Source: an uncultured Acidobacteriota bacterium
Lineage (GTDB): Bacteria; Acidobacteriota; Vicinamibacteria; Vicinamibacterales; UBA2999
Assembly (NCBI GenBank): GCA_963772955.1
Contig: CAVYZF010000003.1
Location: forward strand, 364,799 to 428,798
Direction: 5' to 3'
Length of the DNA stretch: 64,000 nucleotides
In this document: positions 1 through 64,000 of the stretch, piece after piece
Layout of the letters: each line of letters starts with the position of its first letter
Position numbering within the stretch: position 1 is the stretch's first letter
Program-made: the position numbers and the translations under genes
Notes under the pieces: generated by a model
The model's database searches: none
Told to the model about the DNA's origin: nothing
What the model saw: only the letters and a program-made list of their open reading frames with translations

Positions 1-2189
1 GGAACCAACAGGAGATCCCCGGACTGTTCGGCAACAGGAACGCGGGCGATCAGTCGAAGTGGTTCTATGACAAGGACGAGACGCTGACGGCGCGCGGCGC
101 AGCCGCGAAGATGATCGAGGCCATCCGACTGACGGGTCAGGCGACACCGCGCAACAAGGTCGGCTTCTATCTCGACTATCAAAACGTCTGCAACGGATCG
201 GCGTACGCCCAGGGTGCCGAACAGTGCCGCGATCGCGGCGACGACTGGGTAGCGCTCGGGAGCGTCGGCGCCGGGTTCTTCGGTGCGCTCGCTCCGGAAT
301 CAGGCAACGTGTGGGACAACCGCGAGAAGATCACGCAGTTCACCTGGACGTCGCCGTTCACGAGCAAGCTGTTGCTCGAAGCGGGATTCTCGCAGTTCGC
401 GAGCCGATTTGGCGGGCAGATCCCGGGCGGCGCGCTCACCAACTTCATCCCGGTCCAGGAACAGAGCACGCTCGGCGGAACGCCCGTCGGCAACTTCACG
501 TATCGCGGCTGGTCGTCCGCCGGATCGAACGAACAGTTCCATAACGTCTGGCGCGCATCGGGCACCTACGTCACCGGCGCACACAGCTTGAAGGTCGGGT
601 ATCAGGCCGCGTTCCAGGTGCAGAAGAACTTCCAGAACGCGGGCAGCCAACTGAGTTACGTCTTCAACAACCGCACACCGATTCAGTTCACGCTGCGCGA
701 CGCGCCGTTCTGGCAGAGCAACCGCACACGTTTCGATGCGATCTACGTCCAGGATCAGTGGACGCGCGGCCGGCTTACGCTGCAAGGAGGCCTTCGATAC
801 GAGCACGCATGGAGCTGGTTCCCGGACGGCGAAAACGGCGTCGTCGAGGACAACCAGTTCGGATCCACCTTCCTCTTCCCCGAACTCGATGGCGTGACCG
901 GCTATCACGACATCACGCCTCGCATGGGCGCGGCCTACGACTTGTTCGGCAACGGCAAGACGTCGCTCAAGGCGAACTTCAGCAAGTATCTGCAGGCCGC
1001 GAACAACGACGCGCAGTACACCATTGCGAATCCGGCGGTCACCTTCCAGCAGACCACGAATCGATCCTGGACCGATTCGAACGGCAACTTCGCTGTTGAT
1101 TGCGTGCTGATGAACAAGGTCGCCGAGGACAACCGCCCGACAGGTGGTGACGTCTGCGGTCCGTGGACCAACCTGAACTTCGGCAACCCGTTCAGTACGA
1201 CGACGGTCAATCCGGACGTGCTGCATGGCTGGGGAATCCGTCCGTACGACTGGCAGTTCGGCGTCTCGGTCCAACATGAGCTGCTGCCGCGCGTGTCGGT
1301 GGACGTCGGCTACAACCGGCGGTGGTGGGGCAATCACTTCTTCACCGACAACCGCGCGATCGGGCCGCAGGACTTCGACACGGCGACCATCACTGCGCCG
1401 AGCCACTCGAATCTGTCGAACGGCGGCGGCTACCCGGTGACGTTTGTGACCCGCAACGCACGATCGCCGCTGGGCGCGACGGACAACTACTATACGTTCG
1501 CGAGCGACTACGGCGACGTCACGACCTACTGGCATGGCGTGGATGTGTCGGTGAACGCGCGCACGTCGAACGGCATCACGTTCCAGGGCGGGACGAGCAC
1601 GGGTCGCGGCGTGCGCGACTACTGCCAGATCACCGACGCGCTGCCCGAGCTGTTCGTCACCGTCGGTTCCGTCCTCGCCAACGCACAGAAGTCTGCATGC
1701 GCGATCGACGAGTCGTGGCTCACGACGTTCCGCAGCTCCGTGACGTACATGATTCCGCGGATCGAGGTACTGGTGGCCGGCTCGATCCGATCGACACCGA
1801 ACACGCAGCCGTCGACAATCAACACGTTCGTGGCGACCAACGGTGGATCCGTCGCCGCGAACTACAACGTCACCAGCCAGATTCTCCAGGGCTCGACGAT
1901 CGGGCGGCCGCTCGCACCAGGCCTGGCGTTCCAGACCGTGGACCTGACACTGCCCGGCGAGGTGTACCCCGATCGCGTCAACTCGGTGGACATGCGAGTC
2001 GCGAAAGTCCTCCGCTTCCACGGCTACCGCATGGATGTCGGGTTCGACTTCTACAACCTGTTCAACGCGAACACCGGCACTGCGTTCAACCAGGTGTACG
2101 ACGTCGTCTCCAACGGCGCGAGCTGGCTGCGACCGACCTCTGTGCTCAATCCGCGGTTCGCACGGTTCAATTTCACGCTGAACTTCTGA
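1..2189 (+). CDS. TonB-dependent outer-membrane receptor, C-terminal part (5' end outside window)
   Basis: The frame is open from base 3 with no stop before 2187. The product is Gly/Asn/Thr/Tyr-rich and beta-strand-like, and ends ...RFARFNFTLNF (terminal Phe is typical of TonB-dependent/OM beta-barrels). The track Met at 111 is internal. Confidence 0.8.
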   Translation, partial: NQQEIPGLFGNRNAGDQSKWFYDKDETLTARGAAAKMIEAIRLTGQATPRNKVGFYLDYQNVCNGSAYAQGAEQCRDRGDDWVALGSVGAGFFGALAPESGNVWDNREKITQFTWTSPFTSKLLLEAGFSQFASRFGGQIPGGALTNFIPVQEQSTLGGTPVGNFTYRGWSSAGSNEQFHNVWRASGTYVTGAHSLKVGYQAAFQVQKNFQNAGSQLSYVFNNRTPIQFTLRDAPFWQSNRTRFDAIYVQDQWTRGRLTLQGGLRYEHAWSWFPDGENGVVEDNQFGSTFLFPELDGVTGYHDITPRMGAAYDLFGNGKTSLKANFSKYLQAANNDAQYTIANPAVTFQQTTNRSWTDSNGNFAVDCVLMNKVAEDNRPTGGDVCGPWTNLNFGNPFSTTTVNPDVLHGWGIRPYDWQFGVSVQHELLPRVSVDVGYNRRWWGNHFFTDNRAIGPQDFDTATITAPSHSNLSNGGGYPVTFVTRNARSPLGATDNYYTFASDYGDVTTYWHGVDVSVNARTSNGITFQGGTSTGRGVRDYCQITDALPELFVTVGSVLANAQKSACAIDESWLTTFRSSVTYMIPRIEVLVAGSIRSTPNTQPSTINTFVATNGGSVAANYNVTSQILQGSTIGRPLAPGLAFQTVDLTLPGEVYPDRVNSVDMRVAKVLRFHGYRMDVGFDFYNLFNANTGTAFNQVYDVVSNGASWLRPTSVLNPRFARFNFTLNF

Positions 2190-2200
2190 TCCGCGGAGTT

Positions 2201-2227
2201 CACGAAGGGCACGAAGATCACGAAGGA
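2201..2227. repeat. Tandem 9-nt repeat x3 (CACGAAGnn)
   Basis: Reads CACGAAGgg CACGAAGat CACGAAGga directly after the receptor stop codon. Confidence 0.8.
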
Positions 2228-2230
2228 GAC

Positions 2231-2376
2231 ATTGTTGATTTAAGGATCTGTGATTGGCGATTCGTTGGTGATTGCTGATTCGTGATTGGAGATTGAAAAC
2301 AGGTGTAACACAATCCCCAATCAGCAATACCCCGATCATCAACGACTCAACAATCACAGATCCCCAAATCAACAAT
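2231..2376. repeat. AT-rich imperfect palindromic element built from TGATTG/CAATCA words (copy A)
   Basis: The left arm 2231-2295 (attgttgatttaaggatctgtgattg...) is the near reverse complement of the right arm 2311-2376 (...caatcacagatccccaaatcaacaat), with a 15-nt loop. It shares the string tcgttggtgattg with the element at 58102-58236. Confidence 0.75.
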
Positions 2377-2393
2377 CGACGAGATTCAGAGAT

Positions 2394-2495
2394 TCAGACT
2401 GCCACCATCGCCTTCGGCTGATAGTCACCCACGACCGGCCGGAACGACACGTTGAGGCGGTTCCAGCTGTTGATGATGATCACGGCAAACGTGAT
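2394..2495 (-). pseudogene. 3' remnant of an AhpD-like/carboxymuconolactone decarboxylase family gene
   Basis: The minus frame reads ITFAVIIINSWNRLNVSFRPVVGDYQPKAMVAV*, which resembles the conserved C-terminus of the CMD/AhpD family. An in-frame stop lies just upstream (about 2508) and no N-terminal part is present. Confidence 0.45.
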
Positions 2496-2539
2496 AACTC
2501 TGCGGGGTCAGACCCCATCCCAGCTTTATACTGACGCGC

Positions 2540-4477
2540 ATGAGACGCCCTCTCGCGCGTTTGCCCGCCTGTGTGCTCGCGGCTGCGAGTCTGTATGTCG
2601 CATCCGGCCTCAGCCGGACCGTCTCCGCCGACCAGCAGTGCGTTGACCATTCCAAGGATCCGGCCGGCTGTCAGCCGAGCACCTTCGATACGCCGATGGC
2701 GCAGATGCCATCAGTGCGCGTCAACCGTCAGGGCCAGATCGATCCGCACTCATCCGAGGCCGACGCGAAGGCGGGCGCCTTCGAGGTCGAGAAGCGGCTC
2801 TTCCTCTTCCGCAATCTCGAGCACATTCACTGGGTGCCGCTGATTCCGTCCGAACGCGATCCGGCAAGCGGCGGTTGGCGCGGCGGCGACCTCGACGGGG
2901 CCGGCGATGGACGCGGGCTCGGTGTCGCCGGCAATTGCATCTTCGTCGGACATTCGAACGGTGCCGGCGTGAAGCACGCGGTCAACATCCTGAAGATTCA
3001 GCCCGACCCCGCGAAACAGCAGCCGGTTGTCGTGGGTGAGATTCCTGCGATGGTCGAAGGCAACGAAGGCTTCGACGATCGCGAACTGCGGTCGCTCGTC
3101 TACAAGACGTCGCGCGGAGAAGACCGCTACATCCTCGTGCGCAACGCCGGCACCAACACGCTCGGCCGGATGGAGACATACCGCATCGACATGAACACGT
3201 GCCTGCCGACCGCGAAGAGCGAGGTCGTGGACTTCTACTCGCAGTCGCACGAGTTCTTCCTCTGGCACGATCCGGCGAACACGAACCGCGTGCTCGTGTA
3301 CATGACGAACTGGACCGGCGGCGTGCCCGATCCAACCAGTCCAGGCCTGAAGGTGCCTGACCTCCTCGTGATGGCGGTCACCGACGAGGACAGCGGCGAG
3401 ATGCTGCCGAAGCCGAAGTTCCTCGCGGGCTTCACCCTGCAGGAAGTGGGCGGCCCTCCCGTCGACGAGCGCCCGGACGCAACCGGTCTCTTCTCCGATG
3501 GACGCTTCCTCGACTTCAGCGACTCGAAGACCGGACTCGGCCAGGCGGGCAACTTTCAGAACCGCGAGCAGAACCGCTTGCACTCGGTGTCGGTCACTGA
3601 CGACGGCGAGCGGGTGTACGTGGCGGGCACGACGGCCGGGTTTTATGTGCTCGACTCAGAGAAGATCGCGCACTCACGCGACGCGATGCTGGCGACTGCC
3701 GGAGCCGGCTGCAATCAGCGCTCGACCATCGTCTCGGCCAACGGCGTGATGGACGCAGCGAAGATCGCGCAGATTGCCGACGACTGCCTGCACATGGTGG
3801 TCAACAACGATCCGGGCCTGAAGGCATTCCTCGCATCGAATGCCTCGCCGGAAGCCAAGGCCGCGCGCTACCTCGTGCTCATGACCCGATCGCGCTTCGA
3901 CGTGTATCCACCGGTGAACGCGTCTCCCACAGGGACGCACAGCGCGGTGTTCGTGCCGGGCAGGCCGGCTCGCGTGCGCGGAAACACGAAGGGGCGTCCG
4001 GCGTACGTCTGGCTGAGCGACGAGAACGGCGGCTGTCCGCTCAACTACGCGCGCATGGTCTCTGTCGAATCAGAGATGGTGCCGATCATGGTGGGCGCCT
4101 TCGCGATTCCCGACAATCAGATCGAGGAGTGCCTCACCCAGGCGACGACAGAGCCGAACGGACAGCCTCGCCGCCGCATCCCGCAGCAGAATCACAATCC
4201 GACGATCTTCAAGAACCTTGTCTTCACGACGTGGTACGCGCACGGTCTGCGCGTCATCGACATCTCGAATCCCTACGGGCCGCGCGAAGTGGGCCACGCG
4301 CTGACGGTGCCGCAGGGTGTCGCGCGCACCTACCCCGTCTTCAAGGACGGGCTGATCTACTGGGTGGACAACGACACCGGTCTCCATGTCGCGCGCTACA
4401 CGGGTCCGCGCGCCGACGAACTGCCTGGCCCTGGCACGGGCACGTATGAGGGCAATGCGACGAGCCCGCATCGCTAA
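2540..4477 (+). CDS. Secreted LVIVD-repeat beta-propeller protein (function unknown)
   Basis: 645-aa ORF with a signal-like N-terminus (MRRPLARLPACVLAAASLYVASG). The C-terminal WYAHGLRVIDISNPYGPREVG matches the LVIVD repeat motif. A TATACT hexamer lies 7 nt upstream of the ATG. Confidence 0.7.
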   Translation: MRRPLARLPACVLAAASLYVASGLSRTVSADQQCVDHSKDPAGCQPSTFDTPMAQMPSVRVNRQGQIDPHSSEADAKAGAFEVEKRLFLFRNLEHIHWVPLIPSERDPASGGWRGGDLDGAGDGRGLGVAGNCIFVGHSNGAGVKHAVNILKIQPDPAKQQPVVVGEIPAMVEGNEGFDDRELRSLVYKTSRGEDRYILVRNAGTNTLGRMETYRIDMNTCLPTAKSEVVDFYSQSHEFFLWHDPANTNRVLVYMTNWTGGVPDPTSPGLKVPDLLVMAVTDEDSGEMLPKPKFLAGFTLQEVGGPPVDERPDATGLFSDGRFLDFSDSKTGLGQAGNFQNREQNRLHSVSVTDDGERVYVAGTTAGFYVLDSEKIAHSRDAMLATAGAGCNQRSTIVSANGVMDAAKIAQIADDCLHMVVNNDPGLKAFLASNASPEAKAARYLVLMTRSRFDVYPPVNASPTGTHSAVFVPGRPARVRGNTKGRPAYVWLSDENGGCPLNYARMVSVESEMVPIMVGAFAIPDNQIEECLTQATTEPNGQPRRRIPQQNHNPTIFKNLVFTTWYAHGLRVIDISNPYGPREVGHALTVPQGVARTYPVFKDGLIYWVDNDTGLHVARYTGPRADELPGPGTGTYEGNATSPHR

Positions 4478-5486
4478 CCGCGTATTCGCCACGATCGCCA
4501 CGCTGACGCTGTGCGTGCTGGTCACGCTTTTCGTCCAGGCGCAGCAATCACCGGGATCCGGGATCCGGGGCCCGGGATCCGAATCAATCGATGCTGAAAC
4601 GGCGTTCGTGTGCCCGATGCATCCGGACTACACGCTCGACATTGCCGGCACGTGCCCGCGATGCGGCATGGCGCTCGTGCGCGGCGCACCGTTCGACGTG
4701 CGCGACTACGGGCTCGAACTCCTCACGACACCCGCCGTCGTGCAGGCGGGGAAGCCCGCACGGTGGCAGTTCCGCATCTCTCATCCCGGCACGGGCGAGC
4801 GCATCCTGAAGTTCGAGACGGTGCACGAGCGGCAGTACCACCTGTTCGTCATCAGCCAGGACATGACTCACTTTCAGCACATCCATCCGGAGCTGCAGCC
4901 GGATGGCGCGTGGGTCATCGACGTCACGCTGCCGAAAGCCGGCTACTACAAGGTCCTCTCTGATTTCCTTCCCGCAGGTGGCGCATCACAGTTCATCGCG
5001 CGGCCGCTGGTCACGGCCGGGTACGCAGGTGATTTCGCCGGTGACTCTGCGCGGCTGACTCCGGACGCCAGCAACACGCAGACGATCGACGACCTCACTG
5101 CCAGAGTCAGCTACGACCCGGCTCCTTTCGTCGCTGGCCTCTACGGCCATCTCCAATTCGATCTGACAGACGCTGCGACAGGAAGCCCGGTCACGGATCT
5201 ACAGACCTACCTGGGCGCCTTCGGGCACACGCTCATCATGAGCGAAGACCTGAACGAGTACGTCCACTCCCACTCGCTCGACATCGTTCCCGGTGGTAAC
5301 GACGACGAAGACATGCCGCAGTTCCTGATACCGCCCGGTGCCGACCTCGAGAAGCTGCGCGGTGGTCCCAGGGTGATCTTCGACGGCTTGATGCCAAAGC
5401 CCGGCCGCTACCGTGCGTGGACGCAGTTCAGGCGTCGCGACAGGGTCCACACGTTCGTGACGACGTTCGAGGTGCGGGAGAGATGA
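4446..5486 (+). CDS. Heavy-metal-binding-domain (HMBD) protein with two Ig-like His-motif domains
   Basis: I chose the start at ATG 4446 (MRAMRRARIANRVFATIATLTLCVLV, signal/TM). CPMHPDYTLDIAGTCPRCGMALV is the HMBD motif seen at the N-terminus of CusB-type proteins. There are two repeats with His clusters (HLFVISQDMTHFQHIHP; HTLIMSEDLNEYVHSH). It overlaps the upstream CDS by 32 nt. Confidence 0.7.
   Translation: MRAMRRARIANRVFATIATLTLCVLVTLFVQAQQSPGSGIRGPGSESIDAETAFVCPMHPDYTLDIAGTCPRCGMALVRGAPFDVRDYGLELLTTPAVVQAGKPARWQFRISHPGTGERILKFETVHERQYHLFVISQDMTHFQHIHPELQPDGAWVIDVTLPKAGYYKVLSDFLPAGGASQFIARPLVTAGYAGDFAGDSARLTPDASNTQTIDDLTARVSYDPAPFVAGLYGHLQFDLTDAATGSPVTDLQTYLGAFGHTLIMSEDLNEYVHSHSLDIVPGGNDDEDMPQFLIPPGADLEKLRGGPRVIFDGLMPKPGRYRAWTQFRRRDRVHTFVTTFEVRER
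4551..4582. repeat. Tandem 7-nt repeat (~5 units) inside CDS
   Basis: Reads ccgggat ccgggat ccggggc ccgggat ccga and encodes PGSGIRGPGSE in the linker after the signal/TM segment. Confidence 0.7.
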
Positions 5487-6604
5487 AGCCGGCTCTCGGC
5501 TCTGGGCTCTTGGCTCTGGGCATTGCCCTCGTCATGGCGTGGCCGCAGTCAGTCCAGTCCCACGGATCGCTGACGACGACGGTGCTGTTCGATCGGGAGA
5601 TCGTGCGGATCCTGAATCAGCGCTGCGTGATGTGTCACATGGACAAGGGATTGTCGTTTCCGCTCGAGACCTACGAGCAGACATGGCTGCAAGGCCGGGC
5701 CATGCGAGCGTCGGTGCTGCGTCGCCACATGCCTCCATGGTCCGCTGTTGCCGGATACGGCGAATTCGTCAACGACAACCGCCTGACGCTGCGCGAATCG
5801 CAATTCCTCGTGTCGTGGGTCGAAGGCCTCGGACCACGAAACGGCGGCAAGGTGTTCCTCAACGTCGTCGATCCGAAAGCGTCGGCCGCGCGGGAGATCC
5901 GCGCCACGCCGCACACCGATCACTGGCAGCTCGGTGAACCCGATCTCCTGCGGCCGTTGCCACCGAGTGCGATCGACGCAAAGGCGAGCGATGCGACGAA
6001 GAGGCTCGTGGTCGATCTCGGCCTCACGGCCACGCGGCAGGTGCGGGGACTCGAGTTCATGCCTGGCGACCGTCGCGTCGTACGTGCGGCGACGTTCAGC
6101 CTCGAAAGCACCGGACAATGGCTCGGCAGCTGGACGCCGTGGCACAGCTTCGTGGAACTTCCGCAGGGCGTTGCCTATCGCCTTCCCGCGCGGTCCCGGA
6201 TCGTCGTTGACATTCACTATCGCGGAACGAACGTGGAGACAACCGACCGCAGCACACTCGGCGTGTTCTTTGTATCGAATCCCGAACCCCGAATCCCGAA
6301 TCCCGATATCAAGGCCGCCACCGACCTCGTTGTCGACACCCGGACCAGGCTCGCCCGAGACACGCGCGTGTGGGCGGTTCAGCCCGAGATCGTGGCCGGT
6401 CTCACATCGCTCGAAGTGTCCGCGAGACGGCCGGATGGCGGCACGGATGTCCTGTTGGCGCTGACTGATCCATCAGCAGACTGGCCAACGCCGTATCTGC
6501 TCAAGACTCCCCGGTTGCTCAGTCGAGGAACAGAGGTTTTTGTCGTCGCACGGTCTGCCACAGCGCAGTCGCGGCCACTACGCGTGCGACTGAGCCGGTA
6601 CTAG
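5483..6604 (+). CDS. Periplasmic mono-heme cytochrome c-like protein
   Basis: ATG 5483 overlaps the upstream stop (ATGA). Signal peptide MKPALGSGLLALGIALVMAWPQSVQS. There is one CXXCH motif (ILNQRCVMCHMDKGLSF) in a planctomycete-type cytochrome context. The C-terminal half is unassigned. Confidence 0.6.
   Translation: MKPALGSGLLALGIALVMAWPQSVQSHGSLTTTVLFDREIVRILNQRCVMCHMDKGLSFPLETYEQTWLQGRAMRASVLRRHMPPWSAVAGYGEFVNDNRLTLRESQFLVSWVEGLGPRNGGKVFLNVVDPKASAAREIRATPHTDHWQLGEPDLLRPLPPSAIDAKASDATKRLVVDLGLTATRQVRGLEFMPGDRRVVRAATFSLESTGQWLGSWTPWHSFVELPQGVAYRLPARSRIVVDIHYRGTNVETTDRSTLGVFFVSNPEPRIPNPDIKAATDLVVDTRTRLARDTRVWAVQPEIVAGLTSLEVSARRPDGGTDVLLALTDPSADWPTPYLLKTPRLLSRGTEVFVVARSATAQSRPLRVRLSRY
5491..5520. 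repeat. Tandem 7-nt repeat x4 (GGCTCTn) in signal-peptide coding region
   Basis: Reads ggctctc ggctctg ggctctt ggctctg ggc and encodes ALGSGLLALG. Confidence 0.7.
6276..6306. repeat. Tandem 7-nt repeat x4+ (CGAATCC) inside CDS
   Basis: Reads cgaatcc cgaaccc cgaatcc cgaatcc cga and encodes SNPEPRIPNPD. Confidence 0.75.
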
Positions 6605-8016
6605 TAACGCGCTCTCGCCAACTCCATCACAACGTCGTACTGAAACCGCACGAAGCGATGCAGCTCGCTCTCGAGGATGCGCTCCTGGTCGCTGTGCGCG
6701 CCGAAGCCGCGCGCGGAGTCTTCGGTGTCGAGCGCCGGACCGATGCCGTAGCACTGCACACCCTTCGATCGAACTTGCGACATGTCGGTCGCGCCGGTGC
6801 CCATCATCGGAAGCGCGATGGTGTTGTAGTGCGCCTTGAGCTGATTCTGCAGCACCGTGAACGCCTCGGTGTTCAGTCGTGACGCACCCGCAGGGCGGTA
6901 CGACTCGCGCGTCCATCGCACTTCCACTTTGGGATCGCTGATCACGTCGCGGACGCGATCGAGGAAGGTCTTCTGGTCCTCTTCAGGATGCAACCGCACA
7001 TCGATGGTCGCCTTCGCCTCAGACGGAATCACGTTGTAGCGATAGCCGCCGTCGATCATCGTCGGCACGAGCGACGTGTGCAGCATTGACCAGTGCTGCG
7101 GTTGGTTCTCGAGCATCCACTCGGCGGCGGCGGCCGCGACTTTCGGATTGGTGCTCAGCACGTCGCGGTAGCGTTGGGCGGCATCGGGCGAGGCCACAGT
7201 CGCCAGCGTCTTGAAGTACGCGATGGTCGTTTCGCTGAGTTGAAGCGGCGGCACCCAGGCCGAGATCTTTGCAAGCGCCGACGAGAGCCGCGCGATGGCG
7301 TTGTCCTTCAGTGGAACCGATCCGTGACCTGACGTGCCATGCGCGATGAGTTGAATCGGTCGCGGCTCTTTCTCGGTCGTCCCCACCGTCGCCTGCGTGA
7401 CGCGGCCGCCCGCGCGCGCAACGCCGCCGCCCTCGGCAAAGCAGTACTCGGCGTCGATCGCGGCGAAGTGGTCGTCGATCATGAACTGCGCGCCGAACTC
7501 CGGCGCGCCTTCTTCACCGGACTCTGCCAGGAAGATGACGTCACGATCGAGCGCCGTTTCCATGCGTTTGAGCGTGAGCATCAGCATCAGGCCGGCTACT
7601 ACGCTGTCCTTGTCGTCAACGGTTCCGCGGCCGTAGACGTAGCCGCCGTCTCGCGTCGCGCCAAACGGTGGAAAGCTCCACTTCTGCGGATCCACGGACA
7701 CGACGTCGGTGTGCCCCATCACGAGAATCGGCCGCTTCTTTCCGTTGCCCTTGATGCGCGCGACCAGGTTTGGACGCTGTGGATCCTTGGCGAACACCTG
7801 ATACGTGATGCCCTCGCGTTTGAGGACCTGCTCGAGGTACTCGACCGCGCGCCGCTCATTACCCGGCGGGCTGGTCGTGTCGAGACGCAGCAGCGCCTGA
7901 AAATGCTGCATCGTCTCGGTCTCGATTACCGTCGCATTCCACTGCGCGCCCAGGCCGGTGTTGAAGACAGACGCTGCCGCGATGATCGTGAGGAGCAGGA
8001 GACGCAAAAAGTGCAT
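6601..8016 (-). CDS. M20/M25/M40 family metallopeptidase (secreted)
   Basis: Start at MHFLRLLLLTIIAAASVF (ATG 8016), not the track start 8487. Motifs: ILVMGHTDVV, GRGTVDDKD, and a Glu-Glu pair (ESGEEG). Confidence 0.88.
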   Translation of the reverse strand: MHFLRLLLLTIIAAASVFNTGLGAQWNATVIETETMQHFQALLRLDTTSPPGNERRAVEYLEQVLKREGITYQVFAKDPQRPNLVARIKGNGKKRPILVMGHTDVVSVDPQKWSFPPFGATRDGGYVYGRGTVDDKDSVVAGLMLMLTLKRMETALDRDVIFLAESGEEGAPEFGAQFMIDDHFAAIDAEYCFAEGGGVARAGGRVTQATVGTTEKEPRPIQLIAHGTSGHGSVPLKDNAIARLSSALAKISAWVPPLQLSETTIAYFKTLATVASPDAAQRYRDVLSTNPKVAAAAAEWMLENQPQHWSMLHTSLVPTMIDGGYRYNVIPSEAKATIDVRLHPEEDQKTFLDRVRDVISDPKVEVRWTRESYRPAGASRLNTEAFTVLQNQLKAHYNTIALPMMGTGATDMSQVRSKGVQCYGIGPALDTEDSARGFGAHSDQERILESELHRFVRFQYDVVMELARARY

Positions 8017-8037
8017 GCGTCGAGAATACCGCAGCCT

Positions 8038-8067
8038 GACCGGGACCCGGGACCCGGGCCCCGGACC
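8038..8067. repeat. Tandem 7-nt repeat (ACCCGGG-type)
   Basis: Reads gaccggg acccggg acccggg ccccgga cc in the short spacer upstream of the M20 peptidase start. Confidence 0.65.
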
Positions 8068-8564
8068 TACGGCCTGAAGAACGTCAGCAACCGCCCGGCG
8101 GACATGACGCCGATCCATGCAAGCAGCGATACCCCGCCTGCCAGCCGTGCCGCCAGCGGGGGCGGGGCTCCGGGCGGCGCCTCCAACAATCGCCTGAACG
8201 TCCCTGCATAGAAAATCATCACATTGATGCCGGCAATCGTGATGAACGTGACTTTCCAGTAGAACGCCTTGTTGAACAGGTATTGATCGGGCGTGGCCGA
8301 GATGAAGCAGATCCCGGTCAGCATGTTGATGACGAATCCCGAGATGCCGATCGGAATCAATCGATGAAGCGCTGCGATAGGGATCCGCTTCGCGAAGCCA
8401 AGCAACCTGAGATCGAAGACACCGACCGTGCCGAGCAGCAGGGACATCCCTGTGAAGTGCAGCGACTCGAAGATCGGCCATCCCCATTTCGCCGTACGCA
8501 GGAACTCGCCCTGCGGGGTGTGGCGCAGATACGCCTCCAGCGCGTGAAGGACCTGGTCTAGCAC
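8067..8564 (-). CDS. 4-TM membrane protein, paralog B of the 8558..9061 product
   Basis: Hydrophobic helices, with a shared pattern to the upstream gene (LH..G....G.....D.R.LGF...IP..AL.R...GF..N). I propose a GTG start at 8564, overlapping the upstream stop by 7 nt. The track start at 8636 is the alternative. Confidence 0.55.
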   Translation of the reverse strand: MLDQVLHALEAYLRHTPQGEFLRTAKWGWPIFESLHFTGMSLLLGTVGVFDLRLLGFAKRIPIAALHRLIPIGISGFVINMLTGICFISATPDQYLFNKAFYWKVTFITIAGINVMIFYAGTFRRLLEAPPGAPPPLAARLAGGVSLLAWIGVMSAGRLLTFFRP

Positions 8565-9061
8565 GGGAAATCCACCGTCAGCCGCGTGCACGTGTACGCG
8601 AGCAGGCGCCCTGCGAAGATGACTGCCACCCAGCACGCGAGCGATACCGCCGCGAGCATCCTCGCCAGCTGGGTCGCGTCGGCACGAGAGCCAGCACGAT
8701 CAACCTCGCGACGAATCCGAAACGCGAGCACCACTCCGAGCCCAATGAGCGCAAGCTTCACGAAAAAGAGCGGATTGGTCAGGGCTTTGGTCGGATACGC
8801 AAGAAGCAGCAACACGCCGGAGAACGCGTTCACCCAGAAGCCAGCCCACATCACCAGGAAGTAGCGACGCAACGCGTCGAGCGGAATGCCCAGGCTGAAG
8901 CCGAGGACGCGAACATCCCACGCGATGTTCGCGCCGACGAAGAACGCGAGGCCCACTGTGTGGAGGATCAGCACAAACGGAAAGGCCCACAGCGAGGGCG
9001 ACTCGCGCAGCCAGACGCTGAGAGGTAGCGCTTCGAGCCAGACGAACAGCGACTCCATCAT
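8558..9061 (-). CDS. 4-TM membrane protein, paralog A (last genes of the metal RND operon)
   Basis: Start MMESLFVWLEALPLSVW at 9061, 5 nt after the cusA-like stop (9066). The sequence suggests four hydrophobic segments. No family name assigned. Confidence 0.6.
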   Translation of the reverse strand: MMESLFVWLEALPLSVWLRESPSLWAFPFVLILHTVGLAFFVGANIAWDVRVLGFSLGIPLDALRRYFLVMWAGFWVNAFSGVLLLLAYPTKALTNPLFFVKLALIGLGVVLAFRIRREVDRAGSRADATQLARMLAAVSLACWVAVIFAGRLLAYTCTRLTVDFPC

Positions 9062-9065
9062 CTCC

Positions 9066-12000
9066 TCACCGGCCGAACCGCAGGTACAACGTGGGCACAA
9101 CGAACATGTTGAGCAGCGTTGACGTCAACAGGCCACACAGAATCACGATGGCCATCGGCGTTTGAATTTCGCTGCCCGACTGTCCTCCTCCGAGAGCCAG
9201 CGGGATCAGTGCCAGGCCGGCCGCCATGGCCGTCATGAGAATTGGCACCAAGCGCTCCAGCGCACCGCGTTCGACTGCCACGCGAAAGTCTGACACACCC
9301 TCCACCTCGCGGAGGTGTCGGACATGGGAAATCAACATGATCCCGTTTCTCGTTGCGATGCCGAACAGCGTGATGAACCCGATTATCGTCGCCACGTTGA
9401 GAACGCCGCCAGCGAGGAACACTCCCGCCACGCCTCCGATTAGTGCCAGTGGCAGGTTGATCATCACAATCAGCGCGTCTCGCGCCCGGCCGAACGCCAG
9501 GACGAGGAGCATGAACAGGCCAGCGATGACGAGTACACCCAGCGCAAGCAGGCGCTGTGTCGCACGTTCTTCGCTCTCGAACTGGCCGCCATATTCAACC
9601 CGATAGCCAGCGGGCATCGGCACCGCCTGAGCGACGGCACCTTGTACGTCACGGACCACGCTACCCAGATCACGGCCGGCAACGTTGCAGGAGATCACAA
9701 TTCGCCGCTGAACGTTCTCTCGCAGCACCATGTTCGGTCCTTCTTCGCGCCGCACGTCCGCCAGGAGTCGAACCGGTACAACCGCGCCGGCTGGCGTGTC
9801 GATTGGCAAATCGGCAACGCGGTCGAAATCGGCGCCAATAGAAGGATCGAGCTTCACGATCAGATCGAACGCCGTACCCCGATCGAAGATCCGGCCGACA
9901 GTGGCGCCAGCAAAGCTGGTCTCGATCGCTTCGGCAACATCGCCAGGCCGCAGTCCATAACGCGCGATCGTCGGCCGGTTCAGGACGAATCGAACGAACG
10001 GCACGTCCATCTGCTGTTCGAGCGAAAGGTCGGCAACACCCGGAACGGCCTGCATCGCATTCCGGACGTTCTCGCCGAGCCGGCGCAACGTACGCAGGTC
10101 GTCACCGAAGACTTTCACCGCGATGTTGGCCCGTGTGCCGGACAACATGTGATCAATGCGGTGCGAGATCGGCTGGCCGATCGTCACGTTCGTACCCGGC
10201 AGCGTCGAGAACTGCCGCCGCAGCTCCGCGAGTAACTCGTCCCGCCGTCGTCCGGTCTCTCTCAAACCCACATCAATTTCTGCAGCCTCGACTCCCTGCA
10301 CGTGCTCGTCATACTCCGCGCGACCCGTTCGCCGCGCCGTGGCCACCACCTCGGGCTGCGCCAGCAGGATGCGCTCGACACGGTTGCCGATCTCGTCCGA
10401 TTTCGCGAGCGAGGTGCCCGGTAGCGTGTTCGCTTGCACCGTGAGGCTGCCTTCGTGGAACTCGGGCAGGAAAGCCGTTCCGGCTCTCGTCAATCCGAAC
10501 GAGGCCACCGCCAGCAACACGACCGCCGCACCAACGACGGGAACCGGGTGGTTGAGGATTGGCGGCAACAGTCGCGCGAACCGCGCTTTGAGCACGCGGG
10601 TCAACCACCCGTCGTGGCCACGCTGAATCGACGCCGACGATGGCAGGAACGCAAAACACAACGCTGGCGTCACGACGATCGCGACGGCCAACGATGCGAG
10701 CAGCGCCACGATATACGCAAACGCAAGCGGCGTGAGCAGGCGTCCTTCGATGCCTTCCAGGCCGAATACAGGCATGAAGACCATCACGATGATGACGGTC
10801 GCGAAGACGATCGACGATCGGATCTCCAACGTCGCCTCGCGCACGATCACGGAAGCTGGCGCTCGCTCCCCTGCCGGCTTTGCGTGGTTCTCGCGCAGTC
10901 GCCTGACGACGTTCTCGACGTCGATGATCGCATCGTCAACGAGTGCGCCAATTGCGATGGCCATGCCGCCAAGCGTCATGGTGTTGATACTCGCGCCGAA
11001 GGCACGCAGCGCAAGAACGGCGGCCGCCAGCGACAGCGGCATGGCCGTCAGCGTGATCGCGCTGGCCCGCATGTTGGCCAGAAAGATCAGAACAACGAAC
11101 ACCACCAGGATGCCGCCATCGCGCAGGGCCCGAATGACGTTATCCACCGCGACTTCGATGAAATCCGATTGCCGGAAGATGCGGCGATCGATGGTCAGAC
11201 CGCGCGGCAGTTCCTGCTGTAGAGCGTCCAGCGCCCGATCGAGTCGTTGCGTTACTTCGATGGTGTTGGCACCCGGCTGCTTCTGCACCCCTACGATGAC
11301 CGCGGGCTTACCACTTCGGGACCCTTCGCCGCGCTTGAACGCTGCGCCCTCGCGAACATCGGCGACGTCGCGGACGAGCACCGAGCGATCGCCGCGCATG
11401 GCCACGACGGTCTCCCCGATCTCCTGGGGAGTACGAACACGTCCGATCGCTTCGAGCACGTACTCCTGAGCACCCTCGGTATAGACGCCGGCGGACGTGT
11501 TCTCGCTGGCGCCGCGAGCCGCATCGAGCAGTTCCGTCAGCGTGACGTTGTTCGCTCTGAGCGCATCCGGATGCGCGACAACCTGGAACTGCCGTTCGGC
11601 GCCTCCGATTGGCGTCACCTGCGACACCCCGGGCACGGCCAACAAGCGGCGACGGACAGTGGTATCTGCAATCGTTCGCAGCGCGAGCGGATCGTCCTGC
11701 TCCGACGAAATCGCGAAGAACAGGATCTCGCCCATGATCGACGACACCGGCGCCAGCACCGGCTGATGCACCTGCGGCGGAAGCGTGCCGCCAACCAGCG
11801 TCAACTTCTCCGAGACGAGCTGACGGGCCATGAAGATGTCGGTGCCCCAGTCGAACTCGACCCATACGACGGCGATGCCAACCGCTGTCGCCGAGCGGAC
11901 GCGTCGCACCCCCGATGCCCCGTTGATGGCGCTCTCGATGGGAAACGTAACGAGGGACTCCATCTCCTCTGGTGCCATGCCGTGCCCCTCGGTGAGGATG

Positions 12001-12140
12001 GTGACGGTGGGCGCCGTGAGATCGGGAAACACGTCGACCGGCATCTGGCGTGCGGTCCACGCCCCGGAGACGAACAAGAGCACCGACAGGCCGATCACGA
12101 TCCAATGGTGGTCGATCGACCACTGCACTATTCGTTTCAT
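9066..12140 (-). CDS. CusA/CzcA-family heavy-metal efflux RND permease
   Basis: 1024 aa. The N-terminus MKRIVQWSIDHHWIVIGLSVLLFVSGAWTARQMPVDVFPDLTAPTVTILTEGHGMAPEEMESLVTFPIE is typical of HME-RND pumps, and the protein shows a 12-TM RND architecture. Confidence 0.93.
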   Translation of the reverse strand: MKRIVQWSIDHHWIVIGLSVLLFVSGAWTARQMPVDVFPDLTAPTVTILTEGHGMAPEEMESLVTFPIESAINGASGVRRVRSATAVGIAVVWVEFDWGTDIFMARQLVSEKLTLVGGTLPPQVHQPVLAPVSSIMGEILFFAISSEQDDPLALRTIADTTVRRRLLAVPGVSQVTPIGGAERQFQVVAHPDALRANNVTLTELLDAARGASENTSAGVYTEGAQEYVLEAIGRVRTPQEIGETVVAMRGDRSVLVRDVADVREGAAFKRGEGSRSGKPAVIVGVQKQPGANTIEVTQRLDRALDALQQELPRGLTIDRRIFRQSDFIEVAVDNVIRALRDGGILVVFVVLIFLANMRASAITLTAMPLSLAAAVLALRAFGASINTMTLGGMAIAIGALVDDAIIDVENVVRRLRENHAKPAGERAPASVIVREATLEIRSSIVFATVIIVMVFMPVFGLEGIEGRLLTPLAFAYIVALLASLAVAIVVTPALCFAFLPSSASIQRGHDGWLTRVLKARFARLLPPILNHPVPVVGAAVVLLAVASFGLTRAGTAFLPEFHEGSLTVQANTLPGTSLAKSDEIGNRVERILLAQPEVVATARRTGRAEYDEHVQGVEAAEIDVGLRETGRRRDELLAELRRQFSTLPGTNVTIGQPISHRIDHMLSGTRANIAVKVFGDDLRTLRRLGENVRNAMQAVPGVADLSLEQQMDVPFVRFVLNRPTIARYGLRPGDVAEAIETSFAGATVGRIFDRGTAFDLIVKLDPSIGADFDRVADLPIDTPAGAVVPVRLLADVRREEGPNMVLRENVQRRIVISCNVAGRDLGSVVRDVQGAVAQAVPMPAGYRVEYGGQFESEERATQRLLALGVLVIAGLFMLLVLAFGRARDALIVMINLPLALIGGVAGVFLAGGVLNVATIIGFITLFGIATRNGIMLISHVRHLREVEGVSDFRVAVERGALERLVPILMTAMAAGLALIPLALGGGQSGSEIQTPMAIVILCGLLTSTLLNMFVVPTLYLRFGR

Positions 12141-12149
12141 GACGGCCCC

Positions 12150-13694
12150 TTAGTGAACGTGCCCTTCGGCCGGCAGGCCTTTGGCGGCCGATGCCAGTTG
12201 GACTTCATACGCGCCGCGCGTGACGACGCGATCGCCGGACGTGACGCCGCTGCGGATGCCGACGAGATCGCCGTCGCGGGAAGCCACTTCAACGTAGCGG
12301 CGCGAAAACGTCTCGCCACCGATCTGCACGAAGACATACGGTCGCCCTGCTTCCATCAGGACCGCGTCGCGAGGAACGACCGACATGTGCTGAGTCCGGC
12401 CGGTGTAGATGACCGCCGTGCCTGTCTGACCGATGAGCAGCCGGCCGCCGCGATTCTCGACTTCGATCTGAACCGGCAGCGCGCGCGTCTTCGGGTCGAT
12501 CACGCCGGCGTCGTGCACGTGGTCCGGCTTCAGCTCGATCGGTTCCGGACGGCCAGGCACCTCAAACGCCAACGCAGCAATCCGCTCGGACAGCGGCGCT
12601 TCGCTCGGCGGAATCTGCGCCTGTAACTCGACCCGATCGGTACGCACGATGCGGAAGAGTGGTGCGCCCTCGTCGAACGACGCGCCGAGCGCGGCGTAGA
12701 CCTCGGCAACTCGACCGGCGATCGGAGCGCGCAGCACGAACGCGTTCCCGGAGGCGACGCTGCCACCGCTGCGCAACACCTCGTCACGTTGCGCAAGTCG
12801 CGCCTGCGCCGCTGTCATCCTCGTCTCGGCGATGGAAGTCGCTCGGCGGGCATCCTCGACGCGGCGCGCCGGCACGGCCCGTTCCTGGAACAGACGCTCG
12901 GCGCGTGCCTGATCGGCCGTGGCTGCATCGAGCGCTACCTGCGCCTCCGCCACGTTGGCAGCAAGCGAGGCGCGATCCTCGCCTCCTTCGGCCAGCCGCG
13001 GCTCGAGTTGCCCGAGCACGTCGCCGGCAGAGACGCGATCGCCAACGGACGGAAATGTCTTCGACGCGTAGAGTCCGTCGGCGGGTGCGGCCACAATCGC
13101 TTCGCCGCCGGTCAGCGGCTCGATTGCCGCCGGGACTCGCAAAGCGGACCGAACATTTCCTTCGCGAACCAGAGCGGTCTGGAAAGGATTGGTCCACTGC
13201 TGCTCTTTCAGGTACGCGATCGCTGCCGCATCCTTGTCAGGCTGCTTCTCGGCATCGGCGTTGCCAGCCGTGTCGTCACCGAACACGGTCGTGACTCCGA
13301 GATCGTGACGATCAGACAAACCCGGTGCGTTGACGAGCAGCGCCCACCGGTAACGTCCAGCCGGGGGAATCTTTCCTTCGACCCGGAACGCACCCGGCCT
13401 CAGCGGCTCGGATCCCGGTAGGGTCGTTGGCGATCCACCGGACTCTGGCGTCATCTCAATGGATGGCCGGCCGGCGTTCAACGCGCTGAAGTCGGCGAGC
13501 TTCGTGAGATGCACAGCGAAGCGCACAGTCTTACCCGCCACGAGCGGCGGATGCTCCATGAACAGTTCGCTCGTGTCGGTCCAGCTCGTGACGTCGAGCG
13601 TGGGGGTTTCGTCAGCACTGGCTGGTGCCTCGCGTGCGCGAGTGCACCCGGCCGCGACGGTTCCGATCACAATCACGCTGAGCAGGTATCGCAT
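12150..13694 (-). CDS. Efflux RND periplasmic adaptor (CusB/CzcB-like) with N-terminal Ig-like extension
   Basis: Start at MRYLLSVIVIGTVAAGC (lipoprotein-like), overlapping the tolC-like stop by 1 nt (TGATG). It has the coiled-coil, lipoyl and beta-barrel pattern of an MFP. An extra ~150 aa at the N-terminus resembles the Ig-like domains of the 4446..5486 product. Confidence 0.88.
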   Translation of the reverse strand: MRYLLSVIVIGTVAAGCTRAREAPASADETPTLDVTSWTDTSELFMEHPPLVAGKTVRFAVHLTKLADFSALNAGRPSIEMTPESGGSPTTLPGSEPLRPGAFRVEGKIPPAGRYRWALLVNAPGLSDRHDLGVTTVFGDDTAGNADAEKQPDKDAAAIAYLKEQQWTNPFQTALVREGNVRSALRVPAAIEPLTGGEAIVAAPADGLYASKTFPSVGDRVSAGDVLGQLEPRLAEGGEDRASLAANVAEAQVALDAATADQARAERLFQERAVPARRVEDARRATSIAETRMTAAQARLAQRDEVLRSGGSVASGNAFVLRAPIAGRVAEVYAALGASFDEGAPLFRIVRTDRVELQAQIPPSEAPLSERIAALAFEVPGRPEPIELKPDHVHDAGVIDPKTRALPVQIEVENRGGRLLIGQTGTAVIYTGRTQHMSVVPRDAVLMEAGRPYVFVQIGGETFSRRYVEVASRDGDLVGIRSGVTSGDRVVTRGAYEVQLASAAKGLPAEGHVH

Positions 13695-14917
13695 CACTGG
13701 ATCTCCCAACCGCTGACAAACTCCAATTCGATTTCGGCGCGCCGAACTGCGGCGTCGAGCACCGCCTGGCGAATACGTGCCACGGCGCCGCTGCGATAGG
13801 CATCGAGCAGTTCGAGGATGCCGCGCTCGCCCGCGTCGTAGCTCACGTGCGCGATGCGCTCGAGCTCGGCTGCGCTCGTGGTGGACGTCGCGCGATACCG
13901 CTGTGCGGCCTCGCGCCGTTCTTCGACCAGCATGCGCAAGGCGACGATTTGTGCGGATACGGAAGTGCGAAAGACAGCCGCACGCGCCTCGGCCTGCGCG
14001 AGATGCGCCTGCGCGATCGCACGCTCCGGCCGGGCATGGTCGAACAGCGGGATCGTCGCGTGAACGCTGAGGACACTGCCGACGTCGCCGCCCCCGACGT
14101 TCGACGACTTCCTGCCGGCGACAATCTCCGGCTCCGGGACCAGGCGCCGTGCCGCTGCGCGATCGGCAAAACGCGCAGACTCGATTTCCTGTTGCAAGGC
14201 TGCTCCCTCGCCGCGTGTCATCTCGGCGCGCGCCGTCAACGTGTCAATCGTGGGCAGCGGTGCTCGACTGGTTGTCGCCGGGACGACTGCGACAATGGCG
14301 GTGACGTCGCCGGGAGCCACGAAGAACGCGGCAAGCGCGGCCTGCGCACGGGCACGATCGCCGCGAGCCGCCACCCAGTCTGCGTCGATGTCCATGACCT
14401 CGCGCTCGGCGCGGAGGCGGTCATAACCTGCAGCGTCGCCGGCTGTTTCGCGTCGCGCCAACACCTCAGCCAGCGTTCGCAGCTGGTCGCGAGCCCGCGC
14501 CAACTCCGTCTCACGCACCTGCGCCGAGACGAGGTCCGCGTAAGCCGTGCGAAGTTCGGCGTGTGCTCGACGGATCTCCTCGTCGGCTCTGCGCTCGCTC
14601 GCCTCGATGAGTGCTGACGCGGCATCCACTTCGAGTCCGCGGCGGCCGGTAATCGGCAATGGCTGCGTGACGGTCACCATGTTCTCGGTGATGCCCGCGA
14701 CGGACTCGCGATTGAAGGTCGCGCGCGGATTGGGCCAACGGCCTGCACTGAGGACGTCAGCCCGGGCAACATCGACTGACGACCGAATGGCACGAACGCG
14801 AGGACTGTCAGGTGAAAGCCGCGCCAGCGCGTCACTTTCAGAGAGAACGATTTGGGCGGTGGCGGGCGCGCCGAACGACAGCAGCACCGCAGCCACGCAC
14901 CACGTACGTGTCCGCAT
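13694..14917 (-). CDS. TolC-family outer-membrane efflux protein (CusC/CzcC-like)
   Basis: Signal peptide MRTRTWCVAAVLLSFGAPATAQ. Two Ala/Arg/Glu-rich coiled-coil repeats typical of OMF proteins. First structural gene of the CBA order. Confidence 0.85.
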   Translation of the reverse strand: MRTRTWCVAAVLLSFGAPATAQIVLSESDALARLSPDSPRVRAIRSSVDVARADVLSAGRWPNPRATFNRESVAGITENMVTVTQPLPITGRRGLEVDAASALIEASERRADEEIRRAHAELRTAYADLVSAQVRETELARARDQLRTLAEVLARRETAGDAAGYDRLRAEREVMDIDADWVAARGDRARAQAALAAFFVAPGDVTAIVAVVPATTSRAPLPTIDTLTARAEMTRGEGAALQQEIESARFADRAAARRLVPEPEIVAGRKSSNVGGGDVGSVLSVHATIPLFDHARPERAIAQAHLAQAEARAAVFRTSVSAQIVALRMLVEERREAAQRYRATSTTSAAELERIAHVSYDAGERGILELLDAYRSGAVARIRQAVLDAAVRRAEIELEFVSGWEIQ

Positions 14918-14965
14918 ACGACCCCTTCAGGACAGAGAAATATCGAGACGGCCGACTGGCCGCGA

Positions 14966-15370
14966 CTAGAGGCGGGACACTGCGGGAGGCGCGCGGAGCG
15001 AGGTTGGAGCCCGGGGCGGTGCGTGGATCAGCCGTTCAACGTAGTCCCTCGACCGGTTCAGTGTTTCCGTTGCCGGGGGCTCGATCGTTGCCAGCACGAT
15101 GCTGGGCGGCGCCCCGACGACGTGTGACGCTGACGGAACGACGTAGACCGGCTCGAACGTCAGGACCGGCGCGTCTTCGTGATCGAGAATCTGCTCGTGG
15201 CGTGAGACGTGCTGGGGAAGGGTGTGCGCGCCAAGATGCCGATGGACGAGGAGCGTTTCGTGCCCATGCTCCTCTTCTTCGTGAACGTGTTCCGGCGGAG
15301 CGACGGGAATCCATCCCACAGCTGCCACGAGGACGAGTCCGACCAGCCGGCTCCTGAACACTTGCGCCAT
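14966..15370 (-). CDS. His-rich small exported protein, first gene of the metal RND operon
   Basis: 134 aa with an N-terminal hydrophobic segment. There are 12 His in total, 10 of them within residues 27-64 (PPEHVHEEEEHGHETLLVHRHLGAHTLPQHVSRHEQILDHED). Coding-like G/C third positions. No family assigned. Confidence 0.55.
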   Translation of the reverse strand: MAQVFRSRLVGLVLVAAVGWIPVAPPEHVHEEEEHGHETLLVHRHLGAHTLPQHVSRHEQILDHEDAPVLTFEPVYVVPSASHVVGAPPSIVLATIEPPATETLNRSRDYVERLIHAPPRAPTSLRAPPAVSRL

Positions 15371-15408
15371 CGTATGCGAGGCCTGCCCAACTCACAACTG
15401 AAGACTGT

Positions 15409-15494
15409 CTGAACTGTCGTTCAGAATCGATGTCGATAGCCATCGACTCATGTTGACATTCTAGATGAGTCGCGACATGCTCCTTTAGAATGTC
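15409..15494. promoter_or_regulatory. Nested inverted repeats in the divergent padR / metal-operon control region
   Basis: CTGAAC-tgtc-GTTCAG (15409-15424). GTCGAT-agcc-ATCGAC (15432-15447). GACTCAT...ATGAGTC (15445-15471). GACATTCTAg...tTAGAATGTC (15455-15464 / 15485-15494), which overlaps the padR ATG. A TTGACA hexamer lies at 15453-15458. Confidence 0.4.
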
Positions 15495-15828
15495 TAGAGA
15501 AGTACTGCAGGGCACCCTCGATCTCATGGTGTTGCGGACGCTCGCCGCGATGGGACCGCAACACGGACTCGGACTCGCCAGGCGGATCCTCCAGGTCTCG
15601 GAAGGCCTTCTCGATTTGAATCAGGGCACGCTGTACCCCGCGCTCCTCCGGCTCGAGCACCGACGATGGATCAAGTCTCGCTGGGGCGTCTCAGACAACA
15701 ACCGGAAGGCGAAGTTCTACGAGCTGACGGCACGCGGCCGACGACAGATTCGCGAGGAAACCGCGAGCTGGGAACTGACGGTGGCCTTGATGGCGAAGTT
15801 CCTTGCCGACCCGGCGGGCGAGCGATGA
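15490..15828 (+). CDS. PadR-family transcriptional regulator
   Basis: MSREVLQGTLDLMVLRTLAAMGPQHGLGLARRILQVSEGLLDLNQGTLYPALLRLEHRRWIKSRWGVSDNNRKAKFYELTARGR is the canonical PadR winged-helix sequence. Its stop overlaps the downstream ATG (ATGA). Confidence 0.92.
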   Translation: MSREVLQGTLDLMVLRTLAAMGPQHGLGLARRILQVSEGLLDLNQGTLYPALLRLEHRRWIKSRWGVSDNNRKAKFYELTARGRRQIREETASWELTVALMAKFLADPAGER

Positions 15829-18328
15829 TCTGGGGCCGCATCATCGACGTGCTCCGTCGCCGGCGGCTCGACGCCGACCTGGACGCTCAGCTCGCGCCTA
15901 CCATCTCGACGGGCTCGAGGCGGTCGCGCGCACGGCATGGGGCCCGACGAGGCCCATGCGGCGGCTCGCCGCGCGATGGGTGGACTGACACAAGTCCAGG
16001 ACGCGTATCGCGAGCAACTCACGATTCCTGTCATTGAGGAGCTCTGGCAGGACGTTCGCTACGGCTGCCGTGTCATGCGCCGCAATCCCACGTTCACCGT
16101 GGGTCAACACCATTTCGACGGTGACTGGCGTGGGCGACCCAGAACAGGTCCGCGTGATCGGCATCAGCGACGGCCTCCTGCCAGCGCTCAATGTTCCACC
16201 CGCAGCCGGCCGCTGGCTCCTCGCCGCCGACCAGGTCGGCGCCACGCGGCCTCCGCCAAGCGTCTTCCAGGTGTGGACCCGCGTGATGCTCACCTACGGG
16301 TACTGGCAACGGCGCTTCGGAGGGGACCCATCCGTGATCGGACGCGCGATCATCATGGACTCACGCCCGAGGGAGATCGTCGGCGTGATGCCGCCGGGGT
16401 TCAGGATCGTCAATGACGAAGCGGACATCATCTTTCCGCTGGCATTCGATCGAGGACGATTCACGCTCGCCGGTTTCAACTATCGAGGCGTGGCCCGGCT
16501 CAAGCCGGGAGTCACGATCGAGCAAGCCAACGCCGACGTAGCGCGCATGATTCCGATCTGGATGAACTCCTGGTCGGATGGACCGGGCACAGATGCACGA
16601 GCCTACGAGACCTGGAGAATGACGCCCGACCTCCGTCCCCTGAAACAGGAAGTGGTCGGCAGCGTGACCGACGTGCTGTGGGTGGTGATGGCCACGATCG
16701 GCCTGGTGATGCTCATCGCCTGCGCAAACGTGGCGAATCTGCTGCTCGTTCGGGCGGAGGTGCGGCAAAAGGAGTTGGGTCTGCGCGCGGCGCTTGGCGC
16801 GGGCCGCGGACGGATCATCCGGAGTCTGCTGGTCGAAAGCCTGCTGCTGGGTGTTATCGGCGGCGCGCTCGGAGTGGGACTCGCGTACGCCGGCTTGCGA
16901 TTGTTGCTGGTCATTGGCCCGTCGAATCTTCCACGACTGAGCGAAATCTCACTCGATTCGCGAACGTTGGCTTTCAGTGCCGTGCTCTCGCTCGTGTCGA
17001 GTGTGTTGTTTGGACTCCTCCCGGCGCTGAAATACACGAGGCCGCGGATGTCGGCTGCGCTGGGCAGCGTCGGCCGAACAGCGAGCGTGAGCCGAGAGCG
17101 CCACCGCGTCCGCAGCGCGCTGGTTGTGGTGCAGGTGGCGATCGCGCTCGTACTCCTGGTGAGCGCTGGATTGATGATTCGCACATTCGAGTCCTTGCGG
17201 ACCGTCGCGCCGGGGTTCACAGAGCCCGAGCGTCTCCACATCATGCGATTCTTTTTCGCTGCGTCGGCCGGTACGGACCCGAGAGGAGTGACGCGGGTAC
17301 AGAACGACCTTCAGGACAAGCTGTCGTCGATTCCGGGTGTGACCTCGGCAGCGTTCGGGAACGCGATGCCGATGGAAGGGTTCGGTCCGAACCTGGGCGT
17401 CATAAACTTCGGCGCCATCCGCACAGAGGATCGGACCGATGAAGAGTCTGAAAGCCCACCGGTGCGCGTATTCAAGTACGCCTCGCCCGGCTTCTTTCGC
17501 ACTGCGGGCACCCGAGTGATCGCCGGCCGCGAGATCACGTGGACAGAGGTCTACGATCTGCGACCCGTCGCCCTGGTTTCCGAGAATCTCGCCCGTGAAC
17601 TCTGGGGCACACCACCAGCTGCCGTTGGCAAACACCTCCGCCAGCGTCCCGACATGCCCTGGCATGAAGTGATCGGTGTCGTGGAGGATGTCCGTGAAAA
17701 CGGTCTCAACCAGCACGCCCCTGCCATCGTCTACTGGCCAACGATGTCTGCGTATTTGAATGTCGCTGGAGGACAGCCGAATGCCATCCGCGGGGTGTCC
17801 TTCATCGTCCGCAGCGATCGCACCAGCACTGAAGGGTTTCTCAGCCAAGTCCGGCAAGCGGTGTGGTCAGTGGACCCCACGCTGCCCGTGTCGCTGCGGA
17901 CCATGCGCGACGTCTACGATCAGTCGCTCGCCCGGACGTCCTTTACGCTGGTCATGCTGGCAATCGCCGCGGCGATGGCTCTGCTCCTGGGCATCGTCGG
18001 CATCTACGGCGTGATCTCGTACGTCGTCTCGCAGCGCAGGCGCGAGATTGGCATTCGCGCGGCGCTCGGCGCACAGCGGGGAGAATTGAAACGAATGTTT
18101 GTGCGCCATGGACTGGCGCTGGCTGGTGTGGGTGTCATGGTGGGACTGGCGGCCGCAGCAGGCCTCACGCGCCTGATGTCGACGTTGCTGTACGGCATCA
18201 CGCCACTCGATCCGATGACGTATGCGGTAGTGCCTGTCATCTTAGTGATCGTCACGGTACTCGCGAGTTATCTGCCGGCTCGACGGGCTGTGTCCGTCGA
18301 TCCCGTAGAAGTTCTCGGGTCAGAGTAG
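15825..18328 (+). pseudogene. ADOP-family (MacB-like, duplicated FtsX) permease, disrupted
   Basis: The N-terminus is spread over three frames: MIWGRIIDVLRRRRLDADLDAQL, then AYHLDGLEAVARTAW, then GPDEAHAAARRAMGGLTQVQDAYREQLTIPVIEELWQDVRYGCRVMRRNPTFTV. The segment expected after PGFT (TM1 plus the start of the periplasmic domain, ~70-80 aa) is absent before ...VTGVGDPEQVRV. The remaining 764 aa (16034..18328) is intact MacB/FtsX-like. Confidence 0.75.
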
Positions 18329-18331
18329 CGA

Positions 18332-18609
18332 TCAGCTCCCTGTGGACTGATAGTGCCGCACCCCGAGCTTCCACATCTGGAAGCACACCAACATGAAGAT
18401 CGGACCCACTTTCACGGTCGATTTCCCTGCGCCGTTGGGGCCGATGTAGCCGATCAGCTCTCCAGCGTCGAGAGTAAGAGACACGCCATCGAGTGCACGC
18501 ACGGTCCGATACTCTCGGTGACGACGCCGCGAATGGCGTCCCACAGTCCCGCCGCGCGTTCAGCGACTCGGAACGTCTTCACCAGGTTCTCAACGATGAT
18601 GTGGTGCAT
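18332..18609 (-). pseudogene. Remnant: ABC ATPase N-terminus fused to an ABC-2 permease C-terminus
   Basis: MHHIIVENLVKTFRVAERAAGLWDAIRGVVT, then a frameshift, then REYRTVRALDGVSLTLDAGELIGYIGPNGAGKST (Walker A). This jumps directly to ...IFMLVCFQMWKLGVRHYQSTGS*, which resembles a permease C-terminal end. Everything in between is missing. Confidence 0.55.
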
Positions 18610-18659
18610 GACAGTGATCGGGCGACCGCGGGCCGTAGCCGCCGCAGCGAGCCTCGCCG

Positions 18660-20996
18660 TTACTCGGCGCGCAACGCGACCGCCGGATCGACACGCGTAG
18701 CGCTGCGAACCGCCGGGAGTACCGCAGCGAGGAGCGCGAGACCGAACGTCGCGAGACCGAGCAGATACCCGACGGAATCAAGCGACGTATCGAGTCCAAG
18801 CCCCGCGCTGACGCCGATCATCGCCTGTGCAACGAGCGTCGCCAGCACTGCGCCCGCGCCCACTCCAGCGGCCAACGGCGTCAGGTACTGCCACAGCAGC
18901 AAAGACGCAATGCTGCGCGCGTGCGCGCCCAGCGCTCGACGCACAGCGAGCTCGCGCGTGCGCTCACGAACGGCAAACGTCAGCAGTCCGAAGATTCCGA
19001 ATGCTGCGAGGCTGGCTGCGACCGCGCCGAGAGCTCCGATCATCCGGCTGGCGGCGAGCGAGTGCTGCAAGAGCTGGTCGATGGGGCGCTGCAACAGCCA
19101 GGCGGATGGCTGCGCATTGGACATGGATGCCGCGGAACGTGCACGTCGGAGAACACTGCGGGCGTCGCCTCGAGTGCGAACGATGATCGATGCCTCTCCC
19201 ACACTGTTCTCGTCGAGCGCCACGTACGATTCAACGGCACGGACATCCCGGAGTCTTCCGAGCACCGTGTCCTCGACGACCCCCACCACCGTGGCCGCCT
19301 CGCCGCCGGGCGTCCAGATCTGGCCCAGCGCATCTGCGTCATCGAACACAGCCCGCTCGGCGGAACGGCTGATCACGGCAACGCGGCGTTCACCGGGCAT
19401 GGGAATCCGGCCGCGCAGCACGTGAATGCCCATCACCGCGAAGTACCCGGGATCCACACGCGACTGCAGGATCACCGGCGCACCATCCGCGCTCAGGACG
19501 GCCGGCCCATAAATGGGATCTGCCGCGACTGCCACGCCGGCGACATCGGGAACTGCGCGAACACGCGCGGCCATGCCGTCGACTGCGGCGAGCGTTGCGG
19601 CGCCGGGAAAAGCGCCTTCGTCGAGCTGTGGCTCGACCACCATGATCGACGTGTGATCGGCGTGGCCGGCCAGCGTCAGCTGACGCTGCGAACCACGCAC
19701 CAGAAGTCCGGCGAGAACGAGGAGCAAGCAGCTCGTCGCCACCTGTACGGCGACCAGCGTCTGCCGGGCCCTCGTTGCGGGCGGACGCTGCCGGCTGACA
19801 TGACGGGCTGGCGCGAGGCCGAATGCAATCGCGCAGACCAGGGCGAGAACACCAGCTGCCGCGACGATCGAAAAGTCAGTCGTCACGCGCACGTTGAGCT
19901 GCCCCGCAAAGTTGGCCACCAACAGTCGGCCGCCAACGCTCGCGAGCGCTATTCCCACCACAGCCGCCAGCGCTGACAGCAGCAGCGCTTCTGTCATCAG
20001 CTGCCGTACCAACCGGTTGCGGCTCGCGCCGACTGCGACGCGGGTGTCGATCTCGCGCCGCCGTGCGACACCGCGCGCAAGCATCATGTTCCCGAGGTTG
20101 GCGCACGACGTGAGCAGAACGAGAAACACCAGCACCGTGGCGATCGGCAACCCATTGCCGCGACGCTCATCCTCGCGAACGGGACGCACGCGAACCACTT
20201 CGCGTTGTTCAAACAGGCGGGGCTGCTGCAGGCGCAGTTCAGCATCAATGGCACTTAGCTGAGCGGAGATGGCGTCTCGGCTCACACCCGGACGCGGTTG
20301 CGCAACGAGAGCCGTATCCGGCAGGTCCGCGTCCCCGTCGCGACCGATTGCGCCCAGCAGGCCGGGACGATTTGCATCCGGAAACCAGAGATCGCCGCGG
20401 CCCATGGTCACAGCAACGAAGTCGGACGGCAGCACGCCGAGGACCATCACGCTGTTGCCGTTGATGGTCACTGTCCGCGAGACGACAGACGGATCGCTAC
20501 CGAAGCGCCGCTTCCAGTAGCCGTCGCTCAGCACCGCAACGAGGGGCGCTCCGCGTTGGTCGTCAACCGGCTCCAACAGGCGGCCGAGCGCGGGAGTGAC
20601 GCCGAGATCGCGGAAATAGTTACCGGACACGAACTTCGCGCGCGCGTCCTCGTCGTCCTGCTGCACCTGCACCGGCTCGGTAGTCAGGCGCTCGGCGACG
20701 ACATAAGAAAACACGCTCGTGTTCTCACGATACAAACGCAGCGCGCTCATCGTCATGGCCCAGCGCTCCGCCTGCGGAGATTGGCGGACGATGCGCACGA
20801 GTGAGTCGGCATCGCGGAACGGCAGGCTCCCCGAGAGCGTCGCTTTCACGACATGAAGAAACGCGAGGTTGAGCCCGATGCCGACAGCCAGGACGAGCAC
20901 CGCGGACGCGGTAAAGCCAGGACTCCGTCTCAGTGCACGGCTCCCTAAGCGGATGTCGTGCGACAGATCCTCCATCCAGTGAGCGACGCGTGACAT
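18660..20996 (-). CDS. ADOP-family (MacB-like, duplicated FtsX) permease
   Basis: Start MSRVAHWMEDLSHDIRLGSRALRRSPGFTASAVLVLAVGIGLNLAF (ATG 20996; alternative 20975). Two MacB periplasmic domains and two FtsX 4-TM modules. No adjacent ATPase gene. Confidence 0.88.
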   Translation of the reverse strand: MSRVAHWMEDLSHDIRLGSRALRRSPGFTASAVLVLAVGIGLNLAFLHVVKATLSGSLPFRDADSLVRIVRQSPQAERWAMTMSALRLYRENTSVFSYVVAERLTTEPVQVQQDDEDARAKFVSGNYFRDLGVTPALGRLLEPVDDQRGAPLVAVLSDGYWKRRFGSDPSVVSRTVTINGNSVMVLGVLPSDFVAVTMGRGDLWFPDANRPGLLGAIGRDGDADLPDTALVAQPRPGVSRDAISAQLSAIDAELRLQQPRLFEQREVVRVRPVREDERRGNGLPIATVLVFLVLLTSCANLGNMMLARGVARRREIDTRVAVGASRNRLVRQLMTEALLLSALAAVVGIALASVGGRLLVANFAGQLNVRVTTDFSIVAAAGVLALVCAIAFGLAPARHVSRQRPPATRARQTLVAVQVATSCLLLVLAGLLVRGSQRQLTLAGHADHTSIMVVEPQLDEGAFPGAATLAAVDGMAARVRAVPDVAGVAVAADPIYGPAVLSADGAPVILQSRVDPGYFAVMGIHVLRGRIPMPGERRVAVISRSAERAVFDDADALGQIWTPGGEAATVVGVVEDTVLGRLRDVRAVESYVALDENSVGEASIIVRTRGDARSVLRRARSAASMSNAQPSAWLLQRPIDQLLQHSLAASRMIGALGAVAASLAAFGIFGLLTFAVRERTRELAVRRALGAHARSIASLLLWQYLTPLAAGVGAGAVLATLVAQAMIGVSAGLGLDTSLDSVGYLLGLATFGLALLAAVLPAVRSATRVDPAVALRAE

Positions 20997-21039
20997 GAGC
21001 GACCGATTATAACGACTGATGACCGTTCGCGGTGGTGGG

Positions 21040-21504
21040 TCAACGCAGACTCGATCCAATCACCCCAACGCCCTGCTCGTACACGAGCCGGCCTCCGCGC
21101 TCGGCCGTTTGTTGAAGTCCAGCGACTCCAACGAGCGCGGCGACCAGTAGTGCGACTCGATAGCGACGGGCGAGAGGTGCGCGGAATGCCACGCTCACTC
21201 GTATCAGCGTCAGCACGGAAAAATAGCTGGCGGTGGCAATGGCCCACGTTCGATGGGCCTGGACGATGGGATGCGCCATACCGGGCATGAAGACGGTATC
21301 AAGCGCCTGTTGCCCGGTGAGACACGCGGCGATCGCGGCCGCACTCCCGAGGACGAACAACGTCGTTGCTGCGGATGTCAGCCATCCGGGGCGACCGAAC
21401 AGCGTATCGACCAGGTCCGCGAACGCCGCAACGACGATGAGCGCGATCGGGAAATGAATAACGAGCGGATGGAGGTTCGGGGCCCAGGTTGGGAGCAGCG
21501 GCAT
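21040..21504 (-). CDS. DUF2231-type integral membrane protein
   Basis: MPLLPTWAPNLHPLVIHFPIALIVVAAF... (the HFPIAL motif) with 4 predicted TM segments. Confidence 0.7.
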   Translation of the reverse strand: MPLLPTWAPNLHPLVIHFPIALIVVAAFADLVDTLFGRPGWLTSAATTLFVLGSAAAIAACLTGQQALDTVFMPGMAHPIVQAHRTWAIATASYFSVLTLIRVSVAFRAPLARRYRVALLVAALVGVAGLQQTAERGGRLVYEQGVGVIGSSLR

Positions 21505-21513
21505 CGTGTGCTC

Positions 21514-22174
21514 TCAGGGTGCGAGTGGCGCGAGCGGAATGATCATGAGCAGCGAGAACGACCACGGATTCGCGTCGTCCAGGAACCGTTCGGCGCCGAC
21601 CACGTCACCGGCTTTCGGCAATCCGCTCGCAAGGTAATCCAGCGACACCTCGGCCTCCACATTTCGTAACCAGTGCCCCTTCGGCAATCTGTTGAACAGA
21701 TGAAATGCGGTATCCCACTCGAAGTCGAGTTTGTGCGTGTAGCTGCTCGTCGCCCGTGGTGTCTCGCCCGGGCTGAACTGATCGACAACGTCGATGTGCG
21801 ATGAGACCCACCCTCCCGTCCGATCGGTGTCGAACACATGGAAGTTGAACTCAGTTTCAATCTCGACACTGTTGTCGCTGACGAAGGGGGCAAAGATCGT
21901 CTCGAATGTGAACCCCACGCGCGGAATCGTCGTGGGGATATCGAGGGCGAGTACCGAGCTCAAACACAGACCCGGCACCAATCGACTCCACCTGCCCATC
22001 GACTTCAACACGGCGCGCCCCTCCGAGATTCTCGATCGTCCACGTCGGCTCGATCTTGAGCTCCGGCGCGCACAGGATCACGCACCGCGGTTCGCTCTGT
22101 GCGTCCGCCGGCGCAGGAGCCGCCAGCCATCCTGCGGCCAGGAGGCACGCAGCAGCTAACCGCCCACGCGCCAT
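21514..22174 (-). pseudogene. Secreted hypothetical protein, apparent frameshift near 21950-21960
   Basis: The N-terminal part MARGRLAAACLLAAGWLAAPAPADAQSEPRCVILCAPELKIEPTWTIENLGGARRVEVDGQVESIGAGSVFEL is in the frame of the track ORF 21857..22366. It continues in the 21514..22011 frame (SVLALDIPTTIPRVGFTFETIFAPFVSDNSVEIETEFNFHVFD...). An internal restart (MGRWSRLVPGLCLSS...) cannot be excluded. Confidence 0.5.
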
Positions 22175-23379
22175 GCGGACACTCCCGGCCATTTCTTCAA
22201 CGCATCCCTCGCCCACTGCGGTGTGCGGTCTTTGTGACACGACATGCAGGGGTTCGGCACACCGCTCTGTTCGGTCGTTGTGGGCGAGATGAACTTGAAC
22301 GTGTGACTGCGCACGTTGACCGTGCCCACAGTGCGCGCGATCTGCGGCATGTGACAGGCGATGCACTTGCTCCCTTCACTGTCGGCCTTGTGCTGCGTGT
22401 GCTGCTCGATCGTACCGGGCGGCCCTGGCTGACGCTGTGGCCCGTGACACTCCAGACAGACGGCGTTTCCCGGTAAACGGAGATCTGCCTCGTACTTTGT
22501 CCCATGGACGTCATGACACCCGTAGCAGCGCACGCCTTTCACGGACATCTGACTCTGCACGTAGTCGTTTCCCTGCATCCGGTTCTTGTGCGCATGACCG
22601 TCAGGCCAATGCGTGAACGTTTCCTTGCCAGGGTGATGCTCCTCGAGCATCCAGACGTCGCTCAATCGATCGCCCGGTTGATAACCCACCGGCCAGTCGT
22701 AGTAGACGCCCTCGATCGGTTTCGTTCGCGGCTGTCCCTGCGTATGACACTGCAGGCAGACATCGTCGGCCCGCTCTCCCTGCAGCTTTGCCGGATTGAC
22801 GATCGTGGCTGCGACGGGATTCTGAACGTGCAGACTTCCGGGGCCGTGGCACTTTTCGCAGCCCACGTTCCATTCGGTGACCGTCTTCGTCTTGATGTCG
22901 TAGTTGACGGAGTGACACCCATCGCAGAGCGGACCCGTCGGCCGCTGCATCTGATCTGCGGGATAGTGCTCCGCCCACCAATCCGTTCCCGGCTCGACGA
23001 AGTAGCGCCGCCAGGTCTTCGCCTGGACGTCCCATTGCGCGGGGAACACGAAGTAGTCGTCGCCGCGCTTCGTGAAGTAGCGCTGCTTCCACTTCGTCCC
23101 GTAGACGAACGCCACATCCTCTTTCTTGAAAGTGACGAGAGGGTTCGGCGCAGAGAAATCACCGAGCACCGCATCGGGGTGCTTGACGGGATCGAGGATG
23201 ACACGCGCCATCAGCGTGTCTTTCCACCTGGTGTACTCGTCCCGATGGCAGGATTCGCACGCGGCCGACCCCACGAACGTCTTAGCCGTCGTGGTGGTGG
23301 CAGGCGGCGGTGGCGAAGATGACGTGCACGCGGTGGTAAGCGCGACGAGCACGGAGACAACGGAAACCCTTCGCAACAT
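22156..23379 (-). CDS. Octaheme c-type cytochrome (lipoprotein-like signal)
   Basis: Eight CXXCH motifs: CESCH, CDGCH, CEKCH, CLQCH, CYGCH, CLECH, CIACH, CMSCH. Start MLRRVSVVSVLVALTTAC at 23379 (alternative 23394). There is no CXXCK motif, so it is not NrfA-type. Confidence 0.9.
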   Translation of the reverse strand: MLRRVSVVSVLVALTTACTSSSPPPPATTTTAKTFVGSAACESCHRDEYTRWKDTLMARVILDPVKHPDAVLGDFSAPNPLVTFKKEDVAFVYGTKWKQRYFTKRGDDYFVFPAQWDVQAKTWRRYFVEPGTDWWAEHYPADQMQRPTGPLCDGCHSVNYDIKTKTVTEWNVGCEKCHGPGSLHVQNPVAATIVNPAKLQGERADDVCLQCHTQGQPRTKPIEGVYYDWPVGYQPGDRLSDVWMLEEHHPGKETFTHWPDGHAHKNRMQGNDYVQSQMSVKGVRCYGCHDVHGTKYEADLRLPGNAVCLECHGPQRQPGPPGTIEQHTQHKADSEGSKCIACHMPQIARTVGTVNVRSHTFKFISPTTTEQSGVPNPCMSCHKDRTPQWARDALKKWPGVSAWRVGG

Positions 23380-23392
23380 GTAACAGGACGAC

Positions 23393-23400
23393 ATTATAAT
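23393..23400. promoter_or_regulatory. Palindromic ATTATAAT shared by divergent cytochrome and chrB genes
   Basis: ATTATAAT reads TATAAT on both strands. It lies 13 nt from the cytochrome ATG (23379), and 7 nt from the chrB TTG (23408) or 22 nt from the chrB ATG (23423). Confidence 0.4.
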
Positions 23401-23422
23401 TGAAACGTTGGTTACAGAGCGA

Positions 23423-24487
23423 ATGCCGGTACGGCGCGCCACCAGCCGAGTCGCTCCAGGCAGGGCTGGCGTCGCGAAGCGGTGGCTGCTGTTCGTCCAT
23501 CAGCTGCCGTCGAAGCCATCGAATATCCGCGTCCGCGTCTGGCGGCGTTTACAGCAGATTGGTGCGCTCGTGATCAAGCAGGCCGTCTACGTGCTGCCTG
23601 ATTCCGCTGAGGCGCGAGAAGACTTCGAGTGGTTGAAAGCCGAGATCGAAGGCGTGGGTGGGCAGGCGAGCATTCTGTCAGCCGACCACATCGACGGCGC
23701 CGCAGACGAGGCGCTGGTCGAGGAATTCAGACGCGCCCGGCAAGACGACTATGTTGCGCTGGCGCGCGAGATCGAGGACGGCCTCAACGCCACGCGCGCC
23801 GCGGTGTCGCGAGGCAAACGAGTCATCCGGGGCGAGCAGCGGCCGGTTCAGACGTTTCGCCAGCGCCTTGCCGCCATCGAGCGTGTGGATTTCTTCGACA
23901 GCGCGGGTCGCGATCGTGTCGTCGCGTTGATCGATCAGATGTCGTCGCGCCGGACACAAGAAAGCAGGCACAGCACCGAGAGGAGCACCAGCTCGAAGGG
24001 CACATACCACGCTCGTTCCTGGGTGACACGCCCGCGGCCCGGCGTTGATCGCATGTCGTCGGCATGGCTAATCCGGCGCTTCATCGATTCAAAAGCTGCG
24101 TTTGGCTTCGTGCGAGAACGAGAAAAAGCTCCACACGACGCCCTTCCCTTCGACATGTTTGCAGTCGAGTTCGGGCATCGCGGACGGAACTGCACGTTCG
24201 AGACGCTGTGTGAAGTGTTCTCCATCGCCGACCCGGCTGTCGCCCGCATCGCATCAATCGTTCACGATCTCGACTTGAAGGACGGACGCTTCCGTGCTCC
24301 CGAGTCGGCGACGGTCGGTGCCGTCATCGACGGACTGCGCCTGGCGCACGCTGACGATCACGAACTGCTCGATCGGGGGATGACGCTGTTCGAATCGCTG
24401 TACCGGTCGTTCGAACAAGCCACCAAACGACCGCAGCCGCGCCGGGTGGCGCGGCCGCAATCTAGCCGTAAAGACCGCTCGCGTTGA
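23423..24487 (+). CDS. chrB: ChrB-family chromate-resistance regulator-like protein
   Basis: The N-terminal domain (WLLFVHQLPSKPSNIRVRVWRRLQQIGALVIKQAVYVLPDSAEAREDFEWL) and the C-terminal domain (WVTRPRPGVDRMSSAWLIRRFIDSKAAFGFV...FETLCEVFSIADPAVARIASIVHDLD) match the ChrB_N and Chrome_Resist patterns. The start is ATG 23423 or TTG 23408. Confidence 0.82.
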   Translation: MPVRRATSRVAPGRAGVAKRWLLFVHQLPSKPSNIRVRVWRRLQQIGALVIKQAVYVLPDSAEAREDFEWLKAEIEGVGGQASILSADHIDGAADEALVEEFRRARQDDYVALAREIEDGLNATRAAVSRGKRVIRGEQRPVQTFRQRLAAIERVDFFDSAGRDRVVALIDQMSSRRTQESRHSTERSTSSKGTYHARSWVTRPRPGVDRMSSAWLIRRFIDSKAAFGFVREREKAPHDALPFDMFAVEFGHRGRNCTFETLCEVFSIADPAVARIASIVHDLDLKDGRFRAPESATVGAVIDGLRLAHADDHELLDRGMTLFESLYRSFEQATKRPQPRRVARPQSSRKDRSR

Positions 24488-24501
24488 GGCGAGCCGGTGC
24501 G

Positions 24502-27084
24502 TTACTTGCCGAGCGCCATCCGCAGTGTGACGCCGACTGTGCGCGGATCGCCCGGCAGGCCGACGATGAGACCCGAGTTGCCCGGCTGCGCCGTCAGGAA
24601 CTCGAAGTACTGCTTGTCGAGCAGATTGCGCGACCAGAGGAACACCGACCAGCCCTGGTTCCACCGGAAGCCCGCACGCAGGTTGACGAGGCCGTACCCG
24701 TCAACCGTCATGTACCGCGAAGCCGACGGGCTCGAGGAGAATTCCGATCGATAGCTGGTGTCAACCGCGCCGAAAAATTCACCAGCCTGACTGAAGACCG
24801 TCGCCGGGTGGTTGTATTCGCCACCGAACGTGAGCGCCCACTTCGAGATACCCGGCAGGACCGAGCCCGAGATGTCCTTGGTCTGGGGACCGCCAGTGTC
24901 CTCGACCGGCGGCGGCGCATCCGGGAACGAGACGTAGATGCCGTCGGTGTAGGCAGCGGCGCCATAGAACGAGAGCCGGCGGTTGATGCGCGCGTTGCCG
25001 TCGAATTCGGCGCCTCGCACCCGCACTTTCTCGGCGTTTGCGAGATAGCCGCGCAGCACGCCGACCTGTGCGTTGACGACCTGCGTCTGATAGTCATCGA
25101 TGCTCGTATTGAACACCGTGACGTTCGCGGTATACCCGGGGCGGAACTCGGTCTTCACTCCGAACTCGACGTGATGTGCGTCCTCCGGCTTGACGGTCGC
25201 CGCCGACAGAACGGGATTGCCGAGCGCGTCGGTGGGCAAGCCATTCAGATTCAAACCGACAGACTTGAACCCGGTCGAGTAGGTGCCATACGTGTTGACG
25301 GCGTTCGAAATCTTGTACGCCACCGTCAGCTGACCTGATGTGTTCGTGTCATCGACGTCCGCGGTGTACGCCTGCGGCGCAAGGACCGAGAGCTTGAGTG
25401 CGATGAGCGCCGGGTTGGTCGTCTCCAGTCCGCCATACACCTGCTGGTCGTAGTCAGCGCTCTTCTGGTCGTAGTTGAAGCGCAGGCCCGGGAGGATGCG
25501 CAGGCGATCGGTGACGAGCCACTCGAGTTGACCGAAGGCTGCTGCGCTGGTGTTCCGGAATGTCAGGTACTGGTTGTAGCCGTAGCCGTCGAGCAGGCCC
25601 GGTGTTGCCGCCGCCGCGCTCGGCGCGAGCAGGAAGCGCGCGGCCGCCGATCCCTGCTCCTGCTTGAACGACGGATTGGAATCGAGCGCCTGGTGGAACG
25701 CGAAGATGCCGGTCACCAGGTTGAAGCGCGACGACAGCGGGCCGGCGTAGCGCACCTCCTGCGTCCACTGGTTCTGTTTCGATGGCGCTGCAGAGATCGA
25801 TGTGACCGGCAGGCCGATGAAGTCGCGGTCGTTGGACGGATCCCAATTCCAGTACCGATACGCCGTCGTCGAGGTCACGCGACCTCGTCCAACATTCCAA
25901 TCGACGTTTGCCGAGGCACCGCCGAGATCCTGGTTGGACTGCCAGCTCGTGTCCGTGTCGGTGAGTCGATCGAAGGCGTTGTAGCTCGGGGGCGTGTACC
26001 CGAGGTCGGCTGTGATCGCCTCCCACTGACGGTTCGCAGGTCGCAGCGTCGGCGCCACACCTGCGACAACCTGCGCATAGCCCTCGGGCCGCTGACGCGT
26101 GTGATCCACCGACACGTTGACGGCAACTGATTTCGACGGCGTCACGAGCAGCTGACCTCGGAACCCCAGATTGTTCAGCGTGTTCGTCTCTGCCTGCGTC
26201 TTCGTGTTGTAGATGAAGCCCTCGCGCCCCGTGCCGGAGAACGAAACACGTCCAGCGACCTTGCTGCTCAACGGACCGGCCAGCGACGCCTTGGCCTGGA
26301 CGAAGTCGTAGCTGCCATACGCGAGCTCGACGTTCGACTCCCGCGAGAACGTCGGCCGGCGACTGGTGACGTTGATCGCCCCCGCCGTCGTGTTCTTGCC
26401 GAAGAGCGTCCCCTGCGGTCCGCGCAGCACTTCGACTTGCGCCACGTCGAGGAAGTCGAGCGTTGCAGACGCGGGGCGCGCGTAGAACACGCCATCGATG
26501 TACATCCCGACCCCCGGCTCGATGCCGTCATTGGTCAGACCGAACGGTGACCCGATGCCGCGAATGGTGACCGCGGAGTTGCGCGGGTTGGACGAGTAGA
26601 ACTGGACGGTGGGAATGAGCTCCTTGACGCGATTCACGTTGAACGCACCGGCGCTGGCGACGAGCTCGCCAGTCAGTACCGACACCGGAATCGGAACTTC
26701 CTGAACCGCCTCTTCGACGCGACGAGCCGTCACAACCACGCCTTCCGTCAGTCGAGCCGGCGTCAGCGTCACGTCAATCTTCGCCGCCTGGCGTCCGTCG
26801 AGTGCGCCGCGAACAACTGCGGCTTCGAACCCATCGAGGTTCGCTTCCACACGATACTGACCGGGTGCCAGGTCACTGACCTGATAGCTGCCCTCGGCGT
26901 CGCTCACGGCTTCCTTCGCGGCGCCGCTCGCCTCGTTAATCACTCGAATCGTCACGCCCGGAATAGCGCCACCACTCGAGTCGCGAACAACGCCGTTGAC
27001 GGTACCGGCGGTCTGGGCCAGCGCTGCCGTCGGCATCAACCCGGCGAGCAGGACGGCGGCGAACATCAACACTCTGCGTAACAT
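24502..27084 (-). CDS. TonB-dependent receptor with CarboxypepD_reg-like N-terminal domain
   Basis: Signal MLRRVLMFAAVLLAGLMPTAALAQ. TAGTVNGVVRDSSGGAIPGVTIRVINEASG...YQVSDLAPGQYRV is the carboxypeptidase-regulatory fold. This is followed by a plug (VVVTARRVEEAVQEVPIPVSVL) and a long beta-barrel. Confidence 0.9.
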   Translation of the reverse strand: MLRRVLMFAAVLLAGLMPTAALAQTAGTVNGVVRDSSGGAIPGVTIRVINEASGAAKEAVSDAEGSYQVSDLAPGQYRVEANLDGFEAAVVRGALDGRQAAKIDVTLTPARLTEGVVVTARRVEEAVQEVPIPVSVLTGELVASAGAFNVNRVKELIPTVQFYSSNPRNSAVTIRGIGSPFGLTNDGIEPGVGMYIDGVFYARPASATLDFLDVAQVEVLRGPQGTLFGKNTTAGAINVTSRRPTFSRESNVELAYGSYDFVQAKASLAGPLSSKVAGRVSFSGTGREGFIYNTKTQAETNTLNNLGFRGQLLVTPSKSVAVNVSVDHTRQRPEGYAQVVAGVAPTLRPANRQWEAITADLGYTPPSYNAFDRLTDTDTSWQSNQDLGGASANVDWNVGRGRVTSTTAYRYWNWDPSNDRDFIGLPVTSISAAPSKQNQWTQEVRYAGPLSSRFNLVTGIFAFHQALDSNPSFKQEQGSAAARFLLAPSAAAATPGLLDGYGYNQYLTFRNTSAAAFGQLEWLVTDRLRILPGLRFNYDQKSADYDQQVYGGLETTNPALIALKLSVLAPQAYTADVDDTNTSGQLTVAYKISNAVNTYGTYSTGFKSVGLNLNGLPTDALGNPVLSAATVKPEDAHHVEFGVKTEFRPGYTANVTVFNTSIDDYQTQVVNAQVGVLRGYLANAEKVRVRGAEFDGNARINRRLSFYGAAAYTDGIYVSFPDAPPPVEDTGGPQTKDISGSVLPGISKWALTFGGEYNHPATVFSQAGEFFGAVDTSYRSEFSSSPSASRYMTVDGYGLVNLRAGFRWNQGWSVFLWSRNLLDKQYFEFLTAQPGNSGLIVGLPGDPRTVGVTLRMALGK

Positions 27085-27124
27085 CGAATCTCCTTGGCCG
27101 ATGCGCTGATCGGCACCCCGTAAC

Positions 27125-27140
27125 GCCGCGCATGCGCGGC
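27125..27140. promoter_or_regulatory. Perfect 16-bp palindrome GCCGCGCATGCGCGGC upstream of the TonB receptor
   Basis: Read directly from the sequence, about 40 nt upstream of the receptor start codon (27084, minus strand). Function unknown. Confidence 0.3.
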
Positions 27141-27374
27141 AACCATCTGGTTGAAGGTGAACTGAGTCAGCCGAACGACCGGGGTCTGGAAGGTGGGAGC
27201 GGAACGAACCGAAAGAACTAGCTCACCACCTGGTGGTCGTCGGCGTCATACATGCGCACCGACACAACGTGGGGCAACAGAGACATCGATGGGCGAGAAG
27301 AGACATTCGCCGGACTAGAGGCAAGACCTGGACCGTAAACGATTTGGGAGGGAATTTGACTTCCCAGACCCAGA

Positions 27375-27404
27375 TTGACGACTATCTATCAAATAAGATA
27401 GATT
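27375..27404 (+). promoter_or_regulatory. Sigma-70-like promoter with embedded operator-like palindrome
   Basis: TTGACG (27375-27380), 18 nt, TAGATT (27399-27404). The inverted repeat ATCTATC-aaataa-GATAGAT (27384-27403) spans the spacer and the -10 in an AT-rich island upstream of the sigma-54 activator gene. Confidence 0.4.
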
Positions 27405-27436
27405 TTCTGTTTCAATATACAGCCAATTTCCGTCAT

Positions 27437-28507
27437 ATGTCACAGAAACAAAGAGCCGCTCCGGCCCGTCTGGCGCCAGACATCCTCATCAACGGCGATC
27501 TGCGCGCCGGCGAAGAGCAGCTGATCGGCGGCGACACGGGATTGGCCGCGGTGATGACACGCGCGCGCATCGTCTCGCGAAGTACCGCCCCGGTGCTGCT
27601 CTTCGGCGAAACGGGAACCGGCAAGGAGATCATCGCGCGGGCGATCCACGAGCACTCGCCGTTTCGGAGCGGCCCTTTCCGTCGTGTGAACTGCGGCGCG
27701 ATTCCCTCTGAACTGATCGACTCTGAGCTCTTCGGTCACGAGCAGGGCGCCTTCACTGGTGCCGTGAGTCGGCGCAAGGGATGGTTCGAACAGGCCGACG
27801 GCGGCACGCTGTTCCTCGACGAGGTCGGCGAGCTTGCCCTGGCTGCGCAGGTGCGCCTGCTGCGCGTCGTGCAGGAGTCCGAGCTCGTTCGCGTGGGCGG
27901 AGAGCGACCAGTGAAAGTGAACGTTCGAATCGTGGCTGCCACGCATCGTGATCTGCCGGGCATGGTGGAGCAACAGACGTTTCGCGAGGATCTTTACTAT
28001 CGCCTGTCGGTGTTTCCGATCGTGATCCCGCCGCTGCGCGATCGCCCGAGCGACGTCCGTGCGTTCGCCGAATACTTCGCAGAGCGCGCAGCCAACCGTT
28101 TCGGTCTTCGACTCGTGCCGGTCTCTGACGACGATGTGCGGGTGCTGGCCGAGTACCACTGGCCGGGCAACGTGCGCGAGATGGCCGCCGTGATGGATCG
28201 CGCGGTGTTGATCGGCCAGGGGAAGACGCTCAATGTCGCGGGCGCGCTCGGTCAGGGCGCGAGGGCGTCGGTCCCCTCTCCGGTGCGAGGCAACGACGCA
28301 GTACCGTCGCGTATTGCCCCGCTGGACGTCGTCATTCGACAGCACATCGAGACCGCGCTCGAGGCGACCAACGGTCGAGTGGAGGGGCGGCACGGCGCCG
28401 CGCGCCTGCTCAAGATCAATCCACACACGCTGCGGGCGCGCATGCGGAAACTGAAGATCGACTGGCGCCAGTATCGCGAGCGTGACGCCATGGACGAGCC
28501 CGAATGA
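27437..28507 (+). CDS. Sigma-54-dependent transcriptional activator (AAA+ plus Fis-type HTH) without a sensory domain
   Basis: Start [12 protein letters not shown] (ATG 27437). Walker [19 protein letters not shown] loop ([10 protein letters not shown]), Walker [12 protein letters not shown], and a C-terminal HTH ([19 protein letters not shown]). Only ~40 aa precede the AAA+ core. Confidence 0.88.
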
Positions 28508-28583
28508 ACGCGCAGCTCGAACCGGGCGGCCGTTTGACAGACTCGCGACAAACACGCAAAACTGGCAGGCTTTCCCTCAGGTA

Positions 28584-29489
28584 ATGGACTCCACTCAGAT
28601 CGCACTCGTCTTCATCACACTCGGCGCGGCCATCGTCAACGGTGCCCTCGGCTACGGGTTCTCGTCGATCACCGTGCCGATCGCGTTGCTCTTCCTGACC
28701 AACCGCGTTCTCAATCCCGCGCTGGTTCCGATCGAAGTCGTTCTCAATGCCTACGTGCTGTGGGTGAATCGCGACGCACTGCCTCGCGTGTGGCGTCGCG
28801 TGCTGCCGATCGTGATCGGGTTACTTCCAGGCGTCATCCTTGGCACCACGATCGTGTCGATGGTCAACCCGGGCTGGCTCCGGTTCGGCACGTTCATCGT
28901 GCTCCTGCCGCTGATTCTGTTTCAGGCCGCAGGATATCGCCGGCCCATCAAGTCCGAGAAATCGGTGGGATTCGTGTTCGGCGGCGGCGTCGGCGTGCTC
29001 TACTCGGTGACGACGATCTCGGGACCGCCGTTGGCGGTGATGCTGAGCAATCAGGGGCTGACGCAGAAGGACTTTCGCGCAGCGCTCGGTTTCATCCGGT
29101 TGGCCGAATCGAGCTTCACGGCAGTCGCGTACGCATACGCCGGGCTCTACACGGCGCAAAGTCTTGCGCTCATTCCATCCATCCTGCCGAGCATCGCGAT
29201 CGGGGTCCCGATCGGCGCGTACATCATTCATCGCATCAGGCCGGAGACATTCCGTCGCCTGTGTATGAGCTTCGATGCGTGGATCGTGGGCTTTGGCTTG
29301 TCCACGCTGCTCAAGGACCTCGGTCTGGTGCAGAGCAACATCGCCTACCTGGTGCTCGTTACCGTCGGCCTGCTCGATTCGTGGCTGCTCTACCGGTTCT
29401 TCTCCGTGCAGTTGCCGCAGGTCAAACGCAATGAAGAACTCGCGCGATCTCGAATTCCCCCGGCCGAACCTGTGCGACCGCAGGGCTAA
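28584..29489 (+). CDS. TauE/SafE-family sulfite/anion exporter
   Basis: Start MDSTQIALVFITLGAAIVNGALGYGFSSITVPIALLFL (ATG 28584). A polytopic membrane protein with the DUF81 duplicated 4-TM pattern. Confidence 0.82.
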   Translation: MDSTQIALVFITLGAAIVNGALGYGFSSITVPIALLFLTNRVLNPALVPIEVVLNAYVLWVNRDALPRVWRRVLPIVIGLLPGVILGTTIVSMVNPGWLRFGTFIVLLPLILFQAAGYRRPIKSEKSVGFVFGGGVGVLYSVTTISGPPLAVMLSNQGLTQKDFRAALGFIRLAESSFTAVAYAYAGLYTAQSLALIPSILPSIAIGVPIGAYIIHRIRPETFRRLCMSFDAWIVGFGLSTLLKDLGLVQSNIAYLVLVTVGLLDSWLLYRFFSVQLPQVKRNEELARSRIPPAEPVRPQG

Positions 29490-30010
29490 GGCGCGTCTCG
29501 AAGCGCAGCGAGCGTGTTCTTGAATTGACGATACGTCGATGCGTCCGTATCGACGTACGTCATCGCTCCCATCAAGAGGGACTCCCGCGGGAGGAGCAAG
29601 TAGTCCTGCGCGGAGAGTTCGTAGTAGAGCAGATCCGCACCGGCGGGCGCGTTGGCGAGCGTGTAGATCGCTCCACTTCCGGAAGAGGCCGGGCCCTTGT
29701 GTCGCCTCGCCCGCCTGAGCGCAATCGTACGGCCATCAATACGCACGGCGCGCTTGCGGAACCCGTGACGCGCGGGAATCAGCGTGACGCGCGGCTGCTG
29801 CACCGACGATCGAACGTGACGATAGAAGCGCAGAAACAGCGCGTCCTCGAGCAGCCGGCGCTTCATGTGATGCTCGCGACACAGCTGCTGCCGGCGATGC
29901 CCGCGTGGCGCGTCTGGCAGCAGGCGCTGGTGCCACTGCCGGACGCACTCGCGTGTCACGCCGAATTCCGAGGCAATGCGTGCGAATGTCACGCACGGCT
30001 GTGCGAGCAT
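29486..30010 (-). CDS. Hypothetical protein with N-terminal helix-turn-helix
   Basis: The segment FARIASEFGVTRECVRQWHQR is HTH-like. The C-terminal 120 aa is unassigned. G/C-biased third positions. Convergent 4-nt overlap with the TauE gene. Confidence 0.45.
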   Translation of the reverse strand: MLAQPCVTFARIASEFGVTRECVRQWHQRLLPDAPRGHRRQQLCREHHMKRRLLEDALFLRFYRHVRSSVQQPRVTLIPARHGFRKRAVRIDGRTIALRRARRHKGPASSGSGAIYTLANAPAGADLLYYELSAQDYLLLPRESLLMGAMTYVDTDASTYRQFKNTLAALRDAP

Positions 30011-30076
30011 CGTCAGCAGCCGCTCAGCCGGCGCGCCAATGGTCCGTCATGGGTCGCCGCGCCGCTCACCATTTGC

Positions 30077-30994
30077 TCAACGTCTTCGGTGCTTTGTGCG
30101 TGTCGTCACGTAGATGTCGTTCGATCCGAAACCACCGTCGCGCATCGACGTAAAGAAGAGCGTCTCGCCGTCGGGCGAGATGGCGCCAAGGTTGTCGCTG
30201 GCCGCGGTGTTCACGACCGTCCCCAGTGTCTCGGGCTCAGACCAGGGCTCGAGCACGCTCTTCCGCACCGATGAATACAGGTCGGACCCTGCACTTCCGA
30301 TCCGGTTGGAGTGGAAAAAGATCTCGAGTCCGTCGGCGGTAATCGATGGGTCCGCGTCGGTCGCTTCGCTGTTCAGTTCTTTCACCGGCACCGCCGAGCC
30401 GAACGCGTCAGCGACGTAGATGTCGGTAAGGGCGCTGCCGGGCCGAAGACTGTGGAAGAAGAGCTGCGCCAGGCCCCGCTTCCTGTTCTCGAAATAGGCG
30501 GGCCCTCCCTCCGAGTCGGCGGTGTTGACCCCAGGACCGAGGGGTACCGGCAACTGCCATCCGTTGTCTCCCAGGTCATCGCTAACGTTCTTCCGGTAGG
30601 AAACCCAAATGTCCCCTGGGGCTCGAAAGAAGAACAGATGGTGTTCATTCCGAGAAAGGGCCGGAAAGCCTTCGAAGGCAGCGGTGTTGATATTCGCGCC
30701 CAGATTCACGGGCCAGTCCCAGGGAAGGTGCACGCTCTCGCGCCGAGCGACGTACAGGTCGTTATCACCGAAAGCGTCGGGAGGGACGCCCGGGCGATTC
30801 GAAACGAAATACAAGGTAAGCCCGTCCTGGGAGATGGCCGGGGCCGCTTCGCCAAATAACGTATTGATGCCCGCCCCAAGGTTGACCGGTGTCGACCACT
30901 CGGAACCCTTCGAATCCCGCGAAGCATCGGCCGGTGGCATCAGCATCATGACCATCGCTACCGCACCACATGCTGCTACGAGTTGTCGCATCAT
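30077..30994 (-). CDS. Secreted PD40 (TolB-like WD40-like) beta-propeller repeat protein
   Basis: Start MMRQLVAACGAVAMVMMLMPPADA. Repeated units follow the pattern W..P.NLG..INT...E..PAIS.DG..L.F.SNR.G..G..DLY (5 repeats). Confidence 0.78.
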   Translation of the reverse strand: MMRQLVAACGAVAMVMMLMPPADASRDSKGSEWSTPVNLGAGINTLFGEAAPAISQDGLTLYFVSNRPGVPPDAFGDNDLYVARRESVHLPWDWPVNLGANINTAAFEGFPALSRNEHHLFFFRAPGDIWVSYRKNVSDDLGDNGWQLPVPLGPGVNTADSEGGPAYFENRKRGLAQLFFHSLRPGSALTDIYVADAFGSAVPVKELNSEATDADPSITADGLEIFFHSNRIGSAGSDLYSSVRKSVLEPWSEPETLGTVVNTAASDNLGAISPDGETLFFTSMRDGGFGSNDIYVTTRTKHRRR

Positions 30995-31114
30995 TTGAGT
31001 GTCCTCCCAGTTGTGCGTGACCACGTTTGGCTCACCTGACGCGAATAAGGAAACGCGGCACGGGAGGTTACAGCCTCAGCGGGAACAGGTATAGGATGCC
31101 GCTTTCAGGATGAA

Positions 31115-33804
31115 ATGCCAGACTGTCCACGGTGCGGAGCGGAACTGACCTCCGGCGATCCCGAGGGACTCTGCCCGACGTGTCTGATTCAGGGCGCACT
31201 CGGGAGCTCCGGTAGCGACGAGCTCGGGACCGAGGTGCCTCGCCCTGCCCCAGGTGCAGCCCTGGATGACGACTTCGGCCGCTATCGCATTATCAAGTCC
31301 CTGGGCGAGGGCGGGATGGGTACGGTGTCTCTCGCCGAGCAGCGTGAACCCATTCGCCGGCGCGTGGCGCTCAAAGTCGTGAAGCTCGGCATGGACACCG
31401 CAGCGGTGCTCGCCCGCTTCGCCAACGAACGCCAGGCGCTCGCGATGATGGACCACCCGAACATCGCCCAGATCTTCGACGCCGGCGCGACCAGCAAAGG
31501 GCGCCCGTACTTCGTGATGGAGTACATCGAAGGGGCGGTCATCACCCAGTTTTGCGATCGCAAGCGGATGCCGACGAGGGATCGGCTCGCCTTGTTCCTC
31601 GCGGTGTGCGATGCGATCCACCACGCGCACCGGAAGGGTGTGATCCACCGCGACGTGAAGCCGTCGAACGTGCTGGTGATGGAACGGGACCGCACGCCGA
31701 TTCCCAAAGTCATCGACTTCGGAATAGCAAAGGCCACCGACAAGTGGGCTGTGGAGAAGAGCGCGCTCACCCACTTCGGCCAGATCGTGGGGACGCCGGA
31801 GTACGCCAGCCCGGAGCAGGTGGACACGATGCAGGGAGACGTCGATGAGAGCTCCGACGTCTATTCGCTCGGCGTGCTCTTGTTCGAGATGCTGATCGGC
31901 GCCGTGCCGTTCGACCCCGCGACGTTGCGCAGCGCCGGTCTGGCCGAAATGCTGCGGATCATTCGCGAAGATGAGGCCCCTTCGCTCTCCCGAAAGCTCA
32001 CCTCGTTGGGCGCCGCGGTGACGCACATTGCCGAGCGTCGGCAGACCGACCCGGTCTCGTTGCGCCGTCTCGTGGACGGCGACCTGAACTCGATCACGAT
32101 GAAGGCCCTGGAGAAGGCGCGCGAGCGGCGCTACGCGTCGGTCGCTGACCTCGCAGCCGATATCCGGAATTACCTGGAGCACCGGCCTGTGCTGGCCGCG
32201 CCGCCGGGCCGGCTGTACCGAACTCGGAAGTTTCTCCGCAGGCACCGGGCTGCCGCTGTCGGCACAGCCGCCGGACTCGCACTCCTCGTGTCGATCGGGG
32301 TGACGGCATGGTCGCTCTCCTCTCGCGTGTCGCCGATGAGACCCACGCTGACCGAGAAGGACACCATCGTGCTGGTGGACGTCACGAACCAGACCGGCGA
32401 TCCGGTCTTCGACGGCGCGCTCCGTCAAGGGTTGTCGTTCGAGCTCGCACAATCGCCATTCGCAGTGATATCGGACACCAAGGTTCAAGAGACCCTGGCG
32501 CTGATGGGCCAGCCGAGAGACGCGAGAGTGACTCCGGAGATCGCGCAGCGATCTCGATCGAACAGCGTGCGGCGACTCTGGAGGGGTCGATTACCAGACT
32601 TGGCAGCCAATACGTGCTGGGCTTGCGCGCCAGGAACTGCACGACGGGCCGCATCCTCGATCAACAGCAGATCCAGGTGGCTCGGCAAGAGGACATTCTC
32701 AACGCCCTGAGTCAGATCGCGCGAAGATTCAGAACCCGGGCAGGCGAATCGCTGCTCACAGTTGAAAAGCACGCGCCCTTGCCCGAAACCACGACATCAT
32801 CCACGACGCCTTGAGGCGTCCGCCGGAGACGGCCGTCCCTTCGGAAGTCGCGGTGAATCGCTTTCATCGCCGCGCCGTCGAACTCGATCCCGGGTTCGCG
32901 ATGGCGCACGCCCGGCTGGGACTGAACTCCCTCGGGGAATCAGAGCTGGCGGCCGAGAGCACCAGAAGAGCGTGGCTCCTGCGAGATCGCGTCAGCGATC
33001 GCGAAAGGTTCTTCATCGACTTTATCTACGACCGTCAAGTCACGGGAAATCTCGAAAAGGCCTATCAGACGCTCGAATTGTGGTTCAGACGTATCCCCGC
33101 ACGGAACAACCCAATCCCCATAGTCTGCTTGGCGGCATCTCCACCCATGGGACCGGCCGTTACGAGAGGGCGCTCGAAGCATCTCGAAAGGAAATCGCGG
33201 CTGATCCCGACTTTGGGTTGGGGTATGGCAATCTCGCGGGAAGCTATTTCCTCACCGGTCGCTTCGCGGAAGCCGAGAGGACGATTCAGGCGGCTTCCGA
33301 GCGCAAGCTGGAGCTCGACCGTCTTGTCGTCATCCGATACAACCTCGCGGTGCTGACGGGTGACCAGGAGCAGATGGCCCGGTCAGTCGCGCTGGCCCGG
33401 GGCAAGCGCAGCGTGGAACACCGGATCGCGCACGCGCAGTCCCTCGCGCTGGCTCGTACCGGCCGTTTGGAGGCCGCCAGGCTGTCGTCCAACCGCGCCT
33501 GGAGGCGCGGGAGGGAGCGAACCCTCGCATGGCGGTTTTGCAGACCACCGCGTTGCCGCTTCGCCACCGCGCCGAATCTGGTTAGGGTTGAAGCTAACTT
33601 CCAACATTACGGCGGCGGTCGCACGGGTGCGCGGCGAGGTGATGGTGCGCGACGGTGGCGATCGTTCTGTCGGGAGAGAGGACCAAGGCCAAGGCTGCCT
33701 ATGAGACATTCCTGGCCTTGTGGAAGGATGCTGACGCCGATATCCCGGTCCTGAAGCGCGCCAAAGCTGAATACGCGCGGCTGCAGCCGGCACATCAGCG
33801 ATGA
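31115..33804 (+). pseudogene. Ser/Thr protein kinase with TPR-like C-terminal region, heavily decayed
   Basis: The Zn-ribbon (MPDCPRCGAELTSGDPEGLCPTCL), kinase domain (GEGGMGTV, HRDVKPSNVLV, DFGIAKA, GTPEYASPEQ) and TM segment are intact to about 32520. The remainder must be read through at least 5 frame changes: ATLEGSITRLGSQYVLGLRARNCTTGRILD..., then AVELDPGFAMAHARLG...YDRQVTGNLEKAYQTLELW, then QTYPRTEQ...GTGRYERALEASRKEIAADPDF..., then ...TKAKAAYETFLALWKDADADIPVLKRAKAEYARLQPAHQR* with stop at 33802-33804. The region 33490-33650 looks internally deleted. Confidence 0.75.
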
Positions 33805-33867
33805 GCGCAGTGTAACCATTGACTTCCAATTCCTTATGCCTGTTGTGGAGCGGCACAGGTTGAGCTC

Positions 33868-34130
33868 ATGACCGGCGATCCCGGAAACACCGCAGGCGGA
33901 ACGATGCACACGCTGGCGGGGGGATCAGCTTTCCCGACCACATGGTGGACGATGGTGATCGCCCGCCGTTCCCCCGGCCGTGGCTCGCTCCGCTCGGTGT
34001 CGCGCTGCGAGCTGGTCGCTTACGCTACGTTCGCCGCCGCGGGTATCCGGCTGACCAAGCGCAGGATCTCACGCAGGAGTTCTTCATCCGCGTGATGGAA
34101 GGCCGATATCTCGATCGCGCAACCGAAGGT
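33868..34130 (+). pseudogene. ECF-type sigma-70 factor remnant (region 2 only, frameshifted and 3'-truncated)
   Basis: SAFPTTWWTMVIA is in one frame and RYVRRRGYPADQAQDLTQEFFIRVMEGRYLDRA is in another. Both are typical of the N-terminal third of kinase-associated ECF sigma factors. Nothing sigma-like follows after about 34130. Confidence 0.55.
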
Positions 34131-34520
34131 CCCGCCCGCTGCGATTTTCACGAGCGCTCCCCCCTCCGCTTCGTAGTCCTGAGCGCCGGCAGCACTAGCC
34201 ACCTTGAAGCCGTTCTTCTGCAAGAGTTCCGCCGCTCGCACCGAGCGCGTCGAGTGATTCGAGACGGTGACGATCACGCGCTCTCGTGGAATCGATGGCA
34301 GTCGCGTCTCGAGATCGCCGATCTGCACATTCAGGTAGACGGGGAATCCGCCAATCGAACCGATCTCGTCTGGACGGCGCACGTCGATCACGAGAACATC
34401 CGCCGGCCTCGCGAGAAGCGCGTCAACCTCCGCGCGCGTGAGCACATTGACCGGCTGTTGCGCCTGGATCGCAACGGAAACAGACAGGAGCAGAACTATC
34501 GAGAGCAGTGTCCGAAACAT
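34020..34520 (-). CDS. Secreted rhodanese-domain sulfurtransferase (with aberrant 3' extension)
   Basis: Start MFRTLLSIVLLLSVSVAIQAQ (ATG 34520). The rhodanese core is LVIDVRRPDEIGSIGGFPVYLNVQIGDLETRLPSIPRERVIVTVSNHSTRSVRAAELLQKNGFKV. The last ~39 codons are antisense to the sigma-factor remnant. Confidence 0.78.
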   Translation of the reverse strand: MFRTLLSIVLLLSVSVAIQAQQPVNVLTRAEVDALLARPADVLVIDVRRPDEIGSIGGFPVYLNVQIGDLETRLPSIPRERVIVTVSNHSTRSVRAAELLQKNGFKVASAAGAQDYEAEGGALVKIAAGGTFGCAIEISAFHHADEELLREILRLVSRIPAAANVA

Positions 34521-34540
34521 GTGGATTCCTTCGCCGTACA

Positions 34541-34576
34541 AAGAAAAAGGCCCGGAAGCGTGAACCTCCGGGCCTT
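34541..34576 (-). terminator. Intrinsic terminator 20 nt upstream of the rhodanese ATG
   Basis: The minus strand reads GGCCCGGA-ggttcacgct-TCCGGGCC followed by TTTTTCTTT. Confidence 0.7.
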
Positions 34577-34609
34577 CGATCGGTGGCCGAGCCTGAATGA
34601 GATCAGGAG

Positions 34610-34714
34610 CTAAGGGCTTGAGATGAGGCCCTCCACCGCGCGCGTGTCGCCGGAGACACTTCTGCTGCTGCAACAACAACAGCAACAAGAGAGACGCGGG
34701 GCCGTGGGCATCAT
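34610..34714 (-). CDS. Polycysteine leader peptide (sORF, 34 aa; 36 aa if started at 34720)
   Basis: The minus strand reads ATG(34720) CCA ATG(34714) ATG CCC ACG GCC CCG CGT CTC TCT TGT TGC TGT TGT TGT TGC AGC AGC AGA ... CCT TAG, giving (MP)MMPTAPRLSCCCCCCSSRSVSGDTRAVEGLISSP*. The six consecutive Cys codons are at 34687-34670. Confidence 0.6.
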   Translation of the reverse strand: MMPTAPRLSCCCCCCSSRSVSGDTRAVEGLISSP

Positions 34715-34723
34715 TGGCATCAC

Positions 34724-34753
34724 TTTGTAGCGCACTGAACGAATCGTCGTCAA
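34724..34753 (-). promoter_or_regulatory. Sigma-70-like promoter for the polyCys leader and rhodanese
   Basis: The minus strand reads TTGACG (34753-34748), 18 nt, TACAAA (34729-34724). ATG 34714 lies 9 nt after the -10, which is leaderless-type geometry. Confidence 0.4.
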
Positions 34754-34770
34754 AGAAAGTTGACTTCCGA

Positions 34771-37170
34771 CTAGTCGGCCCTGAGCGCGACGATCGGATC
34801 CACGCGAAGCGCACGGCGTGCAGGCAGGTACACGGCAAGCACAACGACAGCGACAAGAAACAGCGTGGCGAGCATCAGGGCCGCGGGGTCGGTGGGCGTG
34901 ACACCATGGAGCAATCCGGCGAGCGTTCTGGCGAAGGCCATTGAGGCGGCGAGGCCAATCGCCACGCCACCGGCGGCAAGCAGAACAGTGCGGCGCATGA
35001 CGAGCCAGAGCACGGCGCCAGGTTGCGCACCGATGGCCACTCGCAAAGCGATCTCACTCGTGCGGCGCGCCACCCAGAACGCCACCACTCCGTACAGTCC
35101 CATTCCCGCGAGGAGCAGCGCGACCCCGGCGAAGCCGCCAAGCAGCTGCATTGCGAATCGTGGGCGTGACAAGTCGTCGGCAACGAAATCGGCAAGAGCG
35201 CGGACATCTGCAACCGGCTGATTGGGATCCAGCCGCCGGATCACACCGCTGACGATAGGCGCGACAGACGCGGCATCACCCGTCGACCGAACCGCCAACG
35301 CGAAATCACGCGTCGTCACCTGCGGAAACCACCAATAGGCGCTTGGCGGCGCATCCGCGGCCAGCCCGCCAAATCGGACACTGCCAACGATGCCGACGAC
35401 CCTTCCAGTCAGCGTCTCGTTGTTCCCGCGGTGCCACGTGAGATGCGCACCCACCGCATCTCCGCCGGGCCAGTAGCGGCGGGCCAGCAATTCGTCGATC
35501 ACGAACACCGGCTCACTCCGCTCGGTATCGTCGCGCCCCGGCAACCGGCCGCTGACGAGCGGGATCCCCATCGCCTCGAAGTACCGTCCGCCGACGATGC
35601 TGACCCACGAGAATTTCTGATCTTCGACGTGCGTCTCAGCACGCCCGTCTATCTCGAAGCGATTCGCCGCGCCGCCGCGGCTCATGGGCAGATAGTTGGC
35701 GAACCCGGCACGCGACACTTGCGGTTCGTTCTCGAGCAGACGCACGAGTTCCGCACCAAAGACTCGAATCTGCTCTTCGCGCGGATACGCGCCCTCGGAG
35801 AGTGCGGTCTTCATGGTGAGGACACGATCCGCATCGAAGCCGGGCGCGATGTGCGTCAGCTGCTGAACCGTGCGCGTCAGAAGGCCTGTGCCCGCGAGAA
35901 GCATGAGAGCAAACGCGACCTCGGCAACGATGATTGCGTTGGTGATTCTCGGGTGACGTTGACCCACGACGCCGCGCGTTGCACCTGGCGACGCGCCGCC
36001 GATTGCCATTCGCGATACTGAGACGATCCACATCGCCAACGCCGCGACAACTGTGACGACGAATGCGAAGCCAAGCGTCCGCAGGTTGACAATGATCTCC
36101 GTCGTTCGCGGGAGGTTCATGCCGGGAGAAATCAGCCCCTGAATGGCGTCTGTCCCCCACCAGGCCAACAGCATCCCCGCAGTCCCGCCGAGACTCGCGA
36201 GGGCGACACTCTCGAAAAACAGTTGCCGCACCAGGCGACCGTGGCTCGCGCCCAGCGACCAGCGAACGGCGAACTCTCCCTGCCGTGCCACACTGCGGCT
36301 GATCGCCAGATTGGCCACGTTCGCACACGCGATGAACAGCAGGAGCATCACCGCACCGAAGAGCGCAAGCAGCAACGGACGCGCGTCGCGCACTGTTGCT
36401 TCCAGAAGCGGAAGCGTCTGGATGCGCCAATCGTGGCTATAGGACGGAAACTGATCCTCGACACGTGCGGCGATCGCCGACAGGTCTGCTTGCGCCTGCT
36501 CGAGTGTGGCCCCCGATGCCAGGCGCCCGACAACGTGGAGATCGCCTCCCATCCCTACGAGTTCGCTCGGATCGAGGCGGAGAGGTTGCCACAACTCCGC
36601 GCGCGATTCGGCAAACTCGGTCGTGCGGATCGTAAAGGCCTGCGGCATGACGCCGACGATGGTCCGCGTCGCGCCATCGAGGACGATTGATTGGCCCACG
36701 ACATTCGGATCGCCTCCGAACCGCCGTTGCCACAAGCCATAGCTGAGGGCAACTTCGGGCGCGATCCGGCTCAGATCGCGTTCGGTCGTAAATGTGCGGC
36801 CGACGAGTGGAGGCGTTCCGAGCACGGCGAAGAAATTCGTGGTCGCATGGTCCGCAACAACCTGAACAGGCTCGCCGCGACCGGTCAGCGTCGCTCTGGC
36901 TTCGTGCCATCCCACCAGATCCGCAAACGTGCCGCTCTGGCGACGCCACTGATCCAGGTAGCCCCGCGACAGACGTGCGCCGGACGTCGGACGCAGCATG
37001 ACGAGCCGCTCCGGCTCCGGGAAACGCAGCGGGCGAAGCAGCACGGAATCGACGATGGCGAACATCGCAGTGCTCGCCCCGATGCCGAGTGCGAGCGTGG
37101 CAAGGGCCGCTAGAGCAAACGCAGGAGCGCGCCTGAGCAGACGTAGCGCGTAGCTGACGTCCTGTTTCAT
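34771..37170 (-). CDS. ADOP-family (MacB-like, duplicated FtsX) permease
   Basis: Start MKQDVSYALRLLRRAPAFALAALATLALGIGASTAMFAIVDSVLLRPLRFPEPERLVML (ATG 37170, ATGA overlap with the upstream stop). Duplicated MacB_PCD/FtsX architecture. Confidence 0.9.
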   Translation of the reverse strand: MKQDVSYALRLLRRAPAFALAALATLALGIGASTAMFAIVDSVLLRPLRFPEPERLVMLRPTSGARLSRGYLDQWRRQSGTFADLVGWHEARATLTGRGEPVQVVADHATTNFFAVLGTPPLVGRTFTTERDLSRIAPEVALSYGLWQRRFGGDPNVVGQSIVLDGATRTIVGVMPQAFTIRTTEFAESRAELWQPLRLDPSELVGMGGDLHVVGRLASGATLEQAQADLSAIAARVEDQFPSYSHDWRIQTLPLLEATVRDARPLLLALFGAVMLLLFIACANVANLAISRSVARQGEFAVRWSLGASHGRLVRQLFFESVALASLGGTAGMLLAWWGTDAIQGLISPGMNLPRTTEIIVNLRTLGFAFVVTVVAALAMWIVSVSRMAIGGASPGATRGVVGQRHPRITNAIIVAEVAFALMLLAGTGLLTRTVQQLTHIAPGFDADRVLTMKTALSEGAYPREEQIRVFGAELVRLLENEPQVSRAGFANYLPMSRGGAANRFEIDGRAETHVEDQKFSWVSIVGGRYFEAMGIPLVSGRLPGRDDTERSEPVFVIDELLARRYWPGGDAVGAHLTWHRGNNETLTGRVVGIVGSVRFGGLAADAPPSAYWWFPQVTTRDFALAVRSTGDAASVAPIVSGVIRRLDPNQPVADVRALADFVADDLSRPRFAMQLLGGFAGVALLLAGMGLYGVVAFWVARRTSEIALRVAIGAQPGAVLWLVMRRTVLLAAGGVAIGLAASMAFARTLAGLLHGVTPTDPAALMLATLFLVAVVVLAVYLPARRALRVDPIVALRAD

Positions 37171-37997
37171 TTGCGCGGGAGCGGCGGCGGCAACGGCGCG
37201 GGATCGATGTAGCCACGGGTGCCGTCGGGCCTGATCGGACCCGGTCCGAAACCGAGATGTGCCGCATCGACGTTGTTCTCGCTGCAGGCGTACTCCATGA
37301 TTTCTTCGTCGGGCTTCCCGAGTACCCACGTGCGCGAGTAGGTGAACGGACGCGTGTAGAACTTCGGATCCTCGATCAGCGTGTCGACGTGAATGTGGTC
37401 GGCATCAGGGCGCGTCCATCGCTCGACGACGTGCAATGCGTCACTGTGAGGGTTGGCGTTTTCGTCGATCCAGACCTTTTCGTCCTTGAAGCCGATCGAG
37501 TCGATGACGAGCGTGTCGCCTTCCCACTTGCCAAGCTCTTCCCCGAAGAAGGACGGATCGGGATCGTCCGAGTGCTTGCGGTTCGGATCGATCGGGATCA
37601 AACGGAAGTAGCTGTACCAATACAGAAACGCGATCTTGTTGTTGCCTTGCAGGACCTCGAACGGAAGACCACTGGCGTTGTGGCGCGGGATTCCACCGAT
37701 GATGCAGAGGCTCTCGGGATCGATCGTCGCCGTGAGATTGTGCTTGAGGGCGGCCTCTCCGGCCGGCGTCAGCGGCAGCTTCCACCCGGGTAGGTCCTTG
37801 CCGATGTTGCCGCCAGGCTTCGTATCGGTGGTGCCCTTCCAATAGCCGCTGAAGTCTGGCTTGCCGTTTGCCATTCGCGGCGTTGGTCGGTTCGACTTGA
37901 AGTCCGGCACCTGCATCTGCGCACGGGTCGCGATAGCAGAGAGCGCGAGCGCGAACAAAACAATTGCCGGTATGAGGCCCGCCCTCATCGCTGTCAT
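37167..37997 (-). CDS. Secreted hypothetical protein (family also at 51832..52812 and 52830..53633)
   Basis: Signal MTAMRAGLIPAIVLFALALSAIATRAQ. Shared pattern with the two later ORFs: G.W...., P.N/T..A, C....G.P, then G.W.G.TLV, then DP..Y..P. ATGA overlap with the DUF6152-like gene. Confidence 0.65.
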   Translation of the reverse strand: MTAMRAGLIPAIVLFALALSAIATRAQMQVPDFKSNRPTPRMANGKPDFSGYWKGTTDTKPGGNIGKDLPGWKLPLTPAGEAALKHNLTATIDPESLCIIGGIPRHNASGLPFEVLQGNNKIAFLYWYSYFRLIPIDPNRKHSDDPDPSFFGEELGKWEGDTLVIDSIGFKDEKVWIDENANPHSDALHVVERWTRPDADHIHVDTLIEDPKFYTRPFTYSRTWVLGKPDEEIMEYACSENNVDAAHLGFGPGPIRPDGTRGYIDPAPLPPPLPRK

Positions 37998-38392
37998 TGC
38001 GGCCCTCCGTCTCCGGCCGAGGCGCCCGAGACGATACGGCCGTCCGCGAGCGTCACACGACGGGCATCCATCAGGTTCGACCCGTTCTTCGCGCGATACC
38101 CGTCCACCACGATCGTGTCGCCGAGTTTGAGATCACCGCGCTTGAACCCGCGCCGGCTCAGCGCCCCGGGGGCACCCGACTCACAGGTCCACTTCACCGC
38201 GTTTCCCTGCTCGTCCTTCGCATCCAGGTAGAAGTAGATATGCGGATTGGTCCACTCCACCTTGGACAGCGTCCCGGTGACGCGAATCGCTTTGCTGGCA
38301 TCGAACTCCGCCGCAAACGAATGGTGTGCGAGCAGTTGAGCGCCACTTGCCGTGGCGACCGCCACAACGAGGAGCAACAGAATCTTCTTCAT
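37994..38392 (-). CDS. DUF6152-like small periplasmic protein
   Basis: MKKILLLLVVAVATASGAQLLAHHSFAAEFDASKAIRVTGTLSKVEWTNPHIYFYLDAKDEQGNAVKWTCESGAPGALSRRGFKRGDLKLGDTIVVDGYRAKNGS. The signal, AHHSF start and OB-like pattern fit this family as I recall it. Confidence 0.65.
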   Translation of the reverse strand: MKKILLLLVVAVATASGAQLLAHHSFAAEFDASKAIRVTGTLSKVEWTNPHIYFYLDAKDEQGNAVKWTCESGAPGALSRRGFKRGDLKLGDTIVVDGYRAKNGSNLMDARRVTLADGRIVSGASAGDGGPQ

Positions 38393-38424
38393 GCCCTACA
38401 CCATACCCCCGGCTTACCCCCTTT

Positions 38425-38453
38425 TTGCGTTCCTGGCGGCTGGCAGGTAGAAT
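38425..38453 (+). promoter_or_regulatory. Sigma-70-like promoter of the cys leader/cysDNH operon
   Basis: TTGCGT (38425-38430), 17 nt, TAGAAT (38448-38453). The sORF ATG at 38463 lies 9 nt downstream. Confidence 0.55.
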
Positions 38454-38462
38454 CTAGTTTCG

Positions 38463-38534
38463 ATGTCCGCCCGAATCTGTCGCCTTTGCGTTTGCTGCTG
38501 TTGTAGCAGGACCTGTAATGGGTCCCCGAGGTGA
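38463..38534 (+). CDS. Polycysteine leader peptide (sORF, 23 aa)
   Basis: ATG TCC GCC CGA ATC TGT CGC CTT TGC GTT TGC TGC TGT TGT AGC AGG ACC TGT AAT GGG TCC CCG AGG TGA gives MSARICRLCVCCCCSRTCNGSPR*. It has 7 Cys, four of them consecutive (38493-38504). Confidence 0.65.
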   Translation: MSARICRLCVCCCCSRTCNGSPR

Positions 38535-38588
38535 CGATCCGGCAATTGGGTGAATAGCAGAACAACCCAGAAACACGCTACGCGATCG

Positions 38589-38620
38589 AAGCCCGGGGAA
38601 ACGAACCCGGGCTTTTTTAT
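38589..38620 (+). terminator. Intrinsic terminator 17 nt upstream of the cysD ATG
   Basis: aaGCCCGGG-gaaacgaa-CCCGGGCtt followed by a T6 run (38613-38618). Confidence 0.8.
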
Positions 38621-38636
38621 TGCTCGTCTTAGGAAT

Positions 38637-39575
38637 ATGTCGACAGTGACCCTGACCCCTAGCTCGACCGTCGCCTCCCGCCTCGACCATCTGCGGGCAC
38701 TCGAGGCGGAGAGCATTCACATCTTCCGCGAGGTCGTCGCCGAGTTCGAACGGCCGGTGATGCTCTACTCCATCGGCAAGGACTCGTCGGTCCTGCTGCG
38801 GCTTGCGCAGAAGGCGTTCTACCCGGGTCCGATTCCCTTTCCCCTGCTTCACGTCGATACCACCTACAAGTTCCGCGAAATGATCGAGTTCCGTGACGAG
38901 ATGGCCCGTTCTGTCGGCGCCCGGCTGATCGTCCACACGAACGAGGAAGCGATCGCGGACGGCACGCAGCCCTTCAAGGTCGGCACGCAGCGCTGCTGCG
39001 GCCTGCTCAAGACGAAGTCGCTGCTCGATGCGCTCCAGGCCGGGAACTTCGACGCGGCCATCGGCGGCGCCCGCCGCGACGAGGAGCGCTCGCGCGCCAA
39101 AGAGCGCATCTTCTCCGTGCGCGATCCGAATGGACAGTGGGACCCGAAGCGTCAGCGTCCCGAGCTCTGGACGCTGCTCAACGCGAAGCTGCGGCCCGGC
39201 GAGAGCATCCGGGTGTTCCCGCTCTCGAACTGGACGGAAATCGACGTGTGGAACTACATCCACGCCGAGAACATCCCGATCGTGCCGCTCTACTTCGCAA
39301 GGGAGCGCGAGGTGATCGTCCGTGGCGCCTCGCTCATCGTCCAGGAACAACCGTTCGTCGTGACGATGCCCGGAGAGAAGCCGCAGGTGGTCAAGTGCCG
39401 CATGCGCTCGCTCGGTTGCTCACCATGCACGGGCGCCATCAAGTCCGACGCAGATACGGTGCCCAAGATCATCGAAGAGCTGATCGCGACGCGCCAGTCC
39501 GAACGTCAGCTGCGCATCATCGATCACGACCAGGACGGCTCGATGGAGTTGAAGAAGCGGGAAGGCTACTTCTGA
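38637..39575 (+). CDS. cysD: Sulfate adenylyltransferase subunit 2
   Basis: Start [61 protein letters not shown] (ATG 38637). PAPS-reductase-like fold, ending ...[10 protein letters not shown]. Confidence 0.95.
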
Positions 39576-40908
39576 TGCCGGAACTGGGAACCCGGACCAT
39601 GGAATCCAGCCTCCTGAGAATCTGCACGGCCGGCAGCGTGGACGATGGAAAGAGCACGCTGATTGGGCGGTTACTCCACGATTCGCAGTCGGTCTACGAA
39701 GACCAGGTGGCGTCGGTCGCCAAGGCGTCGAAGAATCGCAACGCCGGGCCCATCGACTTCTCGCTGTTCACCGACGGCCTGCGCGCCGAGCGCGAACAGG
39801 GCATCACGATCGACGTCGCGTATCGCTACTTCGCCACCGCGCGCCGCAAGTTCATCCTCGCGGACACACCCGGTCACGAGCAGTACACGCGGAACATGGC
39901 AACGGGCGCATCAACCGCCGACGTCGCCATTCTGCTCATCGACGCGCGCAACGGCGTCCGGACGCAGTCGAAGCGGCATGCACGCATCGCACGCCTGCTC
40001 GGCATCACCAACTTCGTGCTCGCCATCAACAAGATGGACCTCGTCGACTTCGATCGCGAGGTCTACGAGAAGATCCTGGACGACTTCAGCGAGTTCCTCA
40101 CCGGCGCCGCGGTACATGCGATTCCGATGAGCGCGCTCGAGGGCGACAACGTCATCACGCGCAGCGAGCGCACGCCGTACTTCGACGGCCCCCCGCTGCT
40201 CGAGTTCCTCGAGACCGTGCAGGTCCATCGCAACCTGCCGGCGGCGCCGTTCCGCTTCCCGGTGCAGATGGTGCTTCGTCCCGACCACGAGTTCCGCGGA
40301 TACGCGGGGCAGATCGTGTCGGGCAGCGTCAGAACCGGCGATCGCATCACCGCCTGGCCCTCCGGCCGCAGCGCTCGCGTCAAGCGCATCGTCACCTACG
40401 ACGGCGACCTGGCTATGGGCTTCGCGCCGATGTCGGTGACGCTGACGCTGGACGACGAGATCGACATCAGTCGCGGCGACGTGCTGACGGTGGAACCGGC
40501 GTTCGTCGGACAGAAATTCGAGGCGGAGCTGGTGTGGATGGACGAGCGGCCGCTGGATCCGGGTCGCGTGTACCTGCTGAAGCACGGCACGCGCACCGTG
40601 ACGGCCGAAGTCAATCACGCGCTCGTGCTGAATCAGATCGGCAACGTCCAGATCTCGACGGCACGACCGCTCGTGTTCGATCGCTACGCTGAGAATCGCG
40701 CCACCGGCAGCTTCATCCTGATCGATCCGGCCACGCAGTTCACCTGCGGCGCGGGGATGATCACCGATCCGCTTGCGTGCGAGCCGTCGAAGTGCAGGGG
40801 GCGCCGCTCACGTTCGCTCAGCGCCTGGCGCACATCGCACGGCGGGCGGCGTCGGATGAAGAGGCCGCCGAGGCCGTGCGCAAGGCGCTCGAGGAGATGC
40901 TCACATGA
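39575..40908 (+). pseudogene. cysN: Sulfate adenylyltransferase subunit 1 (GTPase), apparent -1 nt frameshift in a G5 run near 40797-40801
   Basis: The ATG overlaps the cysD stop (TGATG). G-domain motifs GSVDDGKST, DTPGHEQY and NKMD are present, and the sequence is intact through ...TCGAGMITDPL. The original frame then runs Arg-rich with no stop until 41326. The neighbouring frame reads ...GAPLTFAQRLAHIARRAASDEEAAEAVRKALEEMLT* and stops at 40906-40908, overlapping the cysH ATG. Confidence 0.85.
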
Positions 40909-41577
40909 CCCGGGATTCGGGACTCGGGGTTCGAGATTCGAACCTCGTGAATCAAGCGAGACACACGGTCGAAGACGCGTTGGCCAGCGCCCAGACGCCC
41001 TGCATCACGTCGAGCTTTCAGGCCGAGTGCGTGGTGCTCACGCACATGCTGCGCGAGGTTCGTCCCGACATCCCGGTGCTGTTCCTCGATACGTTCCATC
41101 ACTTCGAGCAGACGCTGACCTATCGCGACGAGCTCAGTGCGCGCTGGGGATTGAATCTGATCAACCTTGCGCGCGCAGACGCCGAGCGTCGGGTTGTGGC
41201 AGGCCGAGAGCACTGAGGCGTGCTGCAAGCGTCACAAGGTGGAGCCGCTGTTCGCTGCACTCGAAGGCTACGACACCTGGTTCACGGCGCTGCGGCGCGA
41301 TCAGTCGCCGTCACGCGCGAACCTGAAGGAAGTGGAGCCGTTCAATCTCCCGGGGCGGACCATCTCACGCGTCGCGCCGATTGCTGGCTGGACGGCGCGC
41401 GACGTGTGGGCGTACGCGAAGGCGCACGACATTCCGCTGCTGCCGCTCTACGAACTGGGCTACACGAGCATCGGCTGCGAGCCGTGCACGGCACTGCCCT
41501 TCGATCCGGAAAACCCGCGCTCGGGCCGCTGGCAGGGCCAGAAGCTCGAATGCGGGATTCACATCCAGGCGAAGTAA
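40905..41577 (+). pseudogene. cysH: Adenylyl-sulfate (APS/PAPS) reductase, apparent +1 nt frameshift near 41166-41169
   Basis: The 40905 frame (...PVLFLDTFHHFEQTLTYRDELSARWGLNLINL) stops at 41216. The sequence continues in the 41167 frame (RAQTPSVGLWQAESTEACCKRHKVEPL...YTSIGCEPCT...KLECGIHIQAK*). The CC...CXXC cysteines suggest an Fe-S APS-reductase type. Confidence 0.85.
40909..40945. repeat. Tandem 7-nt repeat (GGGATTC-type, reverse orientation of the 6276 repeat) at the cysH 5' end
   Basis: Reads cc cgggatt cgggact cggggtt cgagatt cgaacc and encodes TRDSGLGVRDSNL. Confidence 0.7.
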
Positions 41578-41674
41578 TCCGGTCGTCAGTCCCGCGGTCT
41601 CCAGTCCTCGATCGTAGCGGCGGGTCTTTCCTGGCCTGAGCGCAGTCGAAGGCAGACCCGCCGTCGCCGAGCCG

Positions 41675-43317
41675 TCATCGGGCGCGCAGCTTCGAGAGTT
41701 CCGCGCTCAGCTCGTCGAGCAGCTTCTGCATTTCTCGACTGTCCAGCTGCGACGCCGCGCTCTTCGCGGAGAACTCCGACAGCGTCTTCTGCATGACTTC
41801 GATCTGCGCCTCGGCAGCGAGCGACTCGATTCGCATCTTCGCCATCTCGGCCTGCGCCTGACGAATCGCTTCCTGCTTGAGGCCCACGTCCGCAGTGGCG
41901 CGGCGCAACTCCTCGAAGCTTTCGGCGATCTGTTGCGTCGCACTCTTGATCAACTCGTGGATCGAGTCCGGATCCAGACCGAGCGGCTCCGCGGGCGGAG
42001 CCGGTGGCGCGGGAGGTGCCGGAAGTGCCGGCAAGGACCTGCGCGTTCGGCGGTAGCGGAGGCGCGGGCGCTGCAGGCGCTGAGCCCGGCGGCGCGGGCA
42101 CAGCGAACGGCGGAAGGCACCGGTGGCACGGGCGGCTGCGGTGGTTGAGGCCAGGGCTGGGCCTCGGGCTGCGGCGTGGGTTGAGCCTGCGGTTGCGACG
42201 TGGGCCGGCCCTGGGGCCGAGGCGCAGGCTGGGGCCGAGGCGCAGTGTCCTCCACCGCCTTGCGGTCGCGAACGGCAGACGGCAACACCGGAACCTGCGG
42301 CGGATTCGACTGCCCACTGTCCGATTGCAGTGACGTCACCAGCCCACTCGCATCGGCGACCGTCAGAGCTGGAGTCACCACGATCGCCGTGACGACGGCC
42401 AGCGCCGCTGCGATCGTCCACATGGTCGATCGACGTTCTTTCATCGGCGATTCCCCGAGCAGACGGCGGATCCGATCGACCAGCCGGCCTCCAGATGCAT
42501 TGAGCGAGAGCATGGGTTGGAGTCCTCTCAATTCTTCGAGTTGAGCGAGTGCTGCCGCATACGCCACTCGATTGCCGCCGGCCTCGACCACCATGTCGTC
42601 GCAGCAGTGCTCGCGTTCGATTCGAATCTGCCGCGAGCACCACCAGACTGCCGGGTGGTAGAAGAGAAGCGTTTCGACGAGCGACTGCAGCACGTTGACG
42701 AGGTAATCATGCCGGCGCACGTGAGCAAGCTCGTGCGCGAGCACGGCATCGAGGTACGCCGGCATCAGACCGGTGAGCACGCTCGCCGGAAGCAGGATGA
42801 CCGGTCGCAGGCAACCGACGACGGTCGGCACGCGAACAAGAGTCGATTCGAATACGCGCACGGGCCTGTCGATGCCGAAGCGGTGTGCGAGCGACTGCAC
42901 TCGAGCGATCACCGTCGCATCAACAGCTCGAGTCGCCCACTTCAGCCGCTCGACGCCGGCCCACGCGACGATGAGCCGCACGGAGAGCAGCAGAACACCG
43001 ACCAGCCAGACGACGACGGCAGCAGGCAGGAGACGATCGAGTGGCACCGGCGGGCCGACGTTGATTGAGGTTGCCGCGGCCGAGACGATGGCCAGTGAAT
43101 CCGATCCGCGATCGGCGAGCACTGCGACGAGGGGAACGATCAGCATCAGTGCGAGGCTGAAACACGCCACGGCGTAACGAACGGTGGGTCGCGCGCCGGC
43201 AAGCGCACGAAGCGCAAGCGCGGAGGCGATACCGATCACCGTGCCCTGCCAGACGAAATGAATCAGCGCCCAGCCAATCGATTGAACCAGCGGCATGTCG
43301 AGCAGCGGATCAGTCAC
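41675..43317 (-). pseudogene. BlaR1/MecR1-like M56 metallopeptidase sensor with Pro-rich linker and coiled-coil C-terminus (two apparent frameshifts in the Pro-rich region)
   Basis: HELAHVRRHD zinc motif and 4 TM segments. After ...PQPPQPPVPPVP (about 42115) the sensible sequence moves to PPFAVPAPPGSAPAAPAPPLPPNAQV. After about 42040 it moves again to LPALPAPPAPPAPPAEPLGLDPDSIHELIK...LDELSAELSKLRAR* (stop 41675). Confidence 0.7.
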
Positions 43318-43702
43318 GGTTCTTCTCCTCGTGCTCCTTCAACAGGCGTCGAATCTCACGGAGTTCGTCTGCGGAGGCCGGTTTCACCGCAAGCGCCTGC
43401 ATGACGAGCTGACTGGGCGAACCGCCAAATGCGCGATCGACCAGGTCTCGAATCAGGTGCCGCTGCGTTTCCTCCTGCGCGACCGCAGCCCGGTACAGAT
43501 GGACACGGCCATCCTCGTCACGGACGGCAACGCCCTTCTCCGTCATCAGCTGCAGCAGCTTCAGGGTGGTCGTGTAGGCGAAGTCGCGGTCGGCGGAGAG
43601 CACGTCATGGACCTGGCGGACGGTGCTCGGGCCGCGTTCCCAGAGGACGCGCAGGATGGATAGCTCGGCGTCGGTGGGTCGTGGAGTCGGGCGACGTGCC
43701 AT
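43310..43702 (-). CDS. blaI: BlaI/MecI/CopY-family transcriptional repressor
   Basis: MARRPTPRPTDAELSILRVLWERGPSTVRQVHDVLSADRDFAYTTTLKLLQLMTEKGVAVRDEDGRVHLY is the canonical winged-helix sequence of the family. It overlaps the M56 gene start by 8 nt. Confidence 0.9.
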   Translation of the reverse strand: MARRPTPRPTDAELSILRVLWERGPSTVRQVHDVLSADRDFAYTTTLKLLQLMTEKGVAVRDEDGRVHLYRAAVAQEETQRHLIRDLVDRAFGGSPSQLVMQALAVKPASADELREIRRLLKEHEEKNRD

Positions 43703-43715
43703 GTCCCGCAGTCTC

Positions 43716-43754
43716 CTACGATTAATTTCGTAGTGTCAACGAAATTCTTCGTAG
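43716..43754. promoter_or_regulatory. Two tandem 18-bp operator-like palindromes upstream of blaI
   Basis: CTACGAT-taat-TTCGTAG (43716-43733) and CAACGAA-attc-TTCGTAG (43737-43754). The centres are 21 bp apart, 14-52 nt upstream of the blaI ATG (43702). Confidence 0.55.
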
Positions 43755-43775
43755 CGCTGTTCTCGCGCCTGAAAC

Positions 43776-43795
43776 GGCGGGCCTGAAGGCCCGCC
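43776..43795 (-). terminator. GC-rich hairpin downstream of the 43816..44860 membrane gene
   Basis: GGCGGGCC-tgaa-GGCCCGCC is a perfect 8-bp stem, followed by a weak U tract (GTTTCAGG on the minus strand). It has the same stem family as the hairpins at 51239 and 51779. Confidence 0.4.
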
Positions 43796-43815
43796 GCTAC
43801 TGGATACTGCCTCCC

Positions 43816-44860
43816 CTACTGCTTACTTCGTAAGAGCGGCCAGAACCCAAGAAACACTGCGTGGTAGATGAGGAATGGGAACGTCACGCTGAGGAGTGCG
43901 TTGGCAATCCAGACCTCCCTGTCGTATGCCGGCGGTCCGGATGGCAGCGGTCCCGTGACCATCGGGATGAGAGAGATGTACAGGTGCGCAAGAATCAGCC
44001 CCACTGCCACGGCGGCGATCGTGTTCATCACGCCTTTGAGGGGCTGGGTCATGCGCGCGAAGAGCGAGTTCTGGAGCATGTTCAGGACGACGATCGATCC
44101 GAAGATGAAGGGCACCGAGACCTCGGTCAAGAAGGCCATCGGGTCTGCCCCGGCTCCAGTGACGCCGACCGACATCGCAACCGCCGCACCGATCAACGCA
44201 ATGGCGGTCCAGACCACGCCCAACACCGGCTGCTTCATGATGGCCGGTACCGATGTGAGTGGCCAGAGATCGAAGCAGAGCACGAGAAACATGACAGCGA
44301 GTGCCGTGACGTAGAACACCAGTGCAGACACGCCGTTGAACATGCCCCTTCGGCGCCGACTGGAGATACACCGGCGCTCCCTGCATGAAGTCGTAGTTGA
44401 AGAAGACTCGGAAGACGACGTACGTCACGACGTACGCCGCGATAAGCGTCAGCAAACCGCTCACGATCGGGTTCGAGCTCACCCGGTTGAACGGCCAGCC
44501 GCCCATCATGATCGTCAGCCAGAACGTCGTGGGCACGACGATGACCGCGTAGTGTGAGGGGATCGGTCCGGGCGGCGCTGCGCCCTCACCCACAAGCATG
44601 TGAACGAGCGGCGTGATCACCAGCGTCGCGACCACCGTGACCAACACCAGGATGACGCCCTTCGCTGGCTGACGCAATCCGCTCGCGAATGCGGGATTGC
44701 CGCCCCAGAGGACGACGGCGACGACCTGCATGGGAATGAGGCCCAGCATCGTGAACGCGATCCATCCCGCGAACGTCCCAAAATCGAAGAGCGAGATGAA
44801 CCCCAGAGCGATCGCCATCACGATGGCGCTCGAGAGCAGTCCAAGTGCGGGTTGAGTCAC
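43816..44860 (-). pseudogene. Polytopic membrane protein (~345 aa, ~10 TM), apparent frameshift at a G4 run near 44345-44348
   Basis: The N-terminal half is in the 43823..44860 frame (MTQPALGLLSSAIVMAIALGF...APVYLQSAPKG). The C-terminal half is in the 43816..44343 frame (MFNGVSALVFYVTALAVMFLV...FLGFWPLLRSKQ*). Both halves are hydrophobic and coding-like. After the junction, the first frame becomes Arg/His-rich. Confidence 0.6.
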
Positions 44861-44999
44861 AGAGTCCTCCTCGGTGAGGCGTGCGCACTACCTTGACGTG
44901 ATGTTGCGGGAGGCCGGGCCCCTGTGCGGGACCCGGCATGATGCGTGGGGAGTATAAAGCCTTCGTGGTCTGCGCGATCGTCGCGTCGTGGACTTCGTG

Positions 45000-45935
45000 C
45001 TAATTCCCTTTGAGCTCCTCGAAGATCACGCCGAAGTTCCCGCCCGGGCCGCCACGGCCACCGGTCAGGTTGTAGTCCTTGAACTTCTCGGGCAGCTTCA
45101 AGTCCATCATCGCCTGCTCCGGCGTCTTGCCGGCCTTGAGCGATGCGCGCGCGTGCTCGAGGAACAACCGGTTGAACTCACCGAAGTCGACGAGATCCTG
45201 GAACTTCATCAACACCGGCGAATGCCCGTTGATGACGATGTCGACGTTCCTGATACCCTTCGCGGCTTTCGCGATCGTCTCGGGATACGCGATGCCGCTG
45301 CCGCCGTTATTGCGATCGATAAGCGGCTGACCCTTGTTGGCAAACGCGTCACCGGCGTGCACGACGCGCGCGTTGCGGTACACGACGAACGTGTCGCCGT
45401 TGGTGTGCGCCGGGCCAAAGTAGTACAGGTCGATCGCGTCCTTCCCGCTAAGCAACGTCATCTTGTCCTTGTAGGTGCGATCGGGAAGACCGTGTCTGTT
45501 CAACGCCTCCTGGAACGCCGGCATCTTCTGCATGTTCGCGGCGGTGTTCTCCTGCGAGACAATCTCCACGCTCGCCGGAAAGAAGACGTTGCTCCCGTTG
45601 TGATCGCCGTGCGTGTGCGTGTTGATGATGTGCGTGATCGGCTTGTCGGTGACCGACTTGACCTGATCGAGGATGCCCTGCCCATTGTTGGGGTTCTTGG
45701 TGTCGACGAGGACGACACCCTTATCAGCGATGTACACGCCAGTGTTGCCGCCGGCGCCGAAGATGAAATAGAGATTGTCGGCAACCTTTTCGATCTTGCC
45801 GAGCGCCGGACCGCCACCGCCACCACGACCAGCCTGGCCTCCCGCGGCCGGCTGTTGTTGGGCGCCCAGATTCGCAGCCGCTGCCGCGACAACGCCCGCA
45901 ACCACGATCATGCCGAGCACATACGTGCGTCTCAT
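45000..45935 (-). CDS. Secreted MBL-fold metallo-hydrolase
   Basis: Start MRRTYVLGMIVVAGVVAAAAANLGAQ (ATG 45935). HxHxDH motif (NTHTHGDHNG). Confidence 0.85.
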   Translation of the reverse strand: MRRTYVLGMIVVAGVVAAAAANLGAQQQPAAGGQAGRGGGGGPALGKIEKVADNLYFIFGAGGNTGVYIADKGVVLVDTKNPNNGQGILDQVKSVTDKPITHIINTHTHGDHNGSNVFFPASVEIVSQENTAANMQKMPAFQEALNRHGLPDRTYKDKMTLLSGKDAIDLYYFGPAHTNGDTFVVYRNARVVHAGDAFANKGQPLIDRNNGGSGIAYPETIAKAAKGIRNVDIVINGHSPVLMKFQDLVDFGEFNRLFLEHARASLKAGKTPEQAMMDLKLPEKFKDYNLTGGRGGPGGNFGVIFEELKGN

Positions 45936-45956
45936 AGCGTCCCCTCTATGAAGAAC

Positions 45957-45982
45957 TCCAACTCCCAAGGTTCCAACTCCCA
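45957..45982. repeat. Direct repeat TCCAACTCCCA x2 (15-nt period) upstream of the MBL gene
   Basis: Copies at 45957-45967 and 45972-45982, 22-47 nt upstream of the ATG at 45935 (minus strand: TGGGAGTTGGA-n4-TGGGAGTTGGA). Confidence 0.5.
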
Positions 45983-46020
45983 CACGACACCCTGAGACAG
46001 CCGAAGTCCGGAGCCCGATT

Positions 46021-47017
46021 TCACCGCGCGAATTGTATCTTGTCTGACATCCCGTCTTCCCAGTTGCTCCAGCCCGACGTCATTCCATAGGGCACGCGCT
46101 CCAGCACCGCTTCGATTTCGTGCAGGAGCCCCTTCTCGACCTTGAACAGTTCCGCGATCTGCCACGTCCACGGCACCACGGGACCTGCCGTCACCGTGCG
46201 CCCGCCCGGGGTCTGGAACGTCCGTGAGGCACCCGCATCGTGATCGAAGAAGACGAACGCGAGCACGAGGCCGCGCTCCTCGTCGACGGCGACGTAGCGA
46301 CGGTCACGGATCCGGCTGACGAAGTGCAGCAACCCCGACTCGAACTGCTCGCGGCAACTCCACATTCCCGAGTAGTTGCTCGCCGTCTTCGGGTCGGGCT
46401 TCCCCTCGCCACCCTTGCTGGGAGCGTTGGTTGACCGGCCGCCGTTCTCGATCCGGTCACAGTCGTCGGCGAACGGATACTGTCCCTTGCCGTCGTTCAG
46501 TTGCATGCCGCTGAAGTACATGTTTGCGACGCGCACCAGTTCGGCGCGCGACACCCGATCGGCCGGCGGGGTCACACGGCTGAACGCAGGCCGCGGCTGG
46601 CCGAGCGCTTCGAATCCCTTGGCGCCGTTCTCGCTGCGCGCGACCATCGTCTCGATCTCACTGATGCGTCCCTGGTCAACCTTGAGCCGGGTCACGAGGA
46701 TGACGGGCGAGTTGGCCTCACGCATCGTGATAATCGTGGCCACCTGGCTCGCCGTCGTGTCCGGCAGGTGAATCTTGTAGGTGCCACGGCCCGAGACCGA
46801 GTTCCAGAAACCGTCACCCAGCTTGAGGCGCTGCCCGTTCTCGGTGAACTTCACGGTCGCCGACGCGAGCGGAAGCTTCGATGTGATCCTTCGCGACAAG
46901 CGCATCGAGGTACTGCTCCGCGATTCCTGTCAGGCACTCGCGGTCACACGTCTGAGCCGCTGCAAGGCCTGTCATCACGATCCACGCGGCAACCACCGCA
47001 ACTGCCTGAAGTCTCAT
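46021..47017 (-). pseudogene. Secreted hypothetical protein, apparent frameshift near 46880-46890
   Basis: The signal and N-terminus MRLQAVAVVAAWIVMTGLAAAQTCDRECLTGIAEQYLDALVAKD are in the 46814..47053 frame. The sequence continues as SKLPLASATVKFTENGQRLKLGDGFW... in the 46021..46905 frame. Confidence 0.55.
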
Positions 47018-47027
47018 TGCGCGTTCT

Positions 47028-48362
47028 CTACCTTCCGGATCCCACCAGACCAAAGTTCTTCTTCAGCCCCTGCCAGTGCGTGTAGTAGTCACGCTCGAGC
47101 AGATCCGTTTCCAGCGCGAAGCGGGTCGGACGAATCGGCAGCTGCGTTTCGAACAGAAATACCAGCGTGTCGTCCAGGAACTGTGGCTTCAGTTCCGCCG
47201 TCCGCCCGCGCTCGTACGCGTCCGCGTCCGGACCGTGACCTGACATGCAGTTGTGCAGGCTCGTGCTGCCAGGACCGAAGTCGTCTCCCTTGCCGATGTA
47301 CTTCCCGGCAATCAGCCCGAGAAACTCGCTCGCGACATTTCGGTGGAAAGGCGGTGGACGGAACGTGTGTTCAGCGACGGTCCATCTTGGCGGGAAACAT
47401 CCAAACTCCATGTTCGAGGTGCCTGGCACAGACGTCGGCGACGCGAGCACACAGTAGATCGACGGATCCGGATGATCGAAGGTGACCGTGTTGATGCACT
47501 GAAATTTGTAGAGGTCGTACCTGAACGGCAGGTAGTTGCCACGCCAGGCGACGATGTCGAGTGGAGAGTGATCGATTTCAGCTTCCCACATCCCGCCACC
47601 GAACTTGGCGACGAGGCGGAAGTCACCTTCGCGATCTTCGAAGCCGGCGACCGGAGCCTGAAAGTCGCGCGCGTTGGCGAGGCCGAACGTCCCGATGGGG
47701 CCAAGGTCGGGCAACCGCAGATTCTGCCCGTAGTTCTCGCAGATGAAACCGCGCACCGGCCCATCCGGAAGCTCGACCCGAAACTTGACGCCGCGAGGGA
47801 TCAACACCACCTGCCCAGGCGGCGCATCGAGGATCCCGAACTCCGTATGCAACACGAGCGCGCCCGACTGCGGCACGATCAGAAGTTCTCCATCGGCGTT
47901 ATAGAAAAACCGATCCCGCATGGAAAGATTAGCCGCGTACAGGTGAATTGCCGCACCTGACTGAGCCGCGGGGTCGCCGTTGCCGCCGATCGTGACGATG
48001 CCATCCACGAAATCGGTCGGATCTTTGGGGATCGGCATCGCTTTCCAGCGGAGCTGGTTCGGGGTCGGCGGAACTTCGTTGAACGGACCACTACGGATCA
48101 ATCGCAGGCCGCGCGGCTTGAACGGCTTGTGCATCGCCGACGGCCTGATCCGATAGGTCCAGGTCGAGCGACTCACGCCACGCGGCGCCGTGAACGCAGT
48201 GCCGTTCAACTCCTCGATATACAGGCCCAAGGGCGGCTTCTGAGGCGTGTTCTGATCGCGCGGTAGAGCGCCGGCGATCGCCTCAGACGCGAACTCATTG
48301 CCGAAGCCCGACAGATATTCCCGTTCTCCAGCCGAGGTAAAACCAGGTGCCTTGGATGACAT
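47028..48362 (-). CDS. hmgA: Homogentisate 1,2-dioxygenase
   Basis: 444 aa. [61 protein letters not shown]... is typical of HmgA across its full length. Confidence 0.93.
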
Positions 48363-48550
48363 TGGAACGGTAGGCTATCGCCGCTTCTGTGCAACGTCAA
48401 CACGGAGCGGCGCGCCGCTTGCTAGGTTCAACGGTGGCGATGCCATTCTCTCGAAAAACGCCGTGAAATAACGCGTGGATCGAGGCACAAAGGTAAGAAA
48501 AAAGTTCGTCGCCGCGGAGACTGTTCAGTAGGTTTTGGAGACCAGAAGCG

Positions 48551-48841
48551 ATGGTCCCGGTTGACCGCCCGGTTATACGGCTGTTCACGCAGAACCTCAT
48601 CTCGGTTCGGTGGGAAACGCGGATTGCCGAGGGACGCGGGCTGGATTTGAAAGTTTTCGGACCTGGCGCCCTGCGACGATCGTATGCGTTTCAGGATGCA
48701 CTTTCGCTCGTGGAGTATCAGGTTCAATTCGAGCAGCAGTTGCTCTCGAATGGGTACGGCGTGCTGCCACAGAGTGAGCGGCGCACGGGATATGACCGAC
48801 GCCGGCAAACGCGCTTCACAGAAGACAGGCGCAAACAGTGA
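48551..48841 (+). CDS. Small hypothetical protein with Arg-rich tail
   Basis: 96 aa with an ATG start and GGAG upstream. It ends ...SERRTGYDRRRQTRFTEDRRKQ*. GC is lower than in neighbouring genes. Its stop overlaps the GTG of the next ORF (GTGA). Confidence 0.4.
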   Translation: MVPVDRPVIRLFTQNLISVRWETRIAEGRGLDLKVFGPGALRRSYAFQDALSLVEYQVQFEQQLLSNGYGVLPQSERRTGYDRRRQTRFTEDRRKQ

Positions 48842-49125
48842 CGACCGAAGGATCCGGGATGCTCCACATCGTCGCCAAGAACGATTCGCCCACACAGCGC
48901 ATTTCGCTCGCGAGGCGTCACATCGAGACCGCCATCGCGCACATCAATGACGTCGCACAGACGCGGGTGCTCGAAGCGCGCAGCACATCCGGCGTCGATG
49001 AACTTCGCCTGATCGTTCGCGCGCTCGCCGACATCCGCGAGGCGCTCCGCAGTTGCGAGTGGTCAGCGGCAGCCGAGCCAGCAGAAGCCGACCACGCAGA
49101 AACGGTTGCCGTCCGCGTCGAGTAA
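48838..49125 (+). CDS. Small helical hypothetical protein
   Basis: 95 aa, translationally coupled to the upstream sORF. No recognisable motif. Confidence 0.35.
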   Translation: MTTEGSGMLHIVAKNDSPTQRISLARRHIETAIAHINDVAQTRVLEARSTSGVDELRLIVRALADIREALRSCEWSAAAEPAEADHAETVAVRVE

Positions 49126-49176
49126 AAACCCTCCCCCTTCGCACCGCACGCCTGTCTTCGATCTACACTTTGCCCC

Positions 49177-51144
49177 ATGCGCAAAGTGGCTCTGTCATTC
49201 CCATTCATCCTGACCGCCCTGGCCGTCTGGACCGTGACCGGCGGCGCCGCTGACGCCGATCGCGATTGGCCTGCGTACGCCGGCGACAAGGGCAGCACGA
49301 AGTACTCGCCCCTCGATCAGATCAACAAGGACACGATCAAGAACCTGAGGGTCGCGTGGACACGCTCCGGCCTGCCGGAGGAACTGCGTTCGACATTCCC
49401 CGATGCGCAGGCAGCGGCGAACTACCAGCACACACCGCTCGTCGTGGGCGGCGTGATGTACATGAGTTCCGCCGTCGGCGCAATCGTCGCTCTCGATCCA
49501 ACAACTGGGAAGACGCTGTGGTACGACACTCTTCCCCTTCGTCCGGATGGACAAGGCCCCGCGCGCGGCGGCGCCACACGGAGCCTCGCCTACTGGACCG
49601 ATGGACGCGATGCGCGCATCGTGACCAACGTCGGCGCGAATCTGGTTGCCATCAACGCGAAGACTGGAAAGCGGTACCCCGACTTCGGCGAGAACGGGCA
49701 GGTCGATCTCACGAAAGGCTTCGAGCGTCCGATCACCGGGTGGCGCTGGAGCAGCGGGCCGATCGTCGTCAAGGACGTCGTAGTCGTCGCCGGCGTCCCC
49801 TCGCCGGCAACGGACATCCTCAACGAACGCGCACGCGCGCCGAAGGAGATGCCGCCAGACGACGTCCGTGGCTACGACGTGCGGACGGGCAAGCTGTTGT
49901 GGACCTTTCACGTCGTGCCACGTAAAGGCGAACCGGGAAACGACACGTGGCTCAACGATTCGTGGACGTATTCAGGGAACAGCGGGGCGTGGTCGCTGCT
50001 GAGCGCCGACGAAGACCTCGGCTACGTGTATCTGCCGCTCGAAGAAGCGACTGGTGACTACTACGGTGGCACGCGGCCTGGCAACAACCTCTATGCCGAG
50101 TCGATCGTCTGCCTCGACGCGCGCACCGGCAAACGCGTGTGGCATTTCCAGACCATTCATCACGGCCTGTGGGACTACGACCTTCCCGCTGCACCCGTCC
50201 TCGGCGACATCACGGTCAACGGACGACGGATCAAAGCCGTCGCGCAGGTGTCGAAGCAGGCATTCGTGTATGTCTTCGATCGCGTGACCGGTCAGCCGGT
50301 GTGGCCGATCGAAGAGAAGCCGGTGCCGAAAGGAGATGTGCCCGGTGAGTGGTACTCAGCGACGCAGCCGATTCCGTCGAAGCCACCCGCGTTCGATCAG
50401 CAGGGAGTCTCTGACAACGATCTGATCGACTTCACGCCGGAGTTGAAGGCTGAAGCGAAGAAGATCGTCAGCGAGTACAAGACCGGCCCGATCTACACAC
50501 CGCCCGTCCTCCTTGGCAGCGCCGATGGTCCCAAGGGACTCCTGCTCGTGCCGGGAACGAATGGCGGTGCTGACTGGGGTGGCGCCGCGTTCGATCCTGA
50601 GTCGGGCATGTTGTACGTGCCGTCTGCCCACATGCCGACGGTCATCGCACTGGGCAAGTCGCAGCATCCGGAGTCGACACTGCCGTACGTGAAGCAGACG
50701 GCGTCGTGGCCATTCGGGCCGCAGGGCCTGCCCGATCCGTTCAAGCCGCCGTACTCGCGTCTCGTCGCGATCGACTTGAACAAGGGCGACATCGCGTGGT
50801 CGGTCGCGAATGGCGATGGACTGCGCAATCATCCGGCGTTCAAGGGGCTGAATCTTCCGCCGCTCGGCACGCCCGGCCGTCTCGCCGCGCTCGTCACCAA
50901 GAGCTTCGTGTTCATGGGTGAAGGGAGCGACAGTGGTGTGGGACTGCCACCTGGTGGTCCGTGGGGCGGCAAGAAATTCCGCGCGTTCGACAAGAAGACG
51001 GGCGCGATCGTCTGGGAGATGGAATTGCCCGCTGGCGTCAGCAATGCGCCGATGACCTACATGGCCAAAGGCAAGCAGTACATCGTCGTCGGGATCTCAG
51101 GACGGCAGTATCCAGGCGAGCTCGTCGCGCTGGCATTGCCATGA
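49177..51144 (+). CDS. PQQ-dependent dehydrogenase (quinoprotein beta-propeller)
   Basis: Signal MRKVALSFPFILTALAVWTVTGGAADA. DWPAYAGDKGSTKYSPLDQINKDTIKNLRVAW and the repeated W-motifs are typical of quinoprotein glucose/alcohol dehydrogenases. A TACACT hexamer lies 7 nt upstream of the ATG. Confidence 0.85.
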   Translation: MRKVALSFPFILTALAVWTVTGGAADADRDWPAYAGDKGSTKYSPLDQINKDTIKNLRVAWTRSGLPEELRSTFPDAQAAANYQHTPLVVGGVMYMSSAVGAIVALDPTTGKTLWYDTLPLRPDGQGPARGGATRSLAYWTDGRDARIVTNVGANLVAINAKTGKRYPDFGENGQVDLTKGFERPITGWRWSSGPIVVKDVVVVAGVPSPATDILNERARAPKEMPPDDVRGYDVRTGKLLWTFHVVPRKGEPGNDTWLNDSWTYSGNSGAWSLLSADEDLGYVYLPLEEATGDYYGGTRPGNNLYAESIVCLDARTGKRVWHFQTIHHGLWDYDLPAAPVLGDITVNGRRIKAVAQVSKQAFVYVFDRVTGQPVWPIEEKPVPKGDVPGEWYSATQPIPSKPPAFDQQGVSDNDLIDFTPELKAEAKKIVSEYKTGPIYTPPVLLGSADGPKGLLLVPGTNGGADWGGAAFDPESGMLYVPSAHMPTVIALGKSQHPESTLPYVKQTASWPFGPQGLPDPFKPPYSRLVAIDLNKGDIAWSVANGDGLRNHPAFKGLNLPPLGTPGRLAALVTKSFVFMGEGSDSGVGLPPGGPWGGKKFRAFDKKTGAIVWEMELPAGVSNAPMTYMAKGKQYIVVGISGRQYPGELVALALP

Positions 51145-51238
51145 CGCTCGGACACGCGCACCTTCTTCGCGCGATCGCATCGGGACTCGCGAGTCTACGG
51201 CAAGCGCTTCGAGGACGCGCGTCGACGGGGATCGGTGG

Positions 51239-51798
51239 CGGCGGGTCTTCAGACCCGCCGTCGATCCAATCACGCGATCGTTACACACTCGTCCGGCGTC
51301 CGCTCCGCACGGCGGGAAATTGCTCTCCGCTCAATCCCTCTCGCTCCCGCCGCGAGTAGTACCCGTTTCACACGCCTGCCATCGCGGCATGCACCGCCGG
51401 ATTCGATTCCATCAGATGGATCGCGCGGCACGAACTCGCGGCGTTGAATCGCTGCGATCAATTTCCGGCTACGCGGTGTAACGCTGTGCTCCGAACGGAC
51501 GCCGGACCGAGCATGTAACGATCGCGCGCGCTCACGTCGAAGGTCCGTGGGTCGGCCCACTGAATATCTCGCCAGTTAAACTTCAGTTCACGATCAGCGC
51601 GATCCGTGGCGGTGGTATTAGCACTGCCGGTGCATGCCGCGATAGCAGACGTCGGCATCGGAAACTACTCGCGGTGAGCGCGTCAGGGTAAGAGCGAAGA
51701 GCGATTTCCCGCCGCGCGGAGCGACCGCCCGGAGAGGGCGAGCCGCGAGCCGTAGAAGGCGACATGTGCGTGTACGAAGGCGGGTCAGAAGACCCGCC
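51239..51798. repeat. 560-bp foldback: ~160-170-bp imperfect inverted repeats flanking a 231-bp core
   Basis: The left arm 51239-51396 and right arm 51628-51798 are reverse complements at roughly 70% identity in the inner ~100 nt. Examples: ccgctccgcacggcgggaaattgctc vs tcgctccgcgcggcgggaaatcgctc; ccgcgagtagt; atcgcggcatgcaccg. Each outer end is a hairpin GGCGGGTC-n4-GACCCGCC. Confidence 0.8.
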
Positions 51799-51831
51799 TC
51801 TACAAACTACCTATGTTCGACTCGCCGTGCC

Positions 51832-52812
51832 CTACGGCGTTGGCGGCGGGGCGTCGCCTTCACGACACGCGGCGTTGTTCGTGTTCGGCACGGTCAGCCC
51901 CGTGCCGCCGCAACAGTACACCGTGCATTTTACTGGCGGCTTGTAGGTTGACCTCAACTTCTTCCCGTACTCTGGATACGTCGTTGCCGCGCCACCACGC
52001 ACCGCTTCGAGCGGCAGATTGAATGTCTCTGCGAACTCGTTGAGATACGGGTTCTCTCCCGGCAGGTAGTGCGGCACGACGCCAGGCGCGCGCGGGATTT
52101 CGACCTGCGGTTCACACGGCTCTGGCAACACGCGCGTCTGAGGATCGAGCTCGAACGTCGCATTCCTGATGAACGGCTCTTCGTAGTAGATCGGGTCGTT
52201 CAGGATCATCGTGATCGTGAGCATGTCGCCGTGACGCGCGTAGAACTCCGTGATAGTCGCCTGATCGCTGTGCGGCACGCCGTTTCGCCACACGAGCCCG
52301 GCCTTCAGGTGCGTCGTCTGCGCGACGATCGTCCCGCCCTGCCAGACACCGGTCGAAAACCCGCCCGGCGTATGAGGCGAATTCTTCGAGGGATGCGGAC
52401 GGCCGTCCATCCAGACTGTGTGAGGCGCGCGGTCGACGGTACCAGTCATGTGGAGCGCAACGATCGCGCCAGAGATCGGATCGACTTCGGGCTCGATGCG
52501 CACGTTCTGCGGACCCATGACGATGTACTGGGAGGTGTAGAGGATGCATTGCCGCTCGGGCATGTTCTGCATCGACACCTGATAGAGGTCGGCGTACGCC
52601 CGCGCTTCGTCGTTGATCGGCAAACCGCTGTAGTCACCGATGTGCGGTCCCGGCGCGCGCTCGACCCAGTCCTCGTGCAGGCGGTTGGCCCACGAGCCTG
52701 CGAGGTCGGTGACCTGCCCGCGCGTCGCCGCTGCCGCGGCCTCGACTTGCCCCTGCGCAAACGCCGGCACGCTCGCGAGCATCGCCACGGCAGTCAGCAC
52801 ACTGATCTTCAT
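51832..52812 (-). CDS. Secreted hypothetical protein (paralog family)
   Basis: Start MKISVLTAVAMLASVPAFAQ (ATG 52812), not the track start 53319. LAGSWANRLHEDWVERAPGPHIGDYSGLPINDEA... parallels the 52830..53633 product. Confidence 0.7.
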   Translation of the reverse strand: MKISVLTAVAMLASVPAFAQGQVEAAAAATRGQVTDLAGSWANRLHEDWVERAPGPHIGDYSGLPINDEARAYADLYQVSMQNMPERQCILYTSQYIVMGPQNVRIEPEVDPISGAIVALHMTGTVDRAPHTVWMDGRPHPSKNSPHTPGGFSTGVWQGGTIVAQTTHLKAGLVWRNGVPHSDQATITEFYARHGDMLTITMILNDPIYYEEPFIRNATFELDPQTRVLPEPCEPQVEIPRAPGVVPHYLPGENPYLNEFAETFNLPLEAVRGGAATTYPEYGKKLRSTYKPPVKCTVYCCGGTGLTVPNTNNAACREGDAPPPTP

Positions 52813-52829
52813 TCGAGTTCCTCGCACTT

Positions 52830-53633
52830 CTAGCTCGCCTCGCACGCGGACGGATCCCACTTCGATCCGTTCGCTTCCTTCTTGAAGTTGAGCGACGTGA
52901 TCCACGTCCGGCTCAGATACATCGGATCCTCGACGACCGTCGTGATCACGATCCACTGCTCTCCTGTTGGCTGACGCAGCAGATCCCAATACTCGGTGAG
53001 CGTCGCCTTCTCGCTGAAGGGAACGCCGTTCTTGCGAAGGTAGCCCGCCATCAGCCCTGTGGTCACCGTCTTCAGGTTGCCAGCGCGCTGATCCGGCGGA
53101 GGCAGCGGCTGCCCACGACGCCCCTGACGTGCTTCCCACTGCGCCGTCGTGTTGCCCTGGCGTGTCGGTCCGCCCGCCGGCGGCTTCCAGTCGCCGAAGT
53201 GCAGGAGGCGTGTCTGCGTGCCCGCATCTGTTTCGACCTTCAGCGTCGTGTCGTCCTGCCATGAGATGCGCAACCGAGTGGGCAGACGCATCAGGCCGGG
53301 CGCGCCGTACGCCTTGCACTGATCACCGGCGGCAACGTCCTTCGCCGAGTCCCATGCGTCCGCAACCTTCTTCGCCTCCGCGTTGATCGGAATGCTTGTG
53401 TAGTCACCCTTGGGAGGCGTGACCATTCGCCAGCGCCAGTCCTCCGTGACGACAGAGACCCAGTTGCCCGCGAGATCGATTGGCGCCGCGGCACGGGGTG
53501 TCGGTGGCGGTTCGGGAGGCGTTTGCCCACGCCCACCCTGGCCTTGTCCGCGCGCCGGCGTCTGCGCGACGGCATTCGACGCGACCAGCGCAACGAGCAG
53601 CGCTGTTGCGAATACGAAGTTGCCCGTTCTCAC
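52830..53633 (-). CDS. Secreted hypothetical protein (paralog family)
   Basis: Signal MRTGNFVFATALLVALVASNAVAQ. LAGNWVSVVTEDWRWRMVTPPKGDYTSIPINAEA.... Confidence 0.7.
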   Translation of the reverse strand: MRTGNFVFATALLVALVASNAVAQTPARGQGQGGRGQTPPEPPPTPRAAAPIDLAGNWVSVVTEDWRWRMVTPPKGDYTSIPINAEAKKVADAWDSAKDVAAGDQCKAYGAPGLMRLPTRLRISWQDDTTLKVETDAGTQTRLLHFGDWKPPAGGPTRQGNTTAQWEARQGRRGQPLPPPDQRAGNLKTVTTGLMAGYLRKNGVPFSEKATLTEYWDLLRQPTGEQWIVITTVVEDPMYLSRTWITSLNFKKEANGSKWDPSACEAS

Positions 53634-53639
53634 TGTGAT

Positions 53640-54659
53640 TTACTTTCCGCCGAGGTCTTTGTAGACCGCCTCGATGAACTTGTCCGTGGTCCATGCGCCG
53701 GTGTTGGCGCCGTACCGCCCACGGAAACCCTTGACCGGATCGGCCTTGCGCACCTGTTCGAGCGTCATGCCCTTGCCGATCCACGACTGAATCCGATCGC
53801 GAACGATCGTCACCATGTCGCGATAGTCAACGACATCGGCCTCATGGCTCACGAGACCGTGACCCGGCACGACGATGGTGCCACCTTCCTGCCAGATGAA
53901 CGGAATCGGCGGCACGGTGATCCCGATGATGCGGTTGAGACTGTCGATGACGCCTTGAATGCTCCCGCCCTTCTCGCGATCGATCACCGGGAAGCGCGTC
54001 TGATCGAAGACGTCACCGGTCACCAGCACATCGGAGCGGCGGAAGAACACGATGCTGTCGCCGTCGGTGTGCGCAGCGGGCTGATAGGTCGTGATGATCG
54101 CTTCGCCGTTGATGTAGAGATCCTTCTGCATTTCCTCGAGCGCTGACGCGTAGGTGACGGTCGGCCACGCGCCGATCGGAAACGCGGACTTCTCGCCCTC
54201 TGGCGCGGCCATCCGCGATTGCACGTTCTCTTCAGCCAGGATCGGTGCTCGTCCACCAGCCGCGCCGATCTCGTTGAGACCGCCGGTCGGAATCACCGAC
54301 TGCCCGGCTGCCGACACTTCATCGTTGCCGCCAACGTGATCGGGATCGGCGCTGGTGTTGATCACATACCGGATCGGTTTCGTGGACAGCTTGCGAATCT
54401 CAGCGAGCACCTGCTTCGCCTTGTCCCCAATCCCGGTATCGACAATCACGATGCCGTCACTTCCCAACTGCACGGCGATGTTCGAGCCGTCGCCGGCGAT
54501 GACGTAGAAGTTGGGGCGAAGCTGAATGACCTCGAGGGCGTTCGGGTCGGCCGCCGCCTGCTGGCGCGCGATCAGGTTCACGCCGCCGGCGACGACAGCG
54601 GCAAGCATCGTGACGAGCGCGGCGAGCGGTGCACGGGACATTCGGTACGTTGATCTCAT
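53640..54659 (-). CDS. Secreted MBL-fold hydrolase (degenerate metal motif)
   Basis: Start MRSTYRMSRAPLAALVTMLAAVVAGG (54659; alternative 54641). YVINTSADPDHVGGN occupies the HxHxDH position. Overall similar to the 45000..45935 product. Confidence 0.75.
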   Translation of the reverse strand: MRSTYRMSRAPLAALVTMLAAVVAGGVNLIARQQAAADPNALEVIQLRPNFYVIAGDGSNIAVQLGSDGIVIVDTGIGDKAKQVLAEIRKLSTKPIRYVINTSADPDHVGGNDEVSAAGQSVIPTGGLNEIGAAGGRAPILAEENVQSRMAAPEGEKSAFPIGAWPTVTYASALEEMQKDLYINGEAIITTYQPAAHTDGDSIVFFRRSDVLVTGDVFDQTRFPVIDREKGGSIQGVIDSLNRIIGITVPPIPFIWQEGGTIVVPGHGLVSHEADVVDYRDMVTIVRDRIQSWIGKGMTLEQVRKADPVKGFRGRYGANTGAWTTDKFIEAVYKDLGGK

Positions 54660-54735
54660 CAACACATGGTTCTCACGGCGCAATACTGTGAAGGGTCTGA
54701 CCCTCCTCAATTACGCGGGGGAGTGGACAGGCGTT

Positions 54736-55779
54736 TCACCTGGTCTCTGGCGTGGCTTCCTCGACGATGCGCTCGACGCGGCCGTCGGCGTGTTTGGCGA
54801 ATCGCACGGGATCGCGGCCGTGGACTGGCGCCTTGTCGGGCCAGGGCCATCCGCCAAACAACGTGCGTTGATAGTCACTGAACGCACGCTCCAGTTCTTC
54901 ACGCGTGTTCATGACGAAGGGGCCGTACTGGGCGACAGGTTCACCGATCGGCCGGCCCTGAAGGAGCAGGACATCAGCGGGGCCGTCGACGGCCTCGATC
55001 TCGATCGGCTCATCCGCCGTCACCTGCACGGCCGACGGGCCCGTCACGAGTCGTCCTGCGACGCGCAACGAGGTTCCCGCGAAGAAGTTGAGCGTGCGCA
55101 ACGTGTGCCGGCCGGTCGCAGACGGCACCGTCCACGTCGCGCCCTTCTCGAGAGAGATCGACCAGATCGCGAGATCGGACTCCGGCGTCGACGCCCACGA
55201 GTGAGGAGGCGGTGCGAGCGGCATCGTTCCGTCGAGTGACCCGGCGATCACCATGACTTCGGTACGCCGGCTCGCCGCGTCGGTGAATACACGGCGCGGG
55301 ATCTCGCGATCCCACAGCATCGTGAAGTACGGCTCGACCAGTTTGTCCTTCGACGGAAGATTCAACCAGATCTGAAACAACTCCAGCGTGTTCGGCCCCT
55401 CGCGATTGAGCAGCGGAAACATTTCCGAGTGGACGACCCCGGATCCGGCGGTCAGCCACTGCACGTCGCCGGCGCCGAATCGGACCGCGGCACCAAGCGA
55501 GTCGGAGTGATCGATGTAGCCGCGGCGAATGATCGTGACCGTCTCGAAACCGCGATGCGGATGCTGCGGGAAGCCGGGCACGATGTCGCCGTGATACATG
55601 CGCCAGCCGTCGACACCCTCGAAGTCCTGACCGATGTCGTGCCCGGTCAGCGGCACAGCCGGTCCGTACTGCTCGTTTCCCTGCGGGTAGTGGTCGATGT
55701 GGTGCACGCAGAAGAGGAAGGGGTCAACAGTCTGCCAACGATTGCCGAGGGGGCGGATATCCAGAACGGGATCGGCCAT
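54736..55779 (-). CDS. Pirin-family protein
   Basis: GFPQHPHRGFETVTIIRRGYIDHSDSLG...VQWLTAGSGVVHSE is the cupin metal motif of pirins. Bicupin length. Confidence 0.9.
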   Translation of the reverse strand: MADPVLDIRPLGNRWQTVDPFLFCVHHIDHYPQGNEQYGPAVPLTGHDIGQDFEGVDGWRMYHGDIVPGFPQHPHRGFETVTIIRRGYIDHSDSLGAAVRFGAGDVQWLTAGSGVVHSEMFPLLNREGPNTLELFQIWLNLPSKDKLVEPYFTMLWDREIPRRVFTDAASRRTEVMVIAGSLDGTMPLAPPPHSWASTPESDLAIWSISLEKGATWTVPSATGRHTLRTLNFFAGTSLRVAGRLVTGPSAVQVTADEPIEIEAVDGPADVLLLQGRPIGEPVAQYGPFVMNTREELERAFSDYQRTLFGGWPWPDKAPVHGRDPVRFAKHADGRVERIVEEATPETR

Positions 55780-55799
55780 TCAAGTCGATCAAAGGTACT

Positions 55800-57317
55800 T
55801 CACTTTTGACCGTCGACGAAGCCGGCGGCGACTGCTTCGGGCGAGCGTCCATCCTGGTCGACCGCCAGATTCATCCGCCGCATGCGGTCGGCGTCGATTG
55901 TCCCGCTCAGACCGCGCAGAGCGGCGACGGCGTCAGGGTGCTCGCGGACGAGCCGCGCGCCGGCCAGGATCACGGCGTCATATGGCGGAATCGCATGACG
56001 CTCGTCCTCCAGCAGCACGAGGTCGAGCGCGGCGATACGCCCGTCGGTCGAGAACGCTCCGATGAGATCGACCTGGCTGTTCGCGACAGCCTGATACATC
56101 AGTGAGGGATCCATGCTGCGTTGTTCGCGGAAGCGCAGGCCGTATCGCTCCCGGATCGCGCGCCATTCCGGCCGATCGAAGAACTCGTAGTCGCCACCCA
56201 CAGAAAGCCGCGACGCGTAGGGCACCAGATCGCTGAGGCTGCGAACCTTGAGATCCGCAGCGTGCGCACGGCGCATGGCCATCGCGTAGGCGTTTTCGAA
56301 GCCGAGCGTACCGACCACCTCGATGCCATGCTCGTCCTGCAAATAGCGGCCAACCTCGCGCAATACGGTGTCACGCTCGACCGAGGACGCCTCCCGACGC
56401 ATGATCGTGGCCCAAATCGTTCCGGTGTAGTCGACGTACGCATCGATGTCGCCCGCACGAAGCGCATCGAACGCTACGGTCGAACCCAGCGACGACACCA
56501 CGTCGACTTGATTGCCCGTGGCGGTGGCGACTGTCGTCGAGAGAATCCTCGCAAGGATGTACTGCTCGGTGAACGTCTTCGCTCCGACCACGATACGCGC
56601 CGGGCCCGTTCGCGTCGCCGACGTCACGAACGCAATCGAGGCATGCGCGTAGAGCAGGGCGAACACCGCGAGGACGGCGATGATCGAGGAACGTTTACGT
56701 GCGAGCACCGCGGCGCCAAGCGCGCGAACCAGGCCATCGAGCGTCAGAGCCAGGGCGGCCGCGGCCACGCATCCCACGAGGACCGCCGTCAGGTTTCTCG
56801 TCTGGAGACCCGCGAAGATGTAGTTGCCGAGACTCGGTGCGCCGACTGGCGTCGAGAGCGTGGCCATGCCGACCGTCCACACGGTCGATGTGCGAAGCCC
56901 CGCCAGGATCACCGGCAGGGCGAGCGGCAGCTCGACTCGCCACAACTGCTGGCGCGATGTCATCCCCACACCGCGTGCCGCCTCCTTCAGCGCCGGATCG
57001 AGACCGGCGAAGCCGGTGACGGTATTCCGCAGCACCGGCAACACGCTGTAGAGCGTCAACCCGATGAACGCTGGAAGAAATCCGATGCTCCGCAGACCGA
57101 GCGACGACAACGCGGGTACCATGACCGCGAGCAGCGCGAGGCTGGGAACGGTCTGAATCACGCTGGCGATACCGAGAACAGGACGCTCGAGGCGACGGCT
57201 CCGGGTAATGGCGATGCCAAGGGGAATGCTCACCGCGGTCCCGGCCAGCAGCGCGAACAGCGTCAGCTGGAGGTGGGCGGTCAGGTACCCAGGCAGGAGC
57301 AGGAGCTGATCTCTCAT
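55800..57317 (-). CDS. Osmoprotectant (glycine betaine/choline-type) ABC transporter, fused permease and substrate-binding protein
   Basis: N-terminal BPD permease (LGLRSIGFLPAFIGLTLYSVLPVLRNTVTGFAGLDPALKEAARGVGMT) followed by an OpuAC/OpuBC-like binding domain (IVVGAKTFTEQYILARIL...DAYVDYTGT). Confidence 0.85.
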   Translation of the reverse strand: MRDQLLLLPGYLTAHLQLTLFALLAGTAVSIPLGIAITRSRRLERPVLGIASVIQTVPSLALLAVMVPALSSLGLRSIGFLPAFIGLTLYSVLPVLRNTVTGFAGLDPALKEAARGVGMTSRQQLWRVELPLALPVILAGLRTSTVWTVGMATLSTPVGAPSLGNYIFAGLQTRNLTAVLVGCVAAAALALTLDGLVRALGAAVLARKRSSIIAVLAVFALLYAHASIAFVTSATRTGPARIVVGAKTFTEQYILARILSTTVATATGNQVDVVSSLGSTVAFDALRAGDIDAYVDYTGTIWATIMRREASSVERDTVLREVGRYLQDEHGIEVVGTLGFENAYAMAMRRAHAADLKVRSLSDLVPYASRLSVGGDYEFFDRPEWRAIRERYGLRFREQRSMDPSLMYQAVANSQVDLIGAFSTDGRIAALDLVLLEDERHAIPPYDAVILAGARLVREHPDAVAALRGLSGTIDADRMRRMNLAVDQDGRSPEAVAAGFVDGQK

Positions 57318-58081
57318 GAGGGCCTGGCCGCGAGGAGGCCTTCGACCAGTTCCGCCTGCCGCCGTGGTGTGCTCATCAGCTGACGAACGTAGTCGTCGGC
57401 CGGCGACTGCAACAGCTCCGACGGTGTGCCGACCTGCACGAGCCGTCCGCCGTGCATCACGGCAATCCGATCGCCCATGAGCAGCGCTTCCACCATGTCG
57501 TGCGTGACGAAGATCGCCGTGAGCGACAGGCGCCGGCGAATGCGCAGGAAGGACTGTTGCAGGCGATCGCGCGTCAGCGGGTCGAGCGCACCGAACGGCT
57601 CATCGAGCAGCATCAAACGAGGCGAGGCCGCGAGCGCACGCGCCACGCCGACGCGCTGCTGCTCTCCTCCCGACAGCTCGTCTGGATGTCGATCGCGCAC
57701 AAGCCCTGGATCGAGCTCCACCAGTTCCAGCAGCTCGTTGACCCGTGCGCCAACGCGAGCGCGATCCCATCCGAGCAGCGTCAACGTGACGCCCACGTTT
57801 TCGCCGATGGTCATGTGCGGGAAGAGACCAACACGTTGGAAGACATATCCGATTCGGCGCCGCAACTCGTGCGCCGGGATCGCGCCGGCATCCTCGCCGT
57901 CGATCAGCACGCGACCAGCAGTCGGCTCGATCAGCCGGTTCACCATCTTGAGCGTGGTCGTCTTGCCGGATCCCGAGCCTCCGAGCAACACGACCAGCTC
58001 ACCTTCCTTCACCTTCAGCGAAAGGCGATCGACGGCGGTGACCTGCCCGTAGCGTCGTGTCAGATCCTGCGCCTCAATCAC
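57314..58081 (-). CDS. ABC transporter ATP-binding protein of the osmoprotectant system
   Basis: GTG start with an AGAGGA SD. Walker A GGSGSGKTT, signature LSGGEQQRV, Walker B LMLLDEP. 4-nt overlap with the permease gene. Confidence 0.9.
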   Translation of the reverse strand: MIEAQDLTRRYGQVTAVDRLSLKVKEGELVVLLGGSGSGKTTTLKMVNRLIEPTAGRVLIDGEDAGAIPAHELRRRIGYVFQRVGLFPHMTIGENVGVTLTLLGWDRARVGARVNELLELVELDPGLVRDRHPDELSGGEQQRVGVARALAASPRLMLLDEPFGALDPLTRDRLQQSFLRIRRRLSLTAIFVTHDMVEALLMGDRIAVMHGGRLVQVGTPSELLQSPADDYVRQLMSTPRRQAELVEGLLAARPS

Positions 58082-58101
58082 GTCTCAATCCTCTGTGCAT
58101 C

Positions 58102-58236
58102 GGTGATTTTGGTGGTCTTTGATTGATTGGTTGGCGAATTTTGATTCGTGACTGGGGATCTAGCTCTGAAACAACAATCACGGGTTCAACAATCACCAAC
58201 GATTCAACAATCAGACATCACGAAATCAACGATTGG
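58102..58236. repeat. AT-rich imperfect palindromic TGATTG/CAATCA element (copy B)
   Basis: The left part is ggtgattttggtggtctttgattgattggttggcgaattttgattcgtg. The right part is caacaatcacgggttcaacaatcaccaacgattcaacaatcagacatcacgaaatcaacgattgg. It lies in the divergent region between the opu operon and the 58374 gene. Confidence 0.7.
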
Positions 58237-58373
58237 CAACCGCCAGCACGTCATTTGCTCCTCTCACCCCCGGCGGCTGTCTGACCGTGTCATTTCCGTG
58301 CATCGGTGCGCGGGGTCGATCACGGAACCGTCAGTTCGCCCACGCAATCGGAAGTTGAAGCAGGAGGTCCGAG

Positions 58374-59285
58374 ATGATTCGTCATGCCGCAGCCGTCGTC
58401 ATCGTTCTGCTGTTGAGCCCGTCGTGGGTGACGGCCCAGAGCACTGAACTGACAATCAACGTGTCGTCGGCCAGTGTGCACAAGGCGCCGAGCACTGCCA
58501 GCCCGGTGATCGGTCAGGCCGCCCGCGGCGCCAGGCTCCAGGTGACTCGCAACGTTGGCGACTGGGTGAAGGTCGCGTGGCCGTCTGCTGCGGACGGTGT
58601 CGGCTACGTGCGCGTGAGCGTCGGCAGCGTATCAAACGGCACCGCTTCGAACGGCACCGTCGCGCCCACAGCGCCGCTGCCGAACAATGCGACTGCCAAG
58701 AGTGCCGGCGTCCAGCCATCTCAGCGCGTGGTAACCACGCCAGTCGTCGTGCCCGTCGAGCCAGCACAGGCACAGACCGGGAATCGCCTGCCCGTTCGCA
58801 CCACGTCACCGTCATCGACGGGAACGACCCACAAATTCGGCGTGGGCGCGTTAATGGGAGGTCCGTCGTTCGGCCTCGGCGTCACCGCGCGCGGCTGGTC
58901 GCGCAAGCGGCTCGGCGTGCAGTTCGACGTCGCGCACTACAACGTCTCGAGCCCGATCGACCTGGGTTCGATGTCGTCAACCGAGTTCGGCCCGAGCGTG
59001 CTGTTCTCGTTCAACGATCACGTCGCGGACTACACGTGGCTGCGTCCGTACATCGGTGCCGGTATGAACTTCTACAAGTCGTCGCTCACCAGCCCTCTGC
59101 TCGGCGACATGTCGGACTCGCGCTACGGGTCGCAGATGTTCGGCGGCGGCGAGTTGTCGTTCGCCAGCGTGCCGAAGTTCGCGATCAGCACGCAGGTGAG
59201 CTACCGCTGGTTCAACGAGGCCCGGGTGGGATACGACCTGGGCGGCGTGGGAGTGAGCCTCGCCGGGCACTGGTACATGAAATAA
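58374..59285 (+). CDS. SH3-domain protein with C-terminal outer-membrane beta-barrel-like domain
   Basis: AGGAGG SD. Signal MIRHAAAVVIVLLLSPSWVTAQ. Bacterial SH3 pattern (VHKAPSTASPVIGQAARGARLQVTRNVGDWVKVAW). The C-terminal Gly/aromatic alternating strands end ...GVSLAGHWYMK. Confidence 0.7.
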   Translation: MIRHAAAVVIVLLLSPSWVTAQSTELTINVSSASVHKAPSTASPVIGQAARGARLQVTRNVGDWVKVAWPSAADGVGYVRVSVGSVSNGTASNGTVAPTAPLPNNATAKSAGVQPSQRVVTTPVVVPVEPAQAQTGNRLPVRTTSPSSTGTTHKFGVGALMGGPSFGLGVTARGWSRKRLGVQFDVAHYNVSSPIDLGSMSSTEFGPSVLFSFNDHVADYTWLRPYIGAGMNFYKSSLTSPLLGDMSDSRYGSQMFGGGELSFASVPKFAISTQVSYRWFNEARVGYDLGGVGVSLAGHWYMK

Positions 59286-59432
59286 GCGGTCCGATGGGAC
59301 GACGGGGCGAAGGTGCGAAGGTCCAGTACGGGGTCCGACGGTCAGGTCCGACGGTCAGGTTCGAGAGTCAGGTGGACCGTCGCACTCTGGACCGGACCAT
59401 CGCACCGTCGTCCCCTCGCCCCGTCGGACCGC
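59286..59432. repeat. GC-rich composite palindrome with internal 13-nt tandem repeats between convergent genes
   Basis: The outer arms GCGGTCCGA (59286-59294) and TCGGACCGC (59424-59432) are complementary. Inner complementary blocks are GGGACGACGG/CCGTCGTCCC and GGGGCGA/TCGCCCC. The centre reads gtccgacggtcag gtccgacggtcag gttcgagagtcag. Confidence 0.7.
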
Positions 59433-59435
59433 TGA

Positions 59436-62400
59436 CTAGTGTGCAGCCACTGGAACTTCCTGATGCTCTCTTGCGAGACGACGACGCATCAGGCGAGCAC
59501 GGGCACCCTCGATGTAGACGTAGTAGACAGGCGTGATGTAAAGCGTCAGCAACTGCGACACCAGGAGACCACCGACCACTGCAAGGCCCAGCGGGCGGCG
59601 CGATTCGGCGCCCGCACCCAGTCCCAACGCAATCGGCAACGTCCCCACGAGCGCGGCCATCGTCGTCATCATGATCGGCCGGAACCTGACGAGACATGCT
59701 TCGTGGATGGCTTCCGCGGCCGACTTCCCCTGCCGCTGCAGGTCCACGGCGAAGTCCACCATCATGATGCCGTTCTTCTTGACCAGGCCGACGAGCATGA
59801 TCACGCCGACGAACGCGTAGAGGTTCAGCTCGGTCTTGAAGACGATGAGTGTCAGCAACGCGCCAAGACCCGCTGCCGGAAGACCAGAGAGAATCGTGAG
59901 CGGGTGCGTGAAGCTCTCATACAGCACCCCGAGCACGATGTAGATGACGACAATCGCCATCGCGAGAACCAGACCGAGACCGCGCAGCGAATCCTGGAAC
60001 GCCTGCGCCGTTCCCTGGAACGCGAGATTGATCGTCGCCGGCAGCGTCGAGGCCGCCATCGACTGAACCTGGTTCACCGCGTCGCCGAGTGCGAAGCCCG
60101 GCGCAAGGTTGAACGCGATGGTCACGGCCGGAAGCTGACCGAAGTGATTCACCTGGAACGGACCGACTTCAGTCTTCACGCGCGCAACGGACTCGAGTGG
60201 AATCAGCCGGCCGTTGTTCGCGCGAATGTAGAGCAGCGACATCGCCCCGGGATCGCGCTGGAACTGCGGCGCCACACGCAGAATGACCTGGTACTGATTG
60301 TTCGGCGCGAAAATCTGAGAGACCTGCCGCGTGCCGTACGCGTTGTAGAGCGCGTTCTCCACCTGTGTGGCAGACAGACCGAGCGTCGACAGCTTGTCGC
60401 GATTCATCTCGACGGTCACCTGCGGGTTGTTCAACTGCAGGTCGCTGTTGACGTCTTCGAATCCAGGCGTCTGCCGAATCTTCGCTTCGAACACCGGCGC
60501 CCACTTGTACAACTCGGCGGTGTCGGTGTCCTGCATCGTGAACTGATACAGCGCGCGGTTCTGCCCACCTCCACCGAGATTGATCGGCGGCTGGTTCACC
60601 ATGAACGAGCGGATGCCGGGAATCTCGGCCAGCTTCGGGCGCAATTCGGCAATCACCTGGTCGACGCTCATCGAACGCTCGGCGCGCGGCTTCAGCTCGA
60701 CGAACATGCGTCCCTGATTGGAGCCGCCGGTCGCGTTGTTCCCCATCTGGCCGACGTTCACGCCCGCGCTGGCGATGTTGGGATCCTTCAACAAGACGTC
60801 GGCCACCTGCAGTTGGTGGCGAACCATCTCATCGAAGCTGATGCCCTGCGCCCCTTCGGTGTTGACGTTGAATCGTCCCTGGTCTTCGCTCGGCAGAAAG
60901 CCCTTCGGCACTGCGATGAACAGATACACGGTCGCAACCATCAGAGCCACTGAGATGGTCGCAGTAATGAACCGATATCTCAGGGCAACGCGAAGCGTCA
61001 CGCTGTACGCACCGCGCCACGTATCGAATACCCACTCGAACAGGTTGTAGAGGCGGCCGTGATTCTGCACATGCGGCGGCCGGAGGAATCGGCTGCACAG
61101 CATGGGCGTCAGGCTGATCGAGACAAAGCCCGAGATCAGAATCGCCGCGGTAATGGTGATCGCAAACTCGTGCAACAGGCGACCGACGATGCCGCCCATG
61201 AACAGCACCGGGATGAACACGGCGACGAGCGACAGCGTCATCGACAGAATCGTGAACGCCACTTCCTTCGAGCCATCGAAGGCAGCCTGCATGGCGTTCT
61301 TGCCCATCTCCATGTGGCGGACGATGTTCTCCAGCATCACGATCGCATCGTCGACGACGAACCCGACGGAGAGGGTGAGGGCCATCAGGGACAGATTGTC
61401 GAGGCTGTATCCGAGCAGATACATCACCGCGAAGGTCCCGACGAGCGAGCACGGGAGCGCGAGGCTCGGGATAATCGTGGCGGAGAGGTTGCGAAGGAAC
61501 AGGAAGATCACGAGCACGACCAGCGCGACCGTGATCATGAGCGTGAGCTTCACGTCGTGCACCGACTCGCGAATCGTGAGGGCGCGATCGCTGCGGACGT
61601 CGAGCGTGACCGACGCCGGCAACTGCTCGCGGATGGTTGGCAGCAACGCCTTGATCCGATCGACGGTCTCGACCACGTTCACGCCGGGCTGCTTCTGCAC
61701 CGGCAGGTAGATACAGCGTTCACCGTTCTGCCAGCTGGCCGTCTTGTCGTTTTCGACCCCGTCGTAGACGTGCGCAACTTCGTCCAGGCGGACGGGCATG
61801 CCATTGCGGTAGGCGATGATCGTCGGCCCGTACGCGGCGGCACGCATCAACTGGCCGTTGGACCGGACCACGAACGTGCGCTCACCGTAGATCGTGCCTG
61901 TCGGCAGATTCGAGTTTGCGTTGTTGATGGCGTTGGCAACCTCGTCGATACCGATCGAGCGCGCCGCCAGCTCGCGCGGGTCCACGTCGACGCGGACCGC
62001 GAACTTCTGCGACCCGAAGATATTGACCTGCGCCACGCCGCTGACCATCGAGATGCGCTGCGCGACCTGCGACTGGGCGATCTCATCGAGCACCGCGAGC
62101 GACAGCGTCGACGACCGCAGGACAATGAAGAAGATCGACTGATCCGCCGGGTTGACCTTCTGATAAGAAGGCGGGGACGGCATCTCCGGTGGGAGCTGCC
62201 GTGAGGCGCGGCCGATCATCGACTGAACGTCCTGGGCGGCGGCGTCGATGTTCTTGTTGATGTCGAACTGAATGGTGATGTCGGTGCCGCCCTGCGTGCT
62301 GGTGGAATTGATGCTGGTGACCCCGGCAATCGACGTGAACTGCTTTTCCAGCGGAAGGGCGACCGAGGCGGCCATCGTCTCGGGACTGGCACCGGGCAGC

Positions 62401-62549
62401 GATGCCTGGACTCGGATGGACGGGAAATCAACGCTCGGCAGATCGGCGACCGGCAGAACCTGGTAGGCGAGCCCGCCGAACACCAGGATTCCGAGCATCA
62501 AGAGCGTCGTGGTGACCGGACGCTTGATGAACAGTGCCGACATATTCAT
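59436..62549 (-). CDS. Multidrug efflux RND permease (AcrB/MdtB/MdtC family)
   Basis: 1037 aa. MNMSALFIKRPVTTTLLMLGILVFGGLAYQVLPVADLPSVDFPSIRVQASLPGASPETMAASVALPLEKQF is a typical HAE1 N-terminus. Confidence 0.93.
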   Translation of the reverse strand: MNMSALFIKRPVTTTLLMLGILVFGGLAYQVLPVADLPSVDFPSIRVQASLPGASPETMAASVALPLEKQFTSIAGVTSINSTSTQGGTDITIQFDINKNIDAAAQDVQSMIGRASRQLPPEMPSPPSYQKVNPADQSIFFIVLRSSTLSLAVLDEIAQSQVAQRISMVSGVAQVNIFGSQKFAVRVDVDPRELAARSIGIDEVANAINNANSNLPTGTIYGERTFVVRSNGQLMRAAAYGPTIIAYRNGMPVRLDEVAHVYDGVENDKTASWQNGERCIYLPVQKQPGVNVVETVDRIKALLPTIREQLPASVTLDVRSDRALTIRESVHDVKLTLMITVALVVLVIFLFLRNLSATIIPSLALPCSLVGTFAVMYLLGYSLDNLSLMALTLSVGFVVDDAIVMLENIVRHMEMGKNAMQAAFDGSKEVAFTILSMTLSLVAVFIPVLFMGGIVGRLLHEFAITITAAILISGFVSISLTPMLCSRFLRPPHVQNHGRLYNLFEWVFDTWRGAYSVTLRVALRYRFITATISVALMVATVYLFIAVPKGFLPSEDQGRFNVNTEGAQGISFDEMVRHQLQVADVLLKDPNIASAGVNVGQMGNNATGGSNQGRMFVELKPRAERSMSVDQVIAELRPKLAEIPGIRSFMVNQPPINLGGGGQNRALYQFTMQDTDTAELYKWAPVFEAKIRQTPGFEDVNSDLQLNNPQVTVEMNRDKLSTLGLSATQVENALYNAYGTRQVSQIFAPNNQYQVILRVAPQFQRDPGAMSLLYIRANNGRLIPLESVARVKTEVGPFQVNHFGQLPAVTIAFNLAPGFALGDAVNQVQSMAASTLPATINLAFQGTAQAFQDSLRGLGLVLAMAIVVIYIVLGVLYESFTHPLTILSGLPAAGLGALLTLIVFKTELNLYAFVGVIMLVGLVKKNGIMMVDFAVDLQRQGKSAAEAIHEACLVRFRPIMMTTMAALVGTLPIALGLGAGAESRRPLGLAVVGGLLVSQLLTLYITPVYYVYIEGARARLMRRRLAREHQEVPVAAH

Positions 62550-63742
62550 GGCGCGCCCTTTCGATCGTCCTGCGGCTGGCTTTGATTCGCCTGCTGGTTG
62601 CTGTCTCCCTTGACGCTGATGCGGCTTCCAGGAACGAGCCGCAGATGGCCGTCGGTGACCACCGTATCGCCCGGCTGCACCCCGCCGCTCGCGAGCACGG
62701 TCTCGCTCGCGCTTGCGCGCTGCACCGTGACAGGACGCATTTCAACGGTCTGGTCCGGCTTGACCACGAACACGAACGTGCCCTGCTGGCCGTTCTGCAC
62801 TGCAACCGACGGCACGACGATCGCCTTCGGATCGGTCGTCAGCGTCACGACGACGTTGACGTACTGGCCCGGCCAGAGCCGACGATCCGTGTTGGCGAAC
62901 GTGCCTTTGACACGAATCGTGCCGCTGTTCTCGTCAACCGCGTTGTCGATGAAGGCGATCCTGCCAACAGCGGCGGGACCCTCGTCGTTGGGCGGTGTCG
63001 CCCTGACGGCAAGCGCGCCGAGAGCGAGGTAGCGCTTCAACTCGGAAAGACGTGATTCCGGCACTGAGAACGACACCGACATCGGCATGACCTGGTTGAT
63101 GGTCACGAGCGCAGTCTGATCGTTGGCGCGCACGAGGTTGCCCTCATGCACTGCCAGAGCGCCGGTACGACCGGAGATCGGCGCCTTGATCGTGGCGTAG
63201 TCCAACTGCACGCTCGCGTTCTCGACCGCAGCTTTGTCCGCGTTGACCGTTGCGTTGAGCGCAGCCATGTCCGCCCGCGACGTGTCCAGCTGCTCGCGCG
63301 GTGCGATGCCGCGCTTCGCGAGATCCTCGTAGCGTTTGGTCATGAGCGCAGCGTTCTCGGCCCGCGCCATGTCGCGTTCGAGATTTGCCTGCGCTTCGCG
63401 GAGCGCCAACTCGAGCGGCCGACGATCCAGCGTGAACAGCACCTGACCCTGCTGCACATCGTCGCCTTCGGTGAAGTTGACCTTCTCGAGCAGCCCGGTG
63501 ATCTGGGAACGGATCCCGACGTTCGAAAACGCCTCTGCCGTGCCGATGACCGTGATCTCGATCGGCATCGCCTTGGTGAGGACAGGCGCAACCGTCACCG
63601 GCACCGCACCACCACCACGGCCACCGCCGCGGCCTGAGGCGGCCGACGCCGCGCTGGCGGCCGGATCTTCCGCGGCACAACCAGCCGCAGCGACCGACGC
63701 GGCCGCAACCGTTGCAACAAGAAGGAGTCGAATGAAGCCCAT
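62546..63742 (-). CDS. Efflux RND periplasmic adaptor subunit (MdtA/AcrA-like)
   Basis: Lipoprotein-like MGFIRLLLVATVAAASVAAAGC. Lipoyl, hairpin and beta-barrel MFP pattern. 4-nt overlap with the permease. Confidence 0.9.
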   Translation of the reverse strand: MGFIRLLLVATVAAASVAAAGCAAEDPAASAASAASGRGGGRGGGAVPVTVAPVLTKAMPIEITVIGTAEAFSNVGIRSQITGLLEKVNFTEGDDVQQGQVLFTLDRRPLELALREAQANLERDMARAENAALMTKRYEDLAKRGIAPREQLDTSRADMAALNATVNADKAAVENASVQLDYATIKAPISGRTGALAVHEGNLVRANDQTALVTINQVMPMSVSFSVPESRLSELKRYLALGALAVRATPPNDEGPAAVGRIAFIDNAVDENSGTIRVKGTFANTDRRLWPGQYVNVVVTLTTDPKAIVVPSVAVQNGQQGTFVFVVKPDQTVEMRPVTVQRASASETVLASGGVQPGDTVVTDGHLRLVPGSRISVKGDSNQQANQSQPQDDRKGAP

Positions 63743-63834
63743 GCGTGGTTCCGGTATGCCGATATAAATGCCCAGACGGATCTTAGTCGGTCCGCGACCG
63801 CCATTGATGCTTACTGCGAATTTCTGTCTTCTGC

Positions 63835-64000
63835 TTACTGAACGGGCTCGATCTTGAGCACCGCCCCTTCTTTCTCGTCGGTCAGGAGGTACAAGAGGCC
63901 GTCGGGACCCTGGCGAACCTCTCGAATACGCTGCCGTAACTCGACGAGCAGTGATTCGCGCCGCAGTTCCTCCATTTTTTCGTTGAAGAGAATCCGCTCG
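63835..64000 (-). CDS. PQQ-dependent sugar dehydrogenase, C-terminal end only (rest outside window)
   Basis: The minus strand reads ...[54 protein letters not shown] (TAA at 63835-63837). The RQGPDG.LY.LTD motif is typical of the glucose/sorbosone dehydrogenase family. Confidence 0.65.

Follow-up and report, generated by a model that had tools for sequence, protein, structure and literature searches.

What does a chrB gene regulate when the chromate pump it usually accompanies is missing? The question is raised by a 64-kb stretch of DNA from an uncultured acidobacterium of the Vicinamibacterales (hereafter, the window), in which a chrB-family gene stands back to back with an operon headed by a multihaem cytochrome gene. 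We suggest that the best explanation is a local, autoregulated ChrB repressor seated at the back-to-back promoters of an envelope electron-transfer operon, a reading to which we assign a probability of roughly 0.55. Both the pairing of chrB with an octahaem cytochrome gene and a shared 16-bp palindrome recur in uncultured soil Acidobacteria, which suggests that ChrB probably switches on an electron-transfer module here, instead of the usual chromate pump.

The locus and its ChrB protein

The chrB gene (23423-24487, plus strand) encodes a protein of 354 aa in which both Pfam models of the family are recognized above their gathering scores, which served as cut-offs: ChrB_N (PF20229; E = 2e-12, 47.7 bits, cut-off 23) and ChrB_C (PF09828; E = 1.7e-43, 148.6 bits, cut-off 25). 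Its ATG at 23423, which aligns with ATG or TTG starts in relatives, lies 43 nt (23380-23422) from the ATG of the cytochrome gene at 23379, both starts being supported by homologue alignment. The divergent operon encodes, in order, an octahaem c-type cytochrome lipoprotein, a frameshifted secreted beta protein, a DUF2231 membrane protein and an ADOP permease. This layout had been proposed in a first-pass annotation made from the letters of the window, and domain matches, the start-codon alignment and the located frameshift bear it out.

The same annotation had singled out the occurrence of chrB without its usual chrA. Indeed, tblastn with three ChrA proteins found no chrA-like sequence in the 64-kb window (best E = 0.3), but this is not special in the lineage: chrA adjoins chrB in only 16 of 107 related loci, a sample found with peptides of the window ChrB and containing near-duplicate contigs, so that counts taken from it are biased. 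The window ChrB shares its two-domain build with the regulators of TnOtChr (Ochrobactrum tritici) and chrBAC (Cupriavidus metallidurans pMOL28), at only 28-31% identity to classical ChrB proteins. Mutagenesis of O. tritici ChrB has shown that R18 and R23 matter for DNA binding, and R180, R187 and H229 for chromate induction (PMC3817168). The equivalents of all these residues, mapped by alignment with a Klebsiella plasmid ChrB that has Arg or His at each published position, are conserved in the window protein and invariant across all ChrB paralogue clades; because the sensing residues vary in no clade, they are uninformative as to which anion is sensed.

The N-terminal domain of ChrB is Cas2-like: an AF2 model, which like its Foldseek matches covers this domain only, resembles Cas2 proteins and PaaX, and the sequence weakly matches Pfam PaaX_M (E = 1.7e-4). 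A Cas2-like domain is thus common to ChrB and to PaaX-type regulators, where it occupies the middle of the protein. PaaX carries an N-terminal winged helix for DNA binding; in contrast, the ChrB model, which like that of the beta protein discussed below is of moderate confidence (pLDDT 68-71), shows no winged-helix domain.

A palindrome at the promoters of chrB and of cytochrome genes

Two palindromes lie side by side in the spacer. The first, ATTATAAT (23393-23400), gives TATAAT whichever strand is read and would be a -10 element shared by two back-to-back promoters with very short leaders. The second, the 16-bp TGAAACGTTGGTTACA (23401-23416), is a predicted ChrB operator of the form TGNAAC-N4-GTTNCA; it abuts the TATAAT at 23395-23400 and ends 7 nt before the chrB ATG. 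The first-pass annotation had described a centred, two-strand -10 palindrome, and this description survives in part: TATAAT is perfect both ways and conserved, but ATTATAAT sits a few bases left of the spacer centre, and a consensus promoter scan returned no -35/-10 pair and no -35 element, so that the reading of a shared -10 rests on the perfect hexamers and on their conservation. That conservation is considerable. The chrB-cytochrome spacer is almost invariant among relatives, and its 24-nt core (23393-23416) is identical in the window and eight related contigs in which the chrB coding DNA is only 81-91% identical; a sister clade has TATAGT/TATACT at the position of the window's TATAAT. An extra half-site, TGTAAC (CATGTAAC, 23379-23384), overlaps the cytochrome start codon and is kept in every member of the window's clade, with a spacing to the core that varies by 1 nt.

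In the window the palindrome is the single match of the operator motif even with one mismatch allowed. Across 808 kb of chrB loci we counted 57 copies against 0.29 expected from shuffled sequences, an enrichment of about 200-fold. Of these, 42 lie where a chrB gene starts, 11 shortly after its stop codon and 4 before a nearby MFS gene; all copies in related chrB loci fall at promoters of chrB or of neighbouring genes. An ADOP gene that flanks chrB in several clades has a palindrome of its own, TGTAACACGTGTTACA. Classical chrB promoters follow the same design (TGTAGAGATCTCTACA in pMOL28, TGTAATTTTCGTTACA in Herbaspirillum), the architecture TGTA..-N4-..TACA being common to these and the window. 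It is conceivable that a factor other than ChrB occupies the palindrome, as its half-site resembles LacI-family operators. In O. tritici, ChrB binds its own promoter, which has an inverted repeat overlapping the -10 element, and chromate releases the repressor (PMC3817168). The classical ChrB-ChrA systems and the window thus both have an inverted repeat directly upstream of chrB at the -10; here, however, the promoter would be bidirectional, and the putatively controlled genes are those of a multihaem cytochrome module and a permease instead of a ChrA pump.

We posit that a ChrB dimer would bind the palindrome at 23401-23416 and, because this site abuts the shared TATAAT, would block RNA polymerase at both divergent promoters. 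Chromate or a similar tetrahedral oxyanion would then bind the Arg/His-rich C-domain of ChrB and relieve repression, allowing transcription of chrB itself and of the genes for the cytochrome (cyt8), a small outer-membrane barrel, DUF2231 and possibly the ADOP permease. Sequence comparison shows the linkage of the genes, the motif with its locations, the protein families and their places in the cell; repression, its ligand, the route of the electrons and the substrate are inferred.

Comparison with relatives shows that the linkage behind this reading is recurrent. In 19 of the 107 related loci a cytochrome gene is no more than 300 nt away from chrB, and in 23 no more than 5 kb; chrA was found in none of these 23, and no locus in the sample has both partners. 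The first-pass annotation, which had proposed such a survey and had staked its claim on the conservation of the adjacency, is upheld on this point: the linkage is kept in many related genomes and metagenome contigs. It is present in eight of the nine loci whose ChrB is at least 70% identical to that of the window, the ninth (L031) having only 170 nt of upstream flank. Beyond chrA, the partners of chrB are the cytochrome, MFS or ADOP permeases, an aminotransferase or DUF5916. At least three chrB-cytochrome gene orders occur: the divergent one is seen in the window's clade and in a sister clade at 55-57% identity, L075 has a co-directional chrB>cyt8 pair with a 4-nt overlap, and L005, L009, L018 and L113 hold further arrangements.

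It could be argued that the palindrome serves only chrB autoregulation or the control of permease genes, with the cytochrome operon a neighbour by inherited synteny. The divergent order could come from shared descent of the two clades that have it, ADOP genes are so common (three in the window) that chance adjacency is expected, and most sampled cytochrome modules have no chrB nearby: eight contexts seeded from the cytochrome (65-82% identity) had none within 6-9 kb, which would limit ChrB control to a subset of these modules. Yet with 43 nt between the two starts, and only about 35 nt in the spacer of L050, anything bound to the palindrome must reach into the cytochrome promoter, and separate ChrB clades show the linkage, in differing gene orders. 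Moreover, operator-like sites precede cytochrome genes that do not adjoin chrB. L113 has two identical 14-mers, GAAACGAACGTTAC, about 5.7 kb apart, one before chrB and the other before a cytochrome gene that follows chrB at a distance of about 4 kb. In L116, where no chrB is found over 6 kb, the spacer of an MFS<>cyt8 pair carries a site. We regard mere neighbourhood as very unlikely. ChrB control of the adjoining operon, as the first-pass annotation had it, is well supported at the level of sequence comparison, by a palindrome that marks chrB promoters family-wide and also precedes cytochrome genes kilobases from chrB.

The products of the operon

The cytochrome (22156-23379, minus strand; 407 aa) carries eight CXXCH motifs and lacks CXXCK. 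The signal peptide terminates in ...LTTAC; its lipobox Cys18 is found in 95% of 114 homologues and is followed by a Pro/Thr-rich tether, features that fit a lipoprotein; all 17 cysteines sit in the haem motifs or the lipobox, Cys18 being the only one outside the former. There are about 7000 homologues, in many cases 65-88% identical. Seven non-motif histidines vary little or not at all (at least 97% conserved), and the stretch HKNRMQGND at 264-272 is near-invariant. The nearest solved structure is OcwA of Thermincola potens (6i5b; E = 9.5e-28 over two stretches, residues 33-266 and 281-399), which has nine haems to the window protein's eight. These eight motifs align one-to-one with OcwA haems 1-4 and 6-9, while the segment carrying haem 5 is missing, 54 OcwA residues between haems 4 and 6 being reduced to 15. 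OcwA minus haem 5 corresponds to the haem core of MccA, whose active site is haem 2 (PMC6703420, PMC9250108), so that an MccA-like core remains in the window cytochrome. The window protein belongs to the OcwA/MccA clade, and its closest known counterparts are OcwA and the MccA/cytochrome c554 clade of NrfA-superfamily multihaem cytochromes. There are also clear differences. In OcwA the open-coordination haems 2 and 5 each have a distal His-His motif, which is not conserved here (His248 77%, His249 72%), the window protein having HKNRMQGND instead; it is also about 120 residues shorter, and a lipoprotein of a diderm bacterium. The eighth haem motif CX15CH (or CX17CH) and the copper cysteines that characterize MccA octahaem sulfite reductases are absent, and a phmmer comparison with the MccA structure 4rkm gave E = 0.58.

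The second gene (21514-22174, minus strand) is split over two frames, 21514-22011 and 21857-22366, by a 1-nt insertion; alignment with four intact orthologues places the extra base at 21954-21955 (GAGCTCGGTAC in the window, GAGCTCGTCC in the orthologues). Restored, it would encode a secreted all-beta protein of about 219 aa, the intact orthologues having 218-253 aa and matching no Pfam family. The AF2 model (pLDDT 68, pTM 0.60) has eight long strands and its top Foldseek matches are NspA, OmpA, OmpW and OmpX, so that we predict, with moderate confidence, a small outer-membrane barrel. The third product is an inner-membrane protein of 154 aa (21040-21504, minus strand) assigned to DUF2231 (PF09990; E = 7e-16, 58.9 bits, cut-off 26.4), a family for which we know of no described function. 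Its gene follows the cytochrome gene in 10 of 11 distinct contexts, L001 showing only a degenerate tblastn match, and in 11 orthologues the motif T-ERG-RLVYE and the only three invariant histidines, His12, His17 and His83, are fully conserved. The fourth gene (18660-20996, minus strand; probable ATG at 20996, in an open frame that runs to 21059) encodes a duplicated MacB/FtsX permease of ADOP type, with MacB_PCD and FtsX each present twice and a full-length match to TIGR03434 (E = 1e-156) at 523 bits, against an NCBIfam cut-off of 622; 12 nt before its ATG there is a TATAAT (21006-21011).

The placement of the products, with the cytochrome as a lipoprotein, the barrel predicted for the outer membrane and DUF2231 for the inner one, supports the extracytoplasmic module that the first-pass annotation had envisaged. 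We infer that together they would carry electrons through the envelope: the octahaem lipoprotein would be supplied by DUF2231, with the quinol pool as the probable source. The lipoprotein keeps a reactive site of the MccA/OcwA haem 2 type and would reduce an oxyanion outside the cytoplasm; the barrel, with a neighbouring TonB receptor or anion porin, would provide access across the outer membrane, and the ADOP permease would move substrate or product. Periplasmic multihaem reductases that draw on a membrane quinol dehydrogenase (NrfA-NrfH, OTR- and MccA-type systems) have the same inducible-operon layout and likewise set an extracytoplasmic multihaem protein beside a small membrane protein as candidate link to the quinone pool, although the partner here is DUF2231 and not a NapC/NrfH tetrahaem or NrfD-type protein.

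The resemblance to OcwA, a cell-surface terminal reductase (PMC6703420), raises another prospect, in which a surface cytochrome with its barrel partner would, like OcwA, reduce Fe(III)/Mn(IV) in insoluble form or further acceptors outside the cell, and the ChrB paralogue would sense a redox-active metal. The lipobox and long Pro/Thr tether would suit this, as would a co-transcribed predicted barrel; porin-cytochrome conduits (MtrCAB, PioAB/MtoAB) also co-encode a lipoprotein multihaem cytochrome with an outer-membrane barrel; in L005 and L075 the large protein DUF5916 joins the cytochrome as well. However, the porins of Mtr/Pcc conduits have at least 20 strands and enclose a periplasmic decahaem cytochrome, whereas the barrel here is OmpA/NspA-sized, its roughly eight long strands far too few to sheath a cytochrome as MtrB-type porins do, and no second cytochrome gene for a periplasmic carrier was found in the operon. 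The cytochrome of the co-directional clade has an ordinary signal peptide without a lipobox, and what recurs next to the module are transporters and porins for anions, with no recurrent genes of metal respiration. We consider extracellular electron transfer of this kind very improbable.

Neighbouring genes and the candidate oxyanion

A gene for a TonB-dependent receptor (TBDR; 24502-27084, minus strand, by Pfam) is convergent with chrB, and orthologues 88-97% identical flank chrB in L032, L034-L036 and L112. Beyond it lie a sigma-54 activator and a TauE/SafE-family anion permease (27233-29489, plus strand, by Pfam); the same order is found in L112, followed by PAPS_reduct and GTP_EFTU genes (CysD/CysN-like). 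In L114 a TBDR 89% identical to that of the window opens a same-strand string of TBDR, Porin_O_P, Sbp, CysT, CysW, CysA, cyt8, barrel and DUF2231, in which the sulfate-transporter models score above their cut-offs and Sbp-CysTWA stands directly upstream of the cytochrome module. Porin_O_P is beside the module in L002, L018 and L112 as well, and a Na/sulfate-symporter-family gene (Pfam Na_sulph_symp) is near another cytochrome copy. In L113, an ArsR gene and a methyltransferase gene lie beside a cytochrome copy. In a sister ChrB clade, chrB sits between a class-V aminotransferase of the cysteine-desulfurase fold family and an M28 peptidase. The sulfate importer, the porin and the symporter-family gene of the relatives speak for sulfate-like or sulfur oxyanions no less strongly than for chromate.

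The module could serve sulfur acquisition and not detoxification. An extracytoplasmic reduction of tetrathionate to thiosulfate, or of some other oxidized sulfur compound such as a polythionate or sulfite species, would yield a product that enters through Sbp/CysPTWA, and the ChrB paralogue would sense a sulfur oxyanion or sulfate limitation and not chromate. The sulfate-transporter string and the TauE, CysD/CysN-like and symporter genes favour this, as does the sister clade's aminotransferase and peptidase, and among the octahaem relatives of the cytochrome are a sulfite reductase, MccA, and a tetrathionate reductase, OTR (PMC9250108). Direct sulfate-transporter context, however, is seen in one locus only, no CysPTWA was found in the window, the MccA-specific motif and copper cysteines are lacking, sulfite is not reduced by OcwA (PMC6703420), and the characterized ChrB is reported to be chromate-specific (PMC3817168). 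We think it an unlikely alternative to an oxyanion-relieved ChrB repressor.

There is also a broader reading, which we put forward tentatively and consider doubtful. ChrB sensors of soil Acidobacteria (Vicinamibacterales) may have diversified into oxyanion-responsive repressors, one branch of which came to control a new "gatekeeper" envelope reductase. Its three parts would be an octahaem lipoprotein of MccA/OcwA type, a small barrel in the outer membrane and DUF2231, acting as a membrane electron donor of a new kind. Set beside sulfate-uptake machinery, such a reductase would act on toxic mimics of sulfate (chromate and selenate, for example) or on oxidized sulfur species, reducing them before they cross the inner membrane.

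chrB and the divergent octahaem cytochrome operon

Nearly all that is known of ChrB concerns its control of the ChrA chromate pump and its use as a component of chromate biosensors. On the best-supported reading of the locus analyzed here, ChrB would act as an autoregulated repressor at a bidirectional promoter and would control an extracytoplasmic, haem-based electron-transfer module and a permease in response to an oxyanion. Judged from sequence comparison, the predicted regulatory link between ChrB and the cytochrome module is well supported. The families to which the parts belong are known; the wiring is undescribed, as is the three-gene module of octahaem cytochrome, predicted small barrel protein and DUF2231 protein. 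A literature search returned no paper linking ChrB with multihaem cytochromes and none describing this module, and one apparent match for the former proved to be a text-matching artefact ("c__HRBIN16").

In the window, chrB (23423-24487, plus strand; domains ChrB_N and ChrB_C) is separated by a 43-nt spacer (23380-23422) from a minus-strand operon encoding a 407-aa c-type cytochrome (22156-23379), a beta-rich secreted protein whose gene is broken across two reading frames (21514-22011 and 21857-22366), a DUF2231 membrane protein (21040-21504) and an ADOP-type duplicated MacB/FtsX permease (open frame 18660-21059, probable start ATG 20996). The start codons of chrB and the cytochrome gene were set by comparison with relatives. 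Downstream of chrB lies a convergent TonB-dependent receptor gene (24502-27084), and beyond it are genes for a sigma-54 activator and a TauE-family permease. A tblastn search with three ChrA proteins detected no chrA-like sequence within the 64-kb window. The gene content, the 43-nt spacer and the lack of a ChrA match therefore confirm what the first-pass annotation had noticed, namely a chrB without chrA, about 43 bp from a divergent cytochrome operon.

A perfect TATAAT at 21006-21011 lies 12 nt before the codon at which the ADOP gene probably starts (20994-20996), and is itself preceded by GTCGTTATA, which is similar to a half-site of the operators found in the ADOP-linked clade of chrB loci. 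Besides read-through from the cytochrome operon, a short-leader promoter of its own may thus drive the permease gene. Since the window contains three ADOP paralogues (16034-18328, 18660-21059 and 34771-37329), adjacency to an ADOP gene is by itself weak evidence. An RND efflux operon is also present (AcrB-type, 9066-12140; HlyD-type, 12150-13709; OEP, 13694-14917).

The shared spacer and its predicted operator

A palindrome in the spacer had been noted to read as a -10 box on both strands. This stands insofar as TATAAT is perfect in both directions, with TATAGT/TATACT at the equivalent place in a sister clade, where the start codons are ~35 nt apart; the accompanying -35 elements were not found. 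A sigma-70 consensus scan of 23000-23800 returned no -35/-10 pair and no terminator, and the promoters are hence inferred solely from the conserved TATAAT. Given how close the start codons are, a TATAAT in both directions would mean very short leaders, with each promoter extending into the other's gene. An upstream ATG at 23394 was rejected as the cytochrome start because it falls within the conserved -10 core.

A 24-nt core, ATTATAATTGAAACGTTGGTTACA (23393-23416), is identical in the window and eight relatives, among which its flanks diverge immediately and the chrB coding DNA is merely 81-91% identical. Within this core, TGAAACGTTGGTTACA matches the palindrome TGNAAC-N4-GTTNCA, which has 57 copies in 808 kb of chrB-seeded loci (shuffles: mean 0.29, maximum 2) and only one in the window, even with one mismatch permitted. 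Forty-two of these 57 sites lie between -120 and +40 of a chrB start, 11 directly beyond a chrB stop and before the next gene (ADOP, DUF5916 or MFS), and four immediately upstream of a convergent MFS gene; the only gene shared by all these locations is chrB. Other clades carry variants composed of the same half-sites: GTTACA-N17-TGAAAC around a canonical TTGACT/TATCAT promoter where chrB and the cytochrome gene are co-directional, GTTATA-GA-TATAAC in the ADOP clade and ACAGCTGTTGCA in chrA-linked loci. The outer TGTAAC...GTTACA pair (23379-23416), taken as a single long palindrome, was discarded as a strict operator, since the spacing on its left side shifts by 1 nt from one relative to another.

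The same palindrome design is seen in the classical chrB promoters of pMOL28, with TGTAGAGATCTCTACA upstream of chrB, and of Herbaspirillum (TGTAATTTTCGTTACA). In O. tritici, an imperfect inverted repeat spanning -37 to -4 overlaps the -10. In vitro, ChrB binds to this part of the promoter, which is constitutive when chrB is absent and induced by chromate when it is present (PMC3817168). A rival account of the module's role is the detoxification of chromate, or of selenate. The window's ChrB retains the five residues that mutagenesis in O. tritici showed to be needed for regulation, but the same five are kept in all paralogue clades and are thus uninformative on the ligand.

A sequence search found no solved structure for ChrB. 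In the AF2 model (pLDDT 71) the N-domain adopts a beta-alpha-beta-beta-alpha-beta topology, with no helix-turn-helix visible in the model, and Foldseek, which matched this domain only, placed Cas2 proteins and PaaX at the top. Residues 1-95 (window 23423-23720), modelled as a Cas2-like ferredoxin fold, carry the residues implicated in DNA binding; if the N-domain reads the palindrome, it would do so through an unusual mode of DNA binding.

chrB neighborhoods in related genomes

We collected 107 chrB loci (25 from species-representative genomes, 80 from metagenomes and two through encoding-contig look-ups) and annotated them by tblastn with the window proteins and Pfam-confirmed ChrA, MFS, aminotransferase, M28 and DUF5916 references. 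The first-pass annotation had tied its proposal to conservation of the chrB-cytochrome adjacency in related genomes, and the adjacency is indeed kept: in this set, which was retrieved with peptides of the window's ChrB and includes some near-duplicate contigs, the octahaem cytochrome gene lies within 300 nt of chrB in 19 loci and within 5 kb in 23. The corresponding figures for chrA are 16 and 19, and no locus contains both.

The divergent pairing is found in eight of the nine loci with ChrB identity of at least 70% (L030, L032-L037 and L112); the ninth, L031, has an upstream flank of just 170 nt. The sister clade at 55-57% identity (L048, L050-L052, L054 and L055) retains this order, with an additional ADOP gene following chrB. 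In a clade at 41-47% (L073, L075, L085, L093 and L095), chrB is followed by the cytochrome gene in the same direction, with an overlap of 4 nt in L075. Other arrangements include chrB, DUF5916, cytochrome, barrel and DUF2231 in that order (L005), and a cytochrome gene adjoining an ADOP gene that is divergent from chrB (L009). In L018, chrB is divergent from a Porin_O_P gene and a gene for an eight-haem cytochrome of a different family (719 aa); this chrB appears frameshifted, with two tblastn segments (locus region 6309-10991), and the spacer carries TATACT, then TGCAACCAGTGTTACG.

In a neighbor-joining tree that is crude and serves for grouping only, cytochrome-linked ChrBs form several separate groups, interspersed with groups linked to ChrA, MFS, ADOP, class-V aminotransferase and DUF5916. 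Mere synteny would offer a rival explanation for the pairing. In eight contexts seeded with cytochrome homologs (65-82% identity), no chrB was found within 6-9 kb, so that the three-gene module occurs far more widely than does its linkage to ChrB. A tie between the cytochrome and the motif that does not depend on chrB adjacency is seen at two loci. In L113, the identical 14-mer GAAACGAACGTTAC stands before chrB and again before a cytochrome-DUF2231 pair that follows chrB by ~4 kb, with ~5.7 kb from one site to the other. In L116, TGTAACATGTGTTACT occupies the spacer between divergent MFS and cytochrome genes, and no chrB occurs within 6 kb.

Across the Vicinamibacterales loci (L005-L109), ChrB has radiated into clades, each with its own neighbor (ChrA, MFS, ADOP, class-V aminotransferase plus M28 peptidase, DUF5916 or cytochrome) and its own half-site variant among GTTACA, TGAAAC, GTTATA and GTTGCA. 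The ChrB family here looks like a considerably broader set of local regulators marked by a recognizable operator, and one of its branches is linked with a multihaem cytochrome module. The predicted operator and its variants could enlarge the set of parts for oxyanion biosensors. DUF5916 proteins of ~700-785 aa (L005, 9844-11928; L075, 3617-5863; L117, 1184-3541) recurrently adjoin chrB and the cytochrome gene, at times behind a palindrome of their own; those of L005 and L117 have a CBM9-like N-terminus, and a literature search on DUF5916 returned no paper.

The cytochrome module and anion handling

The cytochrome contains eight CXXCH motifs and no CXXCK. Its signal peptide has a lipobox-like end (...LTTAC), with Cys18 conserved in 95% of 114 homologs and followed by a Pro/Thr-rich tether. 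The nearest solved relative is OcwA (6i5b; E 9.5e-28), whose haems 1-4 and 6-9 align with the eight motifs, whereas its haem-5 segment is absent here. OcwA without haem 5 superimposes on the core of MccA, whose active site is haem 2 (PMC6703420); OcwA, MccA and cytochrome c554 share a single clade (PMC9250108). Seven non-motif histidines are conserved at 97% or more, and HKNRMQGND (264-272) is near-invariant. One haem may be open-coordinated. The His-His motif of OcwA and the MccA-specific motifs are absent, and the distal His-His was dropped as a marker of a reactive haem because it is not conserved. Extracellular metal reduction is a further alternative to oxyanion-responsive electron transfer under ChrB control.

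Compared with four intact orthologs, the beta-protein gene has one additional base at 21954-21955, which causes the frameshift and whose removal restores a 219-aa protein; either a sequencing error or true pseudogene formation could account for it. In the public annotation of the 523-kb source contig, this gene (minus strand, 21514-22174) is represented by just a 161-aa fragment (P0334). The family has ~1250 members, and Pfam and NCBIfam searches with the fragments and three intact orthologs gave no match, even at E up to 1. The model (pLDDT 68, pTM 0.60) has eight long strands, and its top fold matches are all small outer-membrane barrels (NspA, OmpA, OmpW and OmpX). In DUF2231, for which a literature search gave no relevant paper, His12, His17, His83 and the motif T-ERG-RLVYE are invariant; a cofactor role is conjecture.

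The recurring theme across relatives is anion handling at the cell envelope. L112 (ChrB 76%) has the layout of the window, except that an added Porin_O_P gene separates chrB from the TonB receptor gene; further on are sigma-54 activator, TauE and CysD/CysN-like genes. Another cytochrome copy sits beside a TonB receptor and a Na_sulph_symp gene, and Gemmatimonadota copies are divergent from Porin_O_P. In L114 (cytochrome 80%; 859-8433), a single strand encodes TonB receptor, Porin_O_P, Sbp, CysT, CysW, CysA, cytochrome, barrel, DUF2231 and M28 peptidase, in that order; the receptor, 89% identical to that of the window, is its ortholog, and the sulfate-transporter model scores exceed their cut-offs. 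A complete sulfate ABC importer is thus directly upstream of the module, and sulfur-compound reduction for assimilation is another rival account of what the module does.

Acidobacteria are abundant in soil and poorly understood. ChrB control would provide a concrete, testable putative regulon for an octahaem cytochrome family with thousands of soil-metagenome members and no assigned role, and a first functional handle on DUF2231 and the unnamed barrel family, and would link both to sulfate-type oxyanion handling in this group. In L113 (12373-14993), a ChrB-type site lies in the spacer that separates the cytochrome-DUF2231 copy from divergent genes for an ArsR-type regulator and a SAM methyltransferase; two metal(loid)/oxyanion regulators may converge there on one module.

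Follow-up and report, generated by a model that had tools for sequence, protein, structure and literature searches.

A conserved polycysteine leader in Acidobacteriota as a probable terminator-type attenuator of a sulfur-scavenging operon

Leader-peptide attenuation is a textbook mechanism in which cysteine is the odd one out, the characterised Cys-codon leaders being mycobacterial only and acting on translation without a terminator. In mycobacteria, experiments showed that polycysteine leaderless small open reading frames (sORFs) attenuate in response to cysteine (Canestrari et al. 2020, bioRxiv 10.1101/834739; Mol Microbiol 114:93). In one of them, Ms5788A, stalling of the ribosome opens a duplex that masks the following gene's ribosome-binding site, with no intrinsic terminator; the authors called the set the "Cys ribulon" and left open an independent role of the peptide (10.1101/834739). 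Comparative genomics had also predicted Cys leader peptides for cys and cbs operons of Actinobacteria, with a Cys run near the stop codon, no conserved terminator hairpin and a proposed dependence on Rho (Seliverstov et al. 2005, PMC1262725). Attenuators predicted in Acidobacteriota had so far been left without an assigned function (PMC2965389), and we found no terminator-type cysteine leader in the searchable literature or in Rfam.

We analysed 64,000 nt of DNA from an uncultured Acidobacteriota bacterium (the window), whose minus strand carries, in this order, a promoter-like element, an sORF with six tandem Cys codons, a terminator hairpin and an ORF starting at 34520. We refer to this element as leader 2, to a sister element upstream of cysD as leader 1 or the cysD leader, to a Cys-rich sORF at 27223-27306 as leader 3, and to an element in a relative (L085) as the fourth leader. 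Every sequence feature named in a preliminary description of the locus was found at its position. The -35-like hexamer TTGACG (34753-34748) is separated by an 18-nt spacer from the -10-like hexamer TACAAA (34729-34724), and three ATG triplets follow (34720, 34714 and 34711). Both 34720 and 34714 had been offered as starts; 34714 is conserved, whereas 34720 is TTG in two orthologs. The 9-nt gap reported between the -10 hexamer and ATG 34714 is present, and TACAA(A/G) lies 8-9 nt from the start codon in seven close orthologs. The sORF (MMPTAPRLSCCCCCCSSRSVSGDTRAVEGLISSP, 34714-34610) has 34 codons and ends at TAG (34612-34610); its Cys codons, TGT TGC TGT TGT TGT TGC, occupy 34687-34670 and constitute the proposed sensing site. 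The intrinsic terminator (34577-34537) consists of a hairpin at 34577-34546, with 14 pairs (8 G-C) and a loop of 4, and of the T tract TTTTTCTTT. A terminator scan of 33.8-39.0 kb returned two strong terminator-like sites, those of leader 2 and of the cysD leader. AGGAAT (34530-34525) then precedes ATG 34520, its AGGA (34530-34527) being the Shine-Dalgarno sequence of the downstream ORF.

Like the mycobacterial sORFs, the sORF of leader 2 is short and unannotated, would begin no more than a few nucleotides from the predicted 5' end of its transcript, lacks a Shine-Dalgarno sequence and contains consecutive Cys codons, exceeding the minimum of two used for the mycobacterial set; several independent copies per genome precede cysteine or sulfur operons, and the ribosome is the proposed sensor of Cys-tRNA. 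Unlike them, the copies of leader 2, as well as the cysD and L085 leaders, carry a strong hairpin and a U tract, and they occur in Acidobacteriota rather than Actinobacteria, with targets that include a TonB-receptor operon and a tRNA-Cys gene. A ribosome-opened duplex hiding a ribosome-binding site, as in mycobacteria, was not found in leader 2, which has a terminator in every copy. No sequence similarity to the mycobacterial set was apparent, which suggests an independent origin. The cys/cbs leaders of Actinobacteria are likewise short Cys-run ORFs, there ahead of genes for sulfate assimilation and cysteine. The resemblance to trpL, hisL, leuL, thrL, ilvL and pheL of Proteobacteria lies in a small reading frame with repeated codons for the amino acid that regulates the operon, predicted alternative 1:2, 2:3 and 3:4 helices and an intrinsic terminator close ahead of the first structural gene. 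Unlike these classical attenuators, leader 2 would sense cysteine, its sORF lacks a Shine-Dalgarno sequence and is apparently leaderless, and the targets are uptake and scavenging genes and a tRNA, not only biosynthesis. S-box (SAM) riboswitches and T-boxes of Firmicutes are likewise cis-acting 5' leaders that set a terminator against an antiterminator in sulfur operons, but their sensor is a metabolite- or tRNA-binding RNA fold, whereas a translated ORF is proposed here. Neither leader 1 nor leader 2 matched an Rfam family, at the gathering threshold or at E ≤ 1.

The six-Cys run is far beyond chance. One run of at least six Cys codons occurs in the window, against an expectation of 1e-4, and it is the sole run of at least five; runs of at least four number two, against 0.1 expected, and sit in the two leaders. 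Unrelated comparison loci totalling 1.2 Mb have runs of at least four Cys codons in two other leaders and nowhere else. The earlier judgement that a chance origin is unlikely was thus borne out, and polycysteine sORFs did not turn up at random sites, runs of at least four being confined to leaders across the 1.2 Mb and the window. Between the window (SCCCCCCS) and its relatives (CCCCCCRC) six Cys codons are kept despite three substitutions; close orthologs have five or six consecutive Cys codons and L096 four, and the run of L098 is short (CC plus one further Cys). A scan of metagenomes for the leader pattern gave ten matches, with cysD-leader orthologs among them and three amounting to coding-sequence noise; it found no leader-2 ortholog directly.

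Leader 2 is conserved in nine loci of Vicinamibacterales-like Acidobacteriota, where it lies between p276 (or ADOP) and the receptor gene, with a mean column identity of 88% against 80% amino-acid identity for the neighbouring ADOP protein. The whole 250-nt unit is kept in these nine loci with or without ADOP; since relatives lacking an upstream ADOP gene have the leader intact, the hairpin is not simply the terminator of the ADOP operon, a possibility that the preliminary description had itself raised. The conserved start codon of the sORF is ATG (GTG in L097), a 3-nt deletion in L092 is in frame, and the codons of PTAPRL differ synonymously at their third positions. The peptide is also conserved in PTAPRL and VSGDTRAVEG, beyond the Cys run, while its C-terminal sequence varies and the stop codon shifts by about 12 nt among orthologs. 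The frame is disrupted in L095 and L096, which we assume is probably a long-read assembly error because neighbouring genes are fragmented too. Hairpin and U tract are retained in all nine loci; the stem does not vary among close orthologs, and in L096 and L098 its changes are compensated. A covariation test on the close orthologs was uninformative, nearly all pairs being invariant.

The promoter-proximal element at 34768-34748 (minus strand), GGAAGTCAA-N6-TTGACG, is invariant in all leader-2 orthologs, and GAAGTCAA-N6-TTGACG is common to all of them, including the distant L097 and L098. A GTCAA/TTGAC inverted repeat overlaps the -35-like hexamer, and in L093 the element is a perfect 7-bp inverted repeat. 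Variants of GAAGTCAA occur ahead of the L085 leader and of the candidate leader 3; no GAAGTCAA element accompanies the cysD leader, yet its design of sORF and terminator is the same. A strict sigma-70 scan rejected TACAAA, whose final T is missing. No Shine-Dalgarno sequence lies between TACAAA and the sORF start, and the sORF mRNA appears to be leaderless or nearly so, because the putative promoter ends only about 8-9 nt before the ATG.

The preliminary description had taken a rhodanese gene to be the target of leader 2. Comparison with relatives replaced it by a TonB-receptor operon, which comprises a TonB-dependent receptor, p311, DUF6152, p246, a periplasmic, Cys-free rhodanese-like protein and, at its end, tRNA-Cys. 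The ORF in the window (34520-34020, minus strand) is a deletion chimera, in which an in-frame deletion of 5.4 kb joins the receptor signal peptide to the rhodanese-like domain and leaves the leader directly 5' of the fusion. Its two pieces map 5.4 kb apart by blastn against L093-L095: nt 1-69 are the ancestral signal peptide of the TonB receptor and nt 73-380 the rhodanese-like part, the last ~120 nt being unrelated. The closest homolog, the independent metagenomic protein P0001, has the same fused N-terminus. The domain scores 22.4 bits against Pfam Rhodanese (PF00581; gathering cut-off 22.2), and many homologs bear the JGI label "rhodanese-related sulfurtransferase". The catalytic Cys of the C-X5-R motif is absent, the active-site loop being invariantly V-S-N-H-x-x-R-x-x-R-A-A, and Cys is entirely missing from 117 of 120 rhodanese-like homologs. 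NCBIfam gave no useful names for the operon proteins. A run of at least three Cys codons within 600 nt was found at 10 of the 80 species loci of rhodanese-like homologs (12 runs, ~5.7 expected); the leader is therefore not tied to the rhodanese-like gene as such, and we rejected the idea that it is a fixture upstream of all these homologs.

A tRNA-Cys gene with anticodon GCA (33573-33500, minus strand; ARAGORN and Rfam) lies about 450 nt 3' of the chimeric ORF. In five relatives tRNA-Cys begins 8-31 nt past the stop codon of the rhodanese-like gene; it was absent at the loci of the other 79 species. The rearranged segment flanking the tRNA had no match in a plasmid collection. From terminator to receptor start the relatives have about 60 nt. 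Proteins under the proposed control of the leaders are poor in both sulfur amino acids, with 0.43% Met against 1.94% and 0.32% Cys against 0.60% in controls (Fisher p = 1.6e-9). The gene neighbourhood contains cysDN, PAPS reductase, TauE, tRNA-Cys and the gene of a sigma-54 activator, and the leader-2 operon adjoins TauE.

The sister element, the cysD leader (38463-38615, plus strand), consists of the sORF MSARICRLCVCCCCSRTCNGSPR (38463-38534, stop codon included) and a terminator at 38588-38615, and is followed by the cysD ATG at 38637; the genes downstream are cysD, cysN and PAPS reductase. It is conserved in twelve loci, where its Cys codons change synonymously between TGC and TGT. In its consensus fold a 15-bp 1:2 helix, in which the sORF's 5' part pairs with its 3' part, encloses the Cys run. 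The reading frame of the 3' part varies while its RNA sequence is kept, which points to a constraint at the RNA level. Aligned with each other, leaders 1 and 2 are identical in only about 46% of the aligned columns, in local matches, a level compatible with common or separate ancestry. The word CGATCGAAG, which abuts the terminator stem of leader 2 on its 5' side (34582-34574, minus strand) and recurs in the cysD leader (38583-38591), had been listed among the shared features; it does precede both stems, but it is a common genome word, with 10 copies in the window against 2 expected. The two leader copies are the only ones that precede hairpins. Most leader-2 orthologs keep it, but L087 has CAATCGCAG instead; in the cysD leader it is part of the predicted 2:3 antiterminator helix in 12 of 12 orthologs. 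We rejected it as a special shared signal.

The fourth leader, built in the same way, lies ahead of a DUF1549/DUF1553 gene in L085, and 27223-27306 (minus strand) is a possible third leader. The Cys-rich sORF of the latter (MSLLAHRCLCCPTLCRCACMTPTTTRW) lies upstream of a second TonB receptor gene (27084-24502) and is conserved in L081 and L001, where TGA or TAA serves as its stop; GGGAAGTCAA and an invariant GG-N10-GC/TTGC motif resembling a sigma-54 promoter lie 5' of it, and a T-tract terminator is absent at this site. The peptides of the four leaders are unrelated, their common ground being Cys runs, terminator and promoter design, and all four directly precede sulfur-linked or sulfur-poor genes. 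The proposal of a small cysteine-attenuation regulon of polycysteine leaders built alike thus gained support from the nine and twelve loci, the fourth leader, the GAAGTCAA element and the Met- and Cys-poor proteins. Other Acidobacteriota have differently built polycysteine sORFs before the same receptor/rhodanese-like operon, without a T-tract terminator. This second sORF architecture was seen at Terriglobia/Bryobacterales loci (L013, L018, L050 and L068), whose sORFs fit the description of the actinobacterial cys/cbs leaders better than leader 2 does. A conserved block 5' of the L018 and L068 sORFs was considered as a sigma-54 promoter and rejected, its GG-to-GC spacing being 3 nt too long.

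Folding models gave different degrees of support for the antiterminators of the two leaders. That of the cysD leader is well supported: the 2:3 helix is predicted in 12 of 12 loci, at -24.6 kcal/mol against -14.9 ± 2.7 in shuffles (p = 0.0015). For leader 2, the predicted strand GUCUCCGG (34657-34650, minus strand), the candidate "region 2", is marginally supported. It complements CCGGAGGU of the terminator 5' arm and starts 12 nt past the Cys run, 30-40 nt 5' of the stop codon. The classical attenuators likewise have the start of region 2 some 10-15 nt past the regulatory codons, the geometry matching that of trpL. In folds truncated by a stalled ribosome, pairing of GUCUCCGG with the terminator arm is predicted for 5 of 6 orthologs with the stall at the second Cys codon and for 6 of 6 with it at the fifth; a ribosome placed at the stop codon leaves the arm free. 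The best complement of the arm lies 10-15 nt past the Cys run in three divergent lineages and changes along with the arm, as in the pairs CCUCUGG/CCGGAGG and CCCUUCC/GGAAGGG at the same offset. The complementarity to the arm has p = 0.05-0.2 per lineage, and the positional argument across lineages, framed once the data had been seen, a combined p ≈ 0.03. Duplex energies compared with shuffles gave p = 0.5 for the arm alone and p ≈ 0.07 for the extended arm. Two 6-mers that the preliminary description had found complementary to the terminator arm are indeed present, but by themselves they do no better than dinucleotide shuffles, and we rejected both them and the arm-only duplex energy as support for leader 2. 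Equilibrium folding with ribosome masks was also rejected as a discriminator, the terminator of leader 2 forming in every state. The logic of regions 1 and 2 is less clear here than in the classical textbook cases: a terminating ribosome would leave GUCUCCGG uncovered, and the state of plentiful cysteine would therefore need the 5' domain to refold behind the ribosome.

With a probability of roughly 0.7, judged from sequence and comparative evidence, leader 2 attenuates transcription by a ribosome-mediated leader-peptide mechanism whose input is charged tRNA-Cys. Transcription would start at the GAAGTCAA-N6-TTGACG, 18-nt spacer, TACAAA promoter, about 8-9 nt 5' of the sORF ATG, and the sORF would be translated from there. 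When cysteine is plentiful, the ribosome would pass the six Cys codons and reach the stop codon, and the 14-bp hairpin, backed by the U tract, would then fold and halt RNA polymerase before it reaches the first structural gene. A shortage of Cys-tRNA would make the ribosome stall in the Cys run and block folding of the 5' domain of the leader; GUCUCCGG, just past the edge of the stalled ribosome, could then pair with the terminator's 5' arm, allowing read-through.

The most serious competitor keeps the polycysteine sORF as the cysteine sensor and moves the output to translation initiation, as in Ms5788A, or to Rho-dependent polarity, the hairpin being mainly structural or stabilising. The sole experimentally dissected polycysteine sORF does act by freeing a sequestered ribosome-binding site (10.1101/834739), polycysteine sORFs precede the same operon in other Acidobacteriota without a T-tract terminator, and the marginal support for the leader-2 antiterminator also speaks for this reading. 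In the consensus fold, moreover, the U tract forms pairs with the Shine-Dalgarno region AGGA (columns 248-255 with 297-304). This is, however, the sole predicted Shine-Dalgarno pairing and it is independent of ribosome position, and the relatives have about 60 nt between the hairpin and the Shine-Dalgarno sequence that follows it. That hairpin is a textbook intrinsic terminator, 14 bp long, G+C-rich and followed by a U tract; it is kept in nine loci with compensated stem changes and recurs in the cysD and L085 leaders. We consider an output on translation or polarity unlikely, while giving it more weight than the readings that follow. A functional small Cys-rich peptide, for instance metal-binding or redox-active, with the hairpin as its ordinary terminator and the operon under its own promoter, would account for the conservation of PTAPRL and VSGDTRAVEG; the gap of about 60 nt between terminator and receptor gene in relatives could hold such a promoter, and the mycobacterial authors leave room for a peptide function. 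The variable C-terminus and stop position, the frame changes with preserved RNA in the 3' part of the cysD leader, and the unrelated peptides of four leaders that all precede sulfur-linked or sulfur-poor genes make this quite improbable.

Lower still we place control mainly of transcription initiation, by a protein bound to the GTCAA-N6-TTGAC repeat over the -35 hexamer, with the Cys run and the hairpin playing a minor part. The invariance of GAAGTCAA-N6-TTGACG in leader-2 orthologs, its perfect 7-bp repeat in L093, its recurrence before leader 3 and the L085 leader and the sigma-54 activator gene nearby would all fit, but such control leaves the Cys-codon runs, the terminators and their absence elsewhere unexplained, and the cysD leader has the same design without the element. 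It can also coexist with attenuation, being more an addition than an alternative, and as the main mechanism it is very improbable. Finally, the run might be a chance trinucleotide repeat, (TTG/CTG)n plus (CAG)n, beside the terminator of an ADOP/p276 transcript: its DNA is repeat-like, giving LLLLLLQQQ in another frame with AGCAGCAG after it, and the end of a convergently oriented gene lies upstream of the hairpin. Conservation of the 250-nt unit in nine loci regardless of ADOP, maintenance of start codon and frame, a run length held by compensating substitutions and the absence of such runs from 1.2 Mb of control sequence effectively refute this.

An extension of the attenuation reading, which we put forward tentatively and hold to be possible rather than likely, is that tRNA-Cys is itself an output of the Cys-codon attenuator, within a multi-operon "Cys ribulon" independent of the mycobacterial one. 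Stalling on the six Cys codons would then lead to read-through as far as tRNA-Cys(GCA), the last cistron of a sulfur-poor uptake operon. The ribulon would take in cysDN-PAPS reductase, the receptor operon, the DUF1549/1553 gene and possibly the second receptor, and would combine a shared promoter/operator element with classical terminator-type attenuation.

Thus, leader 2 most likely senses a shortage of cysteine and switches on a sulfur-scavenging operon that ends in tRNA-Cys. If so, leader 2 and its sisters would be the first terminator-type cysteine attenuators, and the first leader-peptide attenuators described in Acidobacteriota, a dominant and poorly understood soil phylum. Regulation alone would also mark out a putative, uncharacterised scavenging set, made up of the TonB receptor, DUF6152, the p276/p311 family, the secreted, Cys-free rhodanese-like protein, TauE and DUF1549/1553, whose proteins are themselves sulfur-poor. 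The presence of tRNA-Cys within the regulated operon would make directly testable a feedback loop from codon decoding to tRNA supply, in which the supply of a tRNA would be fed back from the decoding of its own codons.

Every feature of the polycysteine leader under study (leader 2) lay on the minus strand where the preliminary description had placed it: a -35-like TTGACG (34753-34748) separated by an 18-nt spacer from TACAAA (34729-34724), ATG codons at 34720, 34714 and 34711, the Cys run TGT TGC TGT TGT TGT TGC (34687-34670), the sORF stop codon TAG (34612-34610), a hairpin (34577-34546; 14 pairs in the terminator scan) followed by TTTTTCTTT, and AGGAAT ahead of the ATG of the downstream ORF at 34520. 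The terminator scan of 33.8-39.0 kb returned four sites, of which only the hairpins of leader 2 and of the sister cysD leader (leader 1, 38463-38615, plus strand) were long and G+C-rich, and the leader-2 fold was more stable than shuffled sequences (z = -3.95). Runs of at least six Cys codons occurred once in the window against 1e-4 expected, and runs of at least four twice, one per leader, against 0.1 expected; other three-Cys-codon runs in the window were off-frame noise within genes. In 1.2 Mb of comparison loci from 81 other genomes, read on both strands, runs of at least four were confined to two further leader-like sORFs. Since the counts in the window are far above expectation and such runs are confined to leader-like sORFs in the comparison DNA, the Cys run of leader 2 is not a chance event, in agreement with the earlier argument that a chance origin was unlikely.

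Leader 2 is present in nine loci in total, and its close orthologs show 88% mean column identity, compared with 80% for the flanking ADOP protein. In the closest relatives (L092-L095), cysH, cysN and cysD, with leader 1 ahead of them, are divergent from DUF6152 and p276 genes, which are followed by a ~230-310 nt gap and then by genes for a ~1050-aa TonB-dependent receptor, p311, a second DUF6152, p246 and a rhodanese-like protein, with TauE and a sigma-54 activator further out. The p276-receptor gap contains a promoter-like module (GAAGTCAA-N6-TTGACG, 18 nt, TACAAG), an sORF, M(K/T)PTAPRLCCCCCCRCN…, and a terminator identical to that of leader 2; judging from this composition, the element is an unmistakable leader-2 ortholog. 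In another locus, L087, the ADOP gene is inserted as in the window and the same leader precedes an intact receptor gene. Leader 2 was also found at more distant receptor homologs (66-73% identity), where the sORF begins with GTG (L097), reads CRVCCCC ahead of a perfectly paired stem (L096), or retains CC and one more Cys with both stem sides altered (GGCCCGGAAGGG/CCCTTCCGGGCC; L098). Apart from that GTG, ATG 34714 is invariant, and ATG 34720 is TTG in two orthologs. The L092 sORF lacks exactly one codon, and third-position changes among orthologs leave the peptide encoded by the PTAPRL codons unchanged. The relatives' CCCCCCRC differs from SCCCCCCS of the window by three substitutions that have kept a run of six. 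These patterns suggest that the sORF is read in the Cys frame. Between p276 and leader 2, at a site immediately 5' of GAAGTCAA, the window and L087 share an inserted ADOP-type MacB/FtsX permease gene (window 34771-37329, minus strand) that is missing from L092-L095 and L097.

In the window, leader 2 is flanked by this permease gene upstream and, downstream, by an ORF that matches Pfam Rhodanese at the borderline (22.4 bits, cut-off 22.2). Its earlier designation as a rhodanese gene was not borne out, the product being Cys-free and chimeric, with the catalytic-Cys loop replaced. The corresponding large family (alignment A1, 869 matches) consists of secreted proteins of ~150 aa with a putative rhodanese-like fold and an invariant V-S-N-H-x-x-R-x-x-R-A-A loop at the rhodanese catalytic-Cys position, and 117 of 120 homologs are without any cysteine. 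As read from these residues, the downstream product is a rhodanese-like domain and not a classical sulfurtransferase, and the family possibly binds anions or sulfur compounds.

Nucleotides 1-69 of this ORF (34020-34520, minus strand) correspond to the start of the receptor gene (its nucleotides 1-69) in L093-L095, and nucleotides 73-380 match the rhodanese-like gene lying 5.4 kb further on in the same loci. The first breakpoint is near 34452-34448, with ~5.4 kb missing relative to L093-L095; similarity stops at ~34140, and the C-terminus beyond this second breakpoint is unrelated sequence. By this alignment, the ORF is a chimera in which an in-frame deletion has brought the receptor signal peptide and the rhodanese-like domain together. 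The same fusion at the N-terminus is present in P0001, an independent metagenomic homolog of 95% identity preceded by a 250-nt gap, and this rules out an assembly artefact. Since the chimera carries the receptor 5' end joined to the rhodanese-like gene, the native target of the leader would be the TonB receptor operon: the leader does precede this ORF in the window, as first described, but the ORF is not what it natively controls. Nor is leader 2 a general companion of the rhodanese-like gene, because in the closest relatives it precedes the receptor operon; runs of at least three Cys codons occurred within 600 nt upstream of the rhodanese-like gene in 10 of 80 species loci, ~2x background.

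Leader 1 (sORF MSARICRLCVCCCCSRTCNGSPR; terminator 38588-38615, plus strand) lies ahead of cysD, cysN and PAPS reductase genes. Across 12 loci its Cys codons switch between TGC and TGT, and the 3' part of its sORF shifts frame and stop position with the nucleotide sequence retained, which argues for selection on the Cys codons and the RNA rather than on the tail of the peptide. Both leaders have a conserved start 8-9 nt past a -10-like hexamer, without a Shine-Dalgarno sequence, from which we infer leaderless or near-leaderless mRNAs; a strict sigma-70 scan accepted a promoter for neither. In the window, the PAPS reductase (cysH-like) gene (40905-41577, plus strand) is broken into two frames that overlap, 40905-41216 and 41167-41577, and the reading frame of cysN (39137-41326, plus strand) extends far beyond its domain end, which may reflect a frameshift or sequence error.

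Since equilibrium folds always contain the terminator, we folded truncated transcripts instead, cut before the terminator 3' arm and with the ribosome footprint masked. Leader 1 showed the classical attenuator arrangement, its consensus fold enclosing the Cys run within a 15-bp helix formed by the 5' part and the 3' end of the sORF. A ribosome stalled on the Cys codons would free the strand UCCCC-N-GGUGACGAUC to pair with GAUCGAAGCCCGGGG, a pairing obtained in the stalled-state folds of 12/12 leader-1 orthologs, with a duplex energy of -24.6 kcal/mol versus -14.9±2.7 in shuffles (p = 0.0015); this would give the shared CGATCGAAG word a role. The picture is less clear for leader 2, in which a ribosome stalled in the Cys run would let GUCUCCGG (34657-34650) pair with CCGGAGGU of the terminator arm; stalled-state folds predicted this pairing in 5/6 orthologs with the ribosome on the second Cys codon and in 6/6 with it on the fifth, and left the arm free once the ribosome had reached the stop codon. 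The duplex was no better than shuffles with the arm only (p = 0.5) and reached p = 0.07 with an extended arm. In three sequence-divergent lineages the longest arm complement begins 10-15 nt after the Cys run, beyond the edge of the stalled ribosome, and complement and arm change together (GUCUCCGG/CCGGAGGU, CCUCUGG/CCGGAGG and CCCUUCC/GGAAGGG); the position test gave p = 0.05-0.2 per lineage and ~0.03 combined, using a 32-nt search window picked after the data had been seen. The antiterminator duplex is thus significant for the cysD leader, but the evidence for leader 2 is weak. Leader 2 is likely (probability about 0.7) to be a Cys-sensing ribosome-mediated attenuator, and the specific GUCUCCGG:CCGGAGGU antiterminator stays tentative. 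The polycysteine attenuator interpretation was supported, with corrections to its target, the rhodanese identity and the strength of the antiterminator.

Related leaders were found elsewhere and, together with a shared promoter-like element, strengthen the earlier suggestion of a small cysteine-attenuation regulon. The inverted repeat GAAGTCAA-N6-TTGACG, overlapping the -35, is invariant before leader 2 in nine loci (window copy 34748-34768, minus strand), variants of the GAAGTCAA word also occur 5' of candidate leader 3 (27355-27364, minus strand) and of a leader in L085, and this repeat may serve the gene set as an operator or promoter. A further window copy of the word (33819-33827, minus strand) lies between the chimeric ORF and a tRNA-Cys gene. 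Candidate leader 3 (sORF MSLLAHRCLCCPTLCRCACMTPTTTRW, starting MSLLAHRCLCCPTLCRCAC…; 27306-27223, minus strand; 6 Cys in 27 residues) precedes the gene for a second TonB receptor and is conserved (L081:8220-8590, L001:7140-7506); it is preceded by a GGGAAGTCAA motif and, ~14 nt before its ATG, by an invariant sigma-54-like -24/-12 motif, GG-N10-GC/TTGC, and has no T-tract terminator. A fourth leader, built to the same design as leader 2 in a close relative (L085:2440-2700, minus strand), consists of GAAGTCAA-N6-TTGGCG, 17 nt, TTACAA, 9 nt and an ATG opening the sORF MVHALACCCRL… (MVHALACCCRLTSASGHRRAREETDVHRA), followed by a strong terminator and then by a DUF1549/DUF1553 (PSCyt2/PSD1) gene. 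Terriglobia/Bryobacterales-type genomes have another leader architecture before a TonB receptor-rhodanese-like operon, with Shine-Dalgarno-led sORFs whose Cys cluster is at the stop codon (L018:456-548, …HRCCCCCFR; L068:500-588, …FRCCCCR; L050:516-632, …IVCCCRCRP; L013:612-698, …ACCRCCR); none of the four has a T-tract terminator, and L013, L018 and L068 have a conserved upstream block in common. In Cellvibrio-type gammaproteobacterial loci, the rhodanese-like gene is preceded at 270-400 nt by short ORFs containing CCC (L048 ~207, MRCCCSNS; L057 ~3599, …ACCCSNKNN…; L080 ~2564, …SCCCELCC), which may be additional Cys leaders or chance occurrences.

The searchable literature yielded one experimentally studied class of Cys leaders, the mycobacterial polycysteine leaderless sORFs, which act by exposing a ribosome-binding site and are terminator-less (10.1101/834739), and nothing for Acidobacteria; Cys leader peptides without terminators had been predicted earlier in Actinobacteria (PMC1262725), a type resembled by the four Terriglobia/Bryobacterales-type leaders. 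No terminator-type Cys leader was found described there, and no Rfam family matches the leaders. Leader 2 would work like trp/his-type attenuators; it resembles the mycobacterial sORFs at the start but fails their translational, terminator-less feature, and would therefore be a variant of leader-peptide attenuation rather than a member of that class.

The sole tRNA gene in the window, tRNA-Cys(GCA) (33573-33500, minus strand), lies ~450 nt downstream of the chimeric ORF on the same strand; its flanks are rearranged and its T-loop is shorter by one nucleotide. In five relatives, tRNA-Cys is 8-31 nt past the rhodanese-like stop codon (L094:12845-12919, L081:5434-5508, L093:12859-12933, L095:12999-13073, L001:4362-4436), and in L094 the next ORF begins 12 nt after it, a spacing too tight for the tRNA gene to have a promoter or terminator of its own. 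The linkage was absent from the loci of all 79 other species, and a literature search found no earlier report of such an arrangement. Its simplest reading would be co-transcription of tRNA-Cys with the Cys-attenuated operon, although synteny conserved between closely related genomes could likewise account for the linkage. Depletion of Met and Cys is a hallmark of proteins induced by sulfur starvation. The leader-controlled proteins (window 24502-27084 and 37167-38392; L094:7001-12818) contain 0.43% Met versus 1.94% and 0.32% Cys versus 0.60% in other window proteins (Fisher p = 1.6e-9), a ~4.5-fold and ~2-fold depletion, respectively, and secreted control proteins had normal Met content. The composition of the cluster proteins is thus a sulfur-sparing signature.

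Follow-up and report, generated by a model that had tools for sequence, protein, structure and literature searches.

The question raised by this locus is how cysD can be transcribed when an intrinsic terminator stands directly in front of it, and what the short, cysteine-rich open reading frame (sORF) between promoter and terminator contributes. An earlier note on the window (the whole stretch of 64,000 nucleotides that was analyzed) had proposed a cysteine-sensing attenuator of a cysDNH operon. Our analysis of the sequence makes it probable that the region is a ribosome-mediated leader-peptide transcription attenuator, most likely one by which the availability of charged tRNA-Cys sets the expression of cysDN. 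The features are collected in Table 1. The ATG of cysN overlaps the stop codon of cysD, and the genes that follow cysN lie on the opposite strand. The final ~190 amino acids of the CysN ORF had neither a Pfam match nor another family match. The third gene of the proposed operon was dropped: Pfam and NCBIfam detected no PAPS/APS reductase domain in the CysN ORF or its ~190-amino-acid C-terminal part, and the operon consists of cysD and cysN. Together, CysD and CysN carry out the initial step on the way to cysteine, and the genes downstream of the leader would belong to the pathway of the amino acid that it is predicted to sense.

Table 1. Features of the cysD leader, of the second polycysteine leader and of the adjacent genes (window positions)
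Feature	Position	Strand	Details
DUF6152 gene	37994-38392		upstream of cysD, divergent
Promoter-like element	38425-38453	+	-35 TTGCGT 38425-38430; 17-nt spacer; -10 TAGAAT 38448-38453
Leader sORF (23 codons)	38463-38534	+	MSARICRLCVCCCCSRTCNGSPR; ATG 38463, TGA 38532-38534
Four-Cys run, putatively regulatory	38493-38504	+	TGC TGC TGT TGT, codons 11-14 of the sORF
Isolated extra Cys codons of the sORF	38478, 38487, 38514	+	read from sequence
Hairpin 1:2 (anti-antiterminator)	38509-38525	+	GGACC 38509-38513 with GGUCC 38521-38525; MFE fold
Antiterminator, 5' strand	38523-38539	+	UCCCCG 38523-38528, GGU 38530-38532, CGAUC 38535-38539
Antiterminator, 3' strand	38584-38599	+	GAUCG 38584-38588, GCC 38591-38593, CGGGGA 38594-38599; overlaps terminator 5' arm
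Intrinsic terminator	38589-38618	+	5' arm AAGCCCGGG 38589-38597; 8-nt loop; 3' arm CCCGGGCTT / CCCGGGCUU 38606-38614; U6 38613-38618
Shine-Dalgarno-like AGGA of cysD	38631-38634	+	
cysD, sulfate adenylyltransferase subunit 2	38637..39575	+	NCBIfam NF009214, 463 bits; Pfam PAPS_reduct
cysN, sulfate adenylyltransferase subunit 1	39575..41326	+	TIGR02034 CysN, 541 bits
Second polycysteine leader	34543..34753	-	ahead of the rhodanese-like gene
Second leader, -35 and -10	34753-34748, 34729-34724	-	TTGACG, TACAAA
Second leader, sORF	34714 (or 34720) to 34610	-	ATG 34714 (or 34720), TAG 34612-34610
Second leader, six consecutive Cys codons	34687-34670	-	
Second leader, terminator stem	34577-34546	-	followed by a T-run
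Rhodanese-like gene	34020..34520	-	Pfam Rhodanese, 22.4 bits, barely above the 22.2 cutoff

The sORF proposed in the earlier note is present in the sequence, with seven Cys codons of which four are consecutive. No Shine-Dalgarno sequence was seen ahead of its ATG. The promoter, which had been called good, holds up in its two hexamers and their spacing, but the adjective was too generous: the -35 box shares only three of its six positions with the consensus, which makes it weak, and for this reason a consensus promoter scan returned no call at 38425-38453. Support for the promoter comes from the relatives, in which the TTG of the -35 box and a TAGAAT-like -10 box are kept. In the window, the ATG lies 9 nt downstream of the -10 box. 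Since transcription usually starts ~7 nt after a -10 box, it is uncertain whether the mRNA is strictly leaderless; judged solely by this spacing, a leaderless or near-leaderless sORF transcript would be expected. Vicinamibacterales-type leaders share this layout: in 21 of 27, the -10 box and the start codon are 8 to 12 nt apart, without a Shine-Dalgarno sequence. GTG serves as start codon in the majority of the relatives. In Acidobacteria, 9.7 to 19.4% of genes have been predicted to be leaderless (PMC3160421).

The terminator claimed between sORF and cysD was likewise found. Its stem of 9 to 10 bp, seven of them G-C, folds with -20.4 kcal/mol, and only 18 nt separate the end of the T-run from the ATG of cysD, which leaves no room for a further promoter, as had been argued. 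Because the DUF6152 gene is divergent, the terminator does not belong to an upstream gene but sits in the 5' leader. A terminator hairpin with a T-run was present in all 25 individually folded leaders (-16 to -25 kcal/mol), and 91.8% of its positions were paired in the covariance-model alignment of 27 sequences.

The closest relatives of CysD, with up to 98% identity, come from metagenome-assembled genomes (MAGs) of Vicinamibacterales, in line with the guess of an Acidobacteria-like lineage made from the letters alone. With a covariance model, we found 27 leaders of the same family (E ≤ 1.6e-10), all in the order -10 box, ATG or GTG, Cys-rich codons, GGACC/GGUCC hairpin and terminator. An sORF with a run of at least three Cys codons occurred within 450 nt upstream of cysD at 43 of 78 acidobacterial loci, compared to 20 of 1,610 control windows (1.2%) and 3 of 78 reverse complements. 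The search of orthologous cysD leaders for a Cys-rich sORF and a terminator, chosen beforehand as a test that could refute the proposal, was thus strongly positive. At least four further acidobacterial leader families of unrelated sequence again carry a polycysteine sORF, three of them with a terminator of their own. Among the relatives of the window leader, the Cys run varies from two to six codons and is always in frame, with changes by whole codons; the encoded peptides have 22 to 31 residues and 4 to 9 Cys. Relative to the related locus L001, the window carries a 1-nt indel that alters the tail of the peptide while the RNA sequence is kept. Related leaders also precede a rhodanese-like gene, TauE/SafE permease genes and a redoxin/DsbD_N gene. 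A search of 38000-39000 against Rfam with cmscan (E ≤ 10) returned only three chance-level matches far below their gathering scores, and identification as a known riboswitch or known leader was dropped.

The leader can adopt two structures. Hairpin 1:2, which the earlier note had not described, begins 5 nt past the last codon of the Cys run, a spacing shared by the 27 leaders; it is 94.8% paired in these sequences, with three of its five pairs altered on both sides. Downstream, the complementarity between TCCCCG and CGGGGA was present as reported, but its extent of 6 bp was not: these bases form the core of a longer antiterminator of about 13 to 16 bp across three sub-helices. In the window, the stop codon of the sORF falls within the antiterminator 5' strand. 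Conventional MAFFT alignments place two terminator-arm subgroups one base off register, so that column counts would mislead; we therefore turned to folding of each sequence on its own, to a permutation test of the partners and to the covariance-model alignment. The OFF structure (hairpin 1:2 plus terminator) was 92.8% paired in the latter, a value that is, if anything, an underestimate, as this alignment too shifts the subgroup of the window by one base in the terminator; six pairs were altered on both sides. The ON structure (antiterminator), to which the alignment had not been fitted, was 83.3% paired in the 27 sequences, with 7 of 15 pairs altered on both sides, whereas slid controls reached 51 to 53%. 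None of 500 shuffles paired as highly as the OFF structure, and none matched the ON structure in covariation score (0.210 versus 0.131), although these shuffle statistics use related sequences and hence overstate independence. Antiterminator duplexes formed with their own partner were more stable than those with partners from other species (-23.45 versus -20.56 ± 0.55 kcal/mol; 0 of 10,000 permutations as low). Antiterminator and terminator are mutually exclusive, and both are backed by conservation and covariation.

We modeled the effect of a translating ribosome by masking its footprint before folding, with an assumed extent of -15 to +14 nt on which the results hinge. Averaged over 25 leaders, the antiterminator gained -15.8 kcal/mol with the ribosome stalled on the Cys codons, compared to -8.5 kcal/mol without a ribosome and -9.0 kcal/mol with the ribosome at the stop codon. 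For the window leader, the corresponding values were -19.4, -6.7 and -12.7 kcal/mol, and the stalled mask removed the terminator from the equilibrium fold. Under this footprint, the masking logic of the earlier note is borne out: a ribosome stalled on Cys would free the antiterminator, and one at the stop codon, or none at all, would not. The Cys codons thus appear to be placed such that a stalled ribosome would disrupt the hairpin that restrains the antiterminator strand. Even under the stalled mask, the terminator still won at equilibrium in 21 of 25 leaders, which means that the switch would need to be kinetic. The same crude test revealed no clear stall-specific antiterminator in Acidobacteriaceae and Terracidiphilus-type leaders, and for this reason the detailed mechanism is proposed for the Vicinamibacterales-type family only.

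These observations can be arranged into a mechanism. Transcription would begin a few bases past TAGAAT, placing the 5' end of the mRNA at the AUG (38463) or no more than ~3 nt from it, and ribosomes would load onto the sORF without a Shine-Dalgarno sequence. With ample Cys-tRNA, the ribosome would pass the Cys codons and reach the UGA at 38532, covering the antiterminator 5' strand (38523-38539); in relatives with a later stop codon, the GGACC/GGUCC hairpin would instead re-form behind it. The terminator (38589-38618) would then fold, and transcription would end 18 nt short of cysD. When Cys-tRNA is scarce, the ribosome would stall on the four Cys codons (38493-38504) with its footprint over GGACC (38509-38513). 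The freed UCCCCG/GGU/CGAUC segments could then pair with GAUCG/GCC/CGGGGA (38584-38599) while these are being transcribed, and the antiterminator would sequester the 5' arm of the terminator, allowing RNA polymerase to read into cysDN. If the sORF were not translated at all, termination would be the default.

A different signal might operate a genuine attenuator. A riboswitch ligand, an RNA-binding protein or a small RNA could be sensed, with the Cys ORF arising as a by-product of RNA conservation. The nucleotide sequence is indeed conserved over much of the leader, including UGUUGUUGU and AGGACC, the free cysD leader folds far below shuffled controls (z = -3.17) and the tail of the peptide is not conserved. 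We nevertheless consider such a signal unlikely. Apart from the missing Rfam match, the conserved elements are simple hairpins rather than an intricate fold of the sort expected for a ligand pocket, and the unrelated leader families have in common only the in-frame Cys run and, mostly, the terminator. Across the 27 leaders, moreover, the Cys frame alone is consistently bounded as an ORF: it starts 24 to 48 nt before the run, with a constant spacing to the -10 box, and usually stops 54 nt after the run, further downstream in most relatives than in the window. Changes of run length by whole codons and the isolated Cys codons that flank the run speak against such a signal as well.

If the sORF were translated for the sake of its product, it could be an independent gene for a Cys-rich micropeptide, for example one with a metal or redox function, the hairpin being its terminator and cysDN being expressed from elsewhere. 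Peptides of the size and Cys content given above are conserved in many genomes, and a separate peptide function was not ruled out for the mycobacterial counterparts (bioRxiv 10.1101/834739). The lack of space for a second promoter in front of cysD speaks against such a gene, as do the non-Cys residues, which are not conserved between families, and a frameshift relative to a 98%-identical relative. The R-T that follows the run coincides with an arm of the RNA hairpin. Moreover, covariation links the antiterminator to the terminator arm, and the element is tied to sulfur metabolism genes at several loci. We regard a stand-alone micropeptide gene as quite improbable.

Codon usage within the run raises the question of which amino acid would be sensed. 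The leaders are enriched in the rare codon TGT (TGT:TGC, 116:71, versus 7:133 in cysD; p = 2e-29). Such TGT/TGC variation alone cannot fix the reading frame, because a run of Cys codons is at the same time a run of Leu codons (YTG) in the +2 frame. In the window, this frame is open over TTG CTG CTG TTG TAG (38492-38506) and reads L-L-L-L-stop. Sensing of leucine is very improbable, though, and this frame was rejected on ORF structure: downstream of the window promoter, it offers neither ATG nor GTG as a start, and its stop codon is scattered from +8 to +1088 nt among the relatives. Nothing in the Leu frame corresponds to the isolated Cys codons, and the genes under control serve sulfur assimilation.

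The attenuator proposed for cysDN would not be the only one in the window. Runs of at least four Cys codons occur only twice in the six frames of the 64 kb. The pattern GATCGAAG(G)CCCGG...CCGGG(C)CTTTT also has only two copies, one after each of these runs, and the GATCGAAGCCCGG motif was found only twice, each time after a polycysteine sORF. Both polycysteine-associated sites are the two best terminator-like sites within 26 to 46 kb. The second leader is also picked up by the cysD-leader covariance model (E = 7e-5), and mask folds gave an antiterminator gain of -11.4 kcal/mol for the stalled ribosome, -5.9 kcal/mol without a ribosome and -6.0 kcal/mol at the stop codon. It is predicted to control the rhodanese-like gene, whose product has an N-terminus that reads like a putative signal peptide. 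An orthologue is present in L001 (1372-1482, minus strand). Only 2 of 71 metagenome relatives of the rhodanese-like gene have a polycysteine sORF upstream, and in the most similar of the 71 it is preceded by another gene of the same operon. The second leader is lineage specific and was seen in this comparison only in the window and L001. A functionless, chance co-occurrence of ORF and hairpin could point to the eight runs of at least three Cys codons in the six frames of the window and to terminator-like matches that are overall no commoner than in shuffled sequence, but it is effectively excluded by conservation in at least 27 genomes, by the frequency of polycysteine sORFs upstream of acidobacterial cysD (43 of 78 loci, controls 1.2%), by the covariation seen for both structures and by the second copy.

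The classical leader-peptide transcription attenuators are those of the trp, his, leu, thr, pheA and ilv operons of Proteobacteria. The cysD leader resembles the trp/his type in a leader ORF whose tandem codons specify the pathway's final product, in the hairpin just after these codons, in the mutually exclusive antiterminator and terminator with termination as the default, and in the first structural gene close behind the terminator. It differs in the amino acid predicted to be sensed, cysteine, and in the phylum, Acidobacteriota. Its ORF also lacks a Shine-Dalgarno sequence and begins 8 to 12 nt past the -10 box, which makes a leaderless or almost leaderless mRNA probable. No Rfam leader family resembled the cysD leader in sequence.

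Cysteine-responsive polycysteine sORFs have been demonstrated by experiment in mycobacteria (Canestrari et al. 2020, bioRxiv 10.1101/834739 / Mol Microbiol 114:93), as the earlier note had stated. They too are unannotated short ORFs in which two or more Cys codons follow one another, situated, as predicted for the cysD leader, at the very 5' end of cysteine or sulfur operon mRNAs, and stalling on these codons is proposed to relieve repression. The idea of a "Cys ribulon" refers to their occurrence at several independent loci per genome; here, two leaders lie in the window and more polycysteine sORFs at related loci. The mycobacterial sORFs belong to another phylum, without evident homology, and act on translation, whereas the cysD leader has a conserved intrinsic terminator and antiterminator, and the AGGA of cysD is unpaired in the MFE fold, so that the mycobacterial mechanism does not fit. 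The evidence there is experimental; ours is a prediction from sequence. In Rhodobacterales, uORFC-8-2 upstream of cysS (Brewer et al. 2021, RNA Biol, PMC8632094) is likewise a predicted ribosome-mediated attenuator with tandem Cys codons in the uORF and a terminator stem with a U-run. According to the passage that describes it, which does not indicate a leaderless uORF, the two Cys at positions 14-15 lie within the first stem, and an alphaproteobacterial cysteinyl-tRNA synthetase is controlled; in the cysD leader, the run precedes the conserved hairpin, and the gene behind it serves sulfate activation. Comparative genomics of actinobacterial cys/cbs operons identified candidate leader peptides as well, short ORFs with Cys runs before cysteine biosynthesis operons (Seliverstov et al. 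2005, PMC1262725). Those candidates have no conserved terminator hairpin, and the mechanism was left open with Rho-dependent termination as a suggestion, whereas terminator and antiterminator are explicit in the cysD leader.

The proposed switch is of a known kind, combining trp-type attenuation with polycysteine sORFs as in mycobacteria, and no concept is overturned, since the mechanism is textbook attenuation. Acidobacteriota are dominant in soil, hard to culture and genetically little studied. We found no account of such a switch for this phylum in the literature searched, the coverage of which excluded most subscription-journal papers, and this absence is not proof. A survey from 2010 assigned a function to almost no attenuators in Acidobacteria (PMC2965389). 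Beyond the cysD leader, a phylum-wide "cysteine ribulon" can be envisaged, in Acidobacteriota and apparently also in Gemmatimonadota, in which nonhomologous, apparently independently evolved and probably leaderless polycysteine leaders, each with its own terminator, precede cysDN, TauE/SafE-type permease, rhodanese-like and thiol-disulfide genes; we give equal weight to its existing and to its not existing. If it does exist, cysteine would mainly be sensed by the ribosome itself and not by a CysB-like transcription factor in bacteria that rank among the most abundant in soil, and these leaders would be the first polycysteine attenuators working through intrinsic termination. The succession of a -10 box, a polycysteine sORF directly behind it and a terminator offers a simple search signature for sulfur-responsive genes in uncultured genomes and brings to notice unannotated short ORFs that gene callers overlook. 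If the attenuation proposed here is real, the cysteine-sensing sORF would extend to a second phylum, joined to classical terminator/antiterminator logic, and a dominant soil group would have a concrete, testable control of sulfate assimilation.

The 23-codon Cys-rich sORF and the intrinsic terminator that an earlier note had placed in front of cysD were both read in the sequence. The sORF start lies 9 bases past the TAGAAT hexamer, the terminator hairpin has a folding energy of -20.4 kcal/mol, and 18 nt separate the terminator end from the cysD ATG (38637). Both gene assignments hold: NCBIfam NF009214 matches CysD with 463 bits, which makes its identity certain, and cysN follows directly, its ATG (39575) overlapping the cysD stop codon (overlap 39573-39577). 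The same proposal had counted cysH as an operon member, but none was found: the last approximately 190 residues of the CysN ORF (40751-41326) had no Pfam or family match and contained neither an APS kinase (CysC) nor a CysH domain, and the genes after cysN are on the opposite strand. The gene upstream of the leader (DUF6152, 37994-38392) is likewise on the opposite strand; therefore, the hairpin lies in a 5′ leader and does not represent the end of an upstream transcript. The promoter had been described as good; its hexamers and spacing were confirmed, but the -35 hexamer agrees with the consensus at only half of its positions (3 of 6), and a consensus scan omits the site.

Coordinates of leader features in the window and of polycysteine leaders at related cysD loci (L numbers; locus coordinates)
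Feature	Position	Strand	Basis
cysD leader, promoter-like hexamers	TTGCGT 38425-38430, 17 nt, TAGAAT 38448-38453	+	sequence
cysD leader sORF, 23 codons, MSARICRLCVCCCCSRTCNGSPR	ATG 38463 to TGA 38532-38534	+	sequence
Cys codons of sORF	four consecutive 38493-38504; others 38478, 38487, 38514	+	sequence
Terminator-like hairpin (stem 38589-38614)	AAGCCCGGG 38589-38597, 8-nt loop, CCCGGGCTT 38606-38614, T6 38613-38618	+	sequence, folding
ON structure (antiterminator), first sub-helix	UCCCCG 38523-38528 : CGGGGA 38594-38599	+	pair counts
ON structure, second sub-helix	GGU 38530-38532 : GCC 38591-38593	+	pair counts
ON structure, third sub-helix	CGAUC 38535-38539 : GAUCG 38584-38588	+	pair counts
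Second polycysteine leader	34543-34753	-	sequence, covariance model
Second leader, promoter-like	TTGACG, spacer, TACAAA	-	sequence
Second leader, start	ATG 34714, nine bases past -10 (alternative ATG 34720)	-	sequence
Second leader, Cys run	six consecutive codons 34687-34670; stop 34612-34610	-	sequence
Second leader, terminator	GATCGAAGGCCCGG...CCGGGCCTTTTT, stem 34577-34546	-	sequence
Rhodanese-like gene, N-terminus reading like signal peptide	34520-34020	-	sequence, family match
Polycysteine sORF before TauE/SafE gene	L010 2235-2330	-
Polycysteine sORF before TauE/SafE gene	L020 1809-1955	+
Polycysteine sORF before TauE/SafE gene	L028 2629-2709	-
Polycysteine sORF before TauE/SafE gene	L043 1780-1920	+
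Polycysteine sORF before redoxin/DsbD_N gene	L009 2464-2571	-
Three other-clade leaders	L060-L078; L062/L069/L075/L077; L057/L059; ~100-300 nt upstream of cysD

Across all six reading frames, the window contains eight runs of three Cys codons but only two of at least four. Each of the latter is followed within approximately 55 to 85 nt by one copy of a GATCGAAG(G)CCCGG...CCGGG(C)CTTTT motif, which is present in only two copies in the whole 64 kb, and the two sites after the polycysteine runs rank first and second among the terminator-like sites from 26 to 46 kb. For comparison with other genomes, the 80 closest cysD loci were used (one genome per species); by their labels, nearly all are Acidobacteriota MAGs and a few are Gemmatimonadota or other, the nearest relatives being Vicinamibacterales (CysD identity up to 98%). 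The expectation that related genomes carry a Cys-rich sORF upstream of cysD held: 43 of 78 loci had a short ORF (at most 60 codons) with a run of at least three Cys codons in the 450 nt preceding cysD, versus 20 of 1,610 control windows from the same loci, several of these positives being further polycysteine leaders of this kind, and 3 of 78 reverse complements.

Several indirect lines of evidence favour translation of the sORF in the Cys frame, a relevant point because a TGY run also reads as a Leu run in the +2 frame. Among the 27 leaders sharing the architecture of the window leader, the Cys frame alone was bounded in every case, with a start 24 to 48 nt before the run and a stop usually 54 nt after it; starts and stops were erratic in the other two frames. 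The run itself varied from 2 to 6 codons, in whole-codon steps only. Compared to a related locus (L001, sORF start 2828; CysD 98% identical), a 1-nt indel after the Cys run (window 38514-38534) alters the entire peptide tail (...CNGSPR in the 23-amino-acid window peptide, ...CKGPQGDDLAIG in the 29-amino-acid L001 peptide) and shifts the stop by 18 nt, while the nucleotides past the indel are nearly unchanged. Downstream of the Cys run, selection acts on the RNA and not on the peptide. Codon usage was also distinctive: the leaders favoured the rare TGT codon (116 TGT to 71 TGC), whereas cysD of the same genomes contained 133 TGC to 7 TGT (P = 2e-29); the long ORFs of the window (63.6% G+C) contained 249 TGC versus 107 TGT. 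The start codon of the family is ATG or, more commonly, GTG, and lacks a Shine-Dalgarno sequence; 21 of 27 leaders place it 8 to 12 nt past the -10 box. This fixed short distance leaves a few untranslated bases at most, which would require leaderless or near-leaderless initiation. Leaderless genes were predicted at 9.7 to 19.4% in the three Acidobacteria sequenced by then in a 2011 survey (PMC3160421).

Twenty-two leaders were used to build a covariance model, which yielded 27 full-length members at E ≤ 1.6e-10, in the order conserved TTG, TAGAAT-like -10 box, start, Cys-rich peptide, hairpin, stretch, stop, spacer and terminator. The peptide follows the pattern C-x-C-x-CCC(C), with 4 to 9 Cys in most members. 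A GGACC...GGUCC hairpin begins 5 nt past the final Cys codon and is followed by GGUCCCCG-CGCU-CGGUC, the stop codon and a variable spacer; next comes the terminator, with GAUCG-AA(A)-GCCCGGG(GACC) as its 5′ arm, then its 3′ arm and a U-run. Folding 25 leaders singly gave a terminator hairpin of -16 to -25 kcal/mol in every case. Pairs were counted on the model alignment, for which the hairpin and the terminator were the only structures fitted. The OFF structure (hairpin plus terminator) was 92.8% paired, with both-side changes at 6 pairs. The ON structure was 83.3% paired over 15 pairs, 7 of which were altered on both sides (the middle pair of the second sub-helix, for example, switches from C:G to G:C); its covariation score of 0.210 was reached by none of 500 shuffles (shuffle score 0.131), and pairing fell to 51 to 53% when the partner was slid by one base. 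An alignment-free comparison gave a mean of -23.45 kcal/mol for duplexes of antiterminator strands from the same species versus -20.56 ± 0.55 kcal/mol with strands of other species, and 0 of 10,000 permutations was as low as the own-partner mean. The TCCCCG:CGGGGA pairing proposed earlier is the core of a three-part antiterminator and not the sole, 6-bp pairing. The GGUCC strand is common to the hairpin and the antiterminator and the GCCCGGGG strand to the antiterminator and the terminator, an overlap that reproduces segments 1-2-3-4 of the trp leader. When the free leader is folded, the initial sORF codons (approximately 38469-38486) pair with 38527-38543, enclosing a Cys-run hairpin (GCUGCU/AGCAGG) and the GGACC/GGUCC hairpin; this pairing would place a further lock on the antiterminator strand.

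The influence of ribosome position was assessed by folding each leader while a 30-nt block occupied one of three sites, withholding the terminator 3′ arm to imitate nascent RNA, and the energy gained by the terminator 5′ arm through upstream pairing was read out. With the ribosome on the Cys run, the mean of 25 leaders was -15.8 kcal/mol (window, -19.4), compared to -8.5 (window, -6.7) with no ribosome and -9.0 (window, -12.7) with the ribosome at the stop codon. The block on the Cys run produced the same three-part antiterminator in nearly every leader. Under this block, the full-length equilibrium fold of the window leader lacked the terminator, whereas most relatives kept it; therefore, selection between the two structures would have to occur kinetically, as it does in classical attenuators. 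A ribosome ending at the window UGA, which sits within the antiterminator strand, would cover that strand directly, as the earlier note had envisaged. The stop codon of most relatives is located approximately 18 nt further downstream than in the window, and there the hairpin could re-form behind the terminating ribosome. The folds, which presuppose a ribosome footprint and rely on thermodynamic models, show that the design is coherent rather than that it operates.

A second polycysteine leader in the window precedes a rhodanese-like gene. Its terminator opens with the same GATCGAAGGCCCGG motif as that of the cysD leader, it matches the cysD-leader covariance model (E = 7e-5), and its stall-specific pairing in the mask test was -11.4 versus -5.9 and -6.0 kcal/mol. 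L001 holds an orthologous second leader, and more distant relatives of the rhodanese-like gene have none. A comparison of window 34771-37329 with L001 puts the distance to the cysD leader at approximately 1.3 kb in L001 and 3.7 kb in the window, where a MacB/FtsX-type ABC permease gene lies between the two leaders; gene order therefore differs between very close relatives.

At related loci, polycysteine sORFs were also found before TauE/SafE permease genes, either upstream of cysD on its own strand or divergent from it, and before a redoxin/DsbD_N gene. One of the TauE/SafE loci is labelled Gemmatimonadaceae, and L043 and L053, two of the related loci, are labelled Gemmatimonadota. There are probably several such leaders per genome. 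Leaders unrelated to the window family, each with its own terminator (-17 to -22 kcal/mol), were found in Acidobacteriaceae (MQxMHYPAGCCCCDKCC...), in a Terracidiphilus type (MALCCSMPVACCACCC...) and in "Angelobacter" (...CCCPAEVCLASCC...). A crude mask test of the Acidobacteriaceae and Terracidiphilus-type leaders revealed no clear stall-specific antiterminator, and the detailed mechanism is therefore not extended to these two families. A fourth family (L022, L024, L029, L038 and L042; approximately 270 to 400 nt upstream of the cysD match) showed no obvious terminator. A TTGACA-17-TACGxT promoter precedes its peptide, M..CCCRRCL..CRCTCTVPATSR. The GGGAG immediately before a candidate start codon is covered by a hairpin in both L022 (CTCCGCGC...GCGCGGGAG) and L029; this family could be a translational variant akin to the mycobacterial one. 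One contig (L027, CAYNUO010000081.1), labelled "uncultured Bifidobacteriaceae", carries a Vicinamibacterales-like cysD (84% identity) with an acidobacterial leader and is probably mis-binned or mislabelled.

The window leader displays every defining sequence feature of classical leader-peptide transcription attenuators. Mycobacterial polycysteine sORFs are leaderless, cysteine-responsive by experiment and part of a multi-locus "ribulon" (10.1101/834739); however, the studied mycobacterial case acts through the unmasking of a ribosome-binding site and not through a terminator, whereas the window leader has a terminator/antiterminator. Older predictions of actinobacterial Cys leader peptides (PMC1262725) were made without terminators, again in contrast to the window leader. 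For uORFC-8-2, which lies upstream of cysS in Rhodobacterales and contains two Cys codons, Cys attenuation by way of a terminator has been predicted (PMC8632094). Our literature search, with subscription journals mostly outside its scope, found no prior account for Acidobacteria. We consider the finding real and the first interpretation essentially right, corrections aside; an attenuator mechanism for the cysDN leader is likely. The leader is well supported and useful, and conceptually unsurprising, the mechanism being textbook attenuation. In a phylum for which no precedent was found, it would place cysDN under classical terminator/antiterminator control coupled to a polycysteine leader ORF, probably a leaderless one.
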